Source of the DNA: an uncultured Gemmatimonadales bacterium
GTDB taxonomy: Bacteria; Gemmatimonadota; Gemmatimonadetes; Longimicrobiales; RSA9
Assembly: GCA_963708135.1 (NCBI GenBank)
Contig: OY970192.1
Location: 1,760,001-1,824,000 of the forward strand
Reading direction: 5' to 3'
DNA: 64,000 nt
The notes below the pieces were generated by a model. That model worked only from the letters and a program-made list of their open reading frames with translations, had not been told where the DNA came from and did no database searches. Shown here one piece after another: positions 1 through 64,000 of the stretch (within the stretch, counting starts at the first letter, position 1; every line of letters begins with the position of its first letter). Position numbers and translations under genes: made by a program.

Positions 1-532
<532 letters not shown>

Positions 533-585
533 GCGGGCGCGGCCGTCGCGCGCCGCCGCGCGCAGCCACTCGAAAGGAGAACACC

Positions 586-1227
586 ATGTCCAGCAGCTCC
601 CCGGGACGCACGGCCGTGCTGGCCGCCCTTGCCCTCCTGCTCGCCGCCTGCGGCGGCAGGCCCCCTGCCCAGGATCGCGGGGGCACCGTGCCGGCCGGCT
701 CCACCGGCGCCGGGCCCGGCGGCATGATGGGCCGGGGCGGGACGGTGGGACGCGCCGGCACGACGGGTGCGATGATGGGCGGGACGACGGGCGGGACGAT
801 GGGACGCGCCGGCATGACGGGCGGGATGATGGGACGCGCCGGCATGACGGGCGGGATGATGGGCGCCCGCGCCGACACCGCCGCCGCACCGCGCGCCCAG
901 GCCGCCGCAGCCACGGCCCCCGACTGTCCGCCGATCGCCCAGCCGCTCGTGGACCAGGGCCGCGCCATCTTCACCGGTGGCGGCAACTGCTTCGCCTGCC
1001 ACGGCAGCAACGCCAAGGGCACCGCCCTGGCCCCCGACCTCACCGACCAGACCTGGCTCAACATCGACGGCTCCTACGCCGCCATTGCCGACCTCGTCCG
1101 CACCGGCGTGGCCAAGCCGAAGCAGCACCCCGCGCCCATGCCGCCCCTGGGCGGTGCCCAGCTCGACCAGGCGCAGGTCTGCGCGGTGGCCGCCTACGTC
1201 TACTCGCTCGGGCACAAGGGCGGGTAG
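586..1227 (+). CDS. Lipoprotein monoheme cytochrome c with Met/Gly-rich linker
   Basis: RBS AAGGAG; lipobox LLAAC; CFACH heme motif; PMPP distal Met; GMTGGMMGRA repeats. Confidence 0.88.
   Translation: MSSSSPGRTAVLAALALLLAACGGRPPAQDRGGTVPAGSTGAGPGGMMGRGGTVGRAGTTGAMMGGTTGGTMGRAGMTGGMMGRAGMTGGMMGARADTAAAPRAQAAAATAPDCPPIAQPLVDQGRAIFTGGGNCFACHGSNAKGTALAPDLTDQTWLNIDGSYAAIADLVRTGVAKPKQHPAPMPPLGGAQLDQAQVCAVAAYVYSLGHKGG
781..870 (+). repeat. Three 30-bp tandem repeats encoding GMTGGMMGRA
   Basis: Units 781-810, 811-840 and 841-870 are near-identical. Confidence 0.85.
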
Positions 1228-1265
1228 CAGGTCCGGCCGCCGGCCGCGGCGGCGCCGCGACCCGT

Positions 1266-1495
1266 TTCGCCGAGGATCGGCGCCACACACGGTGTTCAGC
1301 CCGCGCCGAAGGCGACGCCGACGCCGACGCTCCCGGCATAGCCGGCCGGCTTGCGGGCGAGGTGCGCCCGCAGCTCACGCTCCAGACCCGGAATCCGGAG
1401 CCCGCCGAGCATCTGAGCGCCGAACAGGATGAGCACCGTGCCGCCGATCCGCTGCAGCCACACGCCTTGCGTGCGCAGCAGCGACCCCACCAGTC
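1266..1495 (-). pseudogene. ccdA: CcdA (DsbD-beta type) fragment with nonsense mutation
   Basis: LQRIGGTVLILFG...VAFGAG*TPCVAPILG: the conserved GWTPCxGPIL motif has Trp replaced by TGA at 1296-1298; both ends missing. Confidence 0.85.
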
Positions 1496-1691
1496 CGCGA
1501 GGCCTTCCTCGCGACGGTGCGGGGCGAGAGTGCCGGGCTGGAGAAGCCGGCATGCGTGCTGGACCTGCTCGAGCGCCTTCCGTAGGTGAAGAAGAGCGGC
1601 TGAACGCGGCGCCGCGGACACGAGAGAGGGCGCGCCGGCGGGCAGCGTGCCGCCGGCGCTCTCGTGCGGTATGCCGTCGCCGCGCGCTCGG

Positions 1692-2079
1692 TCAGGCGCT
1701 TCCCCCGGCCGGCGCTGCATCCGGCGGGGCCGTGGCCGCGCCTTCACCGTCGGGCCCGACCGGCCGGGTCCACCGGCGGAACGCCACCGAGAGGAGCCCC
1801 GCTCCGCCCAGCAGCAGCGCCAGCGGGCCGCCCCAGACCAGCAGGTTCACGCCCCGCTTCGGCGGGTCCAGCAGAATCCACTCGCCGTACTTTGCTCACG
1901 AAATAGGCGATCACCTGTTGGTCCGTTTCGCCCCGCGCGAGGCGCTCCCGCACCACCGCGCGCATGTCCTTGGCCAGGCCGGATGGGGACTCCAGGATCG
2001 AGAGCTGCCGGCAGATCGGGCAGCGCAGCCGGCTGGCCACGCGCTCGACGGCCGCGGCGAGCAGGATGGACAGGATCAT
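1692..2079 (-). pseudogene. ccmH: Cytochrome c maturation protein CcmH, frameshifted
   Basis: LRCPICRQLSILES...YFVSK, then an extra A near 1891-1893, then YGEWILLDPPKRGVNLLVWGGP in the next frame; stop 1692-1694; ATGA overlap with the upstream gene. Confidence 0.85.
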
Positions 2080-2633
2080 GATGCACCTCCCTTCGCGCCC
2101 CTTGCGGGCGCCGCCCGCTCGCGGAGCGCCTCGATCTCCGTGTCCAGCAGCGAGTCGCTCACGGGCCCGATGTGCTTGTGTCGGACGATGCCGTCGGCAT
2201 CGATGAAGAAGGTCTCGGGGACCCCGTAGACGCCGTAGTTGATCGCCATCCTGCTCTTCGGGTCCACGAGCTGGGTCCAGCCCCCGCCGTTCTCGGCCAG
2301 GTAGGCGCGCGCGTTGGCCTTCGAGTCCTGGAAGATCACCCCCACCATCACCACGCCCCGGTCGCGGTAGCGCCGCCATGCGCGCACCAGCGACGCGTGC
2401 TCCTGGCGGCAGGCCAGGCACCAGGAAGCCCAGAAGTTCACCACCACCGCCCGGCCACGCAGCTCCGACAGGGCCACCGAATCAAGCGCGTCGAGGCGCG
2501 CGAGCCGGAACTCGGGCGCGGGCGAACCCACGAGCGGACTCGGGATGAGCGAGGCATCCTTCGTCAGCCCGTAGCCGAACAGTCCGATCAAGGCGACGAC
2601 GATCGCCATGCCGAGAACCTTCCACCGGGTCAT
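2076..2633 (-). CDS. ccmG: Thiol:disulfide oxidoreductase CcmG/DsbE (TlpA family)
   Basis: N-terminal TM anchor; NFWASWCLAC; YGVYGVPETFFID; RBS AAGGAGG; ATGA overlap. Confidence 0.9.
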   Translation of the reverse strand: MTRWKVLGMAIVVALIGLFGYGLTKDASLIPSPLVGSPAPEFRLARLDALDSVALSELRGRAVVVNFWASWCLACRQEHASLVRAWRRYRDRGVVMVGVIFQDSKANARAYLAENGGGWTQLVDPKSRMAINYGVYGVPETFFIDADGIVRHKHIGPVSDSLLDTEIEALRERAAPARGAKGGAS

Positions 2634-3087
2634 GCCGCCACCTCCTTTGTTGCGGCGAGCGCCGGGGCGATCGTGGCCGCGCCCGCACGGCGCCGCGGCC
2701 CGGGCCACATCGCGACGAGGGCACCGCCGGCCAGGACCAGCGTGCCGATCCATAGCCACACCATGAGCGGCCGCACGACGAGGTGCAGCGTGGCCGAGGA
2801 GCCATCACGGGAGAACGCCAGCAGGTTGACGAAGAGGTCGTTCGCGGCCGTGCTCAGCACGGCCGGCGTCGGAACCGCCTCGTCCCGGTTCGGATAGTAG
2901 TTCTGGCGCGGCTCGACCCGCCCGATGAGGTGCCCGCGGCGCCTCACCTCGAGCGTGGTGCCGACGCCGACGCGGAACGCCTCGTCGCGCGCCCACACCT
3001 CGTCCAGCCGCAGCGCGTACAGCCCGATGCGCACCGTCTGCCCCGGCGCCAAGCGTGACCTCCGTCTCCTGCTTCGAGTTCCACGAA
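2630..3087 (-). pseudogene. ccmF: C-terminal fragment of heme lyase CcmF
   Basis: SWNSKQETEVTL / (extra T) APGQTVRIG...PAVLSTAANDLFVNL...RPLMVWLWIG matches the CcmF C-terminus; the N-terminal majority is absent. Confidence 0.82.
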
Positions 3088-3194
3088 GAAGGCTCGTTAA
3101 GGCTGGTTCACGCCGACCGCGCGTGAAGCGCCCCTCGCGCTCGAGCTCATCCCTGTCGGCCGCGCCGCAGAACCGCCGCCCCGGCCGCGCCGGA

Positions 3195-3248
3195 TGAGCC
3201 GTTCTTCACCGCGGTTTCAGGCCCGCTTCATGGGTGGTCCGCTATGCT
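3195..3248 (+). promoter_or_regulatory. Putative OmpR-family regulator box plus -10 (copy 1)
   Basis: TGAG(3195)-N6-TTCA(3205)-N7-TTCA(3216)-N7-TTCA(3227)-N12-TATGCT(3243). Confidence 0.75.
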
Positions 3249-3321
3249 TCGGGCGAACGAGAAGTCCGGTGCGGCCCACCAAGGTGGCGGCGCCGCGAAC
3301 CTGTGAAATCGGGAGGCGAGA

Positions 3322-3984
3322 ATGAAGCGGATGATCGGAGGAACGGCGGTCGCCTTGTTGCTGGCGGCGCTGCCCGTGGCGGCACAGGCTCAGCACGCCC
3401 ACCGGGCGCACGGCATGCAACCGGGCGGCCCCGGCGGTCGCGCCATGATGCAGGCCGGCGGCGGCATGATGGGCGGCGGGATGATGGGCGGCGGGATGAT
3501 GAGCATGATGGGCCAGGGGATGGGTGCCGGGATGGGGATCGGCCACGGCGTCCCGGGACCCGCCGCGCTCCTCGAGATGCGCGATGCGCTCGAGCTCACG
3601 CCGGAGCAGGTGACCCGGCTGGAGGCAATCCGCAAGACGACGGACGGCGCCGTAAGGAAGATGCGGCAGCAGGCACAGGAAGCGGCGACGCGCGCGAGCA
3701 AGCTGCGCGCGGCAACGTCGCCTGACCCGGACGCGTACGCCGCCGCGATCCGCGAGGCGGGCGCACCGCTGGTCGAGGCGCACGCGCTCACGGCCCGCAC
3801 GGCGCTGCAGGCACGCCAGCTCCTCACGGCCGAGCAGCAGAAGACGCTTGCAGCCGGGACGCAGGCCGGCGTGGCGATGTGTCGCGCCATGATGGGTGGG
3901 ATGGGTGGCGGCATGACGGGTGGCGGCGCGGCCGCCATGCACCAGGCGACGCCGTCGGGCGCGGCCCGCTCGACGCTCGACTGA
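3322..3984 (+). CDS. Periplasmic Spy/CpxP/ZraP-like Met/His-rich metal-binding protein
   Basis: Signal peptide (AQA); HAHRAH and Met-rich segments; LELTPEQ...LLTAEQQ LTxxQ motifs. Confidence 0.8.
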   Translation: MKRMIGGTAVALLLAALPVAAQAQHAHRAHGMQPGGPGGRAMMQAGGGMMGGGMMGGGMMSMMGQGMGAGMGIGHGVPGPAALLEMRDALELTPEQVTRLEAIRKTTDGAVRKMRQQAQEAATRASKLRAATSPDPDAYAAAIREAGAPLVEAHALTARTALQARQLLTAEQQKTLAAGTQAGVAMCRAMMGGMGGGMTGGGAAAMHQATPSGAARSTLD

Positions 3985-4092
3985 CTCACCGGCGCGCAGA
4001 CCAGACGGCCGGCAGCTCCGCATGAGGGGGCTACCGGCCGTTCGTGCGGTTCCGGCCGGTCCGCGGGGCGCCCGCGCCGGCCCTGATACGGC

Positions 4093-4389
4093 TCAGACCG
4101 GGTTCATGCGCGAGTGCTGCAGCACCTGCATCTTCTGCACGAACTCCTGCTCGGTCAGCTCACCGTCGGCGAACCGTCCGCGCAGCCGTTCCTCCGCGTC
4201 CAGCCGCTCCTGCGCCCAGCGGTGCGTCTCGCGCGTGTCCTCGTGCATGCGCCAGAAGGCCCAGAGGAGCAGCGCGATACACACGATCCAGAACGTCCAC
4301 CACGCCCAGTGCATCCCCATGAAGAGTCCCTGCCGGTGCCACGGCATGTCGTCCATCATCGCCTGGCCGGCGCCGAGCAGCGTGTCCAT
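4093..4389 (-). CDS. Small SHOCT-domain membrane protein
   Basis: RBS GAGGAGG; Met/Trp-rich TM helix; AEERLRGRFADGELTEQEF SHOCT motif. Confidence 0.82.
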   Translation of the reverse strand: MDTLLGAGQAMMDDMPWHRQGLFMGMHWAWWTFWIVCIALLLWAFWRMHEDTRETHRWAQERLDAEERLRGRFADGELTEQEFVQKMQVLQHSRMNPV

Positions 4390-4400
4390 TGCCTTCCTCC

Positions 4401-4742
4401 TCAAACGAGGGCGGCGAGGTTCTCGTCGCCCGTGCGGATCTTGACCACCCGTTCCACCTCCGAGATGCAGATGATGCCGTCGCCCTGGTGCCCCGTGGTG
4501 GCGGTCCGCCGAACCACGTCGATCAGCTCGTCCACACGCTCGTCGGGGACGATCACCTCGATCTTCGTCTTCTCCGTGTACGCGCCGCCCTCCTCGAAGG
4601 AGAGGCGGTAGTGCTCGGGGTCGACGCCGCTGCCGAGCGCGTGCACGTGGCAGATGAAGAGGCGCGGCACACTGGCCACCCCGAGCGCCTCGACCAGCGC
4701 GTCCACGCGCTCCCTCCGCACGATCATCTTGAGCAGCTTCAT
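4401..4742 (-). CDS. PII-family signal protein (non-canonical T-loop)
   Basis: MKLLKMIVR...KTKIEVIVPDERVDELID...TGHQGDGIICISEVERVVKIRTG; ATGA overlap with the kinase stop. Confidence 0.88.
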   Translation of the reverse strand: MKLLKMIVRRERVDALVEALGVASVPRLFICHVHALGSGVDPEHYRLSFEEGGAYTEKTKIEVIVPDERVDELIDVVRRTATTGHQGDGIICISEVERVVKIRTGDENLAALV

Positions 4743-6298
4743 GAGTGGGTCTCCAGTCGGGTGAGCGCCGCGGCGGCCGCGAGGCGGATCTCGCCCGCTC
4801 CACCCCCGACGGCCGCCGGCGTGCCGTCCGCGATGGTGCGGTCCCGGGCGCCGTCGGCCGCGGCGGATTCGCCCTCCTCTGCCGCCTCTGCCGCGACCGG
4901 GAACGAGACCGTGAACACCGCCCCACCGGCGGCCCGGTTCGCGGCCGTGATCGACGCCTCGTGAGCCTGTGCGATCGCTTGCGCGATCGAGAGTCCCAGC
5001 CCCGTGCCACCGACCATCCCGGCCGGCGTGCGACTCTCGTCCGCACGGAAGAAGCGGTCGAAGAGCCGTCCAATCTGGGCGTCGGGCAGGCCCGGTCCCG
5101 TATCGGCGACGCGGAGCAGCGCGCCGCCGGCGCCCGCTTCGACCTCGACCACGACCTCCCCTCCCGCGGGCGTGTACTTGATCGCGTTCTCGATCAGGTT
5201 GTAGGCGAGCCGCTCGACCAGCTCCGGGTCCGTGCATACGAGCGCGCTGCCCCGGCTCCGGAAGGTGAGGCGCACCTCTTCGCCGTGCGCCCGCGCCTGC
5301 AGGCGCTTGCAGGTGTGCGCCACCGGCGTCGCCAGCTCTCCGTCGCGCATCCGGGGTCGCAACACGCCCGCGTCCGCCCGCGCCAACGTGAGCAGGTCCT
5401 CCGCCGTGCGCCCCAGTCGGTGCGCCTCCTCGAGCGCGCTCGCGATCACGCGGCGGTACTCCACCGGCGCACGCTCGCGGCGCAACGCGAGCTCCAGCTC
5501 GCCCTGCAGGGCGGTGAGCGGCGAGCGCAGCTCGTGGCTCGCATCCGCCGTGAAGCGGCGCTGCGCATCGAAGGCCCGGTCCAGCCGCTCGAGCATCGTG
5601 TTGAGCACCTGCACGAGCCGCTGGTACTCCTGCGTGCCCGCGTACGCCTGGATGCGCCGCCCCAGCGTGTGTGCGCCGATCGCCTCCGACTGGTCGATGA
5701 TCTCGTCCACCGGCCGGACCACCCGCGCCGCCAGCCACCAGCTGCCGGCGAAGCTGCCCGCGCCCGCCACCAGGATCAGCGAGATGAGCAGCAGCCGCAG
5801 CCGCTCCAGGGTGAGGTTGCGCGCCACCAGCGGCGCCGCCACCTCCAGCACGTGGTGCGCGTGCGCCGGGCCCAGCCGCACCAGCGGGTAATAGAGCGAC
5901 CGCACGGGGATGTCCCCGAGACGCTGCTCCGCCGAGACCAGTCGTCCCTCCATCGCCTCGCGCAGCGCCGCCCGGTCGAGCGGCAGGTCGCGCGTCAGAT
6001 AGCGGGTCCGCAGCATACTCCGGCCGCCCGCCGTCCACACCTGCGCGTAGCGGTTCAGGTCCAGCACGGACGCCGCCTCGGCGGGGGTGAGCGCCCACTC
6101 GTGGAACTCCATCTTCGCCGAGCCGGGTTGCGTCAGCGACGCCGCCTGGATCGAGGCCAGGTTGATCAGGCTGGCGTTGATCTGCCGGTCCAGCGAGGCG
6201 CGCATCGCCATGTACGTCACGCCGCCCATAGCGAAGAGCGCGACGCCTACGCCCGCGGTCACGCGCGCGGCGAGCTGGAACCGGAAGGAGCGGATCAC
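4739..6298 (-). CDS. Heavy-metal sensor histidine kinase (CusS-like)
   Basis: Two TM helices, HAMP, FTADASHELRSPLT H-box, NLIENAIKY, DTGPG, GTGLGL; GTG start overlaps the regulator stop. Confidence 0.92.
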   Translation of the reverse strand: MIRSFRFQLAARVTAGVGVALFAMGGVTYMAMRASLDRQINASLINLASIQAASLTQPGSAKMEFHEWALTPAEAASVLDLNRYAQVWTAGGRSMLRTRYLTRDLPLDRAALREAMEGRLVSAEQRLGDIPVRSLYYPLVRLGPAHAHHVLEVAAPLVARNLTLERLRLLLISLILVAGAGSFAGSWWLAARVVRPVDEIIDQSEAIGAHTLGRRIQAYAGTQEYQRLVQVLNTMLERLDRAFDAQRRFTADASHELRSPLTALQGELELALRRERAPVEYRRVIASALEEAHRLGRTAEDLLTLARADAGVLRPRMRDGELATPVAHTCKRLQARAHGEEVRLTFRSRGSALVCTDPELVERLAYNLIENAIKYTPAGGEVVVEVEAGAGGALLRVADTGPGLPDAQIGRLFDRFFRADESRTPAGMVGGTGLGLSIAQAIAQAHEASITAANRAAGGAVFTVSFPVAAEAAEEGESAAADGARDRTIADGTPAAVGGGAGEIRLAAAAALTRLETHS

Positions 6299-6975
6299 GC
6301 CTCCGGCTCCTGGCGCAGGATGTAGCCGACGCCCCGCAGCGTGTGCAGCAGGGGCGGCCGCCCGCCGTCCCGCAGCTTCCGCCGCAGGTTGGCCACATGC
6401 ACGTCCACCACGTTCGACATCGGGTCGAAGTGCAGGTCCCACACCTTCTCGAGTAGCTCCGTGCGCCGCACCACCTCCTCCGGGTGCAGCAGGAAGTACT
6501 CGAGTAGCTCGAACTCCTTGGCCGTCAGGTCGAGCAGCTCGCCGCCGCGCCGGACCACATGCTTCAGCCGGTCCATCTCGATGTCCGCGTACAGCAGCCG
6601 CGCGAGCCGGGCGGCCCCGCCGCGCCGGATCAGCGCGCGCATCCGCGCCAGCAGCTCGTCGAAGTTGAACGGCTTCGTGACGTAGTCGTCGGCTCCCGCG
6701 TTCAGCCCCTCGATAATGTCGTCGGTCGCATCCCGCGCCGTGAGCATCAGGATCGGAACCGTCCTGCCGCTCGTGCGCAGCTCGTGGACGATCTGGTAGC
6801 CGTTCTTGCCCGGCAGCATCACGTCCACGAGAAGGCTGTCGTAGTCGTAGACGTGCGCGTTCAGCGCGCCCTCCGTCCCGTCGTTCGACACGTCCACCTC
6901 GTAGCCCTCCTCGCGCAGCCCCCGGGCGAGAAAGCTAGCCACCTTCCGATCGTCTTCGATGACGAGGACCCGCAT
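6295..6975 (-). CDS. OmpR-family response regulator (CusR/CopR-like)
   Basis: LVIEDD, DVMLP, GADDYVTKPF, SNVVDVHVANLRRK, HTLRGVGY; RBS AAGGAGG. Confidence 0.94.
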   Translation of the reverse strand: MRVLVIEDDRKVASFLARGLREEGYEVDVSNDGTEGALNAHVYDYDSLLVDVMLPGKNGYQIVHELRTSGRTVPILMLTARDATDDIIEGLNAGADDYVTKPFNFDELLARMRALIRRGGAARLARLLYADIEMDRLKHVVRRGGELLDLTAKEFELLEYFLLHPEEVVRRTELLEKVWDLHFDPMSNVVDVHVANLRRKLRDGGRPPLLHTLRGVGYILRQEPEA

Positions 6976-7005
6976 GCTCACCTCCTTGATCGTTGCCCCG
7001 CGTCG

Positions 7006-7059
7006 AATGTCGCGCGGGGCGCATGAAGTCGAGGTGAATCCGGCGTGAAGAAGCGTTCA
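7006..7059 (-). promoter_or_regulatory. Regulator box plus -10 upstream of the two-component operon (autoregulation)
   Basis: Minus strand: TGAA(7059)-N6-TTCA(7049)-N7-TTCA(7038)-N7-TTCA(7027)-N12-GACATT. Confidence 0.8.
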
Positions 7060-7123
7060 TGGAAGCGCTCACCCGCGTCTCGCTCGCCCGCCTGCTGCGG
7101 GCCGAAGGCCGGCGGCGGCGGCG

Positions 7124-7588
7124 TTACGCCTGCTTGCTCACGACGATCTCGTTGCCCTGTACCTTGACTATATAGGGCGCGAGCGGCCGGGGCGGTGGTC
7201 CCGAGACGTTCTTGCCGTTCAGGTCGTAGTGACCGTTGTGGCAGGCGCACCAGATGTCGGAGTGCTCGCTGCCGTATTGCACGATGCAGCCGAGATGCGT
7301 GCAGATGGCGGTGAAGGCCCGCAGCTCGCCCTGCGGGGTCCGGATCAGGATCCCCGGCTTGTTGCCGAACCTGAAGATCTGCCCCGAGTTGAGTGGCACG
7401 TCCGAAGGCTTGACGCTGAGCACGACCGAGTTGACAGCCGACTCGCCCGACTCCGGCGGGTCCAGGTACTCCGCCACCGGGTATGAGATGGCGATGAACA
7501 TGCCCCCGAGGGTCGTACCCAGCAGCCAGTCCAGGAAGCGCTTTCGGTTCACTCCGCCGCTCCCGGGCTCGCCGGGCGGTGCCGTCAT
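7124..7588 (-). CDS. Rieske [2Fe-2S] protein (QcrA/PetC-like, Tat-type anchor)
   Basis: NRKRFL signal; CTHLGC and CACHNGHY boxes; SGPPPRPL. Confidence 0.92.
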   Translation of the reverse strand: MTAPPGEPGSGGVNRKRFLDWLLGTTLGGMFIAISYPVAEYLDPPESGESAVNSVVLSVKPSDVPLNSGQIFRFGNKPGILIRTPQGELRAFTAICTHLGCIVQYGSEHSDIWCACHNGHYDLNGKNVSGPPPRPLAPYIVKVQGNEIVVSKQA

Positions 7589-7663
7589 TGCTCCTCTCTC
7601 CTTTCCGCAGCCTGCGCCTGGCCGGGCACCGTGGTCGGGGCGGGGCGGCCAACCCCTCCCCTC

Positions 7664-8584
7664 TCAGGCCGAGCGCAGGGCGCGCGTGGGTGCGCCGCAC
7701 CTGGCGCAGTAGCGGTCGTCCGGCGAGAGCGACTCCCCGCATTGCGTACAGAAGCGTGCCGCGCCCGTTTCCGGCCGGCTCGCGCTTTCCCGTGCGCCCA
7801 CATCCGCCCTGCCGCGTACGATCCGCGGCCGGACGAGCGGCCAGAGCCCGAAGCCCGCGGACACCAGAGCCACGAGGGCCAGGATCGCGATCGCGGTCCT
7901 GTGGCCTCCGGGCGCGGCGGGTGGGGTGGCCGATGACGTGGCATCACCGGGGGATGCGATGGAGGGCTGGTCATCCGTCTTGCGGTAGGCCACGGTCACC
8001 GCCTTCCGCGCGCCCGCCTTCACGCCGTCGTATTGCAGGACGTAGTAGTTGAAGCCGTTCCGGTCCTGGCTCACCTGTTCCGTGAGCGGCGAGATCGTGA
8101 AGTCCTGCGCCCGCTGCGGCTCCTGCACCGCCACCACGAGCGTATCCATGACGAACGGCGAGAGGACGGTGTAGGTGAAGCGGCGCTGCGCCGCGCCCCC
8201 CAGCGGGTTGTAGTAGAACTCCATATAGAAGTCCGGCACCGTCAGGCGGTACGTGAGCTCGACCAGCCCGTCCGCGCGCTTGTGCGTCTGATACGTCGCG
8301 TGGATGTGCTGCCCGTTCGCGTCCACCCCTCCCACCATGTGCACGTGTGCGCCGTCCGGGATCACGAACGTGAAATCGGTCGGCGTCTTTCCCGGCGCCA
8401 CCAGGCTCCCCTTGTAGATCAGGAGCACCCGCGGCTCGTCGTACTCGGGCCAGATCTCCACGTCCATGTACGAGATCACCGGCGCCGGATCGGCCCGCGA
8501 TGGCCGGGGCGTCCCCGCGACGGCCGCGGTGCCGAGCGGCGGGAGCGTACCCGCCAGCAGAGCGGCAAGGATCGGTGTGAGCAT
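7664..8584 (-). CDS. Exported membrane-anchored protein with C-terminal zinc ribbon
   Basis: Signal peptide; IWPEYD domain; TM helix; FCTQCG...YCARCG. Confidence 0.78.
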   Translation of the reverse strand: MLTPILAALLAGTLPPLGTAAVAGTPRPSRADPAPVISYMDVEIWPEYDEPRVLLIYKGSLVAPGKTPTDFTFVIPDGAHVHMVGGVDANGQHIHATYQTHKRADGLVELTYRLTVPDFYMEFYYNPLGGAAQRRFTYTVLSPFVMDTLVVAVQEPQRAQDFTISPLTEQVSQDRNGFNYYVLQYDGVKAGARKAVTVAYRKTDDQPSIASPGDATSSATPPAAPGGHRTAIAILALVALVSAGFGLWPLVRPRIVRGRADVGARESASRPETGAARFCTQCGESLSPDDRYCARCGAPTRALRSA

Positions 8585-8627
8585 GCGGCTGTCCCTCGTC
8601 GGATGAGTCCCGCTCGTCCTCGAATCC

Positions 8628-8681
8628 AGGATGCGCAACGCGGCCTGAAGCGGGCATGAAATCCGGGTTAAGCCGCGTTCA
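8628..8681 (-). promoter_or_regulatory. Regulator box plus -10 for the zinc-ribbon/Rieske operon
   Basis: Minus strand: TGAA(8681)-N6-TTAA(8671)-N7-TTCA(8660)-N7-TTCA(8649)-N12-CATCCT. Confidence 0.78.
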
Positions 8682-8724
8682 TGCGGCGATCCGCAAGCGC
8701 GAGCCGGCCGGACTCCTGCCATCG

Positions 8725-8778
8725 TGAAGTCGACTTCATGTCCACTTCACCATGGCTTCACCACGGCAGGAGTATCCT
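8725..8778 (+). promoter_or_regulatory. Regulator box plus -10 for the PCYCGC/cytochrome c operon
   Basis: TGAA(8725)-N6-TTCA(8735)-N7-TTCA(8746)-N7-TTCA(8757)-N12-TATCCT(8773). Confidence 0.82.
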
Positions 8779-8821
8779 TGCGGGGTGTTCAGAGTGTCCC
8801 GCCAGAACAGGAGAGTGAACA

Positions 8822-9289
8822 GTGGGCAAGAACCGGAAACAGAGCGCCGGGCGTGGCGGCGGCAGGCGGCGGAAGTGGACGTCGCTCCTGCCCTGGGGCA
8901 TCACCGCGGCGGCGCTGCTCGCGATCCTCGTCCTCGCGGCGCAGGGACGTGGGCATGGCACAGCCAGCCACCATCCGACCCCGCGCAGCGATGCGGCGAC
9001 GACGCAGGCGCGCAAGATCGTGCCGGCCTCCGCCTACGCCGCGTATCCCCGCATCCAGGAGACCTACCGCGAGGCGGCGCTGGTGCCGCAGGTGCTGGAT
9101 GGCATCTACTGCTACTGCGAGTGCAAGGAGCACATGGGACACTACTCGCTGCTGGACTGCTACAAGAGCGACCACGCGGCGGGCTGCGACGTGTGTCTCT
9201 CCGAGGGTGAGCTGGCCTACAAGATGACGCAGCAGGGCAAGTCGCTCGACCAGATCAGGGCCGCCGTGGACCGCCTATACGGCGCATGA
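8822..9289 (+). CDS. PCYCGC-motif-like Cys/His metal-binding exported protein
   Basis: N-terminal TM helix; IYCYCECKEHMGHYSLLDCY...HAAGCDVC. Confidence 0.82.
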   Translation: MGKNRKQSAGRGGGRRRKWTSLLPWGITAAALLAILVLAAQGRGHGTASHHPTPRSDAATTQARKIVPASAYAAYPRIQETYREAALVPQVLDGIYCYCECKEHMGHYSLLDCYKSDHAAGCDVCLSEGELAYKMTQQGKSLDQIRAAVDRLYGA

Positions 9290-9741
9290 GAACGCGGGCC
9301 ATGCGGTCCTGCCCGCACCTGGCTGCCGGCGCGGCCGCCGTGCTCGCGCTGCTCCTGGCCGCCTGCAACTCCGGGCCACGGGAGCGAAGGAACGCGGTCG
9401 GCCGGCAGGTCGCGCTCGAGGAGCTCTCCCGCATGAATACCCGCATGGCCCCCGATGCCTCGCTGGCCGGCGTCAGCGCACAGGGCGTGAGCGGCATTGT
9501 GCCGCTCCGCCCCCGCCCGCTCCGGGACCAGGCCGATTCCAGCGACTTCCGTCACTTCGTGCACCGCTGCAACGCCTGCCACGCCGCGCCCGACCCCTCC
9601 ATGCACACTGCCGGCGAGTGGGCGGTCGTGATCAGCCGGATGAAGGACAACATGCGCCTCGCCGGCCTGCTCCCCCTCCGGCCACAACAGGAGCGGGCGA
9701 TCATGGAGTTCCTTACCCGGGGCGCCGGGCTTGCCCCCTGA
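9286..9741 (+). CDS. Lipoprotein monoheme cytochrome c
   Basis: LLAAC lipobox; CNACH...HTAGEW...RM; ATGA overlap. Confidence 0.82.
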   Translation: MRTRAMRSCPHLAAGAAAVLALLLAACNSGPRERRNAVGRQVALEELSRMNTRMAPDASLAGVSAQGVSGIVPLRPRPLRDQADSSDFRHFVHRCNACHAAPDPSMHTAGEWAVVISRMKDNMRLAGLLPLRPQQERAIMEFLTRGAGLAP

Positions 9742-9810
9742 GCCGGGGCCCGGCGCCACTGTCTGGGGACGGGCCGGGAGTTGCTGCGCCGCGCGGGCTC
9801 GGAGTCCCGT

Positions 9811-11061
9811 TCAGGCGCTCGCGCACAGGCACGTGTGGCTCGAGCCGGCCAATGTGCAGGCCCCGGCGGCGCACTCGCACGCCAGGCGCAACACCGTCGG
9901 TACCGCGTTCGCCCGCGGCACCGACGAGTGGCCGGCCCCTCGAACCCGCTTCCATTCGGCGCGCCACCCGCGCAGGAGGGAAGCATCGTGCGCATTCCCT
10001 CCATTCACCACCGCAGCCAACAACGCGTACGCCCAGCGCCGGCGCCCTGCGAGCTCGATCAGGTCGGAGGCCAGGCTCCCGCCGTAGAGCACGCGGCGGA
10101 CACGTCGCGCGACCGCGAATTCCCGCTCCAGGTTGGACCTGGCGATGGCCGGATAGCGCGCGAAGGTGCCGTCGCGCTCGAACGCCTCCGCAAGGAAGTC
10201 CGCCGAGCGGATCGCGTTCTGGATGCCTTCGCCAGTGGCGGGATCGGCGAAGCCCGCAGCATCCCCCAGCAGGGCGTAGTCCCGCTGAGCCAGAAGCGCA
10301 TAGTACGGGAGCGGGATCGCGGCGGTGCCGATCACGGCACCGGCACGCGCGCCGGCCGTGCAGCCGCACCGCCCCAGTGCGTCCCAGTAGGCATCCACCT
10401 CCGCGTCCAACCGACGCCGGTTCCACGTGCGCGGCGCCACGCCCACCCCGATCGAACGGTGAGCCGGGCGGGGAAATTCCCAGGCGTAGCCGTGCATGCC
10501 CGGAAAGAAGCGGAGGCCGATGGCCTCCGGCGTGGTTCCGGCGCCCGGGGCGTACGCCACGCGCGCTGGCGCCAGCTCGATCCTCAGCTCCGGTGCGACG
10601 ACGGCCCGGACGCGGCTCGCGGCGCCGTCGGCGCCAACGAGCAGGCGAACGTGGGCAACCCCGCCATCGCTGGTCTCCAGACACCACCCGTCGGAATGCC
10701 GGAGGATCCGACGCACGCCCATGGGCTCGAAGCTGGCGCCGGCCCTCCGTGCACGGGCGAGCTGCCAGGCACCAAGCTCACGTCTGGAGAGGACGTACAG
10801 GGGTCGCTCGAGCGGCACCCGGACCTCCGTTGCCCGTGTCTCCAGGCGGACCGCTTCGATGCGCCGCGCCCGTGAACAGAGCTCGCCGAGATCCGGCACG
10901 TTCTCCAGCGCGGCCGCCGTCAGTCCACCTCCGCACGGCTTCTCCCAAGGCGCATGGGGATCGAACAGGACCACCTCCGCACCCGCCAGTGCGAGGCGCT
11001 CGGCCGCCCTGGCGCCCGCCGGACCGGCGCCCACGATCCCGATCTGCCCATTGATACGCAT
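9811..11061 (-). CDS. Geranylgeranyl reductase-family FAD oxidoreductase
   Basis: GAGPAG, EKPCGGG, GADG, YAWEFP, LGDAAGFADPATGEGI. Confidence 0.88.
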   Translation of the reverse strand: MRINGQIGIVGAGPAGARAAERLALAGAEVVLFDPHAPWEKPCGGGLTAAALENVPDLGELCSRARRIEAVRLETRATEVRVPLERPLYVLSRRELGAWQLARARRAGASFEPMGVRRILRHSDGWCLETSDGGVAHVRLLVGADGAASRVRAVVAPELRIELAPARVAYAPGAGTTPEAIGLRFFPGMHGYAWEFPRPAHRSIGVGVAPRTWNRRRLDAEVDAYWDALGRCGCTAGARAGAVIGTAAIPLPYYALLAQRDYALLGDAAGFADPATGEGIQNAIRSADFLAEAFERDGTFARYPAIARSNLEREFAVARRVRRVLYGGSLASDLIELAGRRRWAYALLAAVVNGGNAHDASLLRGWRAEWKRVRGAGHSSVPRANAVPTVLRLACECAAGACTLAGSSHTCLCASA

Positions 11062-11103
11062 GTCGGATGTCTCCGTTCTGGTCCGAGCTGGACTTCCTGC
11101 CGG

Positions 11104-11147
11104 AATCTGTTGCGGTTGCGGTGAATGGCGCGTGAGATCGACATGAA
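11104..11147 (-). promoter_or_regulatory. Regulator box (direct-repeat part) plus -10 for the reductase
   Basis: Minus strand: TTCA(11147)-N7-CTCA(11136)-N7-TTCA(11125)-N12-CAGATT. Confidence 0.62.
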
Positions 11148-11239
11148 GAAGCGCCAATGCCTCCCGGGGCCCCGAGTCGCCCCTCCATGGAGGGCCTTTG
11201 CGGGGCACACAGCGGGGCAATGATGGGCCCGTATCGAAG

Positions 11240-11430
11240 GCTCCGCCTGAGTCCACTTGCCGTTACGGAAAGCCCGGTCCCCAGCGCGACCACCAGAGCA
11301 CCGGGAAGAGCACGAAGAACGTGACGAGCCGCTGCCGTGGAACAGCACCAGTCCCCCACTCGCGCGCGCGGCCGACGAGAACACGTCCGCGCCTCTCGAG
11401 GGGTGTGATGTTGATCTCCGGTCGCTTCAT
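11240..11430 (-). pseudogene. DUF2892/YgaP-like small membrane protein, multiply frameshifted
   Basis: MKRPEINITPLERRGRVLVG; hydrophobic segments (GGLVLF, ALVVALGTGLSVTASG) continue in other frames. Confidence 0.5.
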
Positions 11431-11514
11431 CGACATTCTTCTTTCGGAACTCCGCAATGCGGGGCCGGCGACGCGGATCTACGCTCGCGTTCAGCAGCCG
11501 CGCTACGCCGCCAA

Positions 11515-11568
11515 AGGATGGCGCGCCGCGCGTGAAACCCGCGTGGAATCGTGGTCAATGGCATTTCG
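11515..11568 (-). promoter_or_regulatory. Degenerate regulator box plus -10 for the DUF2892-like gene
   Basis: Minus strand: CGAA-N6-TTGA-N7-TCCA-N7-TTCA(11536)-N12-CATCCT. Confidence 0.58.
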
Positions 11569-11601
11569 TGGTGGCTGGCCACTCTCAACCTGGGTTTGTC
11601 C

Positions 11602-12417
11602 GTGAACACCCCCATCCAGGGCGCTACCGCCCTCTGGCTCGCGCTGGCGATCCCGTCCGCGGCGTTTGCCGCCTACGACCTGGCCCGCAACCAGCCGATC
11701 GCCACCGTCATGCGCTGGGGCTGGGTCCTCGTGATCCTCTATACCGGCCCCGTCGGACTCGTCATCTACCTGCTCGCCTGTCGTGAACCGCTGGCGGGCA
11801 CACACGAGGCCTACGTCGCCCCGCGCTGGAAGCAGGCCGTCGGCTCGACGATCCACTGCGTGGCCGGGGACGCCACCGGAGTCATCCTCGGCGCCGTGGT
11901 AGGCTTCTTCCTCCATCTGAGCCGGATCGGCGACGTCGCCTTCGAGTACGCCGCCGGGTTCGCCTTCGGGCTCCTCATCTTTCAGGCGCTGTTCAGTCGC
12001 ATCATGATGGGCGGCAGCTACTGGAGCGGAGTGCGCAGGACGATCCTCCCCGAATGGCTATCGATGAATGCCCTGATGGGGGGCATGATCCCGGTGATGG
12101 TCCTCCTCATGGACGACGGCTCGGGGCCGACAGGGCTCCGCTTCTGGGGCGTCATGTCGCTGGCCATCTTCGTCGGCGCCCTGGTGGCCTACCCGGTCAA
12201 CCTCTGGCTCGTGGCGCGCGGGCTGAAGCACGGCATGGGGACGGTGCGCGTGCTCGGGCAGGGAGGGCAGCCCCCGGCCGCCGCAGGCGTCGCCTCACAC
12301 GCGGGGCACGGCATGAGCACGCGGCCGCGACCAGGCCGGCGGGAAACCGCTCTCGTCCTGCTGGCCAGCCTCTCGGCGCTCGCGGTCGGGCTCGCCATCG
12401 CGTGGGGAATCGGCTGA
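11602..12417 (+). CDS. DUF4396-domain membrane protein (start uncertain)
   Basis: WKQAVGSTIHCVAGDATG; AYPVNLWLVARGLKHGM. Confidence 0.82.
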   Translation: MNTPIQGATALWLALAIPSAAFAAYDLARNQPIATVMRWGWVLVILYTGPVGLVIYLLACREPLAGTHEAYVAPRWKQAVGSTIHCVAGDATGVILGAVVGFFLHLSRIGDVAFEYAAGFAFGLLIFQALFSRIMMGGSYWSGVRRTILPEWLSMNALMGGMIPVMVLLMDDGSGPTGLRFWGVMSLAIFVGALVAYPVNLWLVARGLKHGMGTVRVLGQGGQPPAAAGVASHAGHGMSTRPRPGRRETALVLLASLSALAVGLAIAWGIG

Positions 12418-12533
12418 TGCGCGCGCCCCGGCTGACCTGGCTGCGCTCGTGAGGGCGACGCAGCCCGGGGAGCCGAGTCTCAGCTCTCGTTGGTGAATCA
12501 GCGTTCATAAAGGAGCGCTTCGCGAGCTGGACA

Positions 12534-12569
12534 TGAAGGCAGACTCACGCCGGTTTCAGTCTCGCTTCA
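12534..12569 (+). promoter_or_regulatory. Regulator box upstream of the CMD/AhpD gene
   Basis: TGAA(12534)-N6-CTCA(12544)-N7-TTCA(12555)-N7-TTCA(12566); the -10 is weak. Confidence 0.68.
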
Positions 12570-12693
12570 CCCGCGACCGCCTGGTTTCCCCCCGGGGACG
12601 CAGGAGCGCGGCACGGCGCTCCGGTCGCCCCCCGCCGATCCGCGACCAATGGTCGGCACGCCGCCCTGTCGATCGATGGAACAGGAGCACGTC

Positions 12694-13158
12694 ATGGAGA
12701 GCAGGTTGGATTACCGGAACGCGGCGCCGGGCGCGCTGGAGGCCATGCTCGGCCTCGAGCGCTACACCCACGCGAGCGGCCTCGAGCCCTCGCTCCTCGA
12801 GCTCGTCAAGATGCGCGCCTCACAGCTCAACGGCTGCGCTTATTGTCTGGACATGCACAGCAAGGACGCGCGCGCAGCGGGTGAGGCCGAGCAGCGCCTC
12901 TACGTCCTCGCCGCCTGGCGCGAGGCGCCGTTCTACTCGGACCGCGAGCGCGCGGCGCTGGCCTGGACCGAGGCGGTCACGCTCATTTCGGCCAACGACA
13001 TGCCGGATGCCCTCTACGCGCAGGTGCGCGAGCATTTCTCCGAGAAGGAGCTGGTCGACCTCACCCTCGCGATCATCGCCATCAACGGATGGAATCGACT
13101 GGCGATCTCGTTCCGCGCCGAGGTCGGCAGCTATCAGCCCCGCCGCGCGGGAACGTAG
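12694..13158 (+). CDS. Carboxymuconolactone decarboxylase/AhpD-family protein
   Basis: ELVKMRASQLNGCAYCLDMH; INGWNRLAI; RBS CAGGAG. Confidence 0.92.
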   Translation: MESRLDYRNAAPGALEAMLGLERYTHASGLEPSLLELVKMRASQLNGCAYCLDMHSKDARAAGEAEQRLYVLAAWREAPFYSDRERAALAWTEAVTLISANDMPDALYAQVREHFSEKELVDLTLAIIAINGWNRLAISFRAEVGSYQPRRAGT

Positions 13159-13167
13159 AGGTGGCCG

Positions 13168-13455
13168 TCAGCCCCCGGAGGTTTCGCCCACGTTCACGCC
13201 TACGGCGAATGGTTCCGCCGTACGTCGCAGCACCCGGACGCGCCAGACCTCCGGTCCCCGCTCGAGGTACTCGAAGTCGAAAGCGTCGTCGCCGCGCGTC
13301 GCCTTGAGCGTGTAGTACATACAGGTGGGGTCGTGGTCGACGACCAGCTCCAGCACCTCGCCGACGGGGACGGCCGCATAGGCCGACATGATGGCGTCAT
13401 AGCGGTCCTTCGGCGGGACGGGGCGCACGTCGAGGAGATGCATTGCAGGGCTCAT
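13168..13455 (-). CDS. DUF2249-domain protein
   Basis: LDVRPVPPKDRY...LVVDHDPTCMYY...YLERGPEVWRV. Confidence 0.85.
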   Translation of the reverse strand: MSPAMHLLDVRPVPPKDRYDAIMSAYAAVPVGEVLELVVDHDPTCMYYTLKATRGDDAFDFEYLERGPEVWRVRVLRRTAEPFAVGVNVGETSGG

Positions 13456-14213
13456 CGTGGCTCAACTCCTGAGAGATCGGGCGTCGGATCGAGGCGGAGC
13501 GGCAGCGGCTCCTCCTTGCTGCCGCACCCCCAGGCGCGCTGGCTCAGCCAGGCGTTCCATACGACGCGGAAGCGCGGCGAGCTGGGCGCGAGCGCGAGGG
13601 TGCCGCGGAAGCGGGCGAGCGTGAGGCGGGCCATGAGCGGCCCGATCCCCTGCCCTTCCCGGCCCGCCACCTCCGGCCCACCGCCGAGCAGGCGGATGTG
13701 CCGAAGCGCATCGCCGGCCGTCTGGAGCACGGCAGAATGGGCGTTGGCGAAACCGGGCACGCCAGGATCGGCGTCCCAGGCGAGCGCGAGCGCCTCGGGC
13801 GCATGGCCGGGGAGCGCGCTCCGGAGTCGGGCGGCCTCCTCGGGATCGCTGCCGTGAACGAGCAGCAGCAGCGCGCCCGCGGCCTGATAGGTGGCCATGA
13901 GCTGCGGGAGCCGCGCCGGCGCAATGCTGCCCGGAGGCGCCACGATGGGCGCGCGGAGCCGCTGGGCGAGGCGCGCCAGCGCGGGGTCGGCCGGATCGTC
14001 GCCGGGGCGGAGCCGATAGCCCGCCACGGCGATGCCGTGCCGGTTCAGCCCGTCCAGCCGGCGCTCGAGCAGCTCGGCCGGCAAGCCAGGCTCGATCCCG
14101 TGGCCGTCGCCGGCCACGAGCTCCACGGCGGCCAGCCCGCGGCGCACGCAGGCCGCGGCGAGCTCCTCGAGCGCCAGATCGGGCGCGGCCGAGCTGCTCA
14201 GCGAGAGACGCAC
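13452..14213 (-). CDS. Hypothetical TIM-barrel protein (xylose isomerase/AP endonuclease 2-like, degenerate)
   Basis: RLSLSSSAAPDLALEELAAAC...GLAAVEL...HG; C-terminal WGCGSK; GTG start 3 nt after the upstream stop. Confidence 0.65.
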   Translation of the reverse strand: MRLSLSSSAAPDLALEELAAACVRRGLAAVELVAGDGHGIEPGLPAELLERRLDGLNRHGIAVAGYRLRPGDDPADPALARLAQRLRAPIVAPPGSIAPARLPQLMATYQAAGALLLLVHGSDPEEAARLRSALPGHAPEALALAWDADPGVPGFANAHSAVLQTAGDALRHIRLLGGGPEVAGREGQGIGPLMARLTLARFRGTLALAPSSPRFRVVWNAWLSQRAWGCGSKEEPLPLRLDPTPDLSGVEPR

Positions 14214-14215
14214 CG

Positions 14216-14458
14216 TCAGCTCGTGCGCGAGATGCGGACGCGCCAGACGACGGGGCCCTGCTCGAGGTACTCCCAGCCGAAGCGGCCGGCGTGCTCGTAC
14301 TCGAACTGGTAGCGCAGCGGGCGCGGGTCGTGGTCGTTGACCAGAATGAACGCTTCCCCGGGGGCGAGCCCCTCGAAGGTCGCGAAGATGGTGGGGTGCT
14401 TCTCGCGCGGGGGGATGACCCGCACGTCGAGCTCGGCCGGGCCGGTGGTCTCGGGCAT
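14216..14458 (-). CDS. DUF2249-domain protein
   Basis: LDVRVIPPREKHPTIF...LVNDHDPRPLRYQF...YLEQGPVVWRV. Confidence 0.9.
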   Translation of the reverse strand: MPETTGPAELDVRVIPPREKHPTIFATFEGLAPGEAFILVNDHDPRPLRYQFEYEHAGRFGWEYLEQGPVVWRVRISRTS

Positions 14459-14500
14459 GATGCTCTCCGTTGAACGAAGTGATGCGCGGATACTCCGCGC

Positions 14501-15502
14501 TTACGAATCCGCCGCGCGGCGGATGAACACACGTACCAGCTCCCGCCCCTGCGGCCGGACCTCGTAGACGAAGCCGCGCTCGTCGAGGAGCGGCAGGAGA
14601 AATCGCGGCTCGCGCACGTTGATCTGCACGAGCGTCCGTCCCGGAGGCAGCTCCTCCAGCGCGGCGAGGGTGCGGACCATCGGCTCGGGCGGCTCGAGGC
14701 CGCGGACGTCCAGGACCACGACATCGTCGTCCCCCGGCGGCGTGCCATCTCTGGCGGCGGCGGGCGCGTCCTCGGAAGCGCCGGCGCGACCGGGCTCCTC
14801 CGCCGGCCGGGCGGCGCCCAGGTCGCCAGCCGGGGCTTCCGGCCGGTAGAACCAGACGCACCAGTCGTCGTCGGCCAGCCGCTGCGTCCAGTGGGCGAAA
14901 CCCTGTTTCGCGAGCACGGCGTAGAGCGGGACGGGCTCGAAGATGGCCCGCAGCCGCAGCGCGCCGTCGTCGGGGATCTCGCGCCGCGCCGCCATGATCC
15001 GGCTGAACGGCTCCTCGCCTCGACGCAGGTCGTCGCGCACGTCCAGCTCGACGATCCGCTCCGGTGGCAGTGCCGCGAGGGCAGCGGGGGGCGCATCATC
15101 GGCAGCCGGCGCGGCGGCATCACGCAGCGCACGGGCGGCGTCGGCCGACCCGGCGGGTGCGGCGCCGGACCGGTCCGAAATGGTCGCCGGCGCCGGGGCA
15201 TCGCCGCCGCGTGGTGCAGCGGAGGCGCCCGTGGCGGGCGTTCCGGCCGTGCGGCCCGCTGCCTCCGCAGGGCGCGCCCCGACGCCCGCCTCGAGGGCGC
15301 GGTTGAGCTCGCCAACGAGCGCGGCCGGGTCGAGCCCGGCCATGCGCGCGGCCTGCTCGACGGTCACGAGCCGGGCCATGGTCCTGCGCATGATCGGGTT
15401 GCGCAGGCGCTGGAAGGCGGGGGCGAGGCCGGCGAGCAGCTCGACGAAGCGCTCGTCGCGGGCGAGGACCGCGGAGACGCGGTCGGAGGCCCGGATCACC
15501 AT
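14501..15502 (-). CDS. DUF1858-like plus two DUF2249 domains
   Basis: [37 protein letters not shown]...[19 protein letters not shown]. Confidence 0.85.
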
Positions 15503-15831
15503 GCGCCCTCCCGGATCATGCCGGGGTGCCACGCGGGCTCCCAGACGAGGTCGGGGATCACCTCGGCGACGCCCGGGACGCCGGAGACGGCACCGAGGAT
15601 GCCGCTGGTGATGTGCTGCTCCATGGGGCAGCCGCGGGTGGTGAGCGTGTAGGTCACGCGGACGTCGCCGCCATCGATGCCGACCTCGTAGACGAGGCCG
15701 AGCGTGACGATGTCGAGGCCGATCTCCGGGTCGATCACCGTGCGCAGCGCCTCGAGGAGGAGGTCGGGGTCGACGGCCGCGGGCGAACCGGTCGGGGCCG
15801 CGGGGGTGGTGGAGCGCATCTCGTCGTTCAT
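15496..15831 (-). CDS. DUF59 (SufT/PaaD-like) metal-sulfur cluster assembly factor
   Basis: [17 protein letters not shown]...TLTTRGCPM...LVWEPAW. Confidence 0.92.
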
Positions 15832-17093
15832 TCAGGCCTCCTGCGAGAAAGGGCCAGCATCTGGACGGCTTCCACGGTCGCGCCGGCCGCGAAGAGCGCT
15901 GAGCCGGCCTGCACGACGGGCGTGGTCCCGAGCGCCACGCCGGCTACGACGCCGCCGGCGCCGAGCGCCAGCAGCCAGACCACGGCGCGCGCCGGGCCGG
16001 GGCTGTAGAGCTGCGCGACCGTCGGCAGCGGCCGCTTCCCGGCGAGCGGGCCGAAGCGATGGTACCAGACCAGGAAGGGAACGATCTTGTAGTAGTGCCC
16101 GGCCACGAAGAGCGTGAAGCCGGCCAGGACCAGCGTGGCGACGTACGCCATGACGAGGCGCGGGGCGGCGGTGCCGTAGTAGAGCGCCGCCGGCGCCAGC
16201 ACGAGGCCGAGCGCCAGGTAGCCCAGCCCGACCGCCGCCAGCGTCATTCCGGCATCGAGCACGGGCTTGCGCCGCTGTCGGTAGAAGGCGCGGGCCTGCA
16301 GCAGGAAGGCGACGGCGCCGCCGCCGATGAGCACGGCCGCCGGCCAGACGCGCAGCGCGGGGCCCGCGTGGTGCAGGAGAACGAGGGTGGCCACGCCGGC
16401 CGTCAGGAGCGCGACCGCCGCGCGGGCGAGGCGCTCGCCCGCGCCGTGGCTGAGCAGGAACATCGGCAGCAGCCGGTTGGCGACGCCGACCACCACCAGC
16501 CCGACCCAGCCGAAGATCGCCACGTGCAGGTGCACGCCGAGGGCGAGGAAGCGGTTCGGTCCCAGGTATCCCCAGCGGAGATTGCCGGCCAGCGCGGAGC
16601 CGAGCAGCACCGTGACGAGCAGGAAGAGATCTGCCCCCGCGAGCGCCCACCAGGTGACGCCGCGCTCCGCGGCCCGCCGGAGCGTGGCCGCCAGGTTGCC
16701 CGCGAAAAGGAGCAGCGCGCTGGCGAAGGCGGCGGCACCCACCGCCACCACGGCGGTATGGCCCGTCAGCAGCCCCGCCACGAAGACGGCCACGCCTGGC
16801 GCGTACAGCCAGAAGGTGAGGCGCGCGATCCGCTCTGAGCGGATCGACTCGCCGAGCGCCACGGGGAGGAACTGGTAGAGCGCGCCCAGGATCGAGGTGG
16901 TGATCCACCCCAGCGTGAAGAGGTGCGTCACCGCCACGACCCGCGGAAGCGGAAAGAGACCCGCCGCCAGCTCGGGCGCCGCCCATAGCAGGCCGACGGA
17001 GCCGAGCAGCAGAAAACCCAGCGCGGCCGCGAAGTGCCGCGCCGGGAGCGAGAGCGGCGGCGCCTTGGCGGCGGCACCGGTCAGCCCCGGCAT
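15828..17093 (-). CDS. Polytopic membrane protein with intramembrane His (heme-copper oxidase/NnrS-like fold, unknown function)
   Basis: About 12 hydrophobic segments; THLFTLGW...[18 protein letters not shown]...[15 protein letters not shown]. Confidence 0.78.
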
Positions 17094-17099
17094 CGGCGG

Positions 17100-17176
17100 C
17101 AGTCGCGCGTCATCCCGGGGTAGGCAATCTGCGCCAGTGCGGAGCGCACCGAGTCTTCCGTGAGATTGCTCGTCAT
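17100..17176 (-). pseudogene. N-terminal remnant of an Mrp/ApbC Fe-S carrier
   Basis: RBS GAGGAG followed by MTSNLTEDSVRSALAQIAYPGMTRD, resembling the Mrp N-terminus; ends abruptly at the next gene's start. Confidence 0.55.
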
Positions 17177-17263
17177 TCGTGGTCTCCTCGTCCAGGATGA
17201 GGCCGCGCCGGCGCGGACGCTGTGACGCGCATCACGGGCGCCTCGCCCGTCCCTGGCCCGCAC

Positions 17264-18982
<1,719 letters not shown>

Positions 18983-19021
18983 GGCCCTCCCTCCGTTCCG
19001 GATCCCGCCTCGCCTGTCCAC

Positions 19022-19089
19022 AACGTCGACGGCCCGCGGCCATTTGTCAAGGCAATTGCCTTGACAATCCCCCGCTCTTGTGGCATGCT
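19022..19089. promoter_or_regulatory. Divergent sigma70 promoters within a perfect 24-bp palindrome (19044-19067)
   Basis: TTGTCAAGGCAATTGCCTTGACAA; plus strand TTGACA(19061)-N17-CATGCT with extended TG; minus strand TTGACA(19050)-N17-GACGTT. Confidence 0.82.
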
Positions 19090-19169
19090 GCGATGCGGGG
19101 CCGGACGACGGGCGCACCTGCGCGCTGCGCTGCCGCGGCCGCGGGAACACGAAACGACCGGAGGGCACG

Positions 19170-19937
19170 ATGGCGGAAGCCGGGCTACAGGACGTTGCGG
19201 GCCGAACGGTGGGTGAGCTGGTGACGGAGGACTATCGGCGCGCGGAGGTGTTCGCGCGCTTCGGCGTGGATTTCTGTTGCGGCGGCGAGCGCACGGTCGC
19301 GGCCGCCTGCGACGCGGCGGGCGCGGACGCGGGCGCGCTCGCATCGGCCCTGGGCGAGCTGGAGCGCGCGGGCGGCGAGGCCCGCGCGGACACGGGGCGC
19401 TGGGAGCTGGACGCGCTGGCGCGTCACATCGTGGACACGCACCACGCGTACGTGCGCGAGACCTCGCCGCTGCTGCTGCGGCTTTCGGCCACGGTGGCGG
19501 GCGTGCACGGCGCGTCGCATCCGGAGCTGGCGCAGATGCGGGTGCTGATCACGGACCTGACGGACGAGCTGGCGGCGCATATGGAGAAGGAGGAGCAGTT
19601 CCTCTTCCCGCGCGTCGAGGCGCTGGCGGAGGCGCGGCGCGCGCCGGAGTCGGCGCGTGCGGGCGGCGCGACCTCGCCGGTGGACGAGGACGCGATACGC
19701 GGCCCGCTCTCGGCGCTGGAGGACGACCACGCGCTCGCGGGCGAGCTCACGGCGCGGCTGCGCGAGCTGAGCGGCGGCTACGCGCCACCGGAGGACGCGT
19801 GCGGCAGCTACCGTCTGCTGTACGCGAAGCTGGAGGAGTTCGAGTCGGACCTGCACCGGCACGTGCACCTGGAGAACAACGTGCTGTTCCCGGGCGCCCT
19901 GTCCCTCGCGCGCACGCTGGCGGGCGCGGAGGCATAG
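19170..19937 (+). CDS. ric: Iron-sulfur cluster repair di-iron protein (RIC/YtfE/ScdA)
   Basis: GVDFCCGG, HHAY, HMEKEE..LFP, DH, HVHLENNVLFP. Confidence 0.95.
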   Translation: MAEAGLQDVAGRTVGELVTEDYRRAEVFARFGVDFCCGGERTVAAACDAAGADAGALASALGELERAGGEARADTGRWELDALARHIVDTHHAYVRETSPLLLRLSATVAGVHGASHPELAQMRVLITDLTDELAAHMEKEEQFLFPRVEALAEARRAPESARAGGATSPVDEDAIRGPLSALEDDHALAGELTARLRELSGGYAPPEDACGSYRLLYAKLEEFESDLHRHVHLENNVLFPGALSLARTLAGAEA

Positions 19938-20056
19938 TGGCGCTGGACGGGGCGGCCCAGGCTGGCGGCGTGGCCGCGGTGCGCGGCCGGGGAGCGGAAG
20001 GCGACCCGGCTGGAGCCGGCGTCGCCGGCGGCGCGCCGGGCCTGTGTGCGCCGGGC

Positions 20057-20671
20057 ATGAGTGAGAGCCGGCGCCGGGCCCTGCGCGAGCTGAAGCGGCT
20101 GGGCCGCGCGACGATCCCGGACCTCGCGACGCTGCTCGAGCTGAACGTCGAGACCGTGCGCGAGCACGTGAAGGTGCTGGCGTCGCAGGGCCTGGTGCGG
20201 CGCGACGGTACGCGCGGCGAGGGCCCGGGCCGGCCGGAGCTTCTGTATGCGCTGACGGCGGAGGCGGAGCCGCTCTTCCCGCGCCGCGAGGGCGAGCTGC
20301 TGCGAGAGCTGGCGGCCTACCTGCGCGAGACCGGCCGCGAGGACGTGCTGACGGATTTCTTCGATCGCTTCCTCGAGCGACGTCGCGGAGAAGCGCTCGC
20401 GCGCGTGTCGGGCCTCGAGGGCCGGGAGCGGCTCGAGGAGGCCGCGCGCATCCTGTCCGAGCAGGGCTTCATGGCCCTCGTCGAGGACGCCCCCGGCGGT
20501 GCGCGCCTGCGCCTGTGCCACTGCCCGTTCCGCGAGCTGATCCGCGAGACGCGCGCGCCGTGCCACGCCGAGGTCGGCTTCGTGCGCGAGCTGATGGGCG
20601 AGCGGCTCACGCGCGTGAGCTACATGCCGGCCGGCGACGCGGCCTGCTCGTACGCCGCGGGGAGAGCGTGA
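20057..20671 (+). CDS. SufR-like HTH transcriptional regulator (possible start at GTG 19937)
   Basis: wHTH (TIPDLATLLELNVETVREH...GPGRP..Y); HCPF-x9-CHAE...CSY Cys triad. Confidence 0.85.
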   Translation: MSESRRRALRELKRLGRATIPDLATLLELNVETVREHVKVLASQGLVRRDGTRGEGPGRPELLYALTAEAEPLFPRREGELLRELAAYLRETGREDVLTDFFDRFLERRRGEALARVSGLEGRERLEEAARILSEQGFMALVEDAPGGARLRLCHCPFRELIRETRAPCHAEVGFVRELMGERLTRVSYMPAGDAACSYAAGRA

Positions 20672-20754
20672 GGTGTGACGGCGTCGAGGCCGCACGGTTG
20701 TAACCACCACTCGGCCGCTGTTCGTCCGCACCCCCCTCCATACGATCGCAGCCG

Positions 20755-22389
20755 TCACATGCGGGGCACGGCAGGGACTCGACACGCGAAGCTCGCCGCG
20801 AGGTTGCTGTCCCCATTGCCATCATAGAGGGCCGCCTCCGGATACGGGCAGATCGGACGCTTCCTGTCCGGTGCGCCACCACGGCCGTGATACGTGGCAA
20901 TCACCGACTCTGGCGCCACGTCGTGCTCCACCCAGTCCGCCAGTGCACCTTCCATATCAAACGTGGTCGGCGCGTCACCGCCACCGCAGTGGCTCATGCC
21001 GGGCACCATGAAGAGGCGATAGAACTGCTGCACGTCGGCCAGTGCGCCGGCGCGCGTCTGTCCAGCGGTCGAGTCGCGCGATACGACGCTATCGTAGTAG
21101 GCGATGCTGAACTCCGGAGAAACCATCGGATCACTCCAGCCGTGGTACTCGAGCAGTTTCCCGCCTCGAGCGCGGAAGGCGTGCAGATCGGGATCGATCG
21201 CGCTCAGGATTGGCGTGAGCCTCCGGTCGGCCGCCGCCCACACTTCGTGATCGCGCGCGTTCGCGAGGTCGAACGACCGCCAATCCCAGGTCGAATCGGC
21301 GAAGACCAGCCACTGGAAATCGGTGATCGGGAGGGCCAGCGGGCGGCCGGGAGTTGCCCACGCGATCCACCCGCGCTCACTGCCGGGCTCGAGGCCCGGT
21401 GCGATCCGGCGTCCGCTCGTCGGATCAATGACTCCGCCGTAGACGCGTCTGGCGGCTTCGAGCTGGCCGGCCGTGAGACAACGATCCGCGCGCGGCGTGG
21501 AGGCCGATCCGCATTGCAGCACGGCGGGATCGAAGTGGCACCGGCGAGGGTCCTCGAGCAGACCGTCTTCCACGCCATCGAGCCGATCGCAGGCTTTCAT
21601 CACCGCGTCGTGAATCACCCCGAGTGCTGATGGGAGCAGGTAGCGCGAGCTGTCACCCAGCGCCGCGATCGTGAGGCCGAGGGTCGACGTCACCAGCGGC
21701 ATCCAGTTGCTCGTCGGGGCTCCGGCGACAATGCCGTCGTAATCGGCGGGGAACCGCTGCGCCTCCGTGAGACCCTGATTTCCGCCGGTCGAGCAGCCGA
21801 TCCAGTACGCATGCTCCGGGGGCCTGCCGTAAAAGGCCTGCGTCACCGCCTTCGCGGCGATGGTCATCTCATGAACGGCGCGCGATCCGAAATCGATGAG
21901 GCGCTCGGGGTGGCCGTAGGCAAATCGCGCGCTGAAGCCATTGCCCTGATGTCCAGTGTTCGTCGACGCGACCGCGTACCCACGCCGCGCCTGGTCGGCC
22001 AGCGTCGCCGGCTCAGCCGCCGGAAATGGCGGTGCCAGGTACATGATCTCGCCCCCCCAGGCGCCGTTGCCCACCGCGGCGAACTTCCCGTTCCAGTTCT
22101 CTAACGGGAGCCACACCTCGAACCCGATGTGCGAATCGGAATTCTGGCGAATCTCTCCGGCGACGCGGCAGAGGGCCGGCAGGTTGCGGATCGTATCGCG
22201 TGATCCGGGAACGGCGAAGCTCCCGTGCACCGGTTCCGCCACTGTGATCGTTGTGTGCGCCAGGCGCAGGTCGCGGAGTCGCCCGCAATCCTTCGCGGTG
22301 CGCGGCGCCGGATGAGCCGCCGCGCCGGATACCGCGGCTGTAAGGACGGTGAGGACGAAGGCTGAGGGGGCGGCGTATCTCGGTCTCAT
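20755..22389 (-). CDS. Tannase/feruloyl esterase family alpha/beta hydrolase
   Basis: Signal peptide; GCSTGG nucleophile; HGWSD; PGMSHCGGG; RPICPYP. Confidence 0.93.
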   Translation of the reverse strand: MRPRYAAPSAFVLTVLTAAVSGAAAHPAPRTAKDCGRLRDLRLAHTTITVAEPVHGSFAVPGSRDTIRNLPALCRVAGEIRQNSDSHIGFEVWLPLENWNGKFAAVGNGAWGGEIMYLAPPFPAAEPATLADQARRGYAVASTNTGHQGNGFSARFAYGHPERLIDFGSRAVHEMTIAAKAVTQAFYGRPPEHAYWIGCSTGGNQGLTEAQRFPADYDGIVAGAPTSNWMPLVTSTLGLTIAALGDSSRYLLPSALGVIHDAVMKACDRLDGVEDGLLEDPRRCHFDPAVLQCGSASTPRADRCLTAGQLEAARRVYGGVIDPTSGRRIAPGLEPGSERGWIAWATPGRPLALPITDFQWLVFADSTWDWRSFDLANARDHEVWAAADRRLTPILSAIDPDLHAFRARGGKLLEYHGWSDPMVSPEFSIAYYDSVVSRDSTAGQTRAGALADVQQFYRLFMVPGMSHCGGGDAPTTFDMEGALADWVEHDVAPESVIATYHGRGGAPDRKRPICPYPEAALYDGNGDSNLAASFACRVPAVPRM

Positions 22390-22440
22390 GGGAGCGTTCC
22401 CTCGGTGCAATGGCGACGGCAACGAGTCCAGGACGTACAC

Positions 22441-24710
22441 TCATCGTCCTGCCGCATCGACGCGGGAGTCCACATGCGCGCGTATAGTGCGATGAGCATT
22501 GCCACGGCACAAGAAACGGCGCACCAGGCGAAACGCGACGTCGTCATCGTGCACAAGACGCCCGGATGCAGACCGGCGCCCAGGCCGCGGCTGGAACAGG
22601 CGGACGGCGTTCGCGGCCTGGGCGGCGTCGAGCTTCCGCAGCGCGCCGACGTCGTCGAGGATGAAGTCGCCGCGGCCGTAGGTCGAGATGACCAGGTCGT
22701 CGAAGCGCTTCTGGATGGTGAGCCAGTAGACGGGCGCGGGCGGCAGGTCGGCGCGGATCGAGGTCCAGTGCGCGCCGTCGTCCCAGGAGACGTAGACGCC
22801 GTTGTCGGTGCCGAGGTAGAGCACGCCCTTGCGCACGGGATCCTCGATCACGCAGTGCGCGGAGCTGTTGAAACCGTGCGGGATCGCGGCGGAGATCGCG
22901 CGCCACGAGCGGCCGTAGTCGGAGGTCCCGTAGACGTGGGCGGCGTAGTCGCCCATCTGCTCGCGGTTCACGGTGATGTAGGCGCCGCCCGCGTCGAAGC
23001 GCGAGGGCTCGATGTTCCAGATCGTGCCCATCGGCGCCAGGCCGTGGATGTTCTTCGTGACGTTCGTCCAGTGCGCGCCGCCGTCCTCCGTCACGCTGAC
23101 CTGGCCGTCGTTGGTGCCCGCCCAGATCACCCCCTCCTTCACGGGCGACTCGGCGAGCGAGTAGAGCGTCGAGGCGTCGTAGGTGTAGAGGTTGTCGTAG
23201 GTGATGCCCCCAGTGTCGCCCTGGTCCTTCGGGTCGTTCAGCGTCAGGTCCGGGCTGATAGTCTTCCACGTCTGCCCGCCGTCCGTGGTCTCGTGCACGT
23301 ACTGGCTCCCGACGTAGACGCGCTGGGGGTCGAAAGGCGAGATCTCGAGCGGGATCGTCCAGTGCCAGCGGTACTTCACGTCCCTGGGCGCCCAGCCGTC
23401 GGCGACGTCGGGCCAGACGCTGACGTCCCGCGACTGCCCGTCGCGCAGGTCGATGCGGCTGATCACGCCCTCGTAGCAGCCGGACCAGACGACGTCGGGG
23501 TTCTTCGGCTCCGGCGTCGCGAAGCCGCTCTCGCAGCCGCCGACCGCCTGGAAGTCGGCGGCGAGCATGCCGCCGCCGTAGCCGCCCGACTCGAGGTTGT
23601 TGCTCGGGCCGCGAAACGAGCTCGCGTCCTGGATGTTGCCGTAGACGTCGTACGGGATGCGGTCGTCCGTGCTGACGTGGTAGACCTGCGCAATGGGCAG
23701 CCGGATGTGCTCGAAGCTCCTGCTGCCGTCGAGGCTGATCGAGACGCCCGCGTCGTTGGCGACCATGACGCGGGCGGGGTTCGTCGGATCGATCCAGATG
23801 TCGTGGTCGTCGCCGCCGGCGGACGCGTAGCCGTCGGCGCCGGGGCGGACGAAGCTCTCGCCCGCATCACGCGAGACGACGTAGTTCGGGCTCAGGAAGT
23901 AGAGCCGGTCCGGGTCGGCGGTCGAGACGCCGAAGCGGACGTAGTAGGCGTCGCGCTGCATCATCATGTGGTCGTGGCTGACCAGCCGCCACGTCCCGCC
24001 GCCGTCGTCCGAGCGGTAGAACGACGGCTGCGTGTCCTGCACCAGCGCGTACATGCGGCTCGGGTCGCTGTGCGCGATGGCGACCGCGACCTTGCCGACC
24101 GGATGGTCCGCCGCAGGCATGCCGTGCCCGGCGGCCTTGTGCCACGTCTCGCCGCCATCGTGCGTGATGTAGACGCCGCCGCGCGGGCCGCCGCTGTCCA
24201 GGTTCCACGGGTGGACCAGGACGGGCCACATGCCGGCGATCAGCGTGTTCGGGTCGGTCGGGCTCATGGCCAGATCGGAGCAGCCGGTGCTGTCCCCGAC
24301 GGCGAGCACGTGCGTCCAGCTCCTGCCGCCGTCGGTCGTGCGATAGATGCCGCGCTCGGGCTGCGGCTTGAAGAGCTGGCCGAGCGCGCACACGAACACG
24401 CGCCGCGCGTCGTGCGGGTCGATCACGATGCGGCCGACGTGCCCCGTCGCCTCGAGCCCCACGTGCTGCCAGTGGGCGCCGCCATCCGTCGACGCGTAGA
24501 CGCCGTCGCCCATCGCGTAGAACGGCCGGATCAGGAACGTCTCGCCCGTGCCCGCCCACACCGTGTGCGGCTCCGACTCCAAGACCGCGAGCGCGCCGAT
24601 CGCCGCCACATCCTCGTGATCGAACACCGGCTTCCAGTCCACGCCGCCGTTCCCGGTCTTCCAGATGCCGCCCGAGGCCGCGCCGGCGAGCCCCGCGGGT
24701 CCGAGTGGCG
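22441..24710 (-). pseudogene. BNR/VPS10 (Asp-box) glycosyl hydrolase-like protein, truncated at both ends
   Basis: AGAASGGIWKT and many S/T-x-D-G-G-x-T/S-W Asp boxes; no signal peptide or valid start; homology appears to end near VRLFQPRP (about 22575). Confidence 0.8.
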
Positions 24711-25013
24711 AGTCCTGCGTCGGTCATCGGCCGTGTCTTCCGCGTTGAGGTTGACGGCGGCGGTCCGGACGCCCTGGCCCGGGCGGACGGAGCTGGCGCT
24801 GGGCTGTCACGGGTTTCGACGCAGCTTACGGCCCGGCGGGGAGGCGGGGCAATATCTTCGCGCACGGATGGAAGCGGAAGGAACAGCGCGACCGGCCCGA
24901 GTGCAGCCTCCGCACGATGGAGACGCCCACGCCGTCTTCCGCACTCGAGGCCGCGCCCGTCCGGTGTCCAGGCAGTCCGCGGCCCGGTCCGGAGCGTGCA
25001 CACGGGTGCCCCC

Positions 25014-26255
25014 GTGAGCGAGTTCCTGAGGGGGTCCCCGTGCCTGTGTGTGTTGACCTGCTTGACGCTCGCGCTCGCCGCGTGCGATGGCCGCCACCGA
25101 GCGCACGCGGACGGCGGCAGGGCGGCGAATCGTGCAGGAGGAGCCAGCGGGGCGACGGTGCCGCACGCGGCGAGCGGGGCCGCCCGCACGGGCGGGCGGG
25201 ACACGCCCGAAGTCCGGGGCGGCTGCGCCGGCTCCGGGGCAGGAGCGGCCCCCGTGCGCTGGCTTGACGCGGCGCCGCCCGCGGACCGGCCGAAGCTGGC
25301 GGCCTGGTGCTCGACGGTGGGGACTCCGGTCGTCATGGCGCCCGCGCCGGCGGCGCCGCCGCAGGGCGCGGCAGGCGCGCCGGGCCCCGACCCCGCCCGC
25401 CTGGACTCGCTCGTGCTGGTGAGCTGGAACGTGCACGTCGGCGGCGGGAGCCTGGAGGCGCTGCTGGGGGACCTGCGCGCGGGCAGGCTGACGGGCGGCG
25501 CGCCCCCGCCGGCGTTCGTGGTGCTCCTCCAGGAGGTGTACCGCGCGGGCGGGGACATCCCGCCACTGGCTGCGCGCGCCGTCACCTCGGTCCCGCACCG
25601 GATCGCCCCGCCCCCTCCCGCCGGCTTGCGGGAGGACGTGGTCGCCGTCGCCCGGCGCAACCACTTGTGGCTGCTCTACGTCCCTTCCATGCGCAACGGG
25701 CCCGGCGTGGCGGCGCCGCGCGAGGACCGGGGCGCCGCCATCCTGTCCACGCTGCCCCTCGAGGATCCCGCGGCCATGGAGCTGCCGTTGGAGACGCAGC
25801 GGCGGGTGCCGGTGCTGGCCAGCGTGGCCGGGGTGACTACGGGCGGCGTCGCCTGGAAGCTCCGGGTGGTGGCCGCGCACCTGGACCACAGGGCGCCCTT
25901 CAGCCGCATCCTGGAGAGCTTCGGGGCGGCGCGGCTGCAGCAGGCCCGGGTGCTGGCGGACGCGCTGCCGGACGACGAGCCGATCGCGCTCGGCGCGGAC
26001 CTCAACAGCTGGGCACCGGCGAGCCTGGAACGGGCGGTGCCGTTCCTGCGCCACCGCTTCCCCTCGGGCGACCCGGAGCCCGCGGGTTCGACCTTCACTC
26101 TCGCCGGGATCGGGCGCCGCCTGGACCATTTCTTTTTCCGCCTGCCGGCGGGGTGGCGCGCGCACGAGCGCATCGTCCCCGACCGCTACGGCTCCGACCA
26201 CAACCCGCTGGTGGCTGTGGTGCGCTTCGGGCCGCGCCGGGGCGCGCCGAGATGA
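25014..26255 (+). CDS. Endonuclease/exonuclease/phosphatase (EEP) family lipoprotein
   Basis: LALAAC lipobox; SWNVH, LLQEV, AHLD, GADLN, LDHFF, GSDHNP. Confidence 0.88.
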   Translation: MSEFLRGSPCLCVLTCLTLALAACDGRHRAHADGGRAANRAGGASGATVPHAASGAARTGGRDTPEVRGGCAGSGAGAAPVRWLDAAPPADRPKLAAWCSTVGTPVVMAPAPAAPPQGAAGAPGPDPARLDSLVLVSWNVHVGGGSLEALLGDLRAGRLTGGAPPPAFVVLLQEVYRAGGDIPPLAARAVTSVPHRIAPPPPAGLREDVVAVARRNHLWLLYVPSMRNGPGVAAPREDRGAAILSTLPLEDPAAMELPLETQRRVPVLASVAGVTTGGVAWKLRVVAAHLDHRAPFSRILESFGAARLQQARVLADALPDDEPIALGADLNSWAPASLERAVPFLRHRFPSGDPEPAGSTFTLAGIGRRLDHFFFRLPAGWRAHERIVPDRYGSDHNPLVAVVRFGPRRGAPR

Positions 26256-26310
26256 CCCTGCCTGCGCCCCGCGCGGAGCGGCATCGTTCCACGCGGAGAC
26301 GCAGGGGAGC

Positions 26311-27690
26311 TCAGAGCAGCGGCGCCAGCAGCCGGGAGGCCCGCTCCCGCAGGCGCGTGAACCAGGAACGCCGCTGGAACTCGGCCAGCCGGACCTCGTG
26401 GGCGTGGGCCAGGTCGGCCAGGAAGATGGAGTCGAGGGCGGCGGCGGTGCCGGGATCCTGGACGAGGAGCGTCGCCTCCTCGTTCAGCTTGAGGGAGCGC
26501 TCGTCGAAGTTGAGGGTGCCGACGGTGCTCCAGACGTCGTCCACGACCAGCGTCTTGGCGTGCATCATGGCTGGCATGTACTCGTAGATGTGCACGCCGG
26601 CGCGCAGCAGCTCCCCGTAGTAGGAGCGGGCGGCGTCACGCAGGATGGGCACGTCCATCCTGTCCCCGGGGGTCAGCACGCGCACGTCCACGCCCCGGCG
26701 CGCGGCCTGGGCCAGGGCGTTGCGCAGGCCAGCGCTCGGCAGGAAGTAGGGGTTGCTGATCCAGAGGCGCTTGCGGGCACCGTCGGCGGTGAGGGCGAGG
26801 AACCGCTCGGCGCCGGTCAGACCGACGGCCGGGGCCGAGTAGAGCACGCCGGCGATGGCGGGGCCGCCCACCGCGGCCGGCCAGGGGAAGAAGGGCTCGC
26901 CCGCCAGCACGCGCCCCGTCGCCTCGGCCCAGCCCACCGCGAACGCCGCTTGCAGCGTGGCCACGGCGGGTCCGGTGAAGCGCACGTTCGTGTCGCGCCA
27001 GGGTGGATCCTTATGCGACCCGGTCAGCCACTTGTCGTCGAAGCCCGCGCCGCCCAGCCAGCCCACACGCCCATCCACCAGCACCGCCCGCAGGTGCGAG
27101 CGATGCTGCGATCGGTGCAGCGTGTACCAGTGCAGCGGCCGGAACGGCGCCACCTCCACACCCGCGGAGTGGAGCGCGCGGAAGTAGTCGCGCCCCAGGC
27201 TCTTGCACCCGAAGCCGTCCCAGAGGAAGAGCACGCGTACGCCGGCCCGTGCCCGCTCCGTCAGCACCGCCCGCACCGAATCCGCCACGCGGCCCGGGCC
27301 GCAGTAGTACTGCTGCACGACCAGCGTGCGCCGCGCCGCGCGCATGTCCGCCCACAGGCGCGGAAACGTCGCCGCGCCGCTGGTGAAGATCTGGATGCCG
27401 TTCCCGGCAGTCAGCGGCGTGAACGTGAGGAACGACTCCAGCGCCTGGAAGCGCGCATCGCCCGGGGAGGAGGGTGTCGCGCTGCCGGGAGTGCCGGAGC
27501 CGGATTCCACGCGCATCGGCCGCGCGCTCGCGAACACGTCCTCCAGGTCGTGCCAGACGATGAGGCCGAGGTCGAGCCCCACGGCGGCCGCGATCGTCAG
27601 GAGCACACCGAGCGCGAGGTGTTTCATGCGACCATGGCCGTTCCGGCTCCCCCCGGGAGCGTGCCCGTCGTCCCTGCTCCCTGCGGTCAT
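26311..27690 (-). CDS. cls: Cardiolipin synthase (phospholipase D family)
   Basis: WRDT, SNPYF, HAKTLVVDD...GTLNFD; first HKD motif is the variant HLRAVLVD. Confidence 0.88.
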   Translation of the reverse strand: MTAGSRDDGHAPGGSRNGHGRMKHLALGVLLTIAAAVGLDLGLIVWHDLEDVFASARPMRVESGSGTPGSATPSSPGDARFQALESFLTFTPLTAGNGIQIFTSGAATFPRLWADMRAARRTLVVQQYYCGPGRVADSVRAVLTERARAGVRVLFLWDGFGCKSLGRDYFRALHSAGVEVAPFRPLHWYTLHRSQHRSHLRAVLVDGRVGWLGGAGFDDKWLTGSHKDPPWRDTNVRFTGPAVATLQAAFAVGWAEATGRVLAGEPFFPWPAAVGGPAIAGVLYSAPAVGLTGAERFLALTADGARKRLWISNPYFLPSAGLRNALAQAARRGVDVRVLTPGDRMDVPILRDAARSYYGELLRAGVHIYEYMPAMMHAKTLVVDDVWSTVGTLNFDERSLKLNEEATLLVQDPGTAAALDSIFLADLAHAHEVRLAEFQRRSWFTRLRERASRLLAPLL

Positions 27691-27914
27691 CTGCGCCCGA
27701 CCCTCTCGCCAGCGGTCACTCGGTGGCCCGGCACGGCTCGGCCCGGCCGGACACCATCCGCGAGCCCCCGGGCACCTCCCGTGCCACGCCGCTCCCCCCG
27801 ACCGCGCAGCGGCCATGGGATCGCGGGACCGGCCATCGCGAGGGACGATGGATCGCCTGCGCGCGCAGCACCGACGTCGCCCCCTCGATGCTGGCCGCGC
27901 GCTCGTGATTGGCG

Positions 27915-28240
27915 CGCCGACCGCCCCGGCACGCTGCGCGTCACCGCGAGCGCGGACGGGCTGCACCCGGCGGCGGTCACGATCCGCGTGGTGCCGGGGC
28001 ACCCCGTACCCGTGGTGCCGGCGGTCGGGCGCGAGCGATGAAGCGGCGCGAGTTCGTGCGCGGCGTGGCGGCGGCGGGCACGCTCACCGCGCTGGGCGGC
28101 GCGGACTGGCCAGCCGGCTGCGGGTCGTCGAGCTCGGCGTTCAGTACGTCCGCGCTTCCATCCCGCGTCAGGCGGCGCTCCACTCCCGTCTCGAGGTCCA
28201 CGACGACCAGGTCGCCCCCCCGTTGGTATAAGCCGATCCT
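27915..28240. pseudogene. Mosaic of three gene scraps: GH2-type C-terminus (+), Tat signal start (+), DPP IV N-terminal piece (-)
   Basis: RPGTLRVTASADGL...* overlaps MKRREFVRGVAAAG (ATGA at 28038); minus strand reads GGDLVVVDLETGVERRLTRDGSADVLNAELD. Confidence 0.6.
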
Positions 28241-28379
28241 TCGGCTGGACGATGCCGGTATTCGCAACAGATTTCAGGGGGTAGCCTCGCGTCGTCGGTC
28301 CGGCCGGCGCTACCGGAGCAAGCTTCTGTGCTCCGGTAGCCGACCGCCGCGCGTCAGCTCCTGTGCCGCGGGTTGGCGT

Positions 28380-28907
28380 TCACCGTGGGAAACGGATGGA
28401 GCCCTCGAAGGAGCCCGAGGACGGGCGATCCGGTGCGAGTCCAGCCTGCCGCAGGACGAAGCTACCCGTTGCCCCGGTGAAGCGACCCGTACCGCCGGTG
28501 ATGGTGAGGGTCTCCACGGAGCTGATGCTCTGGCCGTCTTCGCTCGGGGTACCCTCTGCGGTCCCCGCGGCGAAGAGCATGTCGCCATTGGCTGCGGTGA
28601 GGGTCGTGGTCTCGCTTCCGGCGAGCGTCGGGAGATCCGCGAACACGATGTCACTCACCCACGTGTACCTGCCGAGGTGGGTCGCGGCGCCGTCTCCGAC
28701 CAGATGGACGATCTCGATGTTGGTTGCGGGATCGTAAACGGCGGTGTGCGTTGTCGATAGCGTGCCGCGGAACGGCAGCGGCATGTCGCTCGCAGCCGCG
28801 GCCACAGCGGCCGCGCGGACGGCGGTAGGTGGCGCGGTGGGCAGTCTGTCGGTGCAGCCGACAGCGGCGATCACCACAAAGGTGAGCGGGATTGCAGGAG
28901 CGCGCAT
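28380..28907 (-). CDS. Hypothetical beta-rich lipoprotein
   Basis: RBS GGAGG; AAVGC lipobox; GAATHLG, TAANGD.L, ITGGTGRF.GA.G. Confidence 0.78.
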   Translation of the reverse strand: MRAPAIPLTFVVIAAVGCTDRLPTAPPTAVRAAAVAAAASDMPLPFRGTLSTTHTAVYDPATNIEIVHLVGDGAATHLGRYTWVSDIVFADLPTLAGSETTTLTAANGDMLFAAGTAEGTPSEDGQSISSVETLTITGGTGRFTGATGSFVLRQAGLAPDRPSSGSFEGSIRFPR

Positions 28908-29104
28908 TCGGGCCTCCGGGATCGAGGGGGTCGGTCGTGGGGCCGGCGCTACTTCATTGCCGGCCGGGGCGTCCCGGGCGTACTGTTCACTCTCCGGCGA
29001 GCTCCGCCGGCCGGGCCGTATCAGCAAACGCGCGAAAACCGGTCGAAGCACGCAAGGCGTATCCCCGCGGCCCGGCGGGAGCGGTGCATTTCTCTAGGGG
29101 CGAA

Positions 29105-29724
29105 ATGGCCTACGAGCCACACGCGTCCGCGGCTGACGAGGTGGAGAAGGAGATCGCCGCGGCACTCGGCGTGCTCCGCCGCGGCGCGCCCGAGGGGATG
29201 GAGCGGCTCATCCCTCTCGTCTACGCCGAGTTGCGGCGCGTCGCCCATCGGCTGCTCGGCGCGGAGCCCGCGGGTCATACGCTCTCGACGACCGGGCTCG
29301 TCCACGAGGCATATCTGCGCCTCGCCGACCAGAACCGCGTGGAGTGGGCGAACCGGGCACAGTTCTTCGGCCTCGCCGCGCGCGCAATGCGCCGCGTGCT
29401 CGTCGATTACGCCCGCCGACACCGCGCCGCCCGTCGTGGAGGAGCCGGCGCGCGCCCGGTGTCACTCGAAGAGGCCGAGGCCGCGTGTGGCGGCGACGTG
29501 CTCTCCGTCGCCTCTCGCAGTGACGAGCTGCTCGCGCTCGACGAGGCACTCGAGCGACTGGCGGGCATCGACCCGCGGCTCGCGCGTGTCGTCGAATGCC
29601 GCTTCTTCGCCGGCCTCACCGAGGCCGAGACGGCGGAGACGCTCGGCGTCTCGATCCGCACCGTCTCCGCCGACTGGACGATGGCGCGGGGCTGGCTGTA
29701 CCGAGAGCTGAGCACCGGCGAGTC

Positions 29725-29728
<4 letters not shown>
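29105..29728 (+). CDS. ECF sigma factor (TIGR02999-type, kinase-associated)
   Basis: LIPLVYAELRRVA...TLSTTGLVHEAYLRL...RRVLVDYAR...VVECRFFAGL...DW..AR.WL. Confidence 0.93.
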
Positions 29729-32544
<2,816 letters not shown>

Positions 32545-32546
32545 GA

Positions 32547-32662
32547 CTTCGCCCGCGTCCGCTGCGACGACTGCGCCGCCGAGCGCCTGGTGGCCTTCTC
32601 CCCGGGACCTCCCATCCATCCCGAGGCTGAAGCCGCCGGTGCCCTGCCACGTGAGCATGTCG
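32547..32662. pseudogene. Scrambled IS91-like transposase relic
   Basis: 32547-32601 matches 55246-55300 (52/55); 32622-32662 is the inverse of 55774-55814 (40/41). Confidence 0.88.
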
Positions 32663-32966
32663 CTGACACTGGCGGCCCTCGTGGCACTCGTGGGGTGTGG
32701 CGGGTCGGCGAGCGACACGAACGCCGGAACCCAGGACGCGGCGGCTCCCGCCGCGACTGCGGCCGTGGCGGCCGTGGACGCGTGCTCCTTGCGGATCCCG
32801 CACATGGCATCACCGCCGCCGTGGCAATGCTCGCTGTCCGGGTCGGCAAGCGCCAGCTAGGGCTTTCTCCGGTCGCCCTGCACATCGCGGGACCCGATGC
32901 ACCGGCCTTCACGGGCCTCCGGAAGCTTGCGGCCGAGGCGGTCGGCCGGCTTCGGGCCGCCGGCGG

Positions 32967-33134
32967 CTAGTGGACCGTATCTGAAGTTCGGTGAGCACCG
33001 AGCCGGCGGAGCGGGCGCGAAGCGCAAGGCGCGAGGAGGAAGGAATAGCAGCGCTATTTCGACGACGAGCAACGCGGCGGGTCGCGTCCGATCCGCCGGC
33101 GAATGCCATCGCTACTTCGGATACGGTCCACTAG
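32967..33134. mobile_element. MITE, 160 bp with 17-bp TIRs, flanked by CTAG
   Basis: CTAG-TGGACCGTATCTGAAGT ... ACTTCGGATACGGTCCA-CTAG (16/17 inverted match). Confidence 0.85.
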
Positions 33135-33143
33135 TTTCGCAAC

Positions 33144-33218
33144 TACGGTGACGTGATCCGTGCCAAGCTCGTGCTGCTCGCTGCCGACGGTCTTCAGAAC
33201 AAGGAGATCGAGGCGGAG
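33144..33218 (+). pseudogene. IS630-like transposase N-terminal HTH fragment
   Basis: YGDVIRAKLVLLAADGLQNKEI. Confidence 0.6.
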
Positions 33219-35662
33219 CCGCCGGGCGCGCTGCTGAATGGCGGAAAGTCGATAGAGACCTTGGAGGCGTTCACGATCGGCCATGGTAAGGTCGGAGCAC
33301 AGGCCCTGGCACCGATCCGCGCCATCAGGGCGCCGAATCGCGGATCTGCCTTGAGCGGATCGAACAACGGATCGCACGGAAGACTCTTGAGCCACAGCAA
33401 GGGCTCGCGCGCCTCGAGCGAGCGCTCGAGTGAGGTCATCGCCTTGTCGTATTCGCCAAATGCGATTGCGCTGATGGCGAGCTCGTAGTTCAGCGACGTC
33501 CGACCACGGCTCTGCTCCAATAGCACGCGCTCGCGGGCGGCGTCACGCCAGCGACCCTCGAGCGCATAGCCGAATACGAGATTGCTCCGACCGCCAAAGG
33601 TCAGCGAATCCAGCGCGTACGACGCCCGAAAATGCGCCAACGCGCTGTCGGCCTGACCGGCGAATCCGAACGTGTACCCGAGCTCGCGCTGCAAGAGGGC
33701 CTCATTCGGATCGAGCGACAGGGCACGCTTCATCCCGGCAATGCCCTCGTCGAGCCGCCCCGACAGTGCCAGATGGCTTGCGTAGATGCCCGACGCGCCC
33801 AGCGACAAGGGGTCGAGCTCGTACGCATGCTGACTGGCGGCCAGGGCTTCTGGCACCCGACCGACGGAGGCGAGCGCCAGCGCGTAGGCGAGCAACAGAT
33901 CGACATGATTCGGATTGAGCTCGACTGCGCGCTCGAGCGGAACGAGCGACTCTCCAAAGCGCATCTCGGCTCCGAGCGCATTCGACAGCGCGATGTAGGC
34001 TTCGGCAAGCGTCGTATCCACGGCGAGGGCAGCATCGGCGTTCTTGCGGACTTCGGCGACGATCGAATCGAGAGGGCCAATGCCCATCAGAGGCAGGGCC
34101 GCCTGCGCGACCGCGAGGTATGCGCGCGCCCGCGCGAAGCGTGGATCGTGCTCGAGCGCCTGACGAAAGAGCTGCTCCGCACCAATGAATTCCAGGCGAT
34201 CGAACGCATAGCGCCCGCGCAGCAGGAGGTCGTACGCCGAGTCGTCGGCGGTACCTCGAGCTCCGGCGGAGGCGACCTCGTTTCCGCCGAGCCTTGCCGG
34301 TGCCAGGCGCAGCTTCCCGGTGATGGCGCGGGTAATCGAATCCTGCATTCCGATCAGCGCGTCCGGCCGCCCGTCGAATGTCGCGCTCCAGAGCGCGACG
34401 TCGTCGGCGGTGCGCACGAGCTCCGCCGTGATGTGGAGACCGTTCATGGAGCCGCTCACGGTTCCCTGGACCACCGCGGCCACGCCGAGTGCCGAGGCGA
34501 CCTCGCGCGCATTCTTGCCTTTCACCTGCTGTGATGAGCTTCGCGCCCGGACGGTAAGCTCCGAAAGCGCGTTCAGCGCATCGCGCACGTGATCCGTGAC
34601 TCCATTCTGCAGGTAGTCCAGCGCCGTATCGCCGCTCGTGTTCTCGAACGGCAGGACGGCAATGGAGCGGATCGCACCCTCTTCTCCGCCAGCGAGCTCT
34701 CGCCAGAGAATGGCAAGCGCGACGAGCGCGGCCATGCCCACGACAATGGAGATCCGGAGACGCGAGGAAGTCGAGACCTGGGTGCGGATGTGCGGCCGAC
34801 CTGGCGGCAGGGTCTCGAGCGGCGTGTCCACCATCTCGAGCTCCCGTGCGACATCAGCGGCCGTTTGTGGCCGCTCTCCAGGCTGCTTTGCGAGGCAGCG
34901 CATCACGAGGCCCGCGAGTCGCCGTGGCGTTGCCGGTCTGAGAGACGCGATGTCGGCTGGATCCTCGATCGCATGCGCAACCAGCACCGCCTGCATGTTT
35001 CGCCCGGCGAACGGTGCCCGGCCGGCGAGCATCTCGTACGCCATGGCGCCAAACGCGTACAGGTCCACGCGGTGGTCGGCTGTCGGATCGCCCGCGGCCT
35101 GTTCTGGCGCCATGTACGCCGGAGTGCCGAGCGCGGTACCGACGGCGGTCATCGTGTCGTCGGCGAGCACGGCGCCGCTGATCGCTTTCGCGACACCGAA
35201 GTCGGTCACTACGGCCGAGTGGCCGGCCAGGAGCACGTTGTCCGGCTTTATGTCTCGATGGGTGATGCCCTTGCCGTGCGCGTACTCGAGTGCGCGCGCG
35301 ACGTCGCGCAGGATCGAGATCGTCTGCGGTATCGCAAGCTCCCCCTGCGATAATCGCTCGCGCAGCGACTCGCCCTCGACGTATGGCATCGTGTAATACG
35401 GGAGGCCGTCCATCTCTCCGGCGGAGATCAGCGAGACGACGTGCGGGTGCTGGAGTGTTGCGGCCAGGGAGATCTCGCGGCGGAAGCGTGCGGCCGAGCC
35501 ATCGCCCACGAGCCCGGCCGGGAGGACCTTCACCACGACCCGCCGTCCCAGCGCGACCTCCATCGCGAGATATACCCGCGACATACCTCCCCCGCCGAGC
35601 TCGCGCTCAATGGCGTAGGCATTTCCAAGCACCTCCTGGAGCCGGTCCCGGAAGTCGGGCAA
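33194..35662 (-). CDS. Ser/Thr kinase with TolB-like and TPR domains (TTG start inferred)
   Basis: GGGGMS, HRDIKPDN, DFG, APE; SIAVLPF; TPRs; DPLFDPLKADPRF. Confidence 0.92.
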   Translation of the reverse strand: MPDFRDRLQEVLGNAYAIERELGGGGMSRVYLAMEVALGRRVVVKVLPAGLVGDGSAARFRREISLAATLQHPHVVSLISAGEMDGLPYYTMPYVEGESLRERLSQGELAIPQTISILRDVARALEYAHGKGITHRDIKPDNVLLAGHSAVVTDFGVAKAISGAVLADDTMTAVGTALGTPAYMAPEQAAGDPTADHRVDLYAFGAMAYEMLAGRAPFAGRNMQAVLVAHAIEDPADIASLRPATPRRLAGLVMRCLAKQPGERPQTAADVARELEMVDTPLETLPPGRPHIRTQVSTSSRLRISIVVGMAALVALAILWRELAGGEEGAIRSIAVLPFENTSGDTALDYLQNGVTDHVRDALNALSELTVRARSSSQQVKGKNAREVASALGVAAVVQGTVSGSMNGLHITAELVRTADDVALWSATFDGRPDALIGMQDSITRAITGKLRLAPARLGGNEVASAGARGTADDSAYDLLLRGRYAFDRLEFIGAEQLFRQALEHDPRFARARAYLAVAQAALPLMGIGPLDSIVAEVRKNADAALAVDTTLAEAYIALSNALGAEMRFGESLVPLERAVELNPNHVDLLLAYALALASVGRVPEALAASQHAYELDPLSLGASGIYASHLALSGRLDEGIAGMKRALSLDPNEALLQRELGYTFGFAGQADSALAHFRASYALDSLTFGGRSNLVFGYALEGRWRDAARERVLLEQSRGRTSLNYELAISAIAFGEYDKAMTSLERSLEAREPLLWLKSLPCDPLFDPLKADPRFGALMARIGARACAPTLPWPIVNASKVSIDFPPFSSAPGGSASISLF

Positions 35663-35922
35663 AAGGGTGATCCGCGAAGGACGGGGAGTCAGAGCGCCGG
35701 CGTGTTTGCGCCACACGGCCGCCGCATAAAGTTAGCGGAACCGCCCGGCAAGAGGAATGAGGCCCCCGGTCCAAGTGCCAGCTACCGCCTGTCCGTCCGT
35801 CCTCCGCTCCCCGGCCCGGCCCACACGGTGACAATCGAACCTTTGGACGGGTCGCCGTCCGATTCTGAAGCCGCGGTCGAGACGCTGCCCTGGCCGGCTC
35901 GGCCAGGTCGCGCGCCGCCGGA

Positions 35923-37569
35923 TCAGGACAGGCGCCGCAGCGCCGCCCTGGCCTCGTCCACGAAGTGGCGCAGGGGGGGGTCCGGCACGTCCATCCGGCG
36001 AAGGAACTGTTCGTAATGGAAGCGGGCCAGGTGCTTCGCGTAGGTGCGAAGCCGGGGGTCATCGTCTTCCTTTCCCTGCCAGCCCAGCGCCTGGTTGTAT
36101 CGCCAACCGGCGACCCAGAAGGTCGTGTCGGCGGTCGCGGCGAGGTGGAAGGCGTCCTCAGCCTGGGCCCAATGACCCGCTGCCGCCTGGCGCTCCCCTT
36201 CGAGGAAGTCGCGCAGCGCCGCGACCTGGTGCGTCGTGACGTCGCGCAGGAAGACGGAGGGCGGGGGGCCTTTGCTCCAGATCTGCCGGAGAAGTGCAAG
36301 GGTGATCGAGTCGGATAGTGCAAATAGGCTGTCGGCCGGCGCCCGGACCACGATCACCGGCCCCAGCGGTACGTGCGTGTCCGTGTTGTAGATCCCGAGA
36401 TCGAGCCGGACGCCCGCTCGCGCGCGCACCAGGGTGCCCTGCACGAAGCTCCCGGCCCCGAACCGGCGGCCGATCGCCGAGGCCTGGTCGGGGCTCAGGC
36501 TCCGAGCGGACCCGACCGCGGTGAGGATCCGGTAGCGATCCACGGCGCGGACGGGCCCCACGCCATCGAGCGTGCGGCTCACCGTCATCATCAGGTCGCC
36601 GCCCAACCTCGCCAGGGCCGAATCCGGGGCGCTCGGCACGAAGGGCAGCACGGCGATCATGGAGGCAGCCGGCGCGACCCCCGGCCGCCGGGCCCGCGCC
36701 ACCAGGAGCGTGCCGACCGCCATCAGCACCGCGGCCGCCACGACGACCATCGCCGTGCGGAGCGACCTGAACGGGATGTCCAGCGTGCGCCCCGGCGGCC
36801 GGGGCACAGGACGGGTCGTCGTGAGCGCCTCCACGAACTCGGACGCGCTGGAGAACCGGTCCGCGGGGACCTTCGCCAGTGCCCGCTCGATCGCCAGCTG
36901 CATCGGCGCCGGCACGGTTTCGCGCACGGTGCGCAGCGGGGGAACGGGGGCCGCCAACCGCCGCGCCAGGATCGCGTGGGGGGTCGGGCCCGTGTACGGC
37001 GGCTCGCCAGCCAGCATCTCGTACAGCACGCATCCGAGGCTGTAGACGTCCGAACGCCCGTCGAGCCGGTCCTCGCCCAGGGCCTGCTCCGGGCTCATGT
37101 ACAACGGCGTACCCACCGCGAGCCCGGTTTCCGTCAGCTTGTCGCTGCCCGCCGCCGAAACCGCCAGCGCGATCCCGAAGTCCGCCACGACGGCGTGTCC
37201 TCTCTCCAGCAGAATGTTCTCCGGCTTGATGTCGCGGTGAACGACTCCACGGTCGTGGGCATAGGTCAGCGCATCGGCCACGGCCCGCGTGATCTGGAGC
37301 GCGTCCTCGATCGGAAGCTGCTTCTCCCGGGCCAGGCGGTCCCGCAGGGACTCGCCCTCCACGTAGGGCATGACGTAGAACAAGAAGGATTGTCCACCCC
37401 CCGGGACGGTAGTCTCGCCGCTGTCGTAGAGCGGAAGAATATGCGGGTGCCGCAGGTTGGCGGTTGTCGTGATCTCGCGCAGGAACCGCTCGTGGCCCAC
37501 CGCCGCGGCCAGCTCCGGCCGCAGGACCTTGAGGGCGACCTTGCGTCGGTGCTTGAGATCCTCGGCGGA
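35923..37569 (-). pseudogene. Ser/Thr kinase lacking start and Gly-rich loop, with probable C-terminal internal deletion
   Basis: Begins at AEDLKHRRKVALK; HRDIKPEN, DFG and SPE present; abrupt join at KHLARF/HYEQFLRR. Confidence 0.8.
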
Positions 37570-37719
37570 TAGTTGTGCCGACGCCGGGCGGCCCCTCCGT
37601 CAATTTCCCGACGGACTTCAACGCGGGATTCCACTCCCGCTCGCGCGGAGGTCCGTCATGTAGTCGAAGACGACATCGGCGGGCGCGGCGATCGTGACGG
37701 CGTTGCGGACGACTCCCAT
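37570..37719 (-). pseudogene. SRPBCC/polyketide cyclase N-terminal fragment fused to the kinase
   Basis: MGVVRNAVTIAAPADVVFDYMTDLR, frameshift, EREWNPALKSVGKLTEGPPGVGTT, then junction. Confidence 0.72.
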
Positions 37720-38399
37720 GGATCCTCCCTCCTCTGCTCCGCAAGCGGCTCAACGCTCCTGAAATGAATGGCCAGGAGCAGGAGACTGCCCGGAACCGTG
37801 ATGCCCCACGGCAGACCGAACAGCAGCTGACCCACCGAGTAGCCGGGATGGAAATACGCGATGCAGAACAGCGGAATGATCAGCCCGTTCGCGATGAACA
37901 GGCGCCGCACCCACAGCTGCAGTCCCTCCTTCTGGAAGAGCGGAGCCGCGAACAGCGTGGACAGGCTCAGGAAGATGTAGCCCAGCGCATCCACGTCCCA
38001 GAAGAGGGAATGGGGCGTCTGATTGAGCACGGCGAGGGGGCCGGCCGTGCCCGCCGGATCCTCGAACGTCCAGGAATATCCAGCCGGGATGACGGTCGCC
38101 AGCTGCACCACGTAGTTCAGCGTGTTGTACGTCGTGTAGATGACAGCGAACGCCACGGCCGCACTGCCCCAGAACCTGTCCTCATCCCTGGCGGTGGCAT
38201 CGAGAACGAGCATCGCCAGCAGGAAGGGTACCGGCATCATGAGGGATGTGACGAAGGCGATGACCGCGTCCGTTGCCGGGCTCACCATGTCGAAGATCTG
38301 GAGGAACGCGCTGAGTACGTAGCCGAACGCCCCGACCAGCGCCGTCGTTGCCGCCCAGAAGCCGATCCTGTTGAGCGTCTTCTTCGTCTGCGGCGTCAT
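37656..38399 (-). CDS. Hypothetical polytopic membrane protein
   Basis: About 6 TM segments; RBS CAGGAGG; ATGA overlap. Confidence 0.72.
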   Translation of the reverse strand: MTPQTKKTLNRIGFWAATTALVGAFGYVLSAFLQIFDMVSPATDAVIAFVTSLMMPVPFLLAMLVLDATARDEDRFWGSAAVAFAVIYTTYNTLNYVVQLATVIPAGYSWTFEDPAGTAGPLAVLNQTPHSLFWDVDALGYIFLSLSTLFAAPLFQKEGLQLWVRRLFIANGLIIPLFCIAYFHPGYSVGQLLFGLPWGITVPGSLLLLAIHFRSVEPLAEQRREDPWESSATPSRSPRPPMSSSTT

Positions 38400-39004
38400 G
38401 CGTCCTCCTGTGCGGAAGCGATCCCATCGACATCGGTCATGAGCTCGCGAAGCCGGCGCACATAGCGGCCCACCGGCGCGCCGTCGGTCACCGCGTGATC
38501 GAAGACCACCGTCAGAGCCAGCACTTCACGGTCGCCCTCTGGGGCGCGCCGTCGTGCAATGCCCCCGACGCCAATGGCGAGGGGGTGAAGCCCCGAGGGG
38601 ATGCCCCAGGCGAGAACGCCGGGGCTGGCCATTCCGGTGGCGGTCACGACCACGGTCCCCATGGACTTCTTGATCCACATGGAGTGCACGCGCGGATACT
38701 CCGCCGCCGCGCGAGCGACGCAGCTCACGACCCAGGCCGTGAACCCGAGACCCCGGCCGGTTCGGCGTCTGAACGCCCGGATCCGATCGCGCACGTCCGT
38801 GACATCCATCTCGAGGAGGATCGGGATCTGCGCCCGCTTCTTCGCGAGTCGAAGCCAGTCCAGGGTCGCGTTTCGCTCGGGTCGGAACGGCACGACCCGG
38901 TATGGACCCACGCCGTCCTGGGCCGGGGCGGAGCTCGGACCGGCTCCGGTTGGAGCGCGGGTCGCGGGCGCGGTCTTCACCGAGCCCGACGCAGACGAGG
39001 GCAT
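38396..39004 (-). pseudogene. 2-oxoacid dehydrogenase E2 catalytic-domain-like protein with internal deletion
   Basis: EMDVT...FTAWVVSCVARAAAEYPRVHS, then direct jump to GTVVVT...FDHAVTDGAP. Confidence 0.72.
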
Positions 39005-39109
39005 TGCCGCCTCCGGCCAGGGGGGACCTGGGAACCAATATGGCTCCCCCGTGTGCCCGTGGGAATCTCCCCAAGGACCCCGCCGGGTCTCCTCTCGGAC
39101 CAGGCGACC

Positions 39110-39681
39110 TGTACAAGGACTGTCCACGCCTCGAGCGCTGGCGGGAGCGCGACATCAACTACTTCATGACCGCGCGGCTCACGCCTCAGCAACTCCATTA
39201 CCTGGTCGTAGATTGGGGCTGGGCGATGGGGAAGTGCCGCGACCCGCGCCTCGAGCGCTGGTTCCTGACGCAGCTCGACGTCGCGACCGAGCGTACGCAA
39301 GGCCTGTCTCATCAGGCGGATCGATTGACGTCCTTCTGGGATGGGCTGCCGCGCGGATTCGCCGGGGCCAGGGCGGAGATTCTGCTGCGCCAGAACCCGG
39401 ACGCGTTGCTGCGGCTCGCCGGCGCGCTGCAGGCGCCGGGGCTGCCGCGGCTGTTCTCGCTGAGCGACTACCTCGAGTGGGCGATGCAGCCGCGGCGCGA
39501 GCTCGGCGTCGCCGCCTCGCCGGTGGTCGAGCGCGAGCTCGCCGAGCTGTTCGCCTGGCGCGAATTCACAGCGGATCATGAGGAGTTTCGCGGTGCGCCG
39601 CCCCACTTCTGGTGGGACACCCTGCGCTCCGCGCCCGGCCCGGGCGGAAGGGGTGGGGCACCGTCTCGCTGGGTCGGATGA
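39110..39681 (+). pseudogene. Fragment of a hypothetical protein (no clear start)
   Basis: Host-like codon usage frame (DLYKDCPRLERW...HFWWD). Confidence 0.35.
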
Positions 39682-40032
39682 AGCTGGACGGCGGCGGAGC
39701 GGTCTGCGAATCCACGGCCGTGTCGAGTTGCTCGCACGTCCGGTAAAGGTCCCCTGACGGCTGCCGCGTACAGTGCGCACGGCGCCCTGGCGCCGGATCC
39801 TACATGGGTCGCTCCCTGGTCGGACGTAGGTGCCGTCGTGGCTGCAAATGCACAACCGGCCGGCCAGAATCTTCGCAATTCTGACCGGGCGGCCGGCCTT
39901 GGGGCCGCGCACAGTCTGCTGGGAGGCCGAGTAGTCGGCGGGCTTCACGGCGTGAATTCACGCGCTTGCGGACTTCCCGCCGAATGGCGCGAGCGAACTC
40001 CCTTCCCGAGGCGTTCCTCGGTGGCGGCTGGA

Positions 40033-40272
40033 TCAGGATCCGCTGCCGGCCCGCTCCAGCCGCTCCGCGATCCACATCTTCACGAGCGACTGCCGCGGCA
40101 CGCCCAGCCGTGCGGCCTCACGGTCCAGCGAGCGCACCATCCACGCGGGAAAATCAACGTTCACCCGGCGCTGCTCGAGCCCGGGGCGGTGGGCACCCGA
40201 CACGTCCAGGTAACGCATGATGTCCTTCCCCTCGTCGAATTCGCGCTCGAACCTATCCGCCTTCACCTTCAT
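40033..40272 (-). CDS. CopG/RHH antitoxin (BrnA-like)
   Basis: KADRFEREFDEGKDI...RRVNVDFPAWM...LGVPRQSLVKMWI. Confidence 0.88.
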   Translation of the reverse strand: MKVKADRFEREFDEGKDIMRYLDVSGAHRPGLEQRRVNVDFPAWMVRSLDREAARLGVPRQSLVKMWIAERLERAGSGS

Positions 40273-40522
40273 ACAGTTCCACCTCCTCTGGGCGGGAGCG
40301 GCGGACCGAGATGAGTCGGATCCGCTCTTCGCGGTACGTGATCACGGCCGACCAGTGCGTGCCGGCAATCCGTCCCACGACCAGCAGCCGCGGCTCATCG
40401 ATCGTCCGGGCGGGAATCTCGATCCGGTTCTCGTCCTCCCAGAGCGCCACGGCCGCGTCGAAATCGATCCCGTGCTTCTCCTCGTTCGCCGTGCTCTTCG
40501 CCGGGTCGAATTCGAATTCCAT
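40253..40522 (-). CDS. brnT: BrnT-family ribonuclease toxin
   Basis: MEFEFDPAKS.AN.EKHGIDF...RLISVRRSR..E..LY. Confidence 0.92.
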   Translation of the reverse strand: MEFEFDPAKSTANEEKHGIDFDAAVALWEDENRIEIPARTIDEPRLLVVGRIAGTHWSAVITYREERIRLISVRRSRPEEVELYEGEGG

Positions 40523-40523
40523 A

Positions 40524-40538
40524 GTATAGAATCTATAC
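40524..40538. promoter_or_regulatory. TA operator palindrome overlapping -10
   Basis: GTATAGA-A-TCTATAC immediately before the brnT ATG. Confidence 0.68.
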
Positions 40539-41013
40539 CGCTGCAACCCCCTGCGGAAGCGCCGAGCTCACCTCGTCACTCGAAACACCACCGCGCCGCC
40601 ACCGCACAGCTGCCCGGCTACCGCGCGGCCGCCATCATCGGGGCGGGAGCAGCCGTCGGTGTTCCGGACATGACCTGCTCGCCGCGATCGCGATCCACAG
40701 CGGCGTCGCGGCGTGGATCAGATTTCCGAGTGTGCCGGCCCGGATCCTCACGTGCCCGAGAGCCCTCCGCGCCACGCGGCGACGAGTCGATCGGGTCGCC
40801 GCGATGCGTGTCAAACGGAACGTCCCGCAGTCCCGGGACCTGGCGGTTCCATCCGCGTGGATCATCTCGATCCTGAACGGGCCTTCCCCAGCTCGCGGCG
40901 CTGGCGGCCGGCCGCGGCCGAGGCCTGCCAATCTCGGACGCGACTACGAAGACGTCCGCAACCGTGCCATGTGTGGAAGGCCTCCGGCAGCCGCCGCGGC
41001 AGCCATTTCGCGG

Positions 41014-41589
41014 CTACATGGGTCGGAACAGCTCCTCCGTTTCGAGCACGAGCGCCGAGGCCGCGCCCGCCGGCTCCCAGGAGAGCCGCCCCTGCACCCG
41101 CTCCGGGTCTTCCGCGCCTTCGGCGAAGCGCCACGCCCACACCGCCCGCTCCTCCGGATCCACCACCCAGTACTCGGGCACGCCGAAGTCCCGGTAGCGC
41201 CGGGGCTTCTTCACCCGGTCGATGGACCCCGACGAGGGCGAGAGGATCTCCACCACGAGCCCCGGCGCCTCGTGGACGCCGCGACTCGTGATGCCGTCCC
41301 GCGCCGCGTTGGGGACGAAGAGCAGGTCCGGCCGCAGGAACTGCCCCTCCACGAAGAGCAGGTCCACGTCGGGAAGCACGACGCCCAGATGCTCGCGCTC
41401 GACATACTGCGACAGGGCGATGACGAGCTTCGCGAGGATGAACTGGTGGCCGGTGGAGGGCGCCGGCGTCACCAGCACCTCTCCATCGATGACCTCGTAC
41501 CGGTTGCCGTCATCCGGGAGGCGGGCGTACTCGTCATACGTCCAGGTGTAGCGCGTCGGGGTCGGGGTCACGGTTCTCGCCTCGCTCAC
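41014..41589 (-). CDS. Uma2-family (PD-(D/E)XK) endonuclease
   Basis: LPDDGNRYEVIDG, PAP...HQ, RPDL, LVVEILSPS, GVPEYWVVDP. Confidence 0.92.
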   Translation of the reverse strand: MSEARTVTPTPTRYTWTYDEYARLPDDGNRYEVIDGEVLVTPAPSTGHQFILAKLVIALSQYVEREHLGVVLPDVDLLFVEGQFLRPDLLFVPNAARDGITSRGVHEAPGLVVEILSPSSGSIDRVKKPRRYRDFGVPEYWVVDPEERAVWAWRFAEGAEDPERVQGRLSWEPAGAASALVLETEELFRPM

Positions 41590-42065
41590 GGGTGGACAAT
41601 GCGGCGGCCGACGGGGCGGGTCCATGGCGGGATCGGCCTTTCACCACGATACACCGAACGCCGCCGGTTGGCGACGGCGGCCGCTCTCGACCTGCGCGCG
41701 CGATCGGCGCTGCTACGCCCGCATCATGAACCGCTTCTCCTCGCGGCGCCCGCCGGCACGCTGCGGCCTGCGACGTACGGCTCCTGCTACCCACCGTCGC
41801 GCATGGCGCCCCGGGCGTGGGCGAGGTCGCCCTCCTTCGACTCGATCCGCTGTCCGCTTCCGGGAAGGGGCATGCGCATCCGGACGGCGCGCGGGCACGG
41901 GGCGGATCGCTCGGACTTCCCAAGCCCTCGCGTAGCAACTGGTTAGGCCGCGCCGCCATGCACGGCACGTTCCTTTCCTGCCGGAGAGGCCGCCACGGCC
42001 CGTGCCTGGGGCTGAATCCTCGCCGCGCGATGAGATGTCCAGCCTGAATCCGGGATCTGGAGAGG

Positions 42066-44522
42066 ATGCGAAACGTGCACCGCATATCCGCATTTCACGT
42101 CCTGGTCGTGTTCATGCTGGCCGTTGGCGTCGGCGCCACCACGGCCATCTTTTCCGTGGTGAACGGGGTGCTGCTGCGTCCCCTGGCCTTCCCGCACCCG
42201 CAGCAGCTCGTGCTGGTAGGCGAGCGGTCACCGCAGCTCCAGCAGGCGGCGCAGAACTTCCGCTTCTTCGATACTCCCTCCGCCGTCCTCGCCTGGCGGG
42301 AGCAGGCCACGGACCTTCAGGGGGTGGCGGCGCTGCAGCGCGCGTCGTTCACGCTCGATCAGCAGGGCCGGCCGCAAGCGTTGGACGGCGCGTCGGTGAC
42401 GCCGAATTTCTTCGATGTGCTCCAGGCGAAACCGGAGGTCGGGCGCTTCTTCACGCCGGCCGACGCGTCCGACAGCACCCACGCCATGGTGATCACGGAC
42501 GCGCTCTGGCGCTCGGCGTTCAACGCGGACCCCCGCGTGATCGGGCGCATGGTGGGCGCGCCCGGGCATGAAGCGCGCGTGATCGGCGTACTGCCGGACA
42601 ACTTCCGCATCGGTGGCAGCGAGCTGGGGCCGATGACGGCGGGCACCCGTACGGAGTTCTTCGTTCCCTTCGAGTTCGGACCGAGCTCCGGCCAGCTGCG
42701 AGCCGTCTGGTCGAATTTCAACTACACCGTGATCGGCCGGTTGAAGCCGGGCGTCAGCGTCGAGCACGCCCTGGCGCAGCTCAACACGATCCAGGCGCAC
42801 CTCGCCGCGGACGCGCCGGACAGGGCGCCCGGGATGACGCTGGAGGGAGAGATCACGCCGGTTCTCGACTACGCCACGAACGCCTCCCGGCAGGCGTTGT
42901 GGCTGCTGCTCGGCGCCGTCTGTGCGGTGCTGCTCATCATCAGCGTCAATCTCGGCGGATTGTGGGTGAGCCGGGTGGTCGACCGGCGCCGAGACTGGGC
43001 GATCCGGATCGCGCTTGGCGCCGAGCCCGGACGGCTGGCGCGAGGGGTCCTGTGGGAGGGGTCGATGTTGGGGGTGATCGGCGGTGTGGTCGGCGTGGCG
43101 TGTGCGGCCGCGGGCCTGCGGGGGCTGCTGGCACTGGCGCCGCAGGACATCCCGCGGCTGGACCAGGTGCACGTGGACGGGCGGGTGATGGGAGCGGGGC
43201 TGCTGCTTTCCGCGGCGGCGGGACTGCTTACGGCGCTCGTGCCGGCCCTGCGCGTGGCACGGGCCGATCCGCAGGGTTCGTTGAAGGGGGGCGGCCGCGC
43301 GGCGACGGCGGGGCCGGCGAGCGTACGGTCGCGGCAGGGGTTGATCGGCGTGCAGGCGGCGCTTACGACATCGCTCATCGCCGTGGCGGGGCTGCTTGGC
43401 TTCAGCCTCTATCGGCTGATGACCAGGCCGACGGGATTCTCGACCGAGCAGGCGGTCGAGGCGAGGGTAGTGATCGGCAACTACACCAACGCGCAACGCG
43501 ACCGAATCCTGCAGCAACTCCCGGCGGCCGTGACGGCGATTCCAGGCGTGCAGGCGGCCGGGTTGACGTCACATCTCCCGCTCCAGGGCGAAACCTGGAT
43601 CGACGGGGCCGGAGTGCCGGGCGAGCAGTACCCGCCGTCGCAGCAGCCGAGCGTGAACGTGCGCTTCATCGGCGGGGACTACTTCTCGACCATGCGAATT
43701 CCGCTCGTCGCGGGCCGGAATTTCCGCGAGGGCGATCGGCCGGCCGGATGGCCACCGAAGACGCGGGCCGAAGAGCAGACGATGCAGGAGGCCGTGATCA
43801 TCTCGGAGGCCACGGCGCGTCGCATCTGGCCGGGACGGGATCCGCGGACCCTGATCGGGCAGCCGATCGCGGTCAACGGTCTGACGCCGACCATCGTGGG
43901 CGTGGCAGCCGACGCACTCGACGGCACGCTGAGCTCCGCGGCGCCGCCGGTGGTCTATCAACCCTATTGGAACTGGGATCCCTATGCGTTTTCCCTCGTT
44001 CTACGGACGAGGATGCCGGTGAGCTCGATCGCGGGGCCGCTGCGGGCGGCAGTGTGGAACCTGGCGCCGAACGCCCCGATCACCGAGATCGAGCCCTTGC
44101 GCTCGCTGCGCGCCGCAGCGACGGCGCCGCAGCGCTATCAGTTCACGCTGCTCATGACCTTCGCCGCTCTGGCGCTGTTGCTCGCCGCGATCGGCGTGTA
44201 CGCGCTGGTGGCCCACAGCGTGGCGCAGCGGAAGAAGGAGCTGGCGATCCGGCTGGCGCTGGGCGCGCCGGCGGGCGCGATTCGCGGACTCATCGCGAAG
44301 CAGGCCCTGGCGCCGGTCGCGCTGGGCGCGCTGGCGGGACTGGCCGCGGCCCTGGCCGGCGGGCGGCTGCTGCGCAGCCTGGTCTACGGCGTCGGCGCGC
44401 GCGACCCGGTGACGCTCACCGCCGCGGTGGCGGTGGTGCTCGCCGCCGCGGCCGCCGCCTGCGTGCTGCCGGCGCGGCGAGCGACGCGGGTGGATCCGAA
44501 CGCGGCATTGCGGGCGGAGTGA
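42066..44522 (+). CDS. ADOP-type duplicated ABC permease (MacB/FtsX), N-terminus possibly clipped
   Basis: LAVGVGATTAIFSVVNGVLLRPL; two R.ALGA FtsX motifs; PARRATRVDP..ALRAE. Confidence 0.9.
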   Translation: MRNVHRISAFHVLVVFMLAVGVGATTAIFSVVNGVLLRPLAFPHPQQLVLVGERSPQLQQAAQNFRFFDTPSAVLAWREQATDLQGVAALQRASFTLDQQGRPQALDGASVTPNFFDVLQAKPEVGRFFTPADASDSTHAMVITDALWRSAFNADPRVIGRMVGAPGHEARVIGVLPDNFRIGGSELGPMTAGTRTEFFVPFEFGPSSGQLRAVWSNFNYTVIGRLKPGVSVEHALAQLNTIQAHLAADAPDRAPGMTLEGEITPVLDYATNASRQALWLLLGAVCAVLLIISVNLGGLWVSRVVDRRRDWAIRIALGAEPGRLARGVLWEGSMLGVIGGVVGVACAAAGLRGLLALAPQDIPRLDQVHVDGRVMGAGLLLSAAAGLLTALVPALRVARADPQGSLKGGGRAATAGPASVRSRQGLIGVQAALTTSLIAVAGLLGFSLYRLMTRPTGFSTEQAVEARVVIGNYTNAQRDRILQQLPAAVTAIPGVQAAGLTSHLPLQGETWIDGAGVPGEQYPPSQQPSVNVRFIGGDYFSTMRIPLVAGRNFREGDRPAGWPPKTRAEEQTMQEAVIISEATARRIWPGRDPRTLIGQPIAVNGLTPTIVGVAADALDGTLSSAAPPVVYQPYWNWDPYAFSLVLRTRMPVSSIAGPLRAAVWNLAPNAPITEIEPLRSLRAAATAPQRYQFTLLMTFAALALLLAAIGVYALVAHSVAQRKKELAIRLALGAPAGAIRGLIAKQALAPVALGALAGLAAALAGGRLLRSLVYGVGARDPVTLTAAVAVVLAAAAAACVLPARRATRVDPNAALRAE

Positions 44523-44650
44523 CGGCCGGCTCGGCAGACCCTTCCGGCGTGACACCCTGTTCGCCCTGCTCCTCGCCGTGGGCGACACAGCCCGGGCGAT
44601 CAGGGCGCTCGGGCTGAAACCACTGCTCCGGTGCCGCAGTCACGGCTTGG

Positions 44651-46680
44651 CTAGCCCGAAGTTCCAGCGCGAGATTGGTATTAACTTGTTGCTGCCGATG
44701 CGGTTAGCTCTGGCAGCGGGTGCTTCGGTTCTGTCTACAACCGGCCGGAGAGCCCCAGGAGCTCGAAAGCTCGGCGCTGCAGGGGCGTCGGTTCAGTGAC
44801 GAGATCGAAGGTGGCCTCCGCGAGGCCGGGTGGGCTGCAGCGGTTCCTGGCGAGCGTGGCGAGGTCGGCCATGAGAGTGTGGAAGTCGTGGACGACCTCG
44901 CCGTTCTGCGTCCGCTTGGTGGCCGCCTTCTCCTCGGCGCCCCGGGAGCGCTGCGCCCGCGCGACGACCGAGGGGCGGCGGGCGCGGCCGGCGTCGGGCT
45001 CTCCGTCGCGGAAGAGGAGCGGAGCGAGGGCGCCCTGCATGTGCCAGAGGACATAGTAGGCCAGCATGCAGAGGAAGACGTGCGCGCGGACCCGGTCCGG
45101 GAGCCGGTGGTGAATCGGCCGCACCTCGAGGTCCACGGTTTTGAAACTGCGGAAGGCGCGCTCGATCCGGGCGAGATCCTTGTAGGCCTGGACGGCTGCC
45201 TCGCTGCCCAGCATGTCCGCGGGCACGCTGGTGCGGATCACGTAGACGCCGTCGAGGCTCGCTTCGCCCTCGATGCGCTCGGTGTTGCGGCGAAAGGTGA
45301 AACTCTCGTCGGTGATCTCGTAGTAGAAGTGCTTGCCCATCTTGTAGCGGCCGAGCACCCGGCCCACCCGGATCCCGATGGTGTCTTTGCCACGGAGCGG
45401 TCGGCGTTCGCGCAGGGTGGCCTTGCGGATCTTCTCCAACTCCCGCTCCGTACAGGCGAGCAGTTCGGCTCGCTTGCGCGCCCGCTCCTCGGCCAGGAAG
45501 GGATTCTTGCAGGCGATGAGCCGCTCTCCCGGGTGGTCTGCCGAGGTGATCTCAAAGAGGTCTTGCTCGTCGAAGAGCGAGAGCTGAAGCACCTCTTCCT
45601 CGACGAGGCTCGCAATGGCGGGAGCGCGCAGCGCACTGATCCAATCCAGCCCCTCCACCGGCCGCAGTTCGTCGCGGATGCGCGCCTCGGTGAGGAGCCC
45701 CCGGTCCGCCACAAACACCACCCGCCTCAGTCCGAAGCGGTCGCGCACCTTGTGGATCGCCGCGGCAAGCGTGGTCGGATCCGCCGTGTTGCCGGGGAAC
45801 ACCTCCACGGCCACCGGACAGCCGTCGCCGGCGCACAACAGCCCGACCACGATCTGCAGCTTGTCTTTCTTCCCGTCGCGGCTGTGGCCGAGCTTGGCCA
45901 ACGGGCAGCTGCGCCCTTCGAAGTACGTGGATGTCACGTCGTAGAGGAGCAGCGTGCCCTCCTTCAAGTGCCGCTCGGCCAGTGTGCGCTCGATCCGCCC
46001 CTGCCGCTGCCCCAGCCAGTCCAGCGCCGGATAGAGATCGTCCGCCGTAACCTCTCCCAGCTCGAGCACCTCCCCGAGCGTCGAGGTGGCCGTCGCCCGG
46101 GCCAGCCGGCGGGCGGTGGCCAGCTTCGAGGAAGGCTCCAGGATCCGGGAGACGATCATGCCCACCACCCGGTCCCGCTCGGGCGTGCGCCGGCTCGAGA
46201 GCAGCCGCTCGAGCCCCAGCTTCCGAAGCGTTCCCAGCACGGCCACCACATGCCCGTGCGGCAGGGTCCGCAGAACCCGCACACCCGCCTCCTCGGCGGG
46301 CACGAAGCGCTCGCCCCGCAACGCCCTCCGCACGAGCTCGATCACCGCGGGCGGCAGGTGCGAGATGTTGCCGACGGTCTCGTTCTTGACCTTGCCGCCT
46401 TCGCGGTACGTGCGGCGCAGCAGGTGAGTGACGTAGACCTTGCCCTTGTAGTGGCGGCGGGAGGTGGCCACGTGGACGGGGCCGGACCGAGCGGGCAAGG
46501 GGCAGCTCCGGGCGCATGGTTACCGTCTACAGTACACATGAAGCTACAGATTGGGGTGCACCCATGTCAATGGTCTTGATAGCTTCACGTTAGTGACTAC
46601 ATCCTGCAGCGCGAAATGGGGCTCAACCCCTTGCCCACCAAAGGATTGCACCCCTATCGTCCGGCGGAACTTCCGGCTAG
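44651..46680 (-). mobile_element. IS1634-family insertion sequence
   Basis: Ends CTAGCCCGAAGTTCC and GGAACTTCCGGCTAG (14/15 inverted match); CTAG at both ends. Confidence 0.88.
44735..46498 (-). CDS. IS1634-family DDE transposase
   Basis: LYDVTSTYFEG, GHSRDG, GNTAD, VADRG, IERAFR, RVRAHVFLCMLAY. Confidence 0.93.
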   Translation of the reverse strand: MPARSGPVHVATSRRHYKGKVYVTHLLRRTYREGGKVKNETVGNISHLPPAVIELVRRALRGERFVPAEEAGVRVLRTLPHGHVVAVLGTLRKLGLERLLSSRRTPERDRVVGMIVSRILEPSSKLATARRLARATATSTLGEVLELGEVTADDLYPALDWLGQRQGRIERTLAERHLKEGTLLLYDVTSTYFEGRSCPLAKLGHSRDGKKDKLQIVVGLLCAGDGCPVAVEVFPGNTADPTTLAAAIHKVRDRFGLRRVVFVADRGLLTEARIRDELRPVEGLDWISALRAPAIASLVEEEVLQLSLFDEQDLFEITSADHPGERLIACKNPFLAEERARKRAELLACTERELEKIRKATLRERRPLRGKDTIGIRVGRVLGRYKMGKHFYYEITDESFTFRRNTERIEGEASLDGVYVIRTSVPADMLGSEAAVQAYKDLARIERAFRSFKTVDLEVRPIHHRLPDRVRAHVFLCMLAYYVLWHMQGALAPLLFRDGEPDAGRARRPSVVARAQRSRGAEEKAATKRTQNGEVVHDFHTLMADLATLARNRCSPPGLAEATFDLVTEPTPLQRRAFELLGLSGRL

Positions 46681-49253
46681 CGCTTCACCACCTTCACCAT
46701 CCACGCGTCGGTGCGGTCGTTGCGCACGGTGACCACCGCGCGCTTCAAGTCATCCGAGATGGACACATCGGAGACCGGCAGGGGAATGGTGCCGAGGGAC
46801 TCCATCGCCCCCGGGCCGGTGAGCCGGTAGAGCGCGACCGACTGATCCGTGGGAAACACCGCCAGCAGGAGCGAGCCATCGGTGAGGAAGGCGGTGCCGG
46901 CATTTTCCGCGAAGATCGACTTCCACGGGGTGCTGGAGCCCTCGTCGAGGGAGATCATGCCCACGTCCAGGCCGTCCTTCTGCTCCGCATTCCAGCCCAG
47001 GTAGCTGATACGGCGGCCGGAGGGATCGGAGAGCATCTGTCCCAGGTCCCACAGGTCGGCGGGTTTGGGAATGACCCGGACGTGCCCGTGCTGGTTCACC
47101 ACGATCCGGTCGGCGGCGGCGGGAATCCAGCTCCATCCGCCGGCCACCGGCGTAAAGTCCACGATGCCGGAATCCGGAGGCAACTCGAACGTTTCCTGCT
47201 CGCCGCCGTCGCGCACATCCACCAGCGCGAAGTGCACCCGGCGATCGGGCCGGGTCGTGCCGAGGGCGAGGGTCACCGAATCGACCCAGTATGCGCCCAG
47301 CAGGCTGCCGGTCACCGGAAGCGTGAGCGTGTCGCCGCGGTCGTAGGGCGTGATCTCGATCCGCTCGTGCGGCTTTCCGTCGGTTGAGGGGAGCTCCCGG
47401 ATCCAGCGCAGCCGCGATCCGTCGGGCGCGATCTCCACCTGTACCGCGGCGGAGGTCTGAGCGATCCGAGCCGATTCGGGGAGACGTCCCGCCAGCAGGT
47501 CGGCAAAGGAGAGCTGCCAGACGCTATACTCGTAGGTTCCCTGGTCCAGCACCAGGCTGCGGCCGTCGCTGGTCAGCGAGAAATCCGTGATCGGACCGGG
47601 GATGGTATCCCAGCGGGCACTGAAGCGGCCGCGTGCGCGGTCGATCGGGATCCGGAGCAGGGAGAGGCTGGCGCCCGAGAGCCAGAGGGCGTTGGCCGCC
47701 TCCTGGCCGCCCAGAATATAAAAGTTGGAGTTGATCCGGCCGCCGATCCGGCCGTCGCGTCCCACCAGCTCCCAGACGCCGGCGCCGCCCTGGCGCACTT
47801 CGGCGAGGATCCACCCGCTGCCGGGTACCTCGAGCAGGCGTCCGATGCCGGATCCGGCCTGTTGCAGGTGGATGCTGTCGCGTGGCTCGCCCGCCAGCGT
47901 CGTGATCCGGAGCCAGAAATCCCGGGCGGACCCCATGGGTGGCCCGACCAGCAGGGAATCGCTGCCCAGGAATGTGGCCACGCCGTTGCCGACATAGCGC
48001 GGCGATCCGCCCAGGATTGAAACCAGCCAGCTGCCCAAGCGCTTGTCGATGGTACAGAACACCAGAAGATTGCGCCGGTCGGGGCTCCACTGGATGCCGT
48101 AGCCCGAAGTCGCGCCTTCCAGAATGACGCGTGATGCGGTGCCGCCGACATCGGTCACATTGACCGCATCGGTGCATCCACTCTCGCCGCAGCGGCGGCT
48201 GAAATAAGCCAGTTGCCTGCCGTCGCCCGAGACGGCCGGGCGCAGCACGTTCGCCGTGGCGGTGAGCTGGACCTTTGCTCCCAGAATGAGCCCGTGCGGG
48301 TGGGTGCCAAGCTTGGCGAGCAGGATTGCGGCGGCGAGGAGGACCACCCCGCCGCCTGCGGCGAAGGCCATCCAGCGCCGGCGCGAGCCCTCCCGCGCCG
48401 TCCCCGCCGCGCCCGCCTCCAGCGCTTCGCTGAACTCGCCGGCGCTGGCGAATCGGTCCGCCGGATTCTTGGCCAGGGCGCGGGCCACCGCCTGGGTCAC
48501 TCCGGGCGGAAGATCTTCGCGCAGCAGACCCAACGGCGTCGGATCCTCCGTCACCAAGCGGGCGATCATGGCCTGGGCGGTCGGCGCGGTAAGCGGCGGC
48601 ACTCCGGCCAGCATCTCGTAGAGCACGGCGCCGAGGGAATAGAGGTCGCTCCGGGCGTCGAGCTCACGCTGCCCCAGCGCCTGCTCCGGACTCATGTAGA
48701 GCGGGGTTCCCAAGGTGAAGCCGACCTCGGTCAGGCGCGTCCCACCCGCTTCGCTCACCGCCAGGGCGATGCCGAAATCCGTGAGCATCGCCTCCCCCTG
48801 GTGCAGTAGAATATTCTCCGGCTTGATGTCCCGATGGATCACGCCGTGCCGGTGGGCCACGTCCAGCGCGCCAGCGATCTGCCGGGTGAGATCCAGGGCC
48901 TCGGTCAGGCCCAGCCGCTTGTCCCGCGACATCCGTTCCCGCAGGGAGGCGCCAGCCACGTAGGGGATGACGCAATACAGCAGGCCCCCCTCAGCGCCGG
49001 AGTCGATGAGGGTCAGGATGTGCGGATGGTCCAGCCGAGCGGTGATGCGAATTTCGGAAAGGAAGCGGGAGACGCCCATCAGCAGGGCCAGCTCGGGGCG
49101 CAGCACCTTGAGGGCTACCTGCCGGTCGTGGCGCAGGTCGGCAGCGAGGTACACAGTCGCCATGCCTCCCCGTCCGATTTCCCGCTCGATGCGGTAGCGA
49201 CCGGCCAGGACGGCGCCCGGCTCGGGCATGCCGCCGGCTGCGGTATCTGTCAT
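46677..49253 (-). CDS. Ser/Thr kinase with TM and PD40/WD40-like beta-propeller
   Basis: GRGGMA, HRDIKPEN, DFG, SPE; SGDGRQLAY and WSPD repeats. Confidence 0.92.
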   Translation of the reverse strand: MTDTAAGGMPEPGAVLAGRYRIEREIGRGGMATVYLAADLRHDRQVALKVLRPELALLMGVSRFLSEIRITARLDHPHILTLIDSGAEGGLLYCVIPYVAGASLRERMSRDKRLGLTEALDLTRQIAGALDVAHRHGVIHRDIKPENILLHQGEAMLTDFGIALAVSEAGGTRLTEVGFTLGTPLYMSPEQALGQRELDARSDLYSLGAVLYEMLAGVPPLTAPTAQAMIARLVTEDPTPLGLLREDLPPGVTQAVARALAKNPADRFASAGEFSEALEAGAAGTAREGSRRRWMAFAAGGGVVLLAAAILLAKLGTHPHGLILGAKVQLTATANVLRPAVSGDGRQLAYFSRRCGESGCTDAVNVTDVGGTASRVILEGATSGYGIQWSPDRRNLLVFCTIDKRLGSWLVSILGGSPRYVGNGVATFLGSDSLLVGPPMGSARDFWLRITTLAGEPRDSIHLQQAGSGIGRLLEVPGSGWILAEVRQGGAGVWELVGRDGRIGGRINSNFYILGGQEAANALWLSGASLSLLRIPIDRARGRFSARWDTIPGPITDFSLTSDGRSLVLDQGTYEYSVWQLSFADLLAGRLPESARIAQTSAAVQVEIAPDGSRLRWIRELPSTDGKPHERIEITPYDRGDTLTLPVTGSLLGAYWVDSVTLALGTTRPDRRVHFALVDVRDGGEQETFELPPDSGIVDFTPVAGGWSWIPAAADRIVVNQHGHVRVIPKPADLWDLGQMLSDPSGRRISYLGWNAEQKDGLDVGMISLDEGSSTPWKSIFAENAGTAFLTDGSLLLAVFPTDQSVALYRLTGPGAMESLGTIPLPVSDVSISDDLKRAVVTVRNDRTDAWMVKVVKR

Positions 49254-49363
49254 ATGGCGCAAGCGTATCGGACGCGCCGCGCGGAGGCAAGGGTGGGCCG
49301 GGTATCAGGGACAAGGCATGAGGGATTGGGTGTCTAACTGTCCCGGTTAGGTTCCCAGCCCGA

Positions 49364-49401
49364 GGGATTGGTGATTGAGGATTGAGGATTGAGGAACGAG
49401 G
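49364..49401 (+). repeat. Heptamer tandem repeat (GATTGAG)n
   Basis: ggattgg-tgattgag-gattgag-gattgag-gaacgag. Confidence 0.7.
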
Positions 49402-49498
49402 TATCTTCAGAAGGTGTGGAAACGAGCAGAAGGCGGTGACACCTTTCGGTTGAGCCATCAACCACGGGCCTCGTGCCCGCACGAAAGGAGCCACCGCC

Positions 49499-50220
49499 GT
49501 GTCAAAGGTAACCAAGGAAGCGTCCTCGTCGTCAAGCGTGGTATGGGGACAGCTGGAGGGCTTTGCCCGCGAGCAGGTTCAGGTATTCGTCCAGCGGCTG
49601 CTCGCGGAAGAGATCGAAGGGCTCCTGGGCCGGCGGAAGTCGGAGCGGCGAGAGCCCGGATCGGAGCCGGTCTAGCGGAACGGCTACGGCAAGGCGCGTA
49701 GGCTGGCGTTGTCGAACGGCACGATCAAGGTTCGGCGCCCGCGGGTTCGAGGGCTGGAAGAGCGGTTCGAGAGCCGAATCCGTCCGCTGTTCAAGCGGCG
49801 CACGGAGGAAGTCAGCCATCTCCTGCCCCAGCTCTACCTGCACGGGCTGGCGCTCGGCGACTTCGAGCTCGCGCTGAGGGGGCTGCTGGGGGACGCTGCT
49901 CCCCTTTCGGCTGCTTCGATCGCTCGGCTGAAGGCGCAGTGGCAGCTCGAGTTCCAGGAGTGGCGGAGCCGTTCGCTGGCCGAGCTCGACATCGTGTACT
50001 GCTGGGCGGATGGCCTGTACGTAAAGGCCGGCATCGACGACGGCAAGGCGGCGCTCCTGGTGATCATCGGTGGGACCCGCGAGGGCGAGAAGGTCGTGCT
50101 CGCCGTGGAGAGCGGGCAGCGGGAGTCGCGCGAGTCGTGGCTGGGCGTACTGCGCGACCTGAAGGCCCGCGGCATGAACGCGCCCCGACTCCTGGTCGCC
50201 GACGGCCACCTGGGCATCAT
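49499..50220 (+). pseudogene. IS256-family transposase, nonsense mutation and 3' truncation
   Basis: RBS AAGGAG with GTG start; TAG at 49673 before RNGYG; WADGLY, DLKARG, VADGHLGI, then ends. Confidence 0.88.
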
Positions 50221-50233
50221 TGACCTGCCGGCG

Positions 50234-50288
50234 CCAACGACACACCTTGCCGAAGGTCACCGAAAGGGCGTTTGGATTCTCTGTCCCT
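50234..50288 (+). mobile_element. Orphan degenerate IS91/ISCR oriIS end
   Basis: 42/55 identity to 56706-56760. Confidence 0.75.
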
Positions 50289-50608
50289 GACGGCGCGCCG
50301 AACCCGGTGACCGCTTCGCGATCCACGCGCGCCTTCTGCGTGGAACAGGCCAGGTCGGGGACGGCCTCCCTGTACAGTCGTTTTCTGGGGATTCCCGCCG
50401 ACTCCCTCGACTCCCGGCGCGGTCACCTCAACCGCCGCATCTGGACGGGGCGCCTCGAGGAGATGGTGCCCCGCGAGCACATGGAAGCGGAGGTGGCGAG
50501 GCTGTGCGAAGCGCGCCGGGCGCAGTATTTCTCGGAAGTGACCGGCCGGGAGGACGCCCGCGCGCTGCGGGAGCGCGGGGACCGGGCCGGCTGACCGTGA
50601 AGGTGAGC

Positions 50609-51430
50609 ATGGACTACGACGCAGCGCTCAGGGTGCAGCCGGGAACCGCGCGGCTGGCGGACATCGATCCCGGGTTCGAGGCCGACCACCTGAGCAAGAA
50701 GGAGGCGAAGCTGGAGCTGGACCGCAAGCGCAAGAAGGTCCGCGACATCCAGGGCCTTCTGTACGCAACGCCGGTCCCTCCCTCCTCGTGTGCCTGCAGG
50801 GCCTGGACACCGCCGGCAAGGACGGGACGATCAACCTCGTATTCAGCGCCATGAACCTCCACGGGGTGCCGCGTGGCGGGAGTCAAGCAGCCCTCGGCCG
50901 AGGAGATGGCGCACGACCTCCTGTGGCGGATCCACCGGCACACTCCCGGCCTCGGCGAACTCGTGATCTTCAACCGCTCGCACTACGAGGACGTGCTCGT
51001 GGTGCGGGTGCACGACCTGGTCCCGAGGGACGAGTGGTCCGTGCGCTACGACCGGATCAACGACTTCGAGCGCGAGCTGACCAACCACGGGACCGTCGTT
51101 CTCAAGTTCTACCTCCACATCTCGCTGCGGGAGCAGCTCAAGCGCTTCCGGGACCGACTGGAGCAGCCGGACAAGCAGTGGAAGATCAGCGAGTCCGATT
51201 ACGCCGAGCGGCCGTACCGGGACGAGTACAGGCAGGCATACGAGGAGGCGCGGTCCCGGTGCTCCACCGAGCACGCGCCGTGGTTCGTGATCCCGGCCGA
51301 CAAAATGTGGTTCCGGAACCTGGCCATCGCGCACATCGTCGTCGAGCGGCTGCAGGCGCTCGGCCTGGGCTACCCGGAGCCCACCGTGGACCTGGACCAC
51401 ATCCGCCGCGAGTACCGCGACGCCGGGGGC
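50609..51430 (+). pseudogene. ppk2: Polyphosphate kinase 2 with frameshifts
   Basis: LQGLDTAGKDG, KQPSAEE..HD.LWR, FNRSHYEDVL and APWFVIPAD occur across three frames. Confidence 0.88.
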
Positions 51431-51895
51431 CGCCGAGGCCGTGGACGGGCGGGATGCGGCCGGTATGGCGCCGGCGGGGAGCGGCGCGGAAGGACCCGGA
51501 GGTTCGATGACCGGCAGTCATCCGCCCCGGACGGCGCTCGGCTGGCTCGACTCGGCCAACCTCCTCGCCCAGGTGGTGGCGAAGAGCTACGGCCTGGACT
51601 TCTCCGGCCGCGCCGACCCGCCCAAGGAGCTCACGATGGCGGGCCGGTTCGCGGCGCCTCCCGCGCACCCGGGCCGCTGGCCGGCGCTCCGCGTGCCGCT
51701 CCCGGCCTCGGCGTTCTTCGCCACGAAAGCCGAGAGCTTGCGGACCGAATTCGAGCCGGGACACCCCCGCATCACGGAGCCGGCCGCGTCGCGGCGGGAC
51801 GCCATCGTAGCGGACGGTGTCGATCGACTGGCGCACTCCGTCAGGCCAGAGGCGGGGTCCTCGAGCTCGGGGCACGCGAAGCGAGGCACGCCCTC

Positions 51896-53692
51896 ATGAG
51901 GTCGCTGGAGCTTCCCGACCGGGTCCCGCCGCTTTCGGGCTGGTTCCTGCAGATGTACCGCCTGGTGTGGATCGTGGTCGGCGCGGGCGCGGTCGCCAGC
52001 ATGGTCATGGCCTACCGGATGGAGGTCCGGGCGCAGGCCGCCGTCCGCGCCGAACACGATGTCGGGCTCGTAACGGAGGGAGTGGCTCCCGAAGGCGTGC
52101 GCGTGCGCCCGTTGGGTGGCATGGCGCGGCGCGCCGGAGTCCGCGACGGCAATGTGCTCCTTCGGGTCAACGGTGAGCCGGCGCGGGTCGAGGCCGTGCC
52201 GCTCGGCAGGATGCTCGACGGACCCGAAGGCGGAACGGTCGCGGTCACGCTGAAGCAGCTCGACGGCCGGGTCCAGGACGTCACGCTGGTCCGCAGCAGC
52301 GCCTACCTGCGTGACGCCTACGCCGGCAGCGGGCTGACGTTCGCCCGCCGCCGCTGGATCGAGTTCAGCATGAACATGCTGCAGATGGTGCTGATCTTCC
52401 TGGCGGCGATCCTGCTCTTCCTGCGGCGCTCGCGTGAATCGGTTGCGGCGATGTTGGCGTTGGCGCTGCTGCTGATGCTGATCTCCGAGCAGGGGCTAGG
52501 ACTACCGGCATGGACACAACGGGTCGGCCTGGCGTCATGGAGCGTCCTTTTTTCGCTGGGAATCCTGCTGTTTCCGGACGGACGCTTCGTGTCGCGCTGG
52601 ACATGGGCCGGCGTGGCGGTGAGCGCCGTTCAGACAGTGTACTTCGTGGCCGCACGCTACTACTCGCCCATCCTGGTCGTCATCCTCGGATCCTACCTCG
52701 CCACGCTGGCCGTGGCGGTGACCGTTCGCTACCGCAAGACGCCGCCGGGCACCGAGCGCCAGCAGATCAAGTACTTCGTCCTGGGCGTGGCGGGGTGGGC
52801 CGGCTGCTTCATCCTGTCCATGTTCGCCACGCCCGCGATGCGTTGGGTCACTGACGAAGGGAGCCGCGCCTGGCTCTTTCTGGCTCAGAACGCCGTCGAA
52901 GCGCTGGGAGACATCCTGCTCGGCCTCGGCCTGCTCACGTCGCTGCTGCGTTATCGGCTCTACGACGCCGACAGCGCCATCAGCCGCTCGGTGGCCATCG
53001 GAGCCCTGACGGTCACGATGGTCGCCATCTTCGCCGGCTCCGAGCAGCTCATAGGGGCCCTCGGCGAGCAGTATTTCGGCCAGGACCTGGGCATCATGGC
53101 GAGCGGGCTGGGCGCGGCGGTGGCGGCGGCCATGATCGCTCCCCTGCACCACCGCATGCACGCCTGGGCGGAGCGGCGCTTCCGCACCGGTCTGGCCCGT
53201 CTGCGCGACGATTTCCCGCTGCTGCTGGCGGACCTGAGGGAGACGATGTCGGTGCGCGGAATCGCCGAGACCGTGCTGGACGTGGTCCTGCCCGTGGTGC
53301 GAGCCACGCGTGGAGTCGTCGTAGTGGGCGGGGCGGTCGAGGCGACGCGGGAGGTCCTCGGCGAGGCGCTCGATCGCTGGCGTGCCGATTGGTCGTGGGA
53401 GTCAGAGTCAGGGCTCGCCATCGACGGTGGCGATTCGCTGCTGCCGGTGCGCGTGCTCCTGGAGGCGCCCGGCCACGGCGCCATGGGCTGGCTGCTGCTG
53501 GGCCCACGCCCGGACGGAAGCCTGTTCGGCAAGGACGAATGCGAAGCGCTGACGCGGCTCGCCGACCCGCTGGCGCGCGCGCTCGACATCGCCCGCCAAC
53601 GCGACGAGCGCGAGGCCGGGTACGAGCGCCGGATCGCCGCACTGGAGGCGGCCATCCGGCCGGGATCGGAACACGTCGGAAGAACTGCCTGA
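51896..53692 (+). CDS. PDZ plus multi-TM plus GAF-like membrane protein without recognisable output domain
   Basis: ARRAGVRDG..LLRVNG PDZ; RQQIK and LLRYRLYD sensor-type TM motifs; LLLGPRPDGSLF..DE. Confidence 0.72.
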   Translation: MRSLELPDRVPPLSGWFLQMYRLVWIVVGAGAVASMVMAYRMEVRAQAAVRAEHDVGLVTEGVAPEGVRVRPLGGMARRAGVRDGNVLLRVNGEPARVEAVPLGRMLDGPEGGTVAVTLKQLDGRVQDVTLVRSSAYLRDAYAGSGLTFARRRWIEFSMNMLQMVLIFLAAILLFLRRSRESVAAMLALALLLMLISEQGLGLPAWTQRVGLASWSVLFSLGILLFPDGRFVSRWTWAGVAVSAVQTVYFVAARYYSPILVVILGSYLATLAVAVTVRYRKTPPGTERQQIKYFVLGVAGWAGCFILSMFATPAMRWVTDEGSRAWLFLAQNAVEALGDILLGLGLLTSLLRYRLYDADSAISRSVAIGALTVTMVAIFAGSEQLIGALGEQYFGQDLGIMASGLGAAVAAAMIAPLHHRMHAWAERRFRTGLARLRDDFPLLLADLRETMSVRGIAETVLDVVLPVVRATRGVVVVGGAVEATREVLGEALDRWRADWSWESESGLAIDGGDSLLPVRVLLEAPGHGAMGWLLLGPRPDGSLFGKDECEALTRLADPLARALDIARQRDEREAGYERRIAALEAAIRPGSEHVGRTA

Positions 53693-53877
53693 GGCTGGAG
53701 ATCTCGTTCCCGGGCTCTTCGGCTCCCTCGAGCCCCGCGACTCGGCGCCCGCCGCATCACCGGCTCCTCCCCCGATCTCGGTCGAGACCGTCGGTCCGGT
53801 TGGCTCGACTCACTCCGCCCTGGCATCCCGACCAACACCGGCCGGATCGGGGGGCTCCTTCAAAGGACTTCGCATTC

Positions 53878-54534
53878 ATGCCATCGGAACGATCCGAAAC
53901 CCCGCCTGACGATCCCCTTGGTGGTCGACACCCGACCAGTCATGAACAGATGGCGGGACGGCCCTGGGGCGCGTCATACCACGACGGCCCTGCGCCCTGG
54001 GATATAGACCGACCGCAGCCAGCCATTGTCCGCCTGGCGTCCCAGGGGAGTGTTCGCGGGACCGTACTCGATGCCGGTTGCGGGACGGGCGAGAACACTC
54101 TTCACATCGCGTCGCTGGCATTGCCCGTTCTGGGGGTCAACGTGGCGGAAACCGCCATCGCCCGACGGAAGGCCGACGATCGTGGGATCGAAGTCGAGTT
54201 CGCCGCGGCCGACGCGCTCCACCTGGAGAGCCTGGAGCGCACATTCGAGACGGTGCTGGACTGCGGACTGTTTCACACATTCGACGCCGACGAGCGAGCG
54301 ACGTACGTGGCGAGTCTCGGATCGGTGACCGGGCGTAGTGGTACCCTGTACGTATTGTGCTTCAGTAACGAGGATCCCGATACGGGGCCCCACACGATCC
54401 GCCCGGACGAGCTGAGAGCGGCGTTCACCGCCGCCGGTGGATGGAGTATCGCCGAGCTGAGCGCGGAGCGCATCGAGACGCGATTTCACGACAACGGCGC
54501 ACCGGCCTGGTTGGCGACCATCCAAAGGATTTAG
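53878..54534 (+). CDS. Class I SAM-dependent methyltransferase
   Basis: APWDIDRPQP, VLDAGCGTGEN, VLDCGLFH. Confidence 0.85.
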   Translation: MPSERSETPPDDPLGGRHPTSHEQMAGRPWGASYHDGPAPWDIDRPQPAIVRLASQGSVRGTVLDAGCGTGENTLHIASLALPVLGVNVAETAIARRKADDRGIEVEFAAADALHLESLERTFETVLDCGLFHTFDADERATYVASLGSVTGRSGTLYVLCFSNEDPDTGPHTIRPDELRAAFTAAGGWSIAELSAERIETRFHDNGAPAWLATIQRI

Positions 54535-54632
54535 GCGTGCGTGGGCGCGCGCCGGCGGACCTGGCAGCGCCTCGGCGGACCCTCGCGCGTGCAGCACCGC
54601 CGAGCGGCCCTTGGTGGCGCCGGGCGGCCTCC

Positions 54633-54794
54633 TCAGTCCTGCGGCGCCATCGGCAGCTCGCGCACGTGCCGGCCCGTGAGCGCGAACCAGGCGTTGGTGA
54701 GCGCCGGGGCGGCGGGTGGGAGGCCCGGCTCGCCGACCCCCCCCGGGTCCTCGCGGCTGTCCACGATGTGCACGTCGATCTCGGGCGCCTCCAG
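54633..54794 (-). pseudogene. C-terminal fragment of a xanthine dehydrogenase/IorB-type molybdopterin subunit
   Basis: EAPEIDVHIV...GGVGEPGLPPAAPALTNA..ALTG..RELP. Confidence 0.85.
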
Positions 54795-54819
54795 TGGAGC
54801 CGGCGGGAGTCGAACCCGC
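54795..54819 (-). other. Isolated 3' end of tmRNA/tRNA-Ala (att-like), not a full gene
   Basis: GCGGG-TTCGACT-CCCGC T-arm plus CGGCTCC-A acceptor strand with U70 and A73. Confidence 0.78.
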
Positions 54820-54979
54820 ACCAGATCCCCCACCCCCGGATCGCGATTCGCCAGTAACCGCAACAACTATGAGCGGTTTCGACCGTCGGGGTGTGGGCCG
54901 CCAGGTCCGGCGCTGACGGCCGGCGCGTTGTCCCGCTCCGCCATGGTGGTGCCCCGGGTCTCGTCGAACCCTTCGGGGC

Positions 54980-56569
54980 ATGCCCACCGTCGCACGCCCC
55001 CGATCCGTTTGGGTCCCGCCGCAGGCACAGGCGCACCGCCCAGGGCACTCCGCAACGCCACCCGCCCAGGCCGCCGTTTACCGCCGACGACGGCCCACGG
55101 CCACGCCCCTCTACCCCATCGTCCAGCACCACATCGAGGGCTTCCTGGCCCGGGCCGCCGAAGCCGATCCCTGGGGCGAGGGCGTGGCCGGCTGGGTCGA
55201 GGCCGACTTCCGGGCCTACCTCCGCTGCGGCATCCTGGCCCACGGCTTCGCCCGCGTCCGCTGTGACGACTGCGCCGCCGAGCGCCTCGTCGCCTTCTCC
55301 TGCAAGGGCCGCGGCGTCTGCCCCTCCTGCAACGCCCGCCGGATGGTCGAGGTCGCCGCGCACCTGAACGACGCCGTCCTGCCGCCGCTCCCGATCCGCC
55401 AATGGGTCCTCTCCGTCCCGAAGCGGATCCGCCCCTTCTTCCACCACGATCCCGCCCTTGCCGGCGCCGTGCTCCGGATCCTGCTCCGGGCCGTCCGCAC
55501 CCGCCTGCGTCACGGCAGTCCCGGTGCCGGCCCGGACGCGCAGATCGGCGCCGTCTCCTTCCTCCACCGCTTCGGCTCCGCCCTCAATCCCCACTTCCAC
55601 TTCCACGTCGTGGTTCTCAATGGCGTCTTCACCGGGACCGTGGACGGCGAGGTCCGCTTCGATGAGGCGACCCACTTTTCCGCCGACGACGCCTCCGCCC
55701 TCACGCCCGTCCTCCAGCGCCGCATCCTGCGCCTCTTCCAACGCCGCGGCCTCCTCGAGGAGCACACGGTGAACGACATGCTCACCTGGCAGGGCACCGG
55801 CGGCTTCAGCCTCGACGCCTCCGTCCGCATCCACGGCGCCGACCGGGCCGGCCGCGAGCGCCTCCTCCGCTACTGCGCCCGGCCGCCGTTTGCCCTCGAT
55901 CGCCTGCGGATCGAGCGTCAGTCCGGAGGGCGGGCCGACGACGACGCGGGGGTCCGCCGCGTGTTCTACCGACCCTCCCGGCCCACCTCCGACGGACGCG
56001 CTCTCCTCGCCCTCTCACCCCTCCAGTTTCTGGAAGCACTTTCCCAGCTGATCCCGCCGCCCCGGGTTCACCGCCACCGCTACCACGGCGTTCTCGCCCC
56101 CAACGCACGGCTCCGGCCCCGGGTCGTCGCCCTCGAACGCGACGCAGAGGCCCACGCGGACGAAGCCCACGGCGAGGGGCCCGGGGTCCACACCCACAAC
56201 GAGCCCGCTACCACCCTCACCGGCGCCGCCGCCCGCTCCCGCTGGGCCCAGCTCCTCGCCCGCATCTACGAGGTCTTCCCCCTCCGCTGCCCCGAGTGCG
56301 GCTCGCAGATGCGCATCATCGCTTTCCTCACCGACCCCGCGCCCGTGGGCGCCATCCTCCGACATCTCGACCTGCCCCATACCACACCGCCGCTCTCCCC
56401 CGCACGCGCTCCACCCCAAGTCGCCTTCGACCTCGACGCCGATTCCGTGCGCGCGATGCCGAAACAGGATCCCGTGCCGGCGGAAGACTTCGACCAGACG
56501 CCCGGCTTGGACGCGGCCGACCCCGAGCCCGTACCCGAGCTCGACCTCGACCAGACCCGCGGAGTCTGA
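54980..56569 (+). CDS. IS91-family HUH transposase with Zn-binding domain
   Basis: CG.LAHGF..C..C...SCKGRG.CPSC; HFHFH; RLLRYCARPP; RYHGV; CPECG. Confidence 0.93.
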   Translation: MPTVARPRSVWVPPQAQAHRPGHSATPPAQAAVYRRRRPTATPLYPIVQHHIEGFLARAAEADPWGEGVAGWVEADFRAYLRCGILAHGFARVRCDDCAAERLVAFSCKGRGVCPSCNARRMVEVAAHLNDAVLPPLPIRQWVLSVPKRIRPFFHHDPALAGAVLRILLRAVRTRLRHGSPGAGPDAQIGAVSFLHRFGSALNPHFHFHVVVLNGVFTGTVDGEVRFDEATHFSADDASALTPVLQRRILRLFQRRGLLEEHTVNDMLTWQGTGGFSLDASVRIHGADRAGRERLLRYCARPPFALDRLRIERQSGGRADDDAGVRRVFYRPSRPTSDGRALLALSPLQFLEALSQLIPPPRVHRHRYHGVLAPNARLRPRVVALERDAEAHADEAHGEGPGVHTHNEPATTLTGAAARSRWAQLLARIYEVFPLRCPECGSQMRIIAFLTDPAPVGAILRHLDLPHTTPPLSPARAPPQVAFDLDADSVRAMPKQDPVPAEDFDQTPGLDAADPEPVPELDLDQTRGV

Positions 56570-56763
56570 GGGGCGGAGCCACGCCTGACACCCGCCTGAC
56601 GCAGCAGTCTCCACTCCATCGCCTCGGTTCGGCTCGGTTCGGCTTGCTCTCCGGCCCTCAAACCCTCCCACCCGTCCATCACGAGCACCCTTGACGCCTC
56701 GATCCCCAACCACGCACCCTACCGAAACCGGCCGAAACGGCGTTTGGATTTCCTATCCCTCGC

Positions 56764-57381
56764 ATGACGCCGCACGAGCTGCATGCCGCGCTGGACGGCG
56801 GCGCCGTGCTGCTCGACCTGCGCACCCCGCGGCCGTTCGCCGCCGAGCACGTGCCCGGCGCCGTGAACCTCCAGTTCAACCGCGCCGACCTGGCCGAGCG
56901 CGCCGAGATGATGCTGCCCATGGACGTGCCGCTGGTCGTCCACGCCGAGCCCGAGCCGATCGCGAAGATCGCCGCGAAGCTGCTGGCCGACGCCGGCTAC
57001 GACGTGCGCGGCTGGCTCGACGGCGGACTCGTCGCCTGGAAAAATGCCGGCTTCGAGACCGCCACGACGCCCGTGCTCACCGTGGACGAGCTGGAGGGGA
57101 GGCTGGGCGAGGTGCAGGTCGTGGACGCGCGCGAGCCGTTCGAGTACCGCTACGGCCACATCCCCGGCGCCGTGCTGCTGCCCTACACGGATGCGTGGGG
57201 GAAGAGCGGCGCGCTGCCGGCGGGCAGGCCCCTCGCCGTGGTCTGTGGCGACGAGGTGCGCAGCGCCGCCCTCGCCTCGCTGCTCCAGCGCGACGGCCGC
57301 GACGTGCGCCTCGTCACCGGCGGCACGACCGACTGGCTGGCGCGGGGGTTCGCGGTGGTGAAGGGCGCGCCGCCAGCTTAG
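56764..57381 (+). CDS. Tandem rhodanese-domain protein
   Basis: LDLR..F..EHVPGA and VDAREP.EY..GHIPGA; active-loop Cys only in domain 2 (VCGDEVRS). Confidence 0.9.
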   Translation: MTPHELHAALDGGAVLLDLRTPRPFAAEHVPGAVNLQFNRADLAERAEMMLPMDVPLVVHAEPEPIAKIAAKLLADAGYDVRGWLDGGLVAWKNAGFETATTPVLTVDELEGRLGEVQVVDAREPFEYRYGHIPGAVLLPYTDAWGKSGALPAGRPLAVVCGDEVRSAALASLLQRDGRDVRLVTGGTTDWLARGFAVVKGAPPA

Positions 57382-57457
57382 CCTGGCGGCGACTACTCGA
57401 CGCAAGCAAGCCGCAGTTCAAGTGCCGCAGTCCAAGGTTGACACATTCATCGGCTCC

Positions 57458-58779
57458 CAGTACTGTCCGGTTAAGCTGAGATGATGATGCCGTAACGGAT
57501 TGCTACATGGTGCGTTACGACGTTTTGGTTGCCGCACCGATTTGAACTTCGCTCCTGCGCCGCTATCCTGCCCGGACCCCCCGGCCGGAGTAGCGCATGA
57601 ATCCCGGAAGCACGGTTTTCTCACAGGTGATGGCCCACGCATCTCGCTTCGCGCTCGATCGGTGCATCCGCCGCTACCACGGCAACCGGAGGGTCCGACG
57701 TTTCTCGTGTCGGGACCAGTTCCTCGCCATGGCCTTTGCCCAGCTCACCTACCGGGAGAGCCTGCGGGACCTCGAGGCCACCCTCGGGGCGGCCCCCGAG
57801 AAGCTGTACCATCTTGGCTTCCGTTCGCCGCTCTCTCGCAGCACGCTCGCCGATGCGAACGAGAATCGCGACTGGCGCATCTACGCCGATTTCGCTCAAC
57901 GCCTGATCGCAGACGCGCGTCGGCTCTACGCCGACGACACGTTGGGGATCGAGCTCACGAACACCGTCTACGCGCTGGATTCCACCACGATCGACCTGTG
58001 TTTGTCGCTGTTCCCCTGGGCCTCGTTTCGTACGAGCAAAGGCGGCGTGAAGCTGCATACACTGCTCGACTTGGCAGGCAGGATCCCCGCCTACGCCTGG
58101 ATCACGGACGCGAGCACCCACGATGTGCGCATCCTCGATGCGCTTATCCCGGAGCCCGGATCGATCTACGTCCTGGACCGCGGCTACGTCAACTTCGCCC
58201 GGCTCTACCGACTCGATCAGCACCGGGCCACCTTCGTCGTTCGCGCCAAGGCAAACCTCAAGTTCAACCGGCTCTCCTCAGGACCCGTCGATCGCACCAC
58301 CGGCGTCTTCTGTGATCAGATCATCCGCCTTGCGCTGCCCCGGTCTGCCAGGGCCTATCCCGACCGGCTTCGCCGCGTGCGTTTCAAGGACGCAGGGTCC
58401 GGGCAGGACCTCGTCCTTCTGACCAACAACGTCGCGCTGCCCGCCGTTACCGTGGCCGAGCTCTACCGCCTGCGGTGGCAGATCGAGCTCTTCTTCAAAT
58501 GGATCAAGCAGCACCTCAGGATCAAGCGCTTCTTCGGCACGAGCGCGAACGCTGTGCGCACGCAGATCTGGATCGCGATCAGCGTTTACGTCCTCGTCGC
58601 GATCGTCCGCAAGCGGCTCCGGATCGAGCGCGAACTCTACACAATTCTACAGATCCTGAGCGTCTATGCGTTCGAGAAAGCCCCTCTCGCACAAGTACTT
58701 ACGCGTTCGGCCTACACCCCCGAAGTCCCCTCCGATCGTAACCAGTTGTCGCTCTTCAACTTGTGACCGGACACTACTG
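57458..58779 (+). mobile_element. IS4-family insertion sequence with 9-bp target duplication
   Basis: TIRs CAGTACTGTCCGGT / ACCGGACACTACTG (13/14); ATCGGCTCC at 57449-57457 and 58780-58788. Confidence 0.95.
57597..58766 (+). CDS. IS4-family transposase (DUF4372 plus DDE)
   Basis: ALDSTTI, KLHTL, DRGY, Y..RWQIELFFKWIKQ. Confidence 0.95.
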   Translation: MNPGSTVFSQVMAHASRFALDRCIRRYHGNRRVRRFSCRDQFLAMAFAQLTYRESLRDLEATLGAAPEKLYHLGFRSPLSRSTLADANENRDWRIYADFAQRLIADARRLYADDTLGIELTNTVYALDSTTIDLCLSLFPWASFRTSKGGVKLHTLLDLAGRIPAYAWITDASTHDVRILDALIPEPGSIYVLDRGYVNFARLYRLDQHRATFVVRAKANLKFNRLSSGPVDRTTGVFCDQIIRLALPRSARAYPDRLRRVRFKDAGSGQDLVLLTNNVALPAVTVAELYRLRWQIELFFKWIKQHLRIKRFFGTSANAVRTQIWIAISVYVLVAIVRKRLRIERELYTILQILSVYAFEKAPLAQVLTRSAYTPEVPSDRNQLSLFNL

Positions 58780-58893
58780 ATCGGCTCCGTATATTTTTTG
58801 TCATCCCGCTGCTGCGCAGGCGCCCCACAGTCGTTCTCTGCATGGTGTCCCGCAGTGTCCCCAATCAGCTACACGATACGTGGACACGCCGAC

Positions 58894-60468
58894 ATGCTCA
58901 CGAGACGTGCATTGCCGCTGACATTGGCCGTTGCTGGGCTTGCTGGTGCCGGCTGCCACATGGATTCGCCTACCTCGGCCGACGTGATACGCCCAGCCCG
59001 GACGGCCGTGGATCTCGATCCACTCACGGACGTGATCCCGGGCCAGTACATCGTGATGCTGAGCGACACGGTTTCGGACGCTGCCAGCCTCGCAAATCAC
59101 GCAGTCCAGTCTGCTGGTGGGCACCTGCGCTTCACGTACGACCACGTGTTCAAGGGATTTGCTGCAAAAGTTCCATTGGGCGCCGTCGAAGGCCTGAGGC
59201 ACTTCCCCGGGGTCGCCGGAGTCTACCCCGACCACTACGTGCACATGGCCAGCCTCGGTTGGCACCTGGACCGGATCGACCAGCGCGATCTCCCGCTCGA
59301 CGGCCAGTACCGCCTGAATCGCCGTACCGGCAAGAACGTGCACATCTACATCCTGGACAACGGCGTCCGGATCACGCACGACGAGTTCAAGGACTCGCTC
59401 GGCGGCTCACGGGCGTCGAACGGGGCCAGTTCGTGAGTGATAGCCTGTGGTTTTGGTGTAAGCGGAACCGGAAGGAGCGGCCACGGGACCCATGTTGCGG
59501 CCCTGGCGGCGGGCCGTACCTTCGGGGCGGCCCCAGGCGCAAGCATCGTCAACGTGCGTGTTCTGGACTGCAATACAAATCCAGAAGGGTCCGGGAGTGA
59601 GAGTACCGTCGTTAAGGGGATGGACTGGGTCGCCGCGAACAAAGTGCGCCCTGCCGTCGTAAATCTTAGTCTCAACATCGTTGAAGCTCCTCCCAACGAC
59701 ACGGCATTGACAAGATCCGTCAATGCATTGCTCGGAGCCAACATTACTACAGTCGTCGGGGCGGCCGGAAATGCCAAAGCCAATGCCTGCTACTGGTTCC
59801 CCGGATCCGAGACCGGCGTCATCACCGTCGGATTCACGACCCTGAGCGATTCGATCGGTTACTACTCGAATCAGGGAAGTTGCGTGGATCTCTTCGCCCC
59901 GGGAGCAGACATCGTCTCGGCGTGGGATACCGGAGACAACGCCACGCATACGCTGAGTGGCAGCTCACAGGCCGCCCCTCTGGTTGCCGGCGCCGCAGCC
60001 CTCTACTTGCAGGACCATCTCAGTGCGACGCCGTCGGAAGTAAAGAATGACCTGGTGGGCACGGCTACCAGCGGGCGGCTATCGGGAATCACCCTCCCCG
60101 GGACCCCGAATCTACTCCTGTACGCGCTACGGCCATCGCCGCTCTCGGTCTCGGTCACGGGACCAACCTACATCTCCGCGAAGGGCACCTATACCTTCAC
60201 CGTGAGCTATTCGGGCTACGTGTCGCCCACGATTGACTGGACGGAAAAGCCGTGCTATGCGGCCGGAGACGGCTTCTGCACGTGGCACGATCTCGGCGGC
60301 GGGACGACCCAGAACCGGGTCCTCGCCCCTGATTGCACGGTTGGATACGACCTCTACGAGATCCGCGCCACCGTAACCGATTCAGACGGGCTGTATGCCA
60401 GCGACACCCACGATGTGCATCTCTGCAACGCCCCCGCCCCGGTGCCCAGTTCGCCGGGAGAGGACTGA
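58894..60468 (+). pseudogene. Lipoprotein S8 subtilase (aqualysin/proteinase K-like), copy 1, disrupted near 59430-59455
   Basis: Lipobox AGAGC; I9 propeptide; ILDNG, HGTH and GSSQA triad; TGA at 59434 lies between compensating indels. Confidence 0.88.
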
Positions 60469-61160
60469 TGGGCGTCGCCTTGCAGTTCCTGGCCGCTCCC
60501 GCTCCGGCGAACCGCGGACGAACCGGGAAACCACGGCACCGGCGCTTTCTCGCCGCCTGTTCGGTCCTCATGTTTGCACTGCTCGCCGGGGCGGCGTGCG
60601 ACCACTCACCGACTCGCCCTGCCGAGGAGCCGGACCTGAAGCCGGGGAAGCTCATCTACCAGTGGTGTCCCATCGACCAGACGGACTTCTGGCCATACGG
60701 CAAGCCGGCGGCGCCGACGGTCATCGTGGATGCGTTGCCAAGCCCGGTCCTCGAGTCTGGCCCGAATGCCGCACCATATTACCCTCTATCAGCCGAGCAG
60801 GAGGCCCGGATCACGGCACACGGTGCACGGATCCTGTACCGGTTCAACGCCAATATGGTACGTATCGAGGTCCCCACGGATTCGTTGGCGGCCATGGTGA
60901 AGGCTCCGCCGCTCGTTCTCGACGGTGTGCTTTCCGTCCCCGACACGCTGCACCACGATTACGTTTCGGATTTGGTCTTTGACCACACGCTCACTAGTGA
61001 CGATTCGTTGCTGGTGTTGCGGCTGGGCGGCTGGCCAGAGCGTCACGAGGCGGGGGATAACGTCCTTCATGCAACCATTCCTGATTCCATCGTGCCGGAG
61101 CTACGCAATCACGGCCTGATCTACTCGCTCGTGGACTTCACAGGTTGCGGCGCAGTCTGA
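60468..61160 (+). CDS. Hypothetical lipoprotein translationally coupled to the subtilase
   Basis: TGATG overlap; LAGAAC lipobox. Confidence 0.72.
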   Translation: MGVALQFLAAPAPANRGRTGKPRHRRFLAACSVLMFALLAGAACDHSPTRPAEEPDLKPGKLIYQWCPIDQTDFWPYGKPAAPTVIVDALPSPVLESGPNAAPYYPLSAEQEARITAHGARILYRFNANMVRIEVPTDSLAAMVKAPPLVLDGVLSVPDTLHHDYVSDLVFDHTLTSDDSLLVLRLGGWPERHEAGDNVLHATIPDSIVPELRNHGLIYSLVDFTGCGAV

Positions 61161-61184
61161 CCGGCTTTCAATACAGCAGTCGAG

Positions 61185-61375
61185 CCTCCCTCCTCGTCGG
61201 CGACGTCGGCCGCTCCGACCTGCTCCTTCGGCGACCAGGCGCTCGACGTGCCGCCCTCGCCTCGCTCCTCCAGCGCGATGGCCGCGACGTGCGGCTCGTC
61301 ACCGGCGGCATGACCGACTGGCTGGCCCGGGGGTTCGCGGTGGCAAAGGGAACCGCGGCAGCTCAGGCTGGCGGC
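61185..61375 (+). pseudogene. MBL-fold hydrolase scrap fused to the 3' end of a second rhodanese copy
   Basis: SLLVGDVGRSDLL, then 61250-61375 paralogous to 57265-57390. Confidence 0.78.
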
Positions 61376-62286
61376 CACCAGTCAACGCAAACGCGCCGCG
61401 GCTCAGTTGCCGGACCTTAGTGGTTGACAGATTGAGGCATTTTCGCTTGCACATTCCACCACCTCGCCGCTGCGCAGGCGCTTAAATCGGTCCCGCAGCG
61501 CCCCCGATCAGCTACACCATGATGGGACACGCCGACATGTTCACGCGAAGTGCGTTGCTGCTGACACTGGCCGTTGCTGGGCTTGCTGGTACCGGTTGCC
61601 ACATGGATTCGCCTACCTCGGCCGACGTGATACGCCCAGCCGGACGGCCGTGGATCTTGAACCACTGACGGATGTCATCCCGGGCCAGTACATTGTGATG
61701 TTGGCCGACACAGTTTCTGACGCTGCCAGCCTCGCAAACCACGCAGTCCAATCTGCTGGTGGGCACCTGCGTTTCACGTACGACCACGTGTTCAAGGGGT
61801 TTGCTGCAAGAATTCCGTTGGCCGCCGTCGAAGGCCTGAGGCACTTCCCCGGGGTCGCCGGAGTCTACCCCGACCACTACGTGCACATGGCCAGCCTCGG
61901 TTGGGACCTGGACCGGATCGACCAGCGTGATCTCCCGCTCGACGGCCAGTACCGCCTGAATCGCCGTACCGGCAAGAACGTGCACATCTACATCCTGGAC
62001 AACGGCGTCCGGATCACGCACGACGAGTTCAAGGACTCGCTCGGCGGCTCACGGGCGTCGAACGGCGCGAATCTCCTCTTGGGCGATCTGCCCAGCGACA
62101 GCCTCTGGTTTTGCAATGGCGTCAGCGACGACGGCCTGAGCGGGCACGGAACGCATGTCGCGGCCCTCGCGGCCGGCCGGACCTTCGGGGCCGCACCGGG
62201 TGCGCGAATTGTCAATGTGCGCGTGTTGAATTGCAACAATGACGTTGAAGGGGCCGGCGCGGAAAGCACGCTGTTGGCAGGGCTAG

Positions 62287-63920
62287 GAGCGTGTCCGAGT
62301 AAGCACGCGCGCGCGTGTGCGCACGCGGGGATGTACACGCCGCCTTCGGTGATGTAGTTTGGCGGCAGCCCTTTTCGAGGAGTCTGCCGCGTGGCGAAAA
62401 CGTTTCGTCCGTACGATCCGGATCAGCTTCTGGTGCTGCCACCCTCGCTTCGGGAGTGGCTGCCGCCCGAGCACCTGGTCTACTTCGTGAGCGACCTGGT
62501 GGACACCCTGGATCTCTCGCGGATCTACGACAGCTACGACGAGGAGCGGGGCTATCCGCCCTACCACCCGCTGCTGATGACGAAGCTCATCCTCTATGGG
62601 CAGGTGGTGGGCGTGCGCAGCTCGCGGAAGATGCAGCGGGCGTGCCTGGAAGACGTGGCGTTCCGGGTCGTGTGCGCCGGGGCGAGCCCGGACTTCCGTA
62701 CGGTCGCGGATTTCCGCAAGCGGCACCTCAAGGCGCTGGCGGACCTGTTCACGCAGGTGCTCCAGCTGTGCAAAGCGGCGGGGCTGGTCAAGCTGGGGCA
62801 CGTGGCGATCGACGGCACGAAGGTCAAGGGGAACGCGAGCAAGCACAAGGCGATGAGCTACTCGCGCATGGTGGAGGAGGAGAAGCGGCTGAGGGCTGAG
62901 GTGAACCGTCTGTTGGCGCAAGCCGCGGCGGAGGACGCGGAAGAGGACCGGCGCTACGGCAAGGACTCGGCCGGCGAGGAGCTTCCGGAAGAGCTGCGGC
63001 GCCGTGAGAGCCGGCTGAAGAAGATCCAGGAAGCGAAGGCGGCGCTGGAAGCCCAGGTCCGGGGCCAGGCCAAGGCGGCGGGCATGGAGAAGCCCGAGGA
63101 GGCGAAGCCGGAGGGCAAGGCGCAGCGCAACTTCACCGATCCGGAGAGCCGGATTATGCTGAACAGCGAGAAGACCTTCGTGCAGGGCTATAACGCCCAA
63201 CTCGCCGTGGACGCCGAGCACCAGATCGTCGTGGCCGAGGACGTGGTGCAGCAGAGCAACGATAAGAACTTGCTGGTGCCGATGGTGGAAGCCGTTTGTG
63301 ATACTGTAGGCGAGACGCCGGAGGCGGTGAGCGCGGACGCGGGCTACTGGACGGAGGCGGACATCGAGCGGCTCGAGTGGTACGAGATCGACGTCTACGT
63401 GGCGCCGGAGAAGGTGCGTCACCGCGAGTGGCGTGAGGGGCCGCGGAGCGAGGGGCCGCCGCCGGCGGACGCGAGCACGAAGGAGCGCATGCGGCACAAG
63501 CTGCGGACCGCCGAAGGCCGCGCGCAGTACGACCGCCGCAAGGTCACCGTCGAGCCGGTGTGCGGGCAGATGAAGGATGTGATCGGACTGAGGCACTTCC
63601 TCCTGCGCGGTCACGAGAACGTGCGCGGTGAATGGCGCCTCGGCTGCACCGCACACAACCTGCTCAAGCTCTTCCGGGCGTGCCGTGCGGGGGTGACCTC
63701 CATCGACGAGGTGCTCGCCGCGGCGAAAGCGGGGCTCCATGTGGTAGTGGCCCCCGCCTGAGCGCCCCGATCGGGCGTAATGCGCCCGGTACAGAGCCGG
63801 AGAGGCGCCGAACACGGGGCGTGGGACCCGGGCGCACATCGATTGGGGCCGTCCCGGTCCCCGCCTACCCCGGCCGCGACCGGCCCAGCGATGGTTCGCG
63901 GCCATTACGGAGACGGGCTC
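62287..63920 (+). mobile_element. IS1182-family insertion sequence with CTAG target duplication
   Basis: CTAG at 62283-62286 and 63921-63924; imperfect TIRs GAGCGTGTCCGAGTAA / TTACGGAGACGGGCTC. Confidence 0.93.
62391..63761 (+). CDS. IS1182-family transposase
   Basis: G.PPYHP, SSR, PDFRT, AIDGTK..NAS, TDPES, GYNAQ, ADAGY, R..VEP..G..K. Confidence 0.94.
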   Translation: MAKTFRPYDPDQLLVLPPSLREWLPPEHLVYFVSDLVDTLDLSRIYDSYDEERGYPPYHPLLMTKLILYGQVVGVRSSRKMQRACLEDVAFRVVCAGASPDFRTVADFRKRHLKALADLFTQVLQLCKAAGLVKLGHVAIDGTKVKGNASKHKAMSYSRMVEEEKRLRAEVNRLLAQAAAEDAEEDRRYGKDSAGEELPEELRRRESRLKKIQEAKAALEAQVRGQAKAAGMEKPEEAKPEGKAQRNFTDPESRIMLNSEKTFVQGYNAQLAVDAEHQIVVAEDVVQQSNDKNLLVPMVEAVCDTVGETPEAVSADAGYWTEADIERLEWYEIDVYVAPEKVRHREWREGPRSEGPPPADASTKERMRHKLRTAEGRAQYDRRKVTVEPVCGQMKDVIGLRHFLLRGHENVRGEWRLGCTAHNLLKLFRACRAGVTSIDEVLAAAKAGLHVVVAPA

Positions 63921-64000
63921 CTAGAATGGGTATCCAATAACGAGGTCCGCCCGGCAGTCGTTAATTTGAGCGTGAACGTGCGACCGGATACATCTTTGAC

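Follow-up and report, generated by a model that had tools for sequence, protein, structure and literature searches.

A four-part TTCA promoter element marks a probable copper regulon in a Gemmatimonadota genome

The seven look-alike promoters of the window, that is, the whole 64-kb stretch of DNA that was analysed, are real and form part of a 13-promoter set. They share a four-part element, in which one inverted TTCA half-site is followed by three direct TTCA half-sites at an 11-bp period and by a −10 hexamer 12 nt later, without a −35 (consensus geometry TGAA-N6-TTCA-N7-TTCA-N7-TTCA-N12-(−10)). We consider it likely that this element is the activator site of the OmpR-family response regulator encoded at 6295–6975 and of a 73% identical paralogue, and that it probably responds to periplasmic copper or silver through the adjoining membrane kinase. 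The element, its fixed geometry, its placement before gene starts, its spread across the phylum and its match to the layout of the CusR/LciR operator were all seen.

A motif scan recovered all seven copies at the places and with the hexamers given in the original prediction. Box 1 (3195–3230, plus strand) has one mismatch over the 16 half-site bases, scores 40.2 bits and is followed by TATGCT at 3243–3248, with a predicted start at 3255–3256. Box 2 (7059–7024, minus strand; −10 GACATT at 7011–7006, predicted start 6999–6998) is exact and constitutes the own promoter of the regulator. Box 3 (8681–8646, minus; CATCCT, 8633–8628) contains one mismatch and is divergent from the exact box 4 (8725–8760, plus; TATCCT, 8773–8778). 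In box 5 (11147–11122, minus; CAGATT, 11109–11104; 28.0 bits), the three direct half-sites are present and the inverted half-site is lost; the frame of this copy begins at 11157 and its first TTCA at 11147. Box 6, which starts at 11568 on the minus strand (CATCCT, 11520–11515), is decayed with three mismatches, and box 7 (12534–12569, plus, element to 12587; one mismatch, 37.3 bits) is followed by the weak hexamer TGGTTT having no A at position 2. A lone TGAA-N6-TTCA palindrome occurs 40 nt upstream of box 7 (12494–12507, plus). The boxes preceding the YgaP, geranylgeranyl (GG)-reductase and AhpD genes look decayed or weak.

Twelve of the 13 boxes of the 5.4-Mb genome are clustered within an 18-kb copper island, five of them 2.3–5.2 kb before the window start, while the thirteenth, at genome position 1,636,194, lies beside the paralogous regulator and heads a USP gene. 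Searching the whole genome on both strands with the 10/11 spacing gave five exact sites and ten with at most one mismatch; as a control, the same words at 39 other spacings gave no exact site and at most four with one mismatch or less. A scoring matrix built solely from 105 sites of relatives detected 13 genome sites above 22 bits and no real match scoring between 16 and 24 bits, while the reversed matrix found none and three column-shuffled matrices found 0, 0 and 1. The proposed check by a matrix scan of the genome and relatives therefore spoke against a motif of random frequency, since the spacing and shuffled-matrix controls gave almost no sites. No more than two mismatches over the 16 bases were present in 11 of the 13 sites, and 12 were wholly intergenic, although the genome is 85% coding by gene calling. 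An A at position 2 and a T at position 6 of the hexamer were found at spacer 12 in 12 of the 13 sites, compared with 0–1 at spacers 8–11 and 13–16, and the spacers between the half-sites are unrelated from copy to copy. All 13 sites had at most three of six matches to the −35 hexamer at spacers 16–18, and no sigma-70 consensus promoter was found at 500–14500 of the window; the earlier assumption of an OmpR-family activator box replacing the −35 was supported. Lone palindromes at 176,763, 384,796, 1,658,098 and 3,086,239 were rejected as they lack the repeats, and so were the three-repeat matches at 104,315 and 1,595,747, which are identical copies without inverted half-site or −10. The palindrome at 1,658,098 has a SoxR-like gene on one side and a divergently oriented gene on the other, and the two three-repeat matches lie in stretches without a called protein gene, possibly rRNA operons.

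Because the five boxes upstream of the window, which the original prediction could not take into account, head cusCBA- and copA-type genes, the set was regarded as mainly a copper regulon. The box at genome position 1,757,682 likely drives, via a YHS gene, the copA gene, which starts 1.9 kb before the window and whose 3′-end is at 44–532 (plus; CopA-type P1B ATPase, TIGR01511 607.6 bits, cut-off 397). The Met/Gly-rich cytochrome c lipoprotein gene at 586–1227 (plus; PF13442/PF00034), found in the same order in the syntenic relative G012, is likely the last gene of this unit; cytochrome c genes are already present in the pMOL30 cop cluster. Box 1 is followed by the gene of a Met-rich Spy/CpxP-like (LTXXQ) periplasmic protein (3322–3984, plus; PF07813), a homologue of which is the gene directly behind a box in 4 of 20 relatives. 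The operon of the regulator likely ends with a SHOCT membrane protein gene (4093–4389, minus; PF09851), beside which a P-II-like protein is encoded (4401–4742, minus; PF00543; homologue first after a box in 2/20 relatives). Behind box 3, the first gene codes for an exported protein with a C-terminal zinc ribbon (7664–8584, minus; PF13240), which was not the first gene after a box in any of the locus sets of the 20 relatives, and the second for a Rieske 2Fe-2S protein (7124–7588, minus; PF00355; first after a box in one relative, 31% identity). Box 4 precedes a PCYCGC gene (8822–9289, plus; PF13798; first after a box in 3/20) and a lipoprotein gene without Pfam match (9286–9741, plus), whose translation contains one CxxCH haem motif and which follows PCYCGC in three of the 20 relatives. 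A second PCYCGC gene of the genome, a paralogue, resides in a box-free metal-repressor/P1B-ATPase/HMA cluster.

Links of the AhpD, GG-reductase and Rieske genes to the regulon are weak. The flavoprotein of the geranylgeranyl-reductase family (9811–11061, minus) scores 126.5 bits with TIGR02032, below the cut-off of 158.8, and is first after a box in one of the 20 relatives, where the match covers the N-terminal 61 aa only. The AhpD/CMD-family gene (12694–13158, plus; PF02627, TIGR00778) is first after a box in none of them, while a boxed cus-like operon of G012 ends with a gene 58% identical to it. The YgaP/DUF2892-like gene (11263–11430, minus), counted originally among the targets, is frameshifted, being either a pseudogene or the result of an assembly error, and its box is the decayed one; its first 16 aa are 94% identical to those of an intact 79-aa PF11127 gene of G012 and then diverge, and the orthologous gene in G012 retains a box with one mismatch. 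Extension of the target set to redox and respiratory proteins was consequently overstated, the core being formed by the CusC/B/A-like and CopA-like genes.

The box is spread across the phylum, as it was detected in 127 of 400 genomes, compared with two by the reversed control, and the regulator clade was present in 107 of the 127. Both box and regulator occurred in 107 genomes, the box only in 20, the regulator only in 49 (without a box of at most one mismatch) and neither in 224, an association inflated by kinship; the corresponding figures in family f2 were 14, 3, 0 and 53. Among the 88 boxes of 20 type-A relatives, the first gene was TolC/CusC-like in 13 genomes, the regulator in seven, CopA in six and Big_5 in six, and multicopper oxidase genes also recurred. 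In relatives, 50 of the 60 distinct type-A boxes also carried the −10 at spacer 12. Hits were also obtained in Acidobacteriota, Nitrospirota and Verrucomicrobiota. The fourth half-site was the best kept of the four in the relatives' boxes, and in half-site 2 the first base was T in 100 and the second in all of the 105 training sites.

The putative box binder (6295–6975, minus; PF00072 + PF00486) has TIGR01387 as its best family with 231 bits and the paralogue has 236.6 bits, both below the cut-off of 279.2. In a quick tree, 35 Gemmatimonadota regulator rows formed their own clade (SH-aLRT 98) outside a five-row CusR/SilR/PcoR/CopR1/HprR clade (SH-aLRT 99), both lying in one unresolved group (86), and the other OmpR regulators of the genome were placed elsewhere than in the clade whose occurrence follows that of the box. 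The designation CusR-like holds, therefore, only loosely, while the predicted copper connection was strengthened by the CusC and CopA targets, and control of the local heavy-metal-type regulator over its own gene agrees with the exact box 2. The paralogue, whose recognition helix is nearly identical, could bind the same boxes.

The membrane histidine kinase (4739–6298, minus) has TIGR01386 as its best family (239.8 bits, below the cut-off of 292.55). Its periplasmic residues M63, H66, E67, W68, H146 and H149 occur in all of the 14 type-A kinases compared and are candidate Cu(I)/Ag(I) ligands, judged from their conservation; they are missing from four of four membrane kinases of family f4, and the paralogous kinase has the same Met/His residues. 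Searches of PDB and Pfam with the sensor domain gave no match, CusS clusters appeared among the Atlas look-alikes of the kinase at 0.92, which is a lead only, and a CusS/SilS/PcoS/CopS/HprS profile matched weakly (HHalign, 22.9%). As the match to the CusS-type profile is weak, it is the target genes together with the conserved residues that point to copper as the signal.

According to the proposed mechanism, the kinase would bind Cu(I)/Ag(I) through its conserved Met/His residues and then phosphorylate the regulator. The palindrome (about −60 to −47) would be occupied by one regulator dimer in head-to-head arrangement, and half-sites 3 and 4 (about −39 to −25) by another in tandem arrangement. 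This latter dimer, lying over the −35 region, would bring in the sigma-70 polymerase as a class II activator and determine which way transcription runs. Genes switched on in this manner would serve metal efflux (CusCBA-like, CopA), encode Met-rich periplasmic binders (Spy-like, Big_5) and accessory proteins of the PCYCGC/cytochrome c kind, and include the operon of the regulator.

Alternatively, the kinase might respond mainly to reactive chlorine or oxidation of the envelope, in an HprS-like manner, or to periplasmic stress in general, the copper genes being a partial output. At hiuH, HprR acts on a site of the same geometry, Met-rich Spy-like, Big_5, AhpD, TlpA/CcmG-like and protease genes stand behind boxes, and oxidation of the invariant M63 would be a plausible signal in a sensor domain that is not clearly CusS-like. 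However, CusC-like, CopA and multicopper oxidase genes most often come first behind a box, three invariant His residues accompany the Met, and no Msr gene is among the annotated targets, so we regard this possibility as unlikely. It is more doubtful still that the main reader of the boxes is the paralogous system (1,634,055–1,636,174) or another, more distant OmpR regulator. The paralogue has a kinase with the same Met/His residues and a box just downstream, but the local regulator alone has a promoter that carries a box, 12 of the 13 boxes cluster round the local pair, the 11 boxes of G012 all lie beside the closer orthologue and none beside its second copy, and the other OmpR regulators do not belong to the box-tracking clade. 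Identity with pho boxes or FeuP-type boxes of a phosphate or osmotic envelope regulon is very improbable. TTCA/GTCA-type repeats at an 11-bp period do form, in both cases over the −35 region, the phoB promoter word and Motif 3 of Sinorhizobium meliloti FeuP (PMC3616915), but the phoB promoter has two repeats, an 11-nt gap and no inverted half-site, the PhoB score was 188 against a cut-off of 296.2, and phosphate genes are behind none of the 13 boxes; Motif 3, as it appears in the available part of that paper, also lacks the inverted half-site and has unrelated targets. Chance repeats or small mobile-repeat copies without regulatory role, to which the clustering in one island could point, are effectively refuted by the unrelated spacers, the near-zero spacing controls, the fixed phase of the −10 and the phylum-wide conservation.

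Copper sensing by the local pair remains our preferred reading for the window, but the box alone does not name the signal, because family f4 carries it, together with the same regulator clade, in front of non-copper stress genes. The thirteenth box of the genome itself also precedes a USP gene. Family-f4 boxes precede USP, CBS, Hsp20, BON, nitroreductase and PEP-synthase genes, and among the matches listed the regulator adjoins a DosS-like haem-GAF kinase in 110 of 123 places. In 24 of 27 paired family-f4 cases, the ATG of the regulator begins 6–7 nt downstream of the hexamer, so that its mRNA is likely leaderless. The best PDB matches of the GAF domain are DosT/DosS GAF-A (E 1e-44), and the one protein aligned to these has the proximal His and the distal Tyr in the corresponding positions, haem binding being predicted; the kinase core is HisKA. 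In relatives, the box seems to have come under the control of another kinase, one predicted to sense oxygen. We lean slightly towards the view that one regulator clade may keep one DNA word while its sensor is swapped, the Met/His kinase serving a copper regulon and the haem-GAF HisKA kinase of family f4 the boxes of the stress genes listed above. A DosS-like kinase feeding the window regulator was rejected: the GAF kinase at 1,339,812–1,341,404 (45% identity) adjoins a receiver-domain regulator that looks NtrC-like when read by eye, no box above 4 bits lies within about 15 kb of it, and the f4 kinase had no match at 1e-110 in the 107 f1/f2/f7 genomes. The USP, CBS, Hsp20 and nitroreductase genes resemble DosR regulon members. 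The mycobacterial DosS/DosT-DosR system, a comparison for the family-f4 version only, shares the haem-type GAF, but DosR is of NarL type, whereas f4 has an OmpR-type regulator, a HisKA kinase and the four-part TTCA box (PMC4082495, in its accessible part). If the rewiring is true, a metal-sensing regulator was turned to oxygen sensing by kinase exchange and a DosR-like hypoxia/dormancy regulon was built from a copper-type OmpR system.

A whole regulon can be listed from sequence alone thanks to the specificity of the box, which has 13 sites in the 5.4-Mb genome, and, if the rewiring is true, such a regulon would be readable in about one third of an almost uncultured soil phylum. The box also suggests likely copper roles for uncharacterised PCYCGC, Met-rich Big_5, Spy-like, DUF411 and SnoaL-like genes in a phylum for which regulatory information is very scarce. 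A literature search, made mostly in freely accessible papers, found no relevant paper on this box or on a Gemmatimonadota regulon.

The architecture itself will not surprise a specialist. The 6/7/7/12 geometry was found in 7 of 33 upstream regions of known Cu/Ag loci (cusC, hiuH, silC, silE, pcoE-like, copA and copH-like), for example, at Escherichia coli cusC and hiuH and Cupriavidus copA, while pcoA does not fit it, and the distance from the first base to the hexamer, 48 nt, equals that of cusC. Direct repeats of the TTCA word at an 11-bp period occur in the pSYSX copM and copB promoters of Synechocystis, which its copper-responsive OmpR regulator CopR reportedly binds, with an 11-nt gap to a −10-like hexamer and without inverted half-site. 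The copper-responsive OmpR regulator CopR of Corynebacterium glutamicum also has TTCA direct repeats of this period (PMC3140484), and both systems, as far as the available text goes, have two repeats only. The closest counterpart is the LciR/CusR element of Legionella and homologues including E. coli CusR, an inverted repeat plus two short conserved elements at a precise distance before the −10, all four parts of which were needed in mutagenesis of LciR (Linsky et al., 2020, PMC6989116, accessible portion). The primer rows of that paper suggest a 6/7/7 spacing at lciE, and LciR likewise has an adjacent heavy-metal-type two-component system and copper-resistance targets. The palindrome-plus-repeats layout, which the original prediction did not recognise, can therefore not be taken as novel. 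The AgrR box of Cupriavidus metallidurans consists of a 6-4-6 inverted repeat and in-phase direct repeats, both needed for activation, and AgrR was proposed to be a class II activator at promoters with a poor −35 (Ali et al., 2020, PMC7380067); in the portion of this source at hand, it differs in its ATTACA word, in imperfect direct repeats variable in place and in the context of silver-resistance mutants. The palindromes of Pseudomonas CusR/CopR/CzcR (PMC11195947) and the E. coli HprR/CusR box at hiuH (PMC9302797), both cross-regulated by paralogues, have the same 6-nt core spacing and a different word, and the accessible passages describe them as palindromes only. In the literature as far as available, the four-half-site CusR/LciR operator is still mostly described as a palindrome, and, as the box analysed here is a clean natural operator of this type, it is a good case for a structural test of two dimers in different orientations. 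In contrast to the GTAA/GTCA word of LciR/CusR and the GT(A/C)A half-site of CusR, LciR and AgrR, which is absent here, the word is TTCA; and while LciR/CusR elements serve one or few promoters per genome, here there are 13 and the regulator belongs to a separate clade. What is new is thus the TTCA word, the separate regulator clade and the multi-operon regulon.

All seven boxes (window 3195..12587) are present in the sequence with the architecture and at the positions described in the original prediction. The window belongs to one contig of 5.45 Mb, whose GC content is 72%, and 11 box matches with at most two mismatches occur in this genome, ten of them at 1,754,825–1,772,534 and one at 1,636,194. 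The motif is not equally frequent at random: 39 other spacings of the half-sites gave no exact and at most four one-mismatch matches. The proposed matrix scan of the genome was run with 105 distinct sites taken from relatives only and chosen with the same 16-base pattern, so that its independence applies to the −10 and the flanking bases and not to the half-site words. Thirteen sites scored more than 22 bits, namely all seven boxes of the window, five that lie just before it and the distant one. The next-best scores, 15.8 and 15.3 bits, belonged to shadows that real boxes cast on the opposite strand, and with the control matrices the same scan yielded 0, 0, 0 and 1 sites. The box set is a real and unusually clean regulon signature. 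At about 2777900–2777960 (minus strand), an intergenic region contains a perfect tandem repeat of 11 bp, which is unrelated to the box.

The predicted position of the −10 hexamer, exactly 12 nt after the box, held for 12 of the 13 genome sites, and at any other spacer between 8 and 16 the signature was seen in at most one. No −35 was found at any of the 13 sites, 12 of which are wholly intergenic. Of 28 listed box rows picked by eye beside regulator matches, 27 could be paired within 300 nt, and the position of the start codon was determined for these. Computed for a 12-nt spacer, which is 11 in some of these promoters, the regulator start codon follows the hexamer by 6 nt in 14, 7 nt in 10, 9 nt in two and 35 nt in one of the 27 cases. 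Such a spacing would be that of a leaderless transcript, and since the start codon sits there, the −10 assignment is independently supported. If transcription begins 6 nt beyond the hexamer, the positions of the half-sites would be about −60, −50, −39 and −28. The palindrome may be occupied by a head-to-head dimer and the final two repeats by a tandem one. The tandem dimer would lie where phoB has its pho box, except that its distance from the −10 is greater by one base, and could there contact region 4 of sigma-70. The divergent boxes 3 and 4 have a full element each, which fits the idea that the direct repeats set the direction.

The box (at most one mismatch) was detected in 127 of 400 phylum genomes and its reversed control in two, while a regulator related to that of the window (6295..6975, minus strand) at E ≤ 1e-85 was found in 156. 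Both were present in 107 genomes, only the box in 20, only the regulator in 49 and neither in 224; boxes with two mismatches, which several regulator promoters have, escape the strict search pattern, and the Fisher value for the co-occurrence is overstated, as kin genomes are not independent. The respective numbers in family f2 were 14, 3, 0 and 53. In a quick tree, the window-type regulators formed a single clade (35 rows, SH-aLRT 98), in which the recognition helix hardly varies, and this clade lay outside that of CusR/SilR/PcoR/CopR1/HprR (SH-aLRT 99). The regulator had been called CusR-like, and by both tests run it falls outside the CusR orthologue clade. Among the contig-scan matches listed, the exact 16-base pattern also occurred in Acidobacteriota, Nitrospira, Opitutae, Chloroflexi, Rokubacteria and Bacillota records, and at least four matches (L069, L145, L154 and L164) preceded OmpR-type regulator genes. 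A −10-like hexamer was seen at spacer 11 in 33, at spacer 12 in 35 and at other spacers in 3–11 of the 127 matches listed. At genome 1634055–1637824, a paralogous regulator–kinase pair lacks a box in its own promoter; behind the pair lie a box and the genes of a USP and a Met-rich Big_5 protein.

Upstream of the window, boxes precede a TolC–CusB-like–CusA operon (TIGR00914 above cut-off), genes of a Met-rich Big_5 protein and a 315-aa membrane protein, a YHS–CopA–cytochrome c unit and, behind the box at 1,757,664, the gene of a small Met/His/Gly-rich membrane peptide ending in Cys-Cys (genome 1757333–1757572, minus strand), for which no Pfam match was obtained. The window boxes precede a Spy-like gene, the regulator–kinase–P-II–SHOCT genes, the zinc-ribbon–Rieske genes, the PCYCGC–haem lipoprotein genes and the genes of a GG-reductase family member, a YgaP-like protein and AhpD. 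About 20 codons into the YgaP-like gene there is a frameshift, and the box before it deviates at three positions; because the syntenic relative G012 keeps an intact orthologue with a one-mismatch box, the operator appears to have decayed along with the gene, with an assembly error as the alternative. In a ccm operon remnant (window 1296–3052, minus strand), CcmF is reduced to its C-terminal 123 aa, CcmG is intact, CcmH is frameshifted and short pieces of membrane proteins are left; an intact ccmFGH set is located at genome 1,335,031–1,338,145. The cluster at window 13168–20671, within which no box was found, encodes DUF2249 proteins, DUF1858, an FeS-assembly protein, a COX1-like membrane protein, an FTR1 iron permease, a ScdA/hemerythrin repair protein and an HTH regulator.

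Relatives with a window-type system (type A) were surveyed at 88 boxes that lie in selected loci of 20 genomes. The first gene after the box was TolC-like in 13 genomes, the regulator in seven, CopA and Big_5 in six each, Spy-like in four, PCYCGC and YHS in three each, P-II in two, and Rieske, GG-reductase, YgaP and the 315-aa protein in one each; at these loci, none of the 20 had AhpD, the zinc-ribbon gene, DUF4396 or USP directly behind a box. In G012, an AhpD homologue is the last gene of a boxed cus-like operon and DUF4396 that of another boxed operon. Boxes of G012 head an Rnf/Nqr membrane-subunit pair (L301, its locus, 12687–14102), class I methyltransferases and an M50 protease–ABC1 kinase–DUF4396 operon. 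The second PCYCGC gene lies in another copper-type unit, which is box-free (genome 3938581–3942517), with a metal-sensitive repressor, which we take to be CsoR-like, a P1B ATPase and an HMA chaperone, and the pMOL30 cop cluster includes cytochrome c, DUF411 and DUF2933 genes. Considering the box-headed genes, the first genes in relatives, the context of the PCYCGC paralogue and the pMOL30 accessories, the targets represent copper homeostasis with its usual accessories and are not mainly respiratory, as opposed to the proposed extension of the copper response to redox and respiratory proteins.

The regulon is probably copper-responsive in the source genome. The window kinase (4739..6298, minus strand) has HAMP-HisKA-HATPase domains, and its sensor domain gave neither a PDB nor a Pfam match and bears a weak likeness to CusS-group sensors. 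M63, H66, E67, W68, H146 and H149 are invariant in 14/14 type-A kinases and missing in 4/4 membrane kinases of family f4. These residues and the target genes suggest that the kinase may sense copper or silver. Matches to the window kinase were few in f4 (4 of 53 at 1e-80). The protein encoded upstream of the regulator was a GAF-HisKA-HATPase kinase in 10/10 tested cases; its gene lies immediately before that of the regulator at 110 of the 123 f4 places listed, and several of the remaining 13 are close to contig ends. This kinase occurs in 123/166 f4 and in none of 107 f1/f2/f7 genomes. The best PDB matches of its GAF domain were DosT and DosS GAF-A, with His at the haem-ligand and Tyr at the distal position. 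In loci L209–L228 of f4, the regulator's box overlaps the 3′ end of the DosS-like kinase gene, and the regulator mRNA is likely to be leaderless; some of these loci have a membrane kinase downstream, in whose place others have a P-type ATPase. Pfam-checked first genes after boxes at 20 f4 loci, the regulator excluded, encoded USP (six), CBS (three) and, once each, Hsp20, BON, nitroreductase, PEP synthase, Cu-oxidase, cytochrome c and TonB_C, six being left without assignment. We read this as a putative sensor swap, in which a predicted haem-GAF kinase is paired with the same regulator clade, and regard it as the part of the regulon story most worth a bench test.

The architecture had been regarded as unfamiliar, and its layout proved to be shared with the CusR/LciR operator. 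At E. coli cusC, an inverted half-site is followed by 6 nt, a half-site, 7 nt, a half-site, 7 nt, a near half-site, 12 nt and the −10; hiuH has the same geometry with a degenerate fourth half-site. At four known Cu/Ag loci, the box geometry fitted 7/33 upstream regions, those of cusC, hiuH, silC, silE, Cupriavidus copA, a pcoE-like gene and a copH-like gene; the divergent regulator promoters and pcoA did not fit. At Synechocystis copM and copB, the 11-bp TTCA repeats are present but the inverted site is absent. No publication on the TTCA word in such a box, or on its regulon, was found in a search that was thin in subscription journals. The LciR site is described as an inverted repeat and two 4-bp elements at a precise distance before the −10, which is conserved in homologous systems and requires all four parts for copper induction (Linsky et al., 2020, PMC6989116); inverted and direct repeats were shown for AgrR (Ali et al., 2020, PMC7380067), and TTCA repeats with an 11-bp period are known from CopR of C. 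glutamicum (PMC3140484) and Motif 3 of S. meliloti (PMC3616915). By analogy of layout, the box would work like the CusR/LciR operator, and it represents a new sequence version of an operator architecture already known, here associated with a separate clade of regulators.

Follow-up and report, generated by a model that had tools for sequence, protein, structure and literature searches.

Background

Islands that enter tRNA or tmRNA genes by means of a tyrosine integrase leave the gene intact and carry its 3' segment directly repeated at their far end, and repeated blocks running from the anticodon arm or the T-stem to the gene end are the classic att pattern of these enzymes. HUH relaxases, TrwC among them, can integrate DNA site-specifically where a hairpin followed by a nick site resembles their own origin. 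The insertion sequences IS91, IS801 and IS1294 encode an HUH transposase with a zinc-binding N-terminus and have two distinct ends, the conserved one lying downstream of the gene; according to the excerpted text of PMC13181058, failure to terminate co-mobilises DNA of their left flank, and such one-ended transposition yields a right end that stays constant, left ends that vary and a joint, head to tail, between oriIS and the flank. The ISCR elements are the least understood members of the IS91 family; it is still disputed where they end on the left and how they actually move. The only tested case is that of CR2-sul2, which moves by a borrowed integrase: the attLR site of GIsul2 lies 119 bp upstream of the ISCR2 transposase gene rcr2, and the GIsul2 integrase moves the CR2-sul2 unit (PMC9376610, in excerpt). 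Among the papers listed in literature searches on IS91 ends, integrases and islands, none dealt with IS91/ISCR elements at tRNA or tmRNA genes.

Here we analyse such an element in a stretch of 64 kb (64,000 nucleotides, called the window throughout) and compare it with its relatives in other genomes. A preliminary description of the window had proposed that the element begins at the 3' end of a tmRNA or tRNA-Ala gene, either because it uses a tmRNA-like hairpin as its terIS or because it borrows an island integrase to enter ssrA.

Results and Discussion

A distant IS91/ISCR-like element with a sharp right end

The features of the locus are listed in Table 1. The transposase matches the Pfam profiles Y2_Tnp (82.9 bits, cut-off 20.9) and Zn_Tnp_IS91 (63.6 bits, cut-off 26.3), thus combining an HUH/Y2 catalytic domain with an N-terminal zinc-binding domain, and also matches TrwC (25.8 bits). 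With the NCBIfam models it scores 279.6 bits for ISCR_clade_Ia (cut-off 925) and 96.9 bits for transpos_IS91 (cut-off 125), reaching neither cut-off, and its nearest plasmid-borne relatives are 43-48% identical. To judge from these scores the protein is a distant member of the IS91/ISCR family, nearer to the ISCR clade Ia model. Its ATG lies 160 nt from the inner end of a 25-nt tmRNA gene fragment, the distance at which the preliminary description had placed an HUH transposase.

Table 1. Features at and around the IS91/ISCR-like element (window coordinates)
Feature	Position	Strand	Basis
SAM-dependent methyltransferase gene, start uncertain	53389..54534	+	Pfam Methyltransf_25/TPMT, residues 192-361 of mechanical ORF
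Left-flank DNA co-copied with the element	54393..54888 (shorter version from 54542)	+	shared by copies B and C
IorB-type molybdopterin oxidoreductase beta subunit, C-terminal ~52 aa, cut at the tmRNA fragment	54636..54794	-	tblastn to paralogues
Att-type fragment, 25-nt copy of the host ssrA 3' end	54795..54819	-	exact 25/25 match
69-nt leader, from the tmRNA fragment to the left end defined by copy D	54820..54888	+	conserved in G409 and G608 copy 1
IS91/ISCR-like insertion sequence, copy A, 1872 bp	54889..56760	+	left end from copy D; right end sharp in 5/5
Transposase gene, 529 aa, HUH/Y2 type	54980..56569	+	Pfam, NCBIfam
Conserved right terminus GGCGTTTGGATTTCCTATCCCT, oriIS-like end	56739..56760	+	same end point in 5 copies

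The right terminus, an oriIS-like end that probably resembles published oriIS sequences, is sharp in all five copies of the element in this genome, each in a different flank, and the same terminus closes the copies in the related genomes G409 and G608. The bases past the terminal CCCT (CGCA, GACG, CCGG, TCGA and CACG) show no consensus and no adjoining GTTC or CTTG; judging from these flanks, the CCCT itself could be either the end of the element or a constant target. The organisation is thus that of IS91, IS801 and IS1294 (PMC13181058, in excerpt) in its transposase, its distinct ends and its conserved end downstream of the gene, from which the element differs in that its protein falls under the NCBIfam IS91 cut-off with at most 48% identity to plasmid-borne relatives, in having no GTTC/CTTG at the right end, and in having no orf121.

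The inverted repeat noted earlier in the leader is present as AACCGC (54856-54861) and GCGGTT (54873-54878) around an 11-nt loop and is conserved in two other genomes. Predicted single-strand DNA folds of the leader-fragment region in three genomes and of the right end gave z values of -0.7, -1.4 and +0.6, with -2.4 in G409 alone, so that none was more stable than its shuffles except, weakly, that of G409, which lends no support either way.

The fragment is a copy of the end of ssrA

The plus strand at the fragment reads TGGAGCCGGCGGGAGTCGAACCCGC, whose reverse complement forms a perfect T-arm (a 5-bp stem, GCGGG/CCCGC, with the loop TTCGACT) followed by the 7-nt acceptor 3' strand CGGCTCC and the discriminator A, confirming the earlier observation of a T-arm and acceptor strand ending at the discriminator where the IorB fragment is cut. 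In comparison with the host gene, all 25 positions match the end of the real tmRNA gene (genome 1854515-1854539), and the 25-mer of the window is a copy of that end. The intact ssrA (genome 1854515-1854879; tag ANSNMALAA by ARAGORN; 166 bits in Rfam) lies outside the window, 39.7 kb from the fragment and in the same orientation, the locus having intact ssrA at the proximal boundary of an island and a direct repeat of its end at the distal one. The 5.45-Mb genome holds four exact matches to the 25-mer, all on the minus strand, and none to the reversed control, an abundance far above chance; they are the end of ssrA and three identical fragments downstream of it, at 1814795 (the window copy), 1836104 and 1847761, in common orientation. 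The identical 25-mer closes ssrA in each of the five family relatives read. ARAGORN found no tRNA or tmRNA gene in the window, and the local Rfam match to tmRNA at 54792-54836 (21.3 bits) stays under the gathering score of 47.

As a separate observation on RNA genes, ARAGORN found a dense array outside the window, at genome 5377229-5381066, where 3.9 kb hold 23 tRNA genes, all on the same strand, with many of the anticodons present elsewhere in the genome as well; clusters of tRNA-like Rfam matches similar to this array occur in relatives.

Directly past the discriminator, on the minus strand, begins the frame of the IorB-type C-terminus, which is 61% identical over 36 aa (tblastn) to the C-terminus of a 711-aa paralogue carrying MoCoBD_1/2 and a TAT signal. 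With this paralogue as query, the 5' part of the cut iorB was found nowhere in the genome, the region 1.81-1.86 Mb included. In one tblastn alignment the match to IorB continues, past a 6-aa gap, into the 25-mer and leader with five more residues (LVRVR against MVRMR); other genomes conserve those bases together with the element, which is why we consider the extension fortuitous. The outer flank is hence a truncated iorB and no native ssrA flank, indicating that the junction has been displaced from its original setting. Further out, the methyltransferase gene is intact at copy A alone. Upstream in the window, an open frame of 939 aa (50873-53692) matches PPK2 over its first 161 residues only; the remainder is long and membrane-like with a weak PDZ match, and the frame may be two genes or a fusion.

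Read-through transposition multiplied the fragment

The genome has five IS91-like copies, every one of them situated between 1.814 and 1.850 Mb; their right ends agree and their left ends differ. Copy D (genome 1828492-1830344) measures 1853 bp and has its left end at the point that corresponds to window position 54889, without the leader and without the tmRNA fragment, both of which are present in copies A (that of the window), B and C. Copy B shares 496 bp of the left flank of A, from 54393 and thus from within the 3' end of the methyltransferase gene, and copy C shares 347 bp of it, from 54542; the co-copied flank comprises the methyltransferase 3' end, a spacer, the IorB fragment, the tmRNA fragment and the leader. 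Twelve nucleotides, corresponding to one GGGTGTGGGCTT repeat, are missing in copies A, B and C and present in copy D, in G409 and in copy 1 of G608, the stretch being present less one base in copy 2 of G608.

The flank of copy B is separated from the right end of the partial copy E solely by an IS21 element with a 7-bp target duplication. When IS21 is removed the sequence reads ...TATCCCT followed immediately by CACGATCC, that is, the oriIS of copy E joined to A-coordinate 1814393. Copy E itself (genome 1831766-1833033) lacks the N-terminal half of the gene and contains an internal direct duplication of 242 bp.

Copies B and C and the joint of copy E thus display one-ended transposition with DNA from the terIS side, as in the IS91 family. 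Given the constant right end, the variable left ends and the joint between oriIS and the flank, the three fragments of this genome are copies of one junction: the tmRNA fragment lies outside the minimal insertion sequence and has been multiplied by read-through transposition. Since copy D has no motif and copies B and C extend past it, the motif is not a working terminus in this genome, and the proposal of a tmRNA-mimicking terIS hairpin is unsupported here because both extended copies read through it.

We also sought the target site of copy D through a paralogue of its left flank, whose right flank failed to align. In contigs of the probable source run, the assembly graph branches at 54393 (the loose end being an IS21 end) and at 56761; in public-run contigs the homology of relatives begins near 54889-54939, and no circle or excision joints were found in them. 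The 40 kb downstream of ssrA are an IS graveyard, with two IS21 elements, IS4/5-family elements, two tandem DDE_Tnp_1_4 elements and the five IS91-like copies. The two DDE_Tnp_1_4 copies (genome 1838890-1842450) are 1.77 kb long, 99.8% identical and 20 bp apart, and have more copies elsewhere in the genome.

tmRNA gene ends beside related transposases in other genomes

Relatives of the transposase were collected by whole-genome searches, which found them in 47 of 401 sampled genomes of the phylum and in 88 of 401 sampled genomes of the order; a contig-level search had yielded a single relative. These tallies include the genomes G097, G412, G413, G416 and G488, flagged as unpublished, from which no analysed locus comes.

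A tmRNA fragment lies ~150-230 bp upstream of the predicted transposase start, on the opposite strand, in G409 (contig C2, where the copy is truncated), G608 (copy 1), G631 (C12) and G547 (C297). The recurrence of the motif upstream of homologous transposases with variable outer flanks, which the preliminary description had made the touchstone of its proposal, is thereby borne out, the tRNA fragments of further relatives (see below) pointing the same way. In G631:C12 there are two tmRNA fragments, the second accompanied by the leader with no transposase called beside it. The outer flanks diverge from the base after the discriminator. This genome has the cut iorB there, G409 and G547 have sequence unrelated to it, and G608 and G631 have terminator-like hairpins that resemble the terminator following ssrA in the host.

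The acceptor bases of the fragments track the host. Both hosts of family f1 have CGGCTCCA at these positions, and the f2 genomes G608 and G631 have CGCCTCCA, in agreement with the ssrA ends of these same genomes; the G547 fragment also has CGCCTCCA, the comparison with the host covering the f1 hosts, G608 and G631. The 5' strand of the T-stem departs from the host in G608 and G631 (GCCGG and ACCGG). A host-type acceptor combined with a deviant T-stem makes, on the aligned bases, the chimeric pattern that would be expected from a crossover inside the block.

The leader can be aligned among this genome (G000), G409 and G608 and is conserved across transposases that are 64-81% identical by tblastn (75-88% over the N-terminal 260 aa). 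Its 28-nt core occurs in three of 401 genomes of the order, every time beside the fragment and the transposase. A metagenome scan with a 17-nt core, a pattern too short for the purpose, gave chance matches, none of the 80 fetched loci having the extended motif or an adjoining T-arm. The leader also contains a complement of the acceptor strand, perfect in G409 (GGAGCCGG), 7/8 in G000, 6/8 in G608 and absent in G631; in G409 the result is an imperfect palindrome in subterminal position, beside the boundary.

The architecture of this genome is repeated in G608, in which ssrA is followed by a recombinase-free island of 15.3 kb with the element and fragment at its far end; copy 2 of that genome has a shorter left end, inside the hairpin loop, and is without the motif. 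In the family of the host, ssrA is a hot spot for islands: G409 has att repeats 1.6 and 6.3 kb downstream of the gene.

Some details of these loci are recorded for their own sake. The 6.3-kb insert downstream of ssrA in G409 (contig C1, locus L065, 10229-16532) is free of recombinase genes and is bounded by a 23/25 repeat of the gene end and a terminator like that of the gene itself, with a 20-nt partial repeat at +1.6 kb. In G608 (L100), the first 300 bp or less downstream of ssrA hold a terminator, an inverted 21-nt copy of the T-arm and acceptor, a direct 16-nt repeat of the gene end and a second terminator. On contig C2 of G409 (L097, 5315-5336), a solitary complete terminus of the oriIS type follows an oxidoreductase gene with no transposase adjoining, 4.6 kb from the truncated copy that has the tmRNA fragment.

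tRNA gene ends and the survey of relatives

Other relatives carry 3' fragments of tRNA genes, 44-55 nt long and starting in the anticodon arm, on the opposite strand and 170-450 bp upstream of the transposase. They derive from tRNA-Ala(UGC) in G116 (47/48 positions identical to the host gene, with a second copy on another contig), tRNA-Ile(GAU) in G322, where two further short fragments stand in tandem, tRNA-Leu(UAA) in G616 and tRNA-Arg(CCG) in G666 and G631:C6. In the G322 locus (contig C112, L046, ~787-1213) the three tandem tRNA-Ile 3' fragments are ~200 bp apart with similar sequence after each, and the longest (44 nt) adjoins the IS91-like element; the series looks like serial att scars.

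The survey comprised two sets of loci. The first consisted of 38 distinct loci from other genomes that included the transposase N-terminus and at least 300 bp upstream (40 qualified and two repeat fetches were dropped), among which a pattern search detected a perfect T-arm at four and BLAST added L075. The second consisted of 18 places picked from the matches in order genomes (query start at or below 35, contig long enough, two regions that overlapped earlier loci excluded), three of which were positive. In total an RNA-gene 3' fragment was found at 8 of the 56 loci and none at the other 48; copy 1 of G608 and the second G631 fragment stand outside this count. The strand of the fragment was the same in all eight and the boundary fell exactly at the discriminator, no BLAST-supported fragment was found upstream on the transposase's own strand, and elsewhere in 57 whole loci the strict T-arm pattern had no match on either strand. 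The junction of an RNA-gene 3' fragment with the leader is thus a recurrent and oriented feature of the clade.

The multiple alignment made from 33 upstream regions was so noisy that no common left terminus could be placed. Two single loci deserve mention: L018, from a distant relative (36% identity), with a tRNA-Lys-like sequence on the transposase's strand, and L009 (G364:C61), where RF02001, a domain of group II introns, matches at 2618-2785 with 43.1 bits, which exceeds the gathering score, directly upstream of an IS91-like transposase gene.

The search for a recombinase

No tyrosine or serine recombinase was found within ~330 kb of the fragment. The window contains no PF00589 and no PF00239 match, which agrees with the earlier statement that it holds neither an integrase nor a complete tRNA gene; the nearest PF00589 match lies at genome 1482630 (~330 kb off) and the sole PF00239 match at 4741827, the whole genome having five tyrosine recombinases of full length. 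From 1.810 to 1.860 Mb the scan covered 20 large ORFs, which were IS transposases, a toxin-antitoxin pair and ordinary genes, with no recombinase gene among them. Nor was one present among the ORFs scanned in the 15.3-kb island of G608, in the 14 kb between the two fragments of G631 or at the G409 loci, in the flanks seen elsewhere, or, as regards integrases, among the upstream ORFs of distant relatives (31-41% identity).

These results bear on two observations that would have told against the preliminary interpretation. One was that other copies might lack the motif: copy D, copy 2 of G608 and 48 of the 56 loci of relatives do so, against which stands the recurrence of the fragment in other genomes. 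The other was that the motif might pair with a complete ssrA and a nearby integrase as an ordinary att site: a directly oriented ssrA exists at 39.7 kb here and at 15.3 kb in G608, but no integrase was found. The interpretation as a whole therefore survives in part, in the oriented recurrence at tmRNA and tRNA gene ends, and fails in respect of the fragment as a working terminus in this genome.

Comparison with known arrangements

The closest counterpart is ISCR2/CR2-sul2 which, going by the excerpt of PMC9376610, has likewise an ISCR transposase with an att site shortly upstream (119 bp there and 160 nt here), a left boundary of the mobile unit in the att core, and several att copies in direct order. 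It differs in that the att core of GIsul2 is the 3' end of guaA, the site here being the end of the tmRNA gene (of tRNA genes in relatives); in that the GIsul2 integrase is encoded by the island and shown to act, none having been found here; and in its hosts, those of the present elements being soil bacteria of another phylum with no resistance genes. The preliminary account went too far in treating the mechanism as undescribed: a published case has an att site, upstream of the transposase of ISCR2, that the GIsul2 integrase uses (PMC9376610, in excerpt). The element is a distant IS91/ISCR member beside a putative att scar of ssrA; with it the known arrangement of ISCR plus att site reaches another phylum and takes in the genes of tmRNA and tRNAs.

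With islands of tyrosine integrases the locus has in common the block running from the T-arm, or from the anticodon arm in relatives, to the gene 3' end. It departs from them in that the three fully read intervals (this genome, G608 and G631) contain no integrase, and in that the fragment here is flanked by a cut iorB and was multiplied by a transposon. The likeness to TrwC-type integration consists of the weak TrwC match of the transposase (25.8 bits), with no sign here that the transposase recognises a tRNA-like sequence.

How the junction may have arisen

The explanation that we tentatively prefer, granting it a probability somewhat short of even, is that site-specific entry into ssrA left the fragment as an att-type scar, the element being the island-side arm and a tyrosine integrase acting in trans the most likely enzyme. 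Foreign DNA would have recombined site-specifically with ssrA, and the displaced tmRNA 3' end would have remained as the scar; the island-side arm of the junction would be the conserved leader and the left end of the element, and scar and element would have travelled as one unit. Two more copies of the unit, each with part of the outer flank (347-496 bp), then came from the element's own rolling-circle, one-ended transposition, leaving three identical fragments downstream of the intact ssrA. We infer that the first junction came from conservative site-specific recombination: fragments that are chimeric and track the host, together with terminators that look native, speak for junctions made, like att sites, by recombination with the resident gene. 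By analogy with the action of the GIsul2 integrase on CR2-sul2, an integrase in trans is most likely to be the enzyme, rather than the transposase, because the limits of the block are att-like, because the element moves without the fragment, and because of the GIsul2 precedent; given that no recombinase was found in the intervals examined, such an integrase is an assumption. Further points tell against the att-scar reading: the outer flank here is the truncated iorB, several integrase specificities would be required for five different RNA genes, the four genomes behind the host-tracking argument are related to one another, and a leader never seen apart from the transposase fits transposase action equally well.

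The latter possibility, that the Y2/HUH transposase makes the junction without any integrase, by targeting the 3' part of tRNA and tmRNA genes or by using a tRNA-like hairpin and tail as its terminus, is the main rival, and one that we regard as unlikely. It would account for intervals devoid of recombinases and for a leader motif never found without the transposase, and in G409, and nearly so in G000, for the acceptor complement in the leader. The fragment always abuts the leader on the terIS side, in one orientation, where transposases of the IS91 family cut and join, and in ssrA the step at the inner edge of the fragment is followed by GTCC on the element's top strand, a listed target of the family (both by the excerpt of PMC13181058). 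On the other hand, neither of the two extended copies here ends at the motif, copy D and copy 2 of G608 moved without it, and in none of the eight right flanks read does an oriIS end abut a tRNA or tmRNA gene or its 5' part. A minimal insertion of gene, element and fragment was sought in G547:C297, where the transposase gene proved truncated and the contig had no ssrA. The acceptor complement is moreover weak in G608 and absent in G631, the folds, G409 excepted, are no more stable than shuffles, and the block has the limits typical of tyrosine-integrase att sites. That a whole clade of ISCR-like elements in soil bacteria of the Gemmatimonadota type inserts into the 3' parts of tmRNA and tRNA genes by its own HUH/Y2 transposase, with lineages tuned to tmRNA, Ala, Ile, Leu and Arg, would be the broad form of this proposal, and is likewise rather improbable.

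It is doubtful, again, that no functional link exists, the element simply landing or surviving in decaying island ends at tRNA and tmRNA genes with the scar as a passenger of one-ended transposition. The IS graveyard past ssrA, in which all five IS91-like copies lie, the 48 loci of relatives with no fragment and the demonstrated copying of flank DNA by read-through are what one would expect under such an account. Mere carriage fits less well with a single strand in 8/8 loci, a narrow range of distances, five RNA-gene identities, a leader conserved across divergent transposases and a boundary exactly at the discriminator, and a tRNA 3' fragment is almost never expected in a random stretch of 600 bp. 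Finally, it is highly improbable that leader and fragment are transcribed as a small tRNA-like minihelix (an acceptor stem with G3:U70 plus the T-arm) having a function of its own, in that the pairing of leader GGGGUGG with the acceptor strand in the local Rfam alignment, perfect as the complement is in G409, is not conserved in G608 or G631 and scores under the Rfam threshold.

Implications for the ISCR elements

Independently of GIsul2, and in taxonomically remote hosts, the loci described here make up a second set of ISCR-like elements with an att-type left boundary, covering at least five RNA-gene identities in nine genomes. With such a set at tmRNA and tRNA gene ends, the link between ISCR elements and att sites looks general and no quirk of GIsul2. 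The positions of the related elements suggest that they enter such genes or ride into them, and the system is well suited to deciding between the HUH transposase and a helper integrase as the agent. If the transposase acts, it would represent a new class of integrase targeting tRNA genes, with no tyrosine or serine recombinase.
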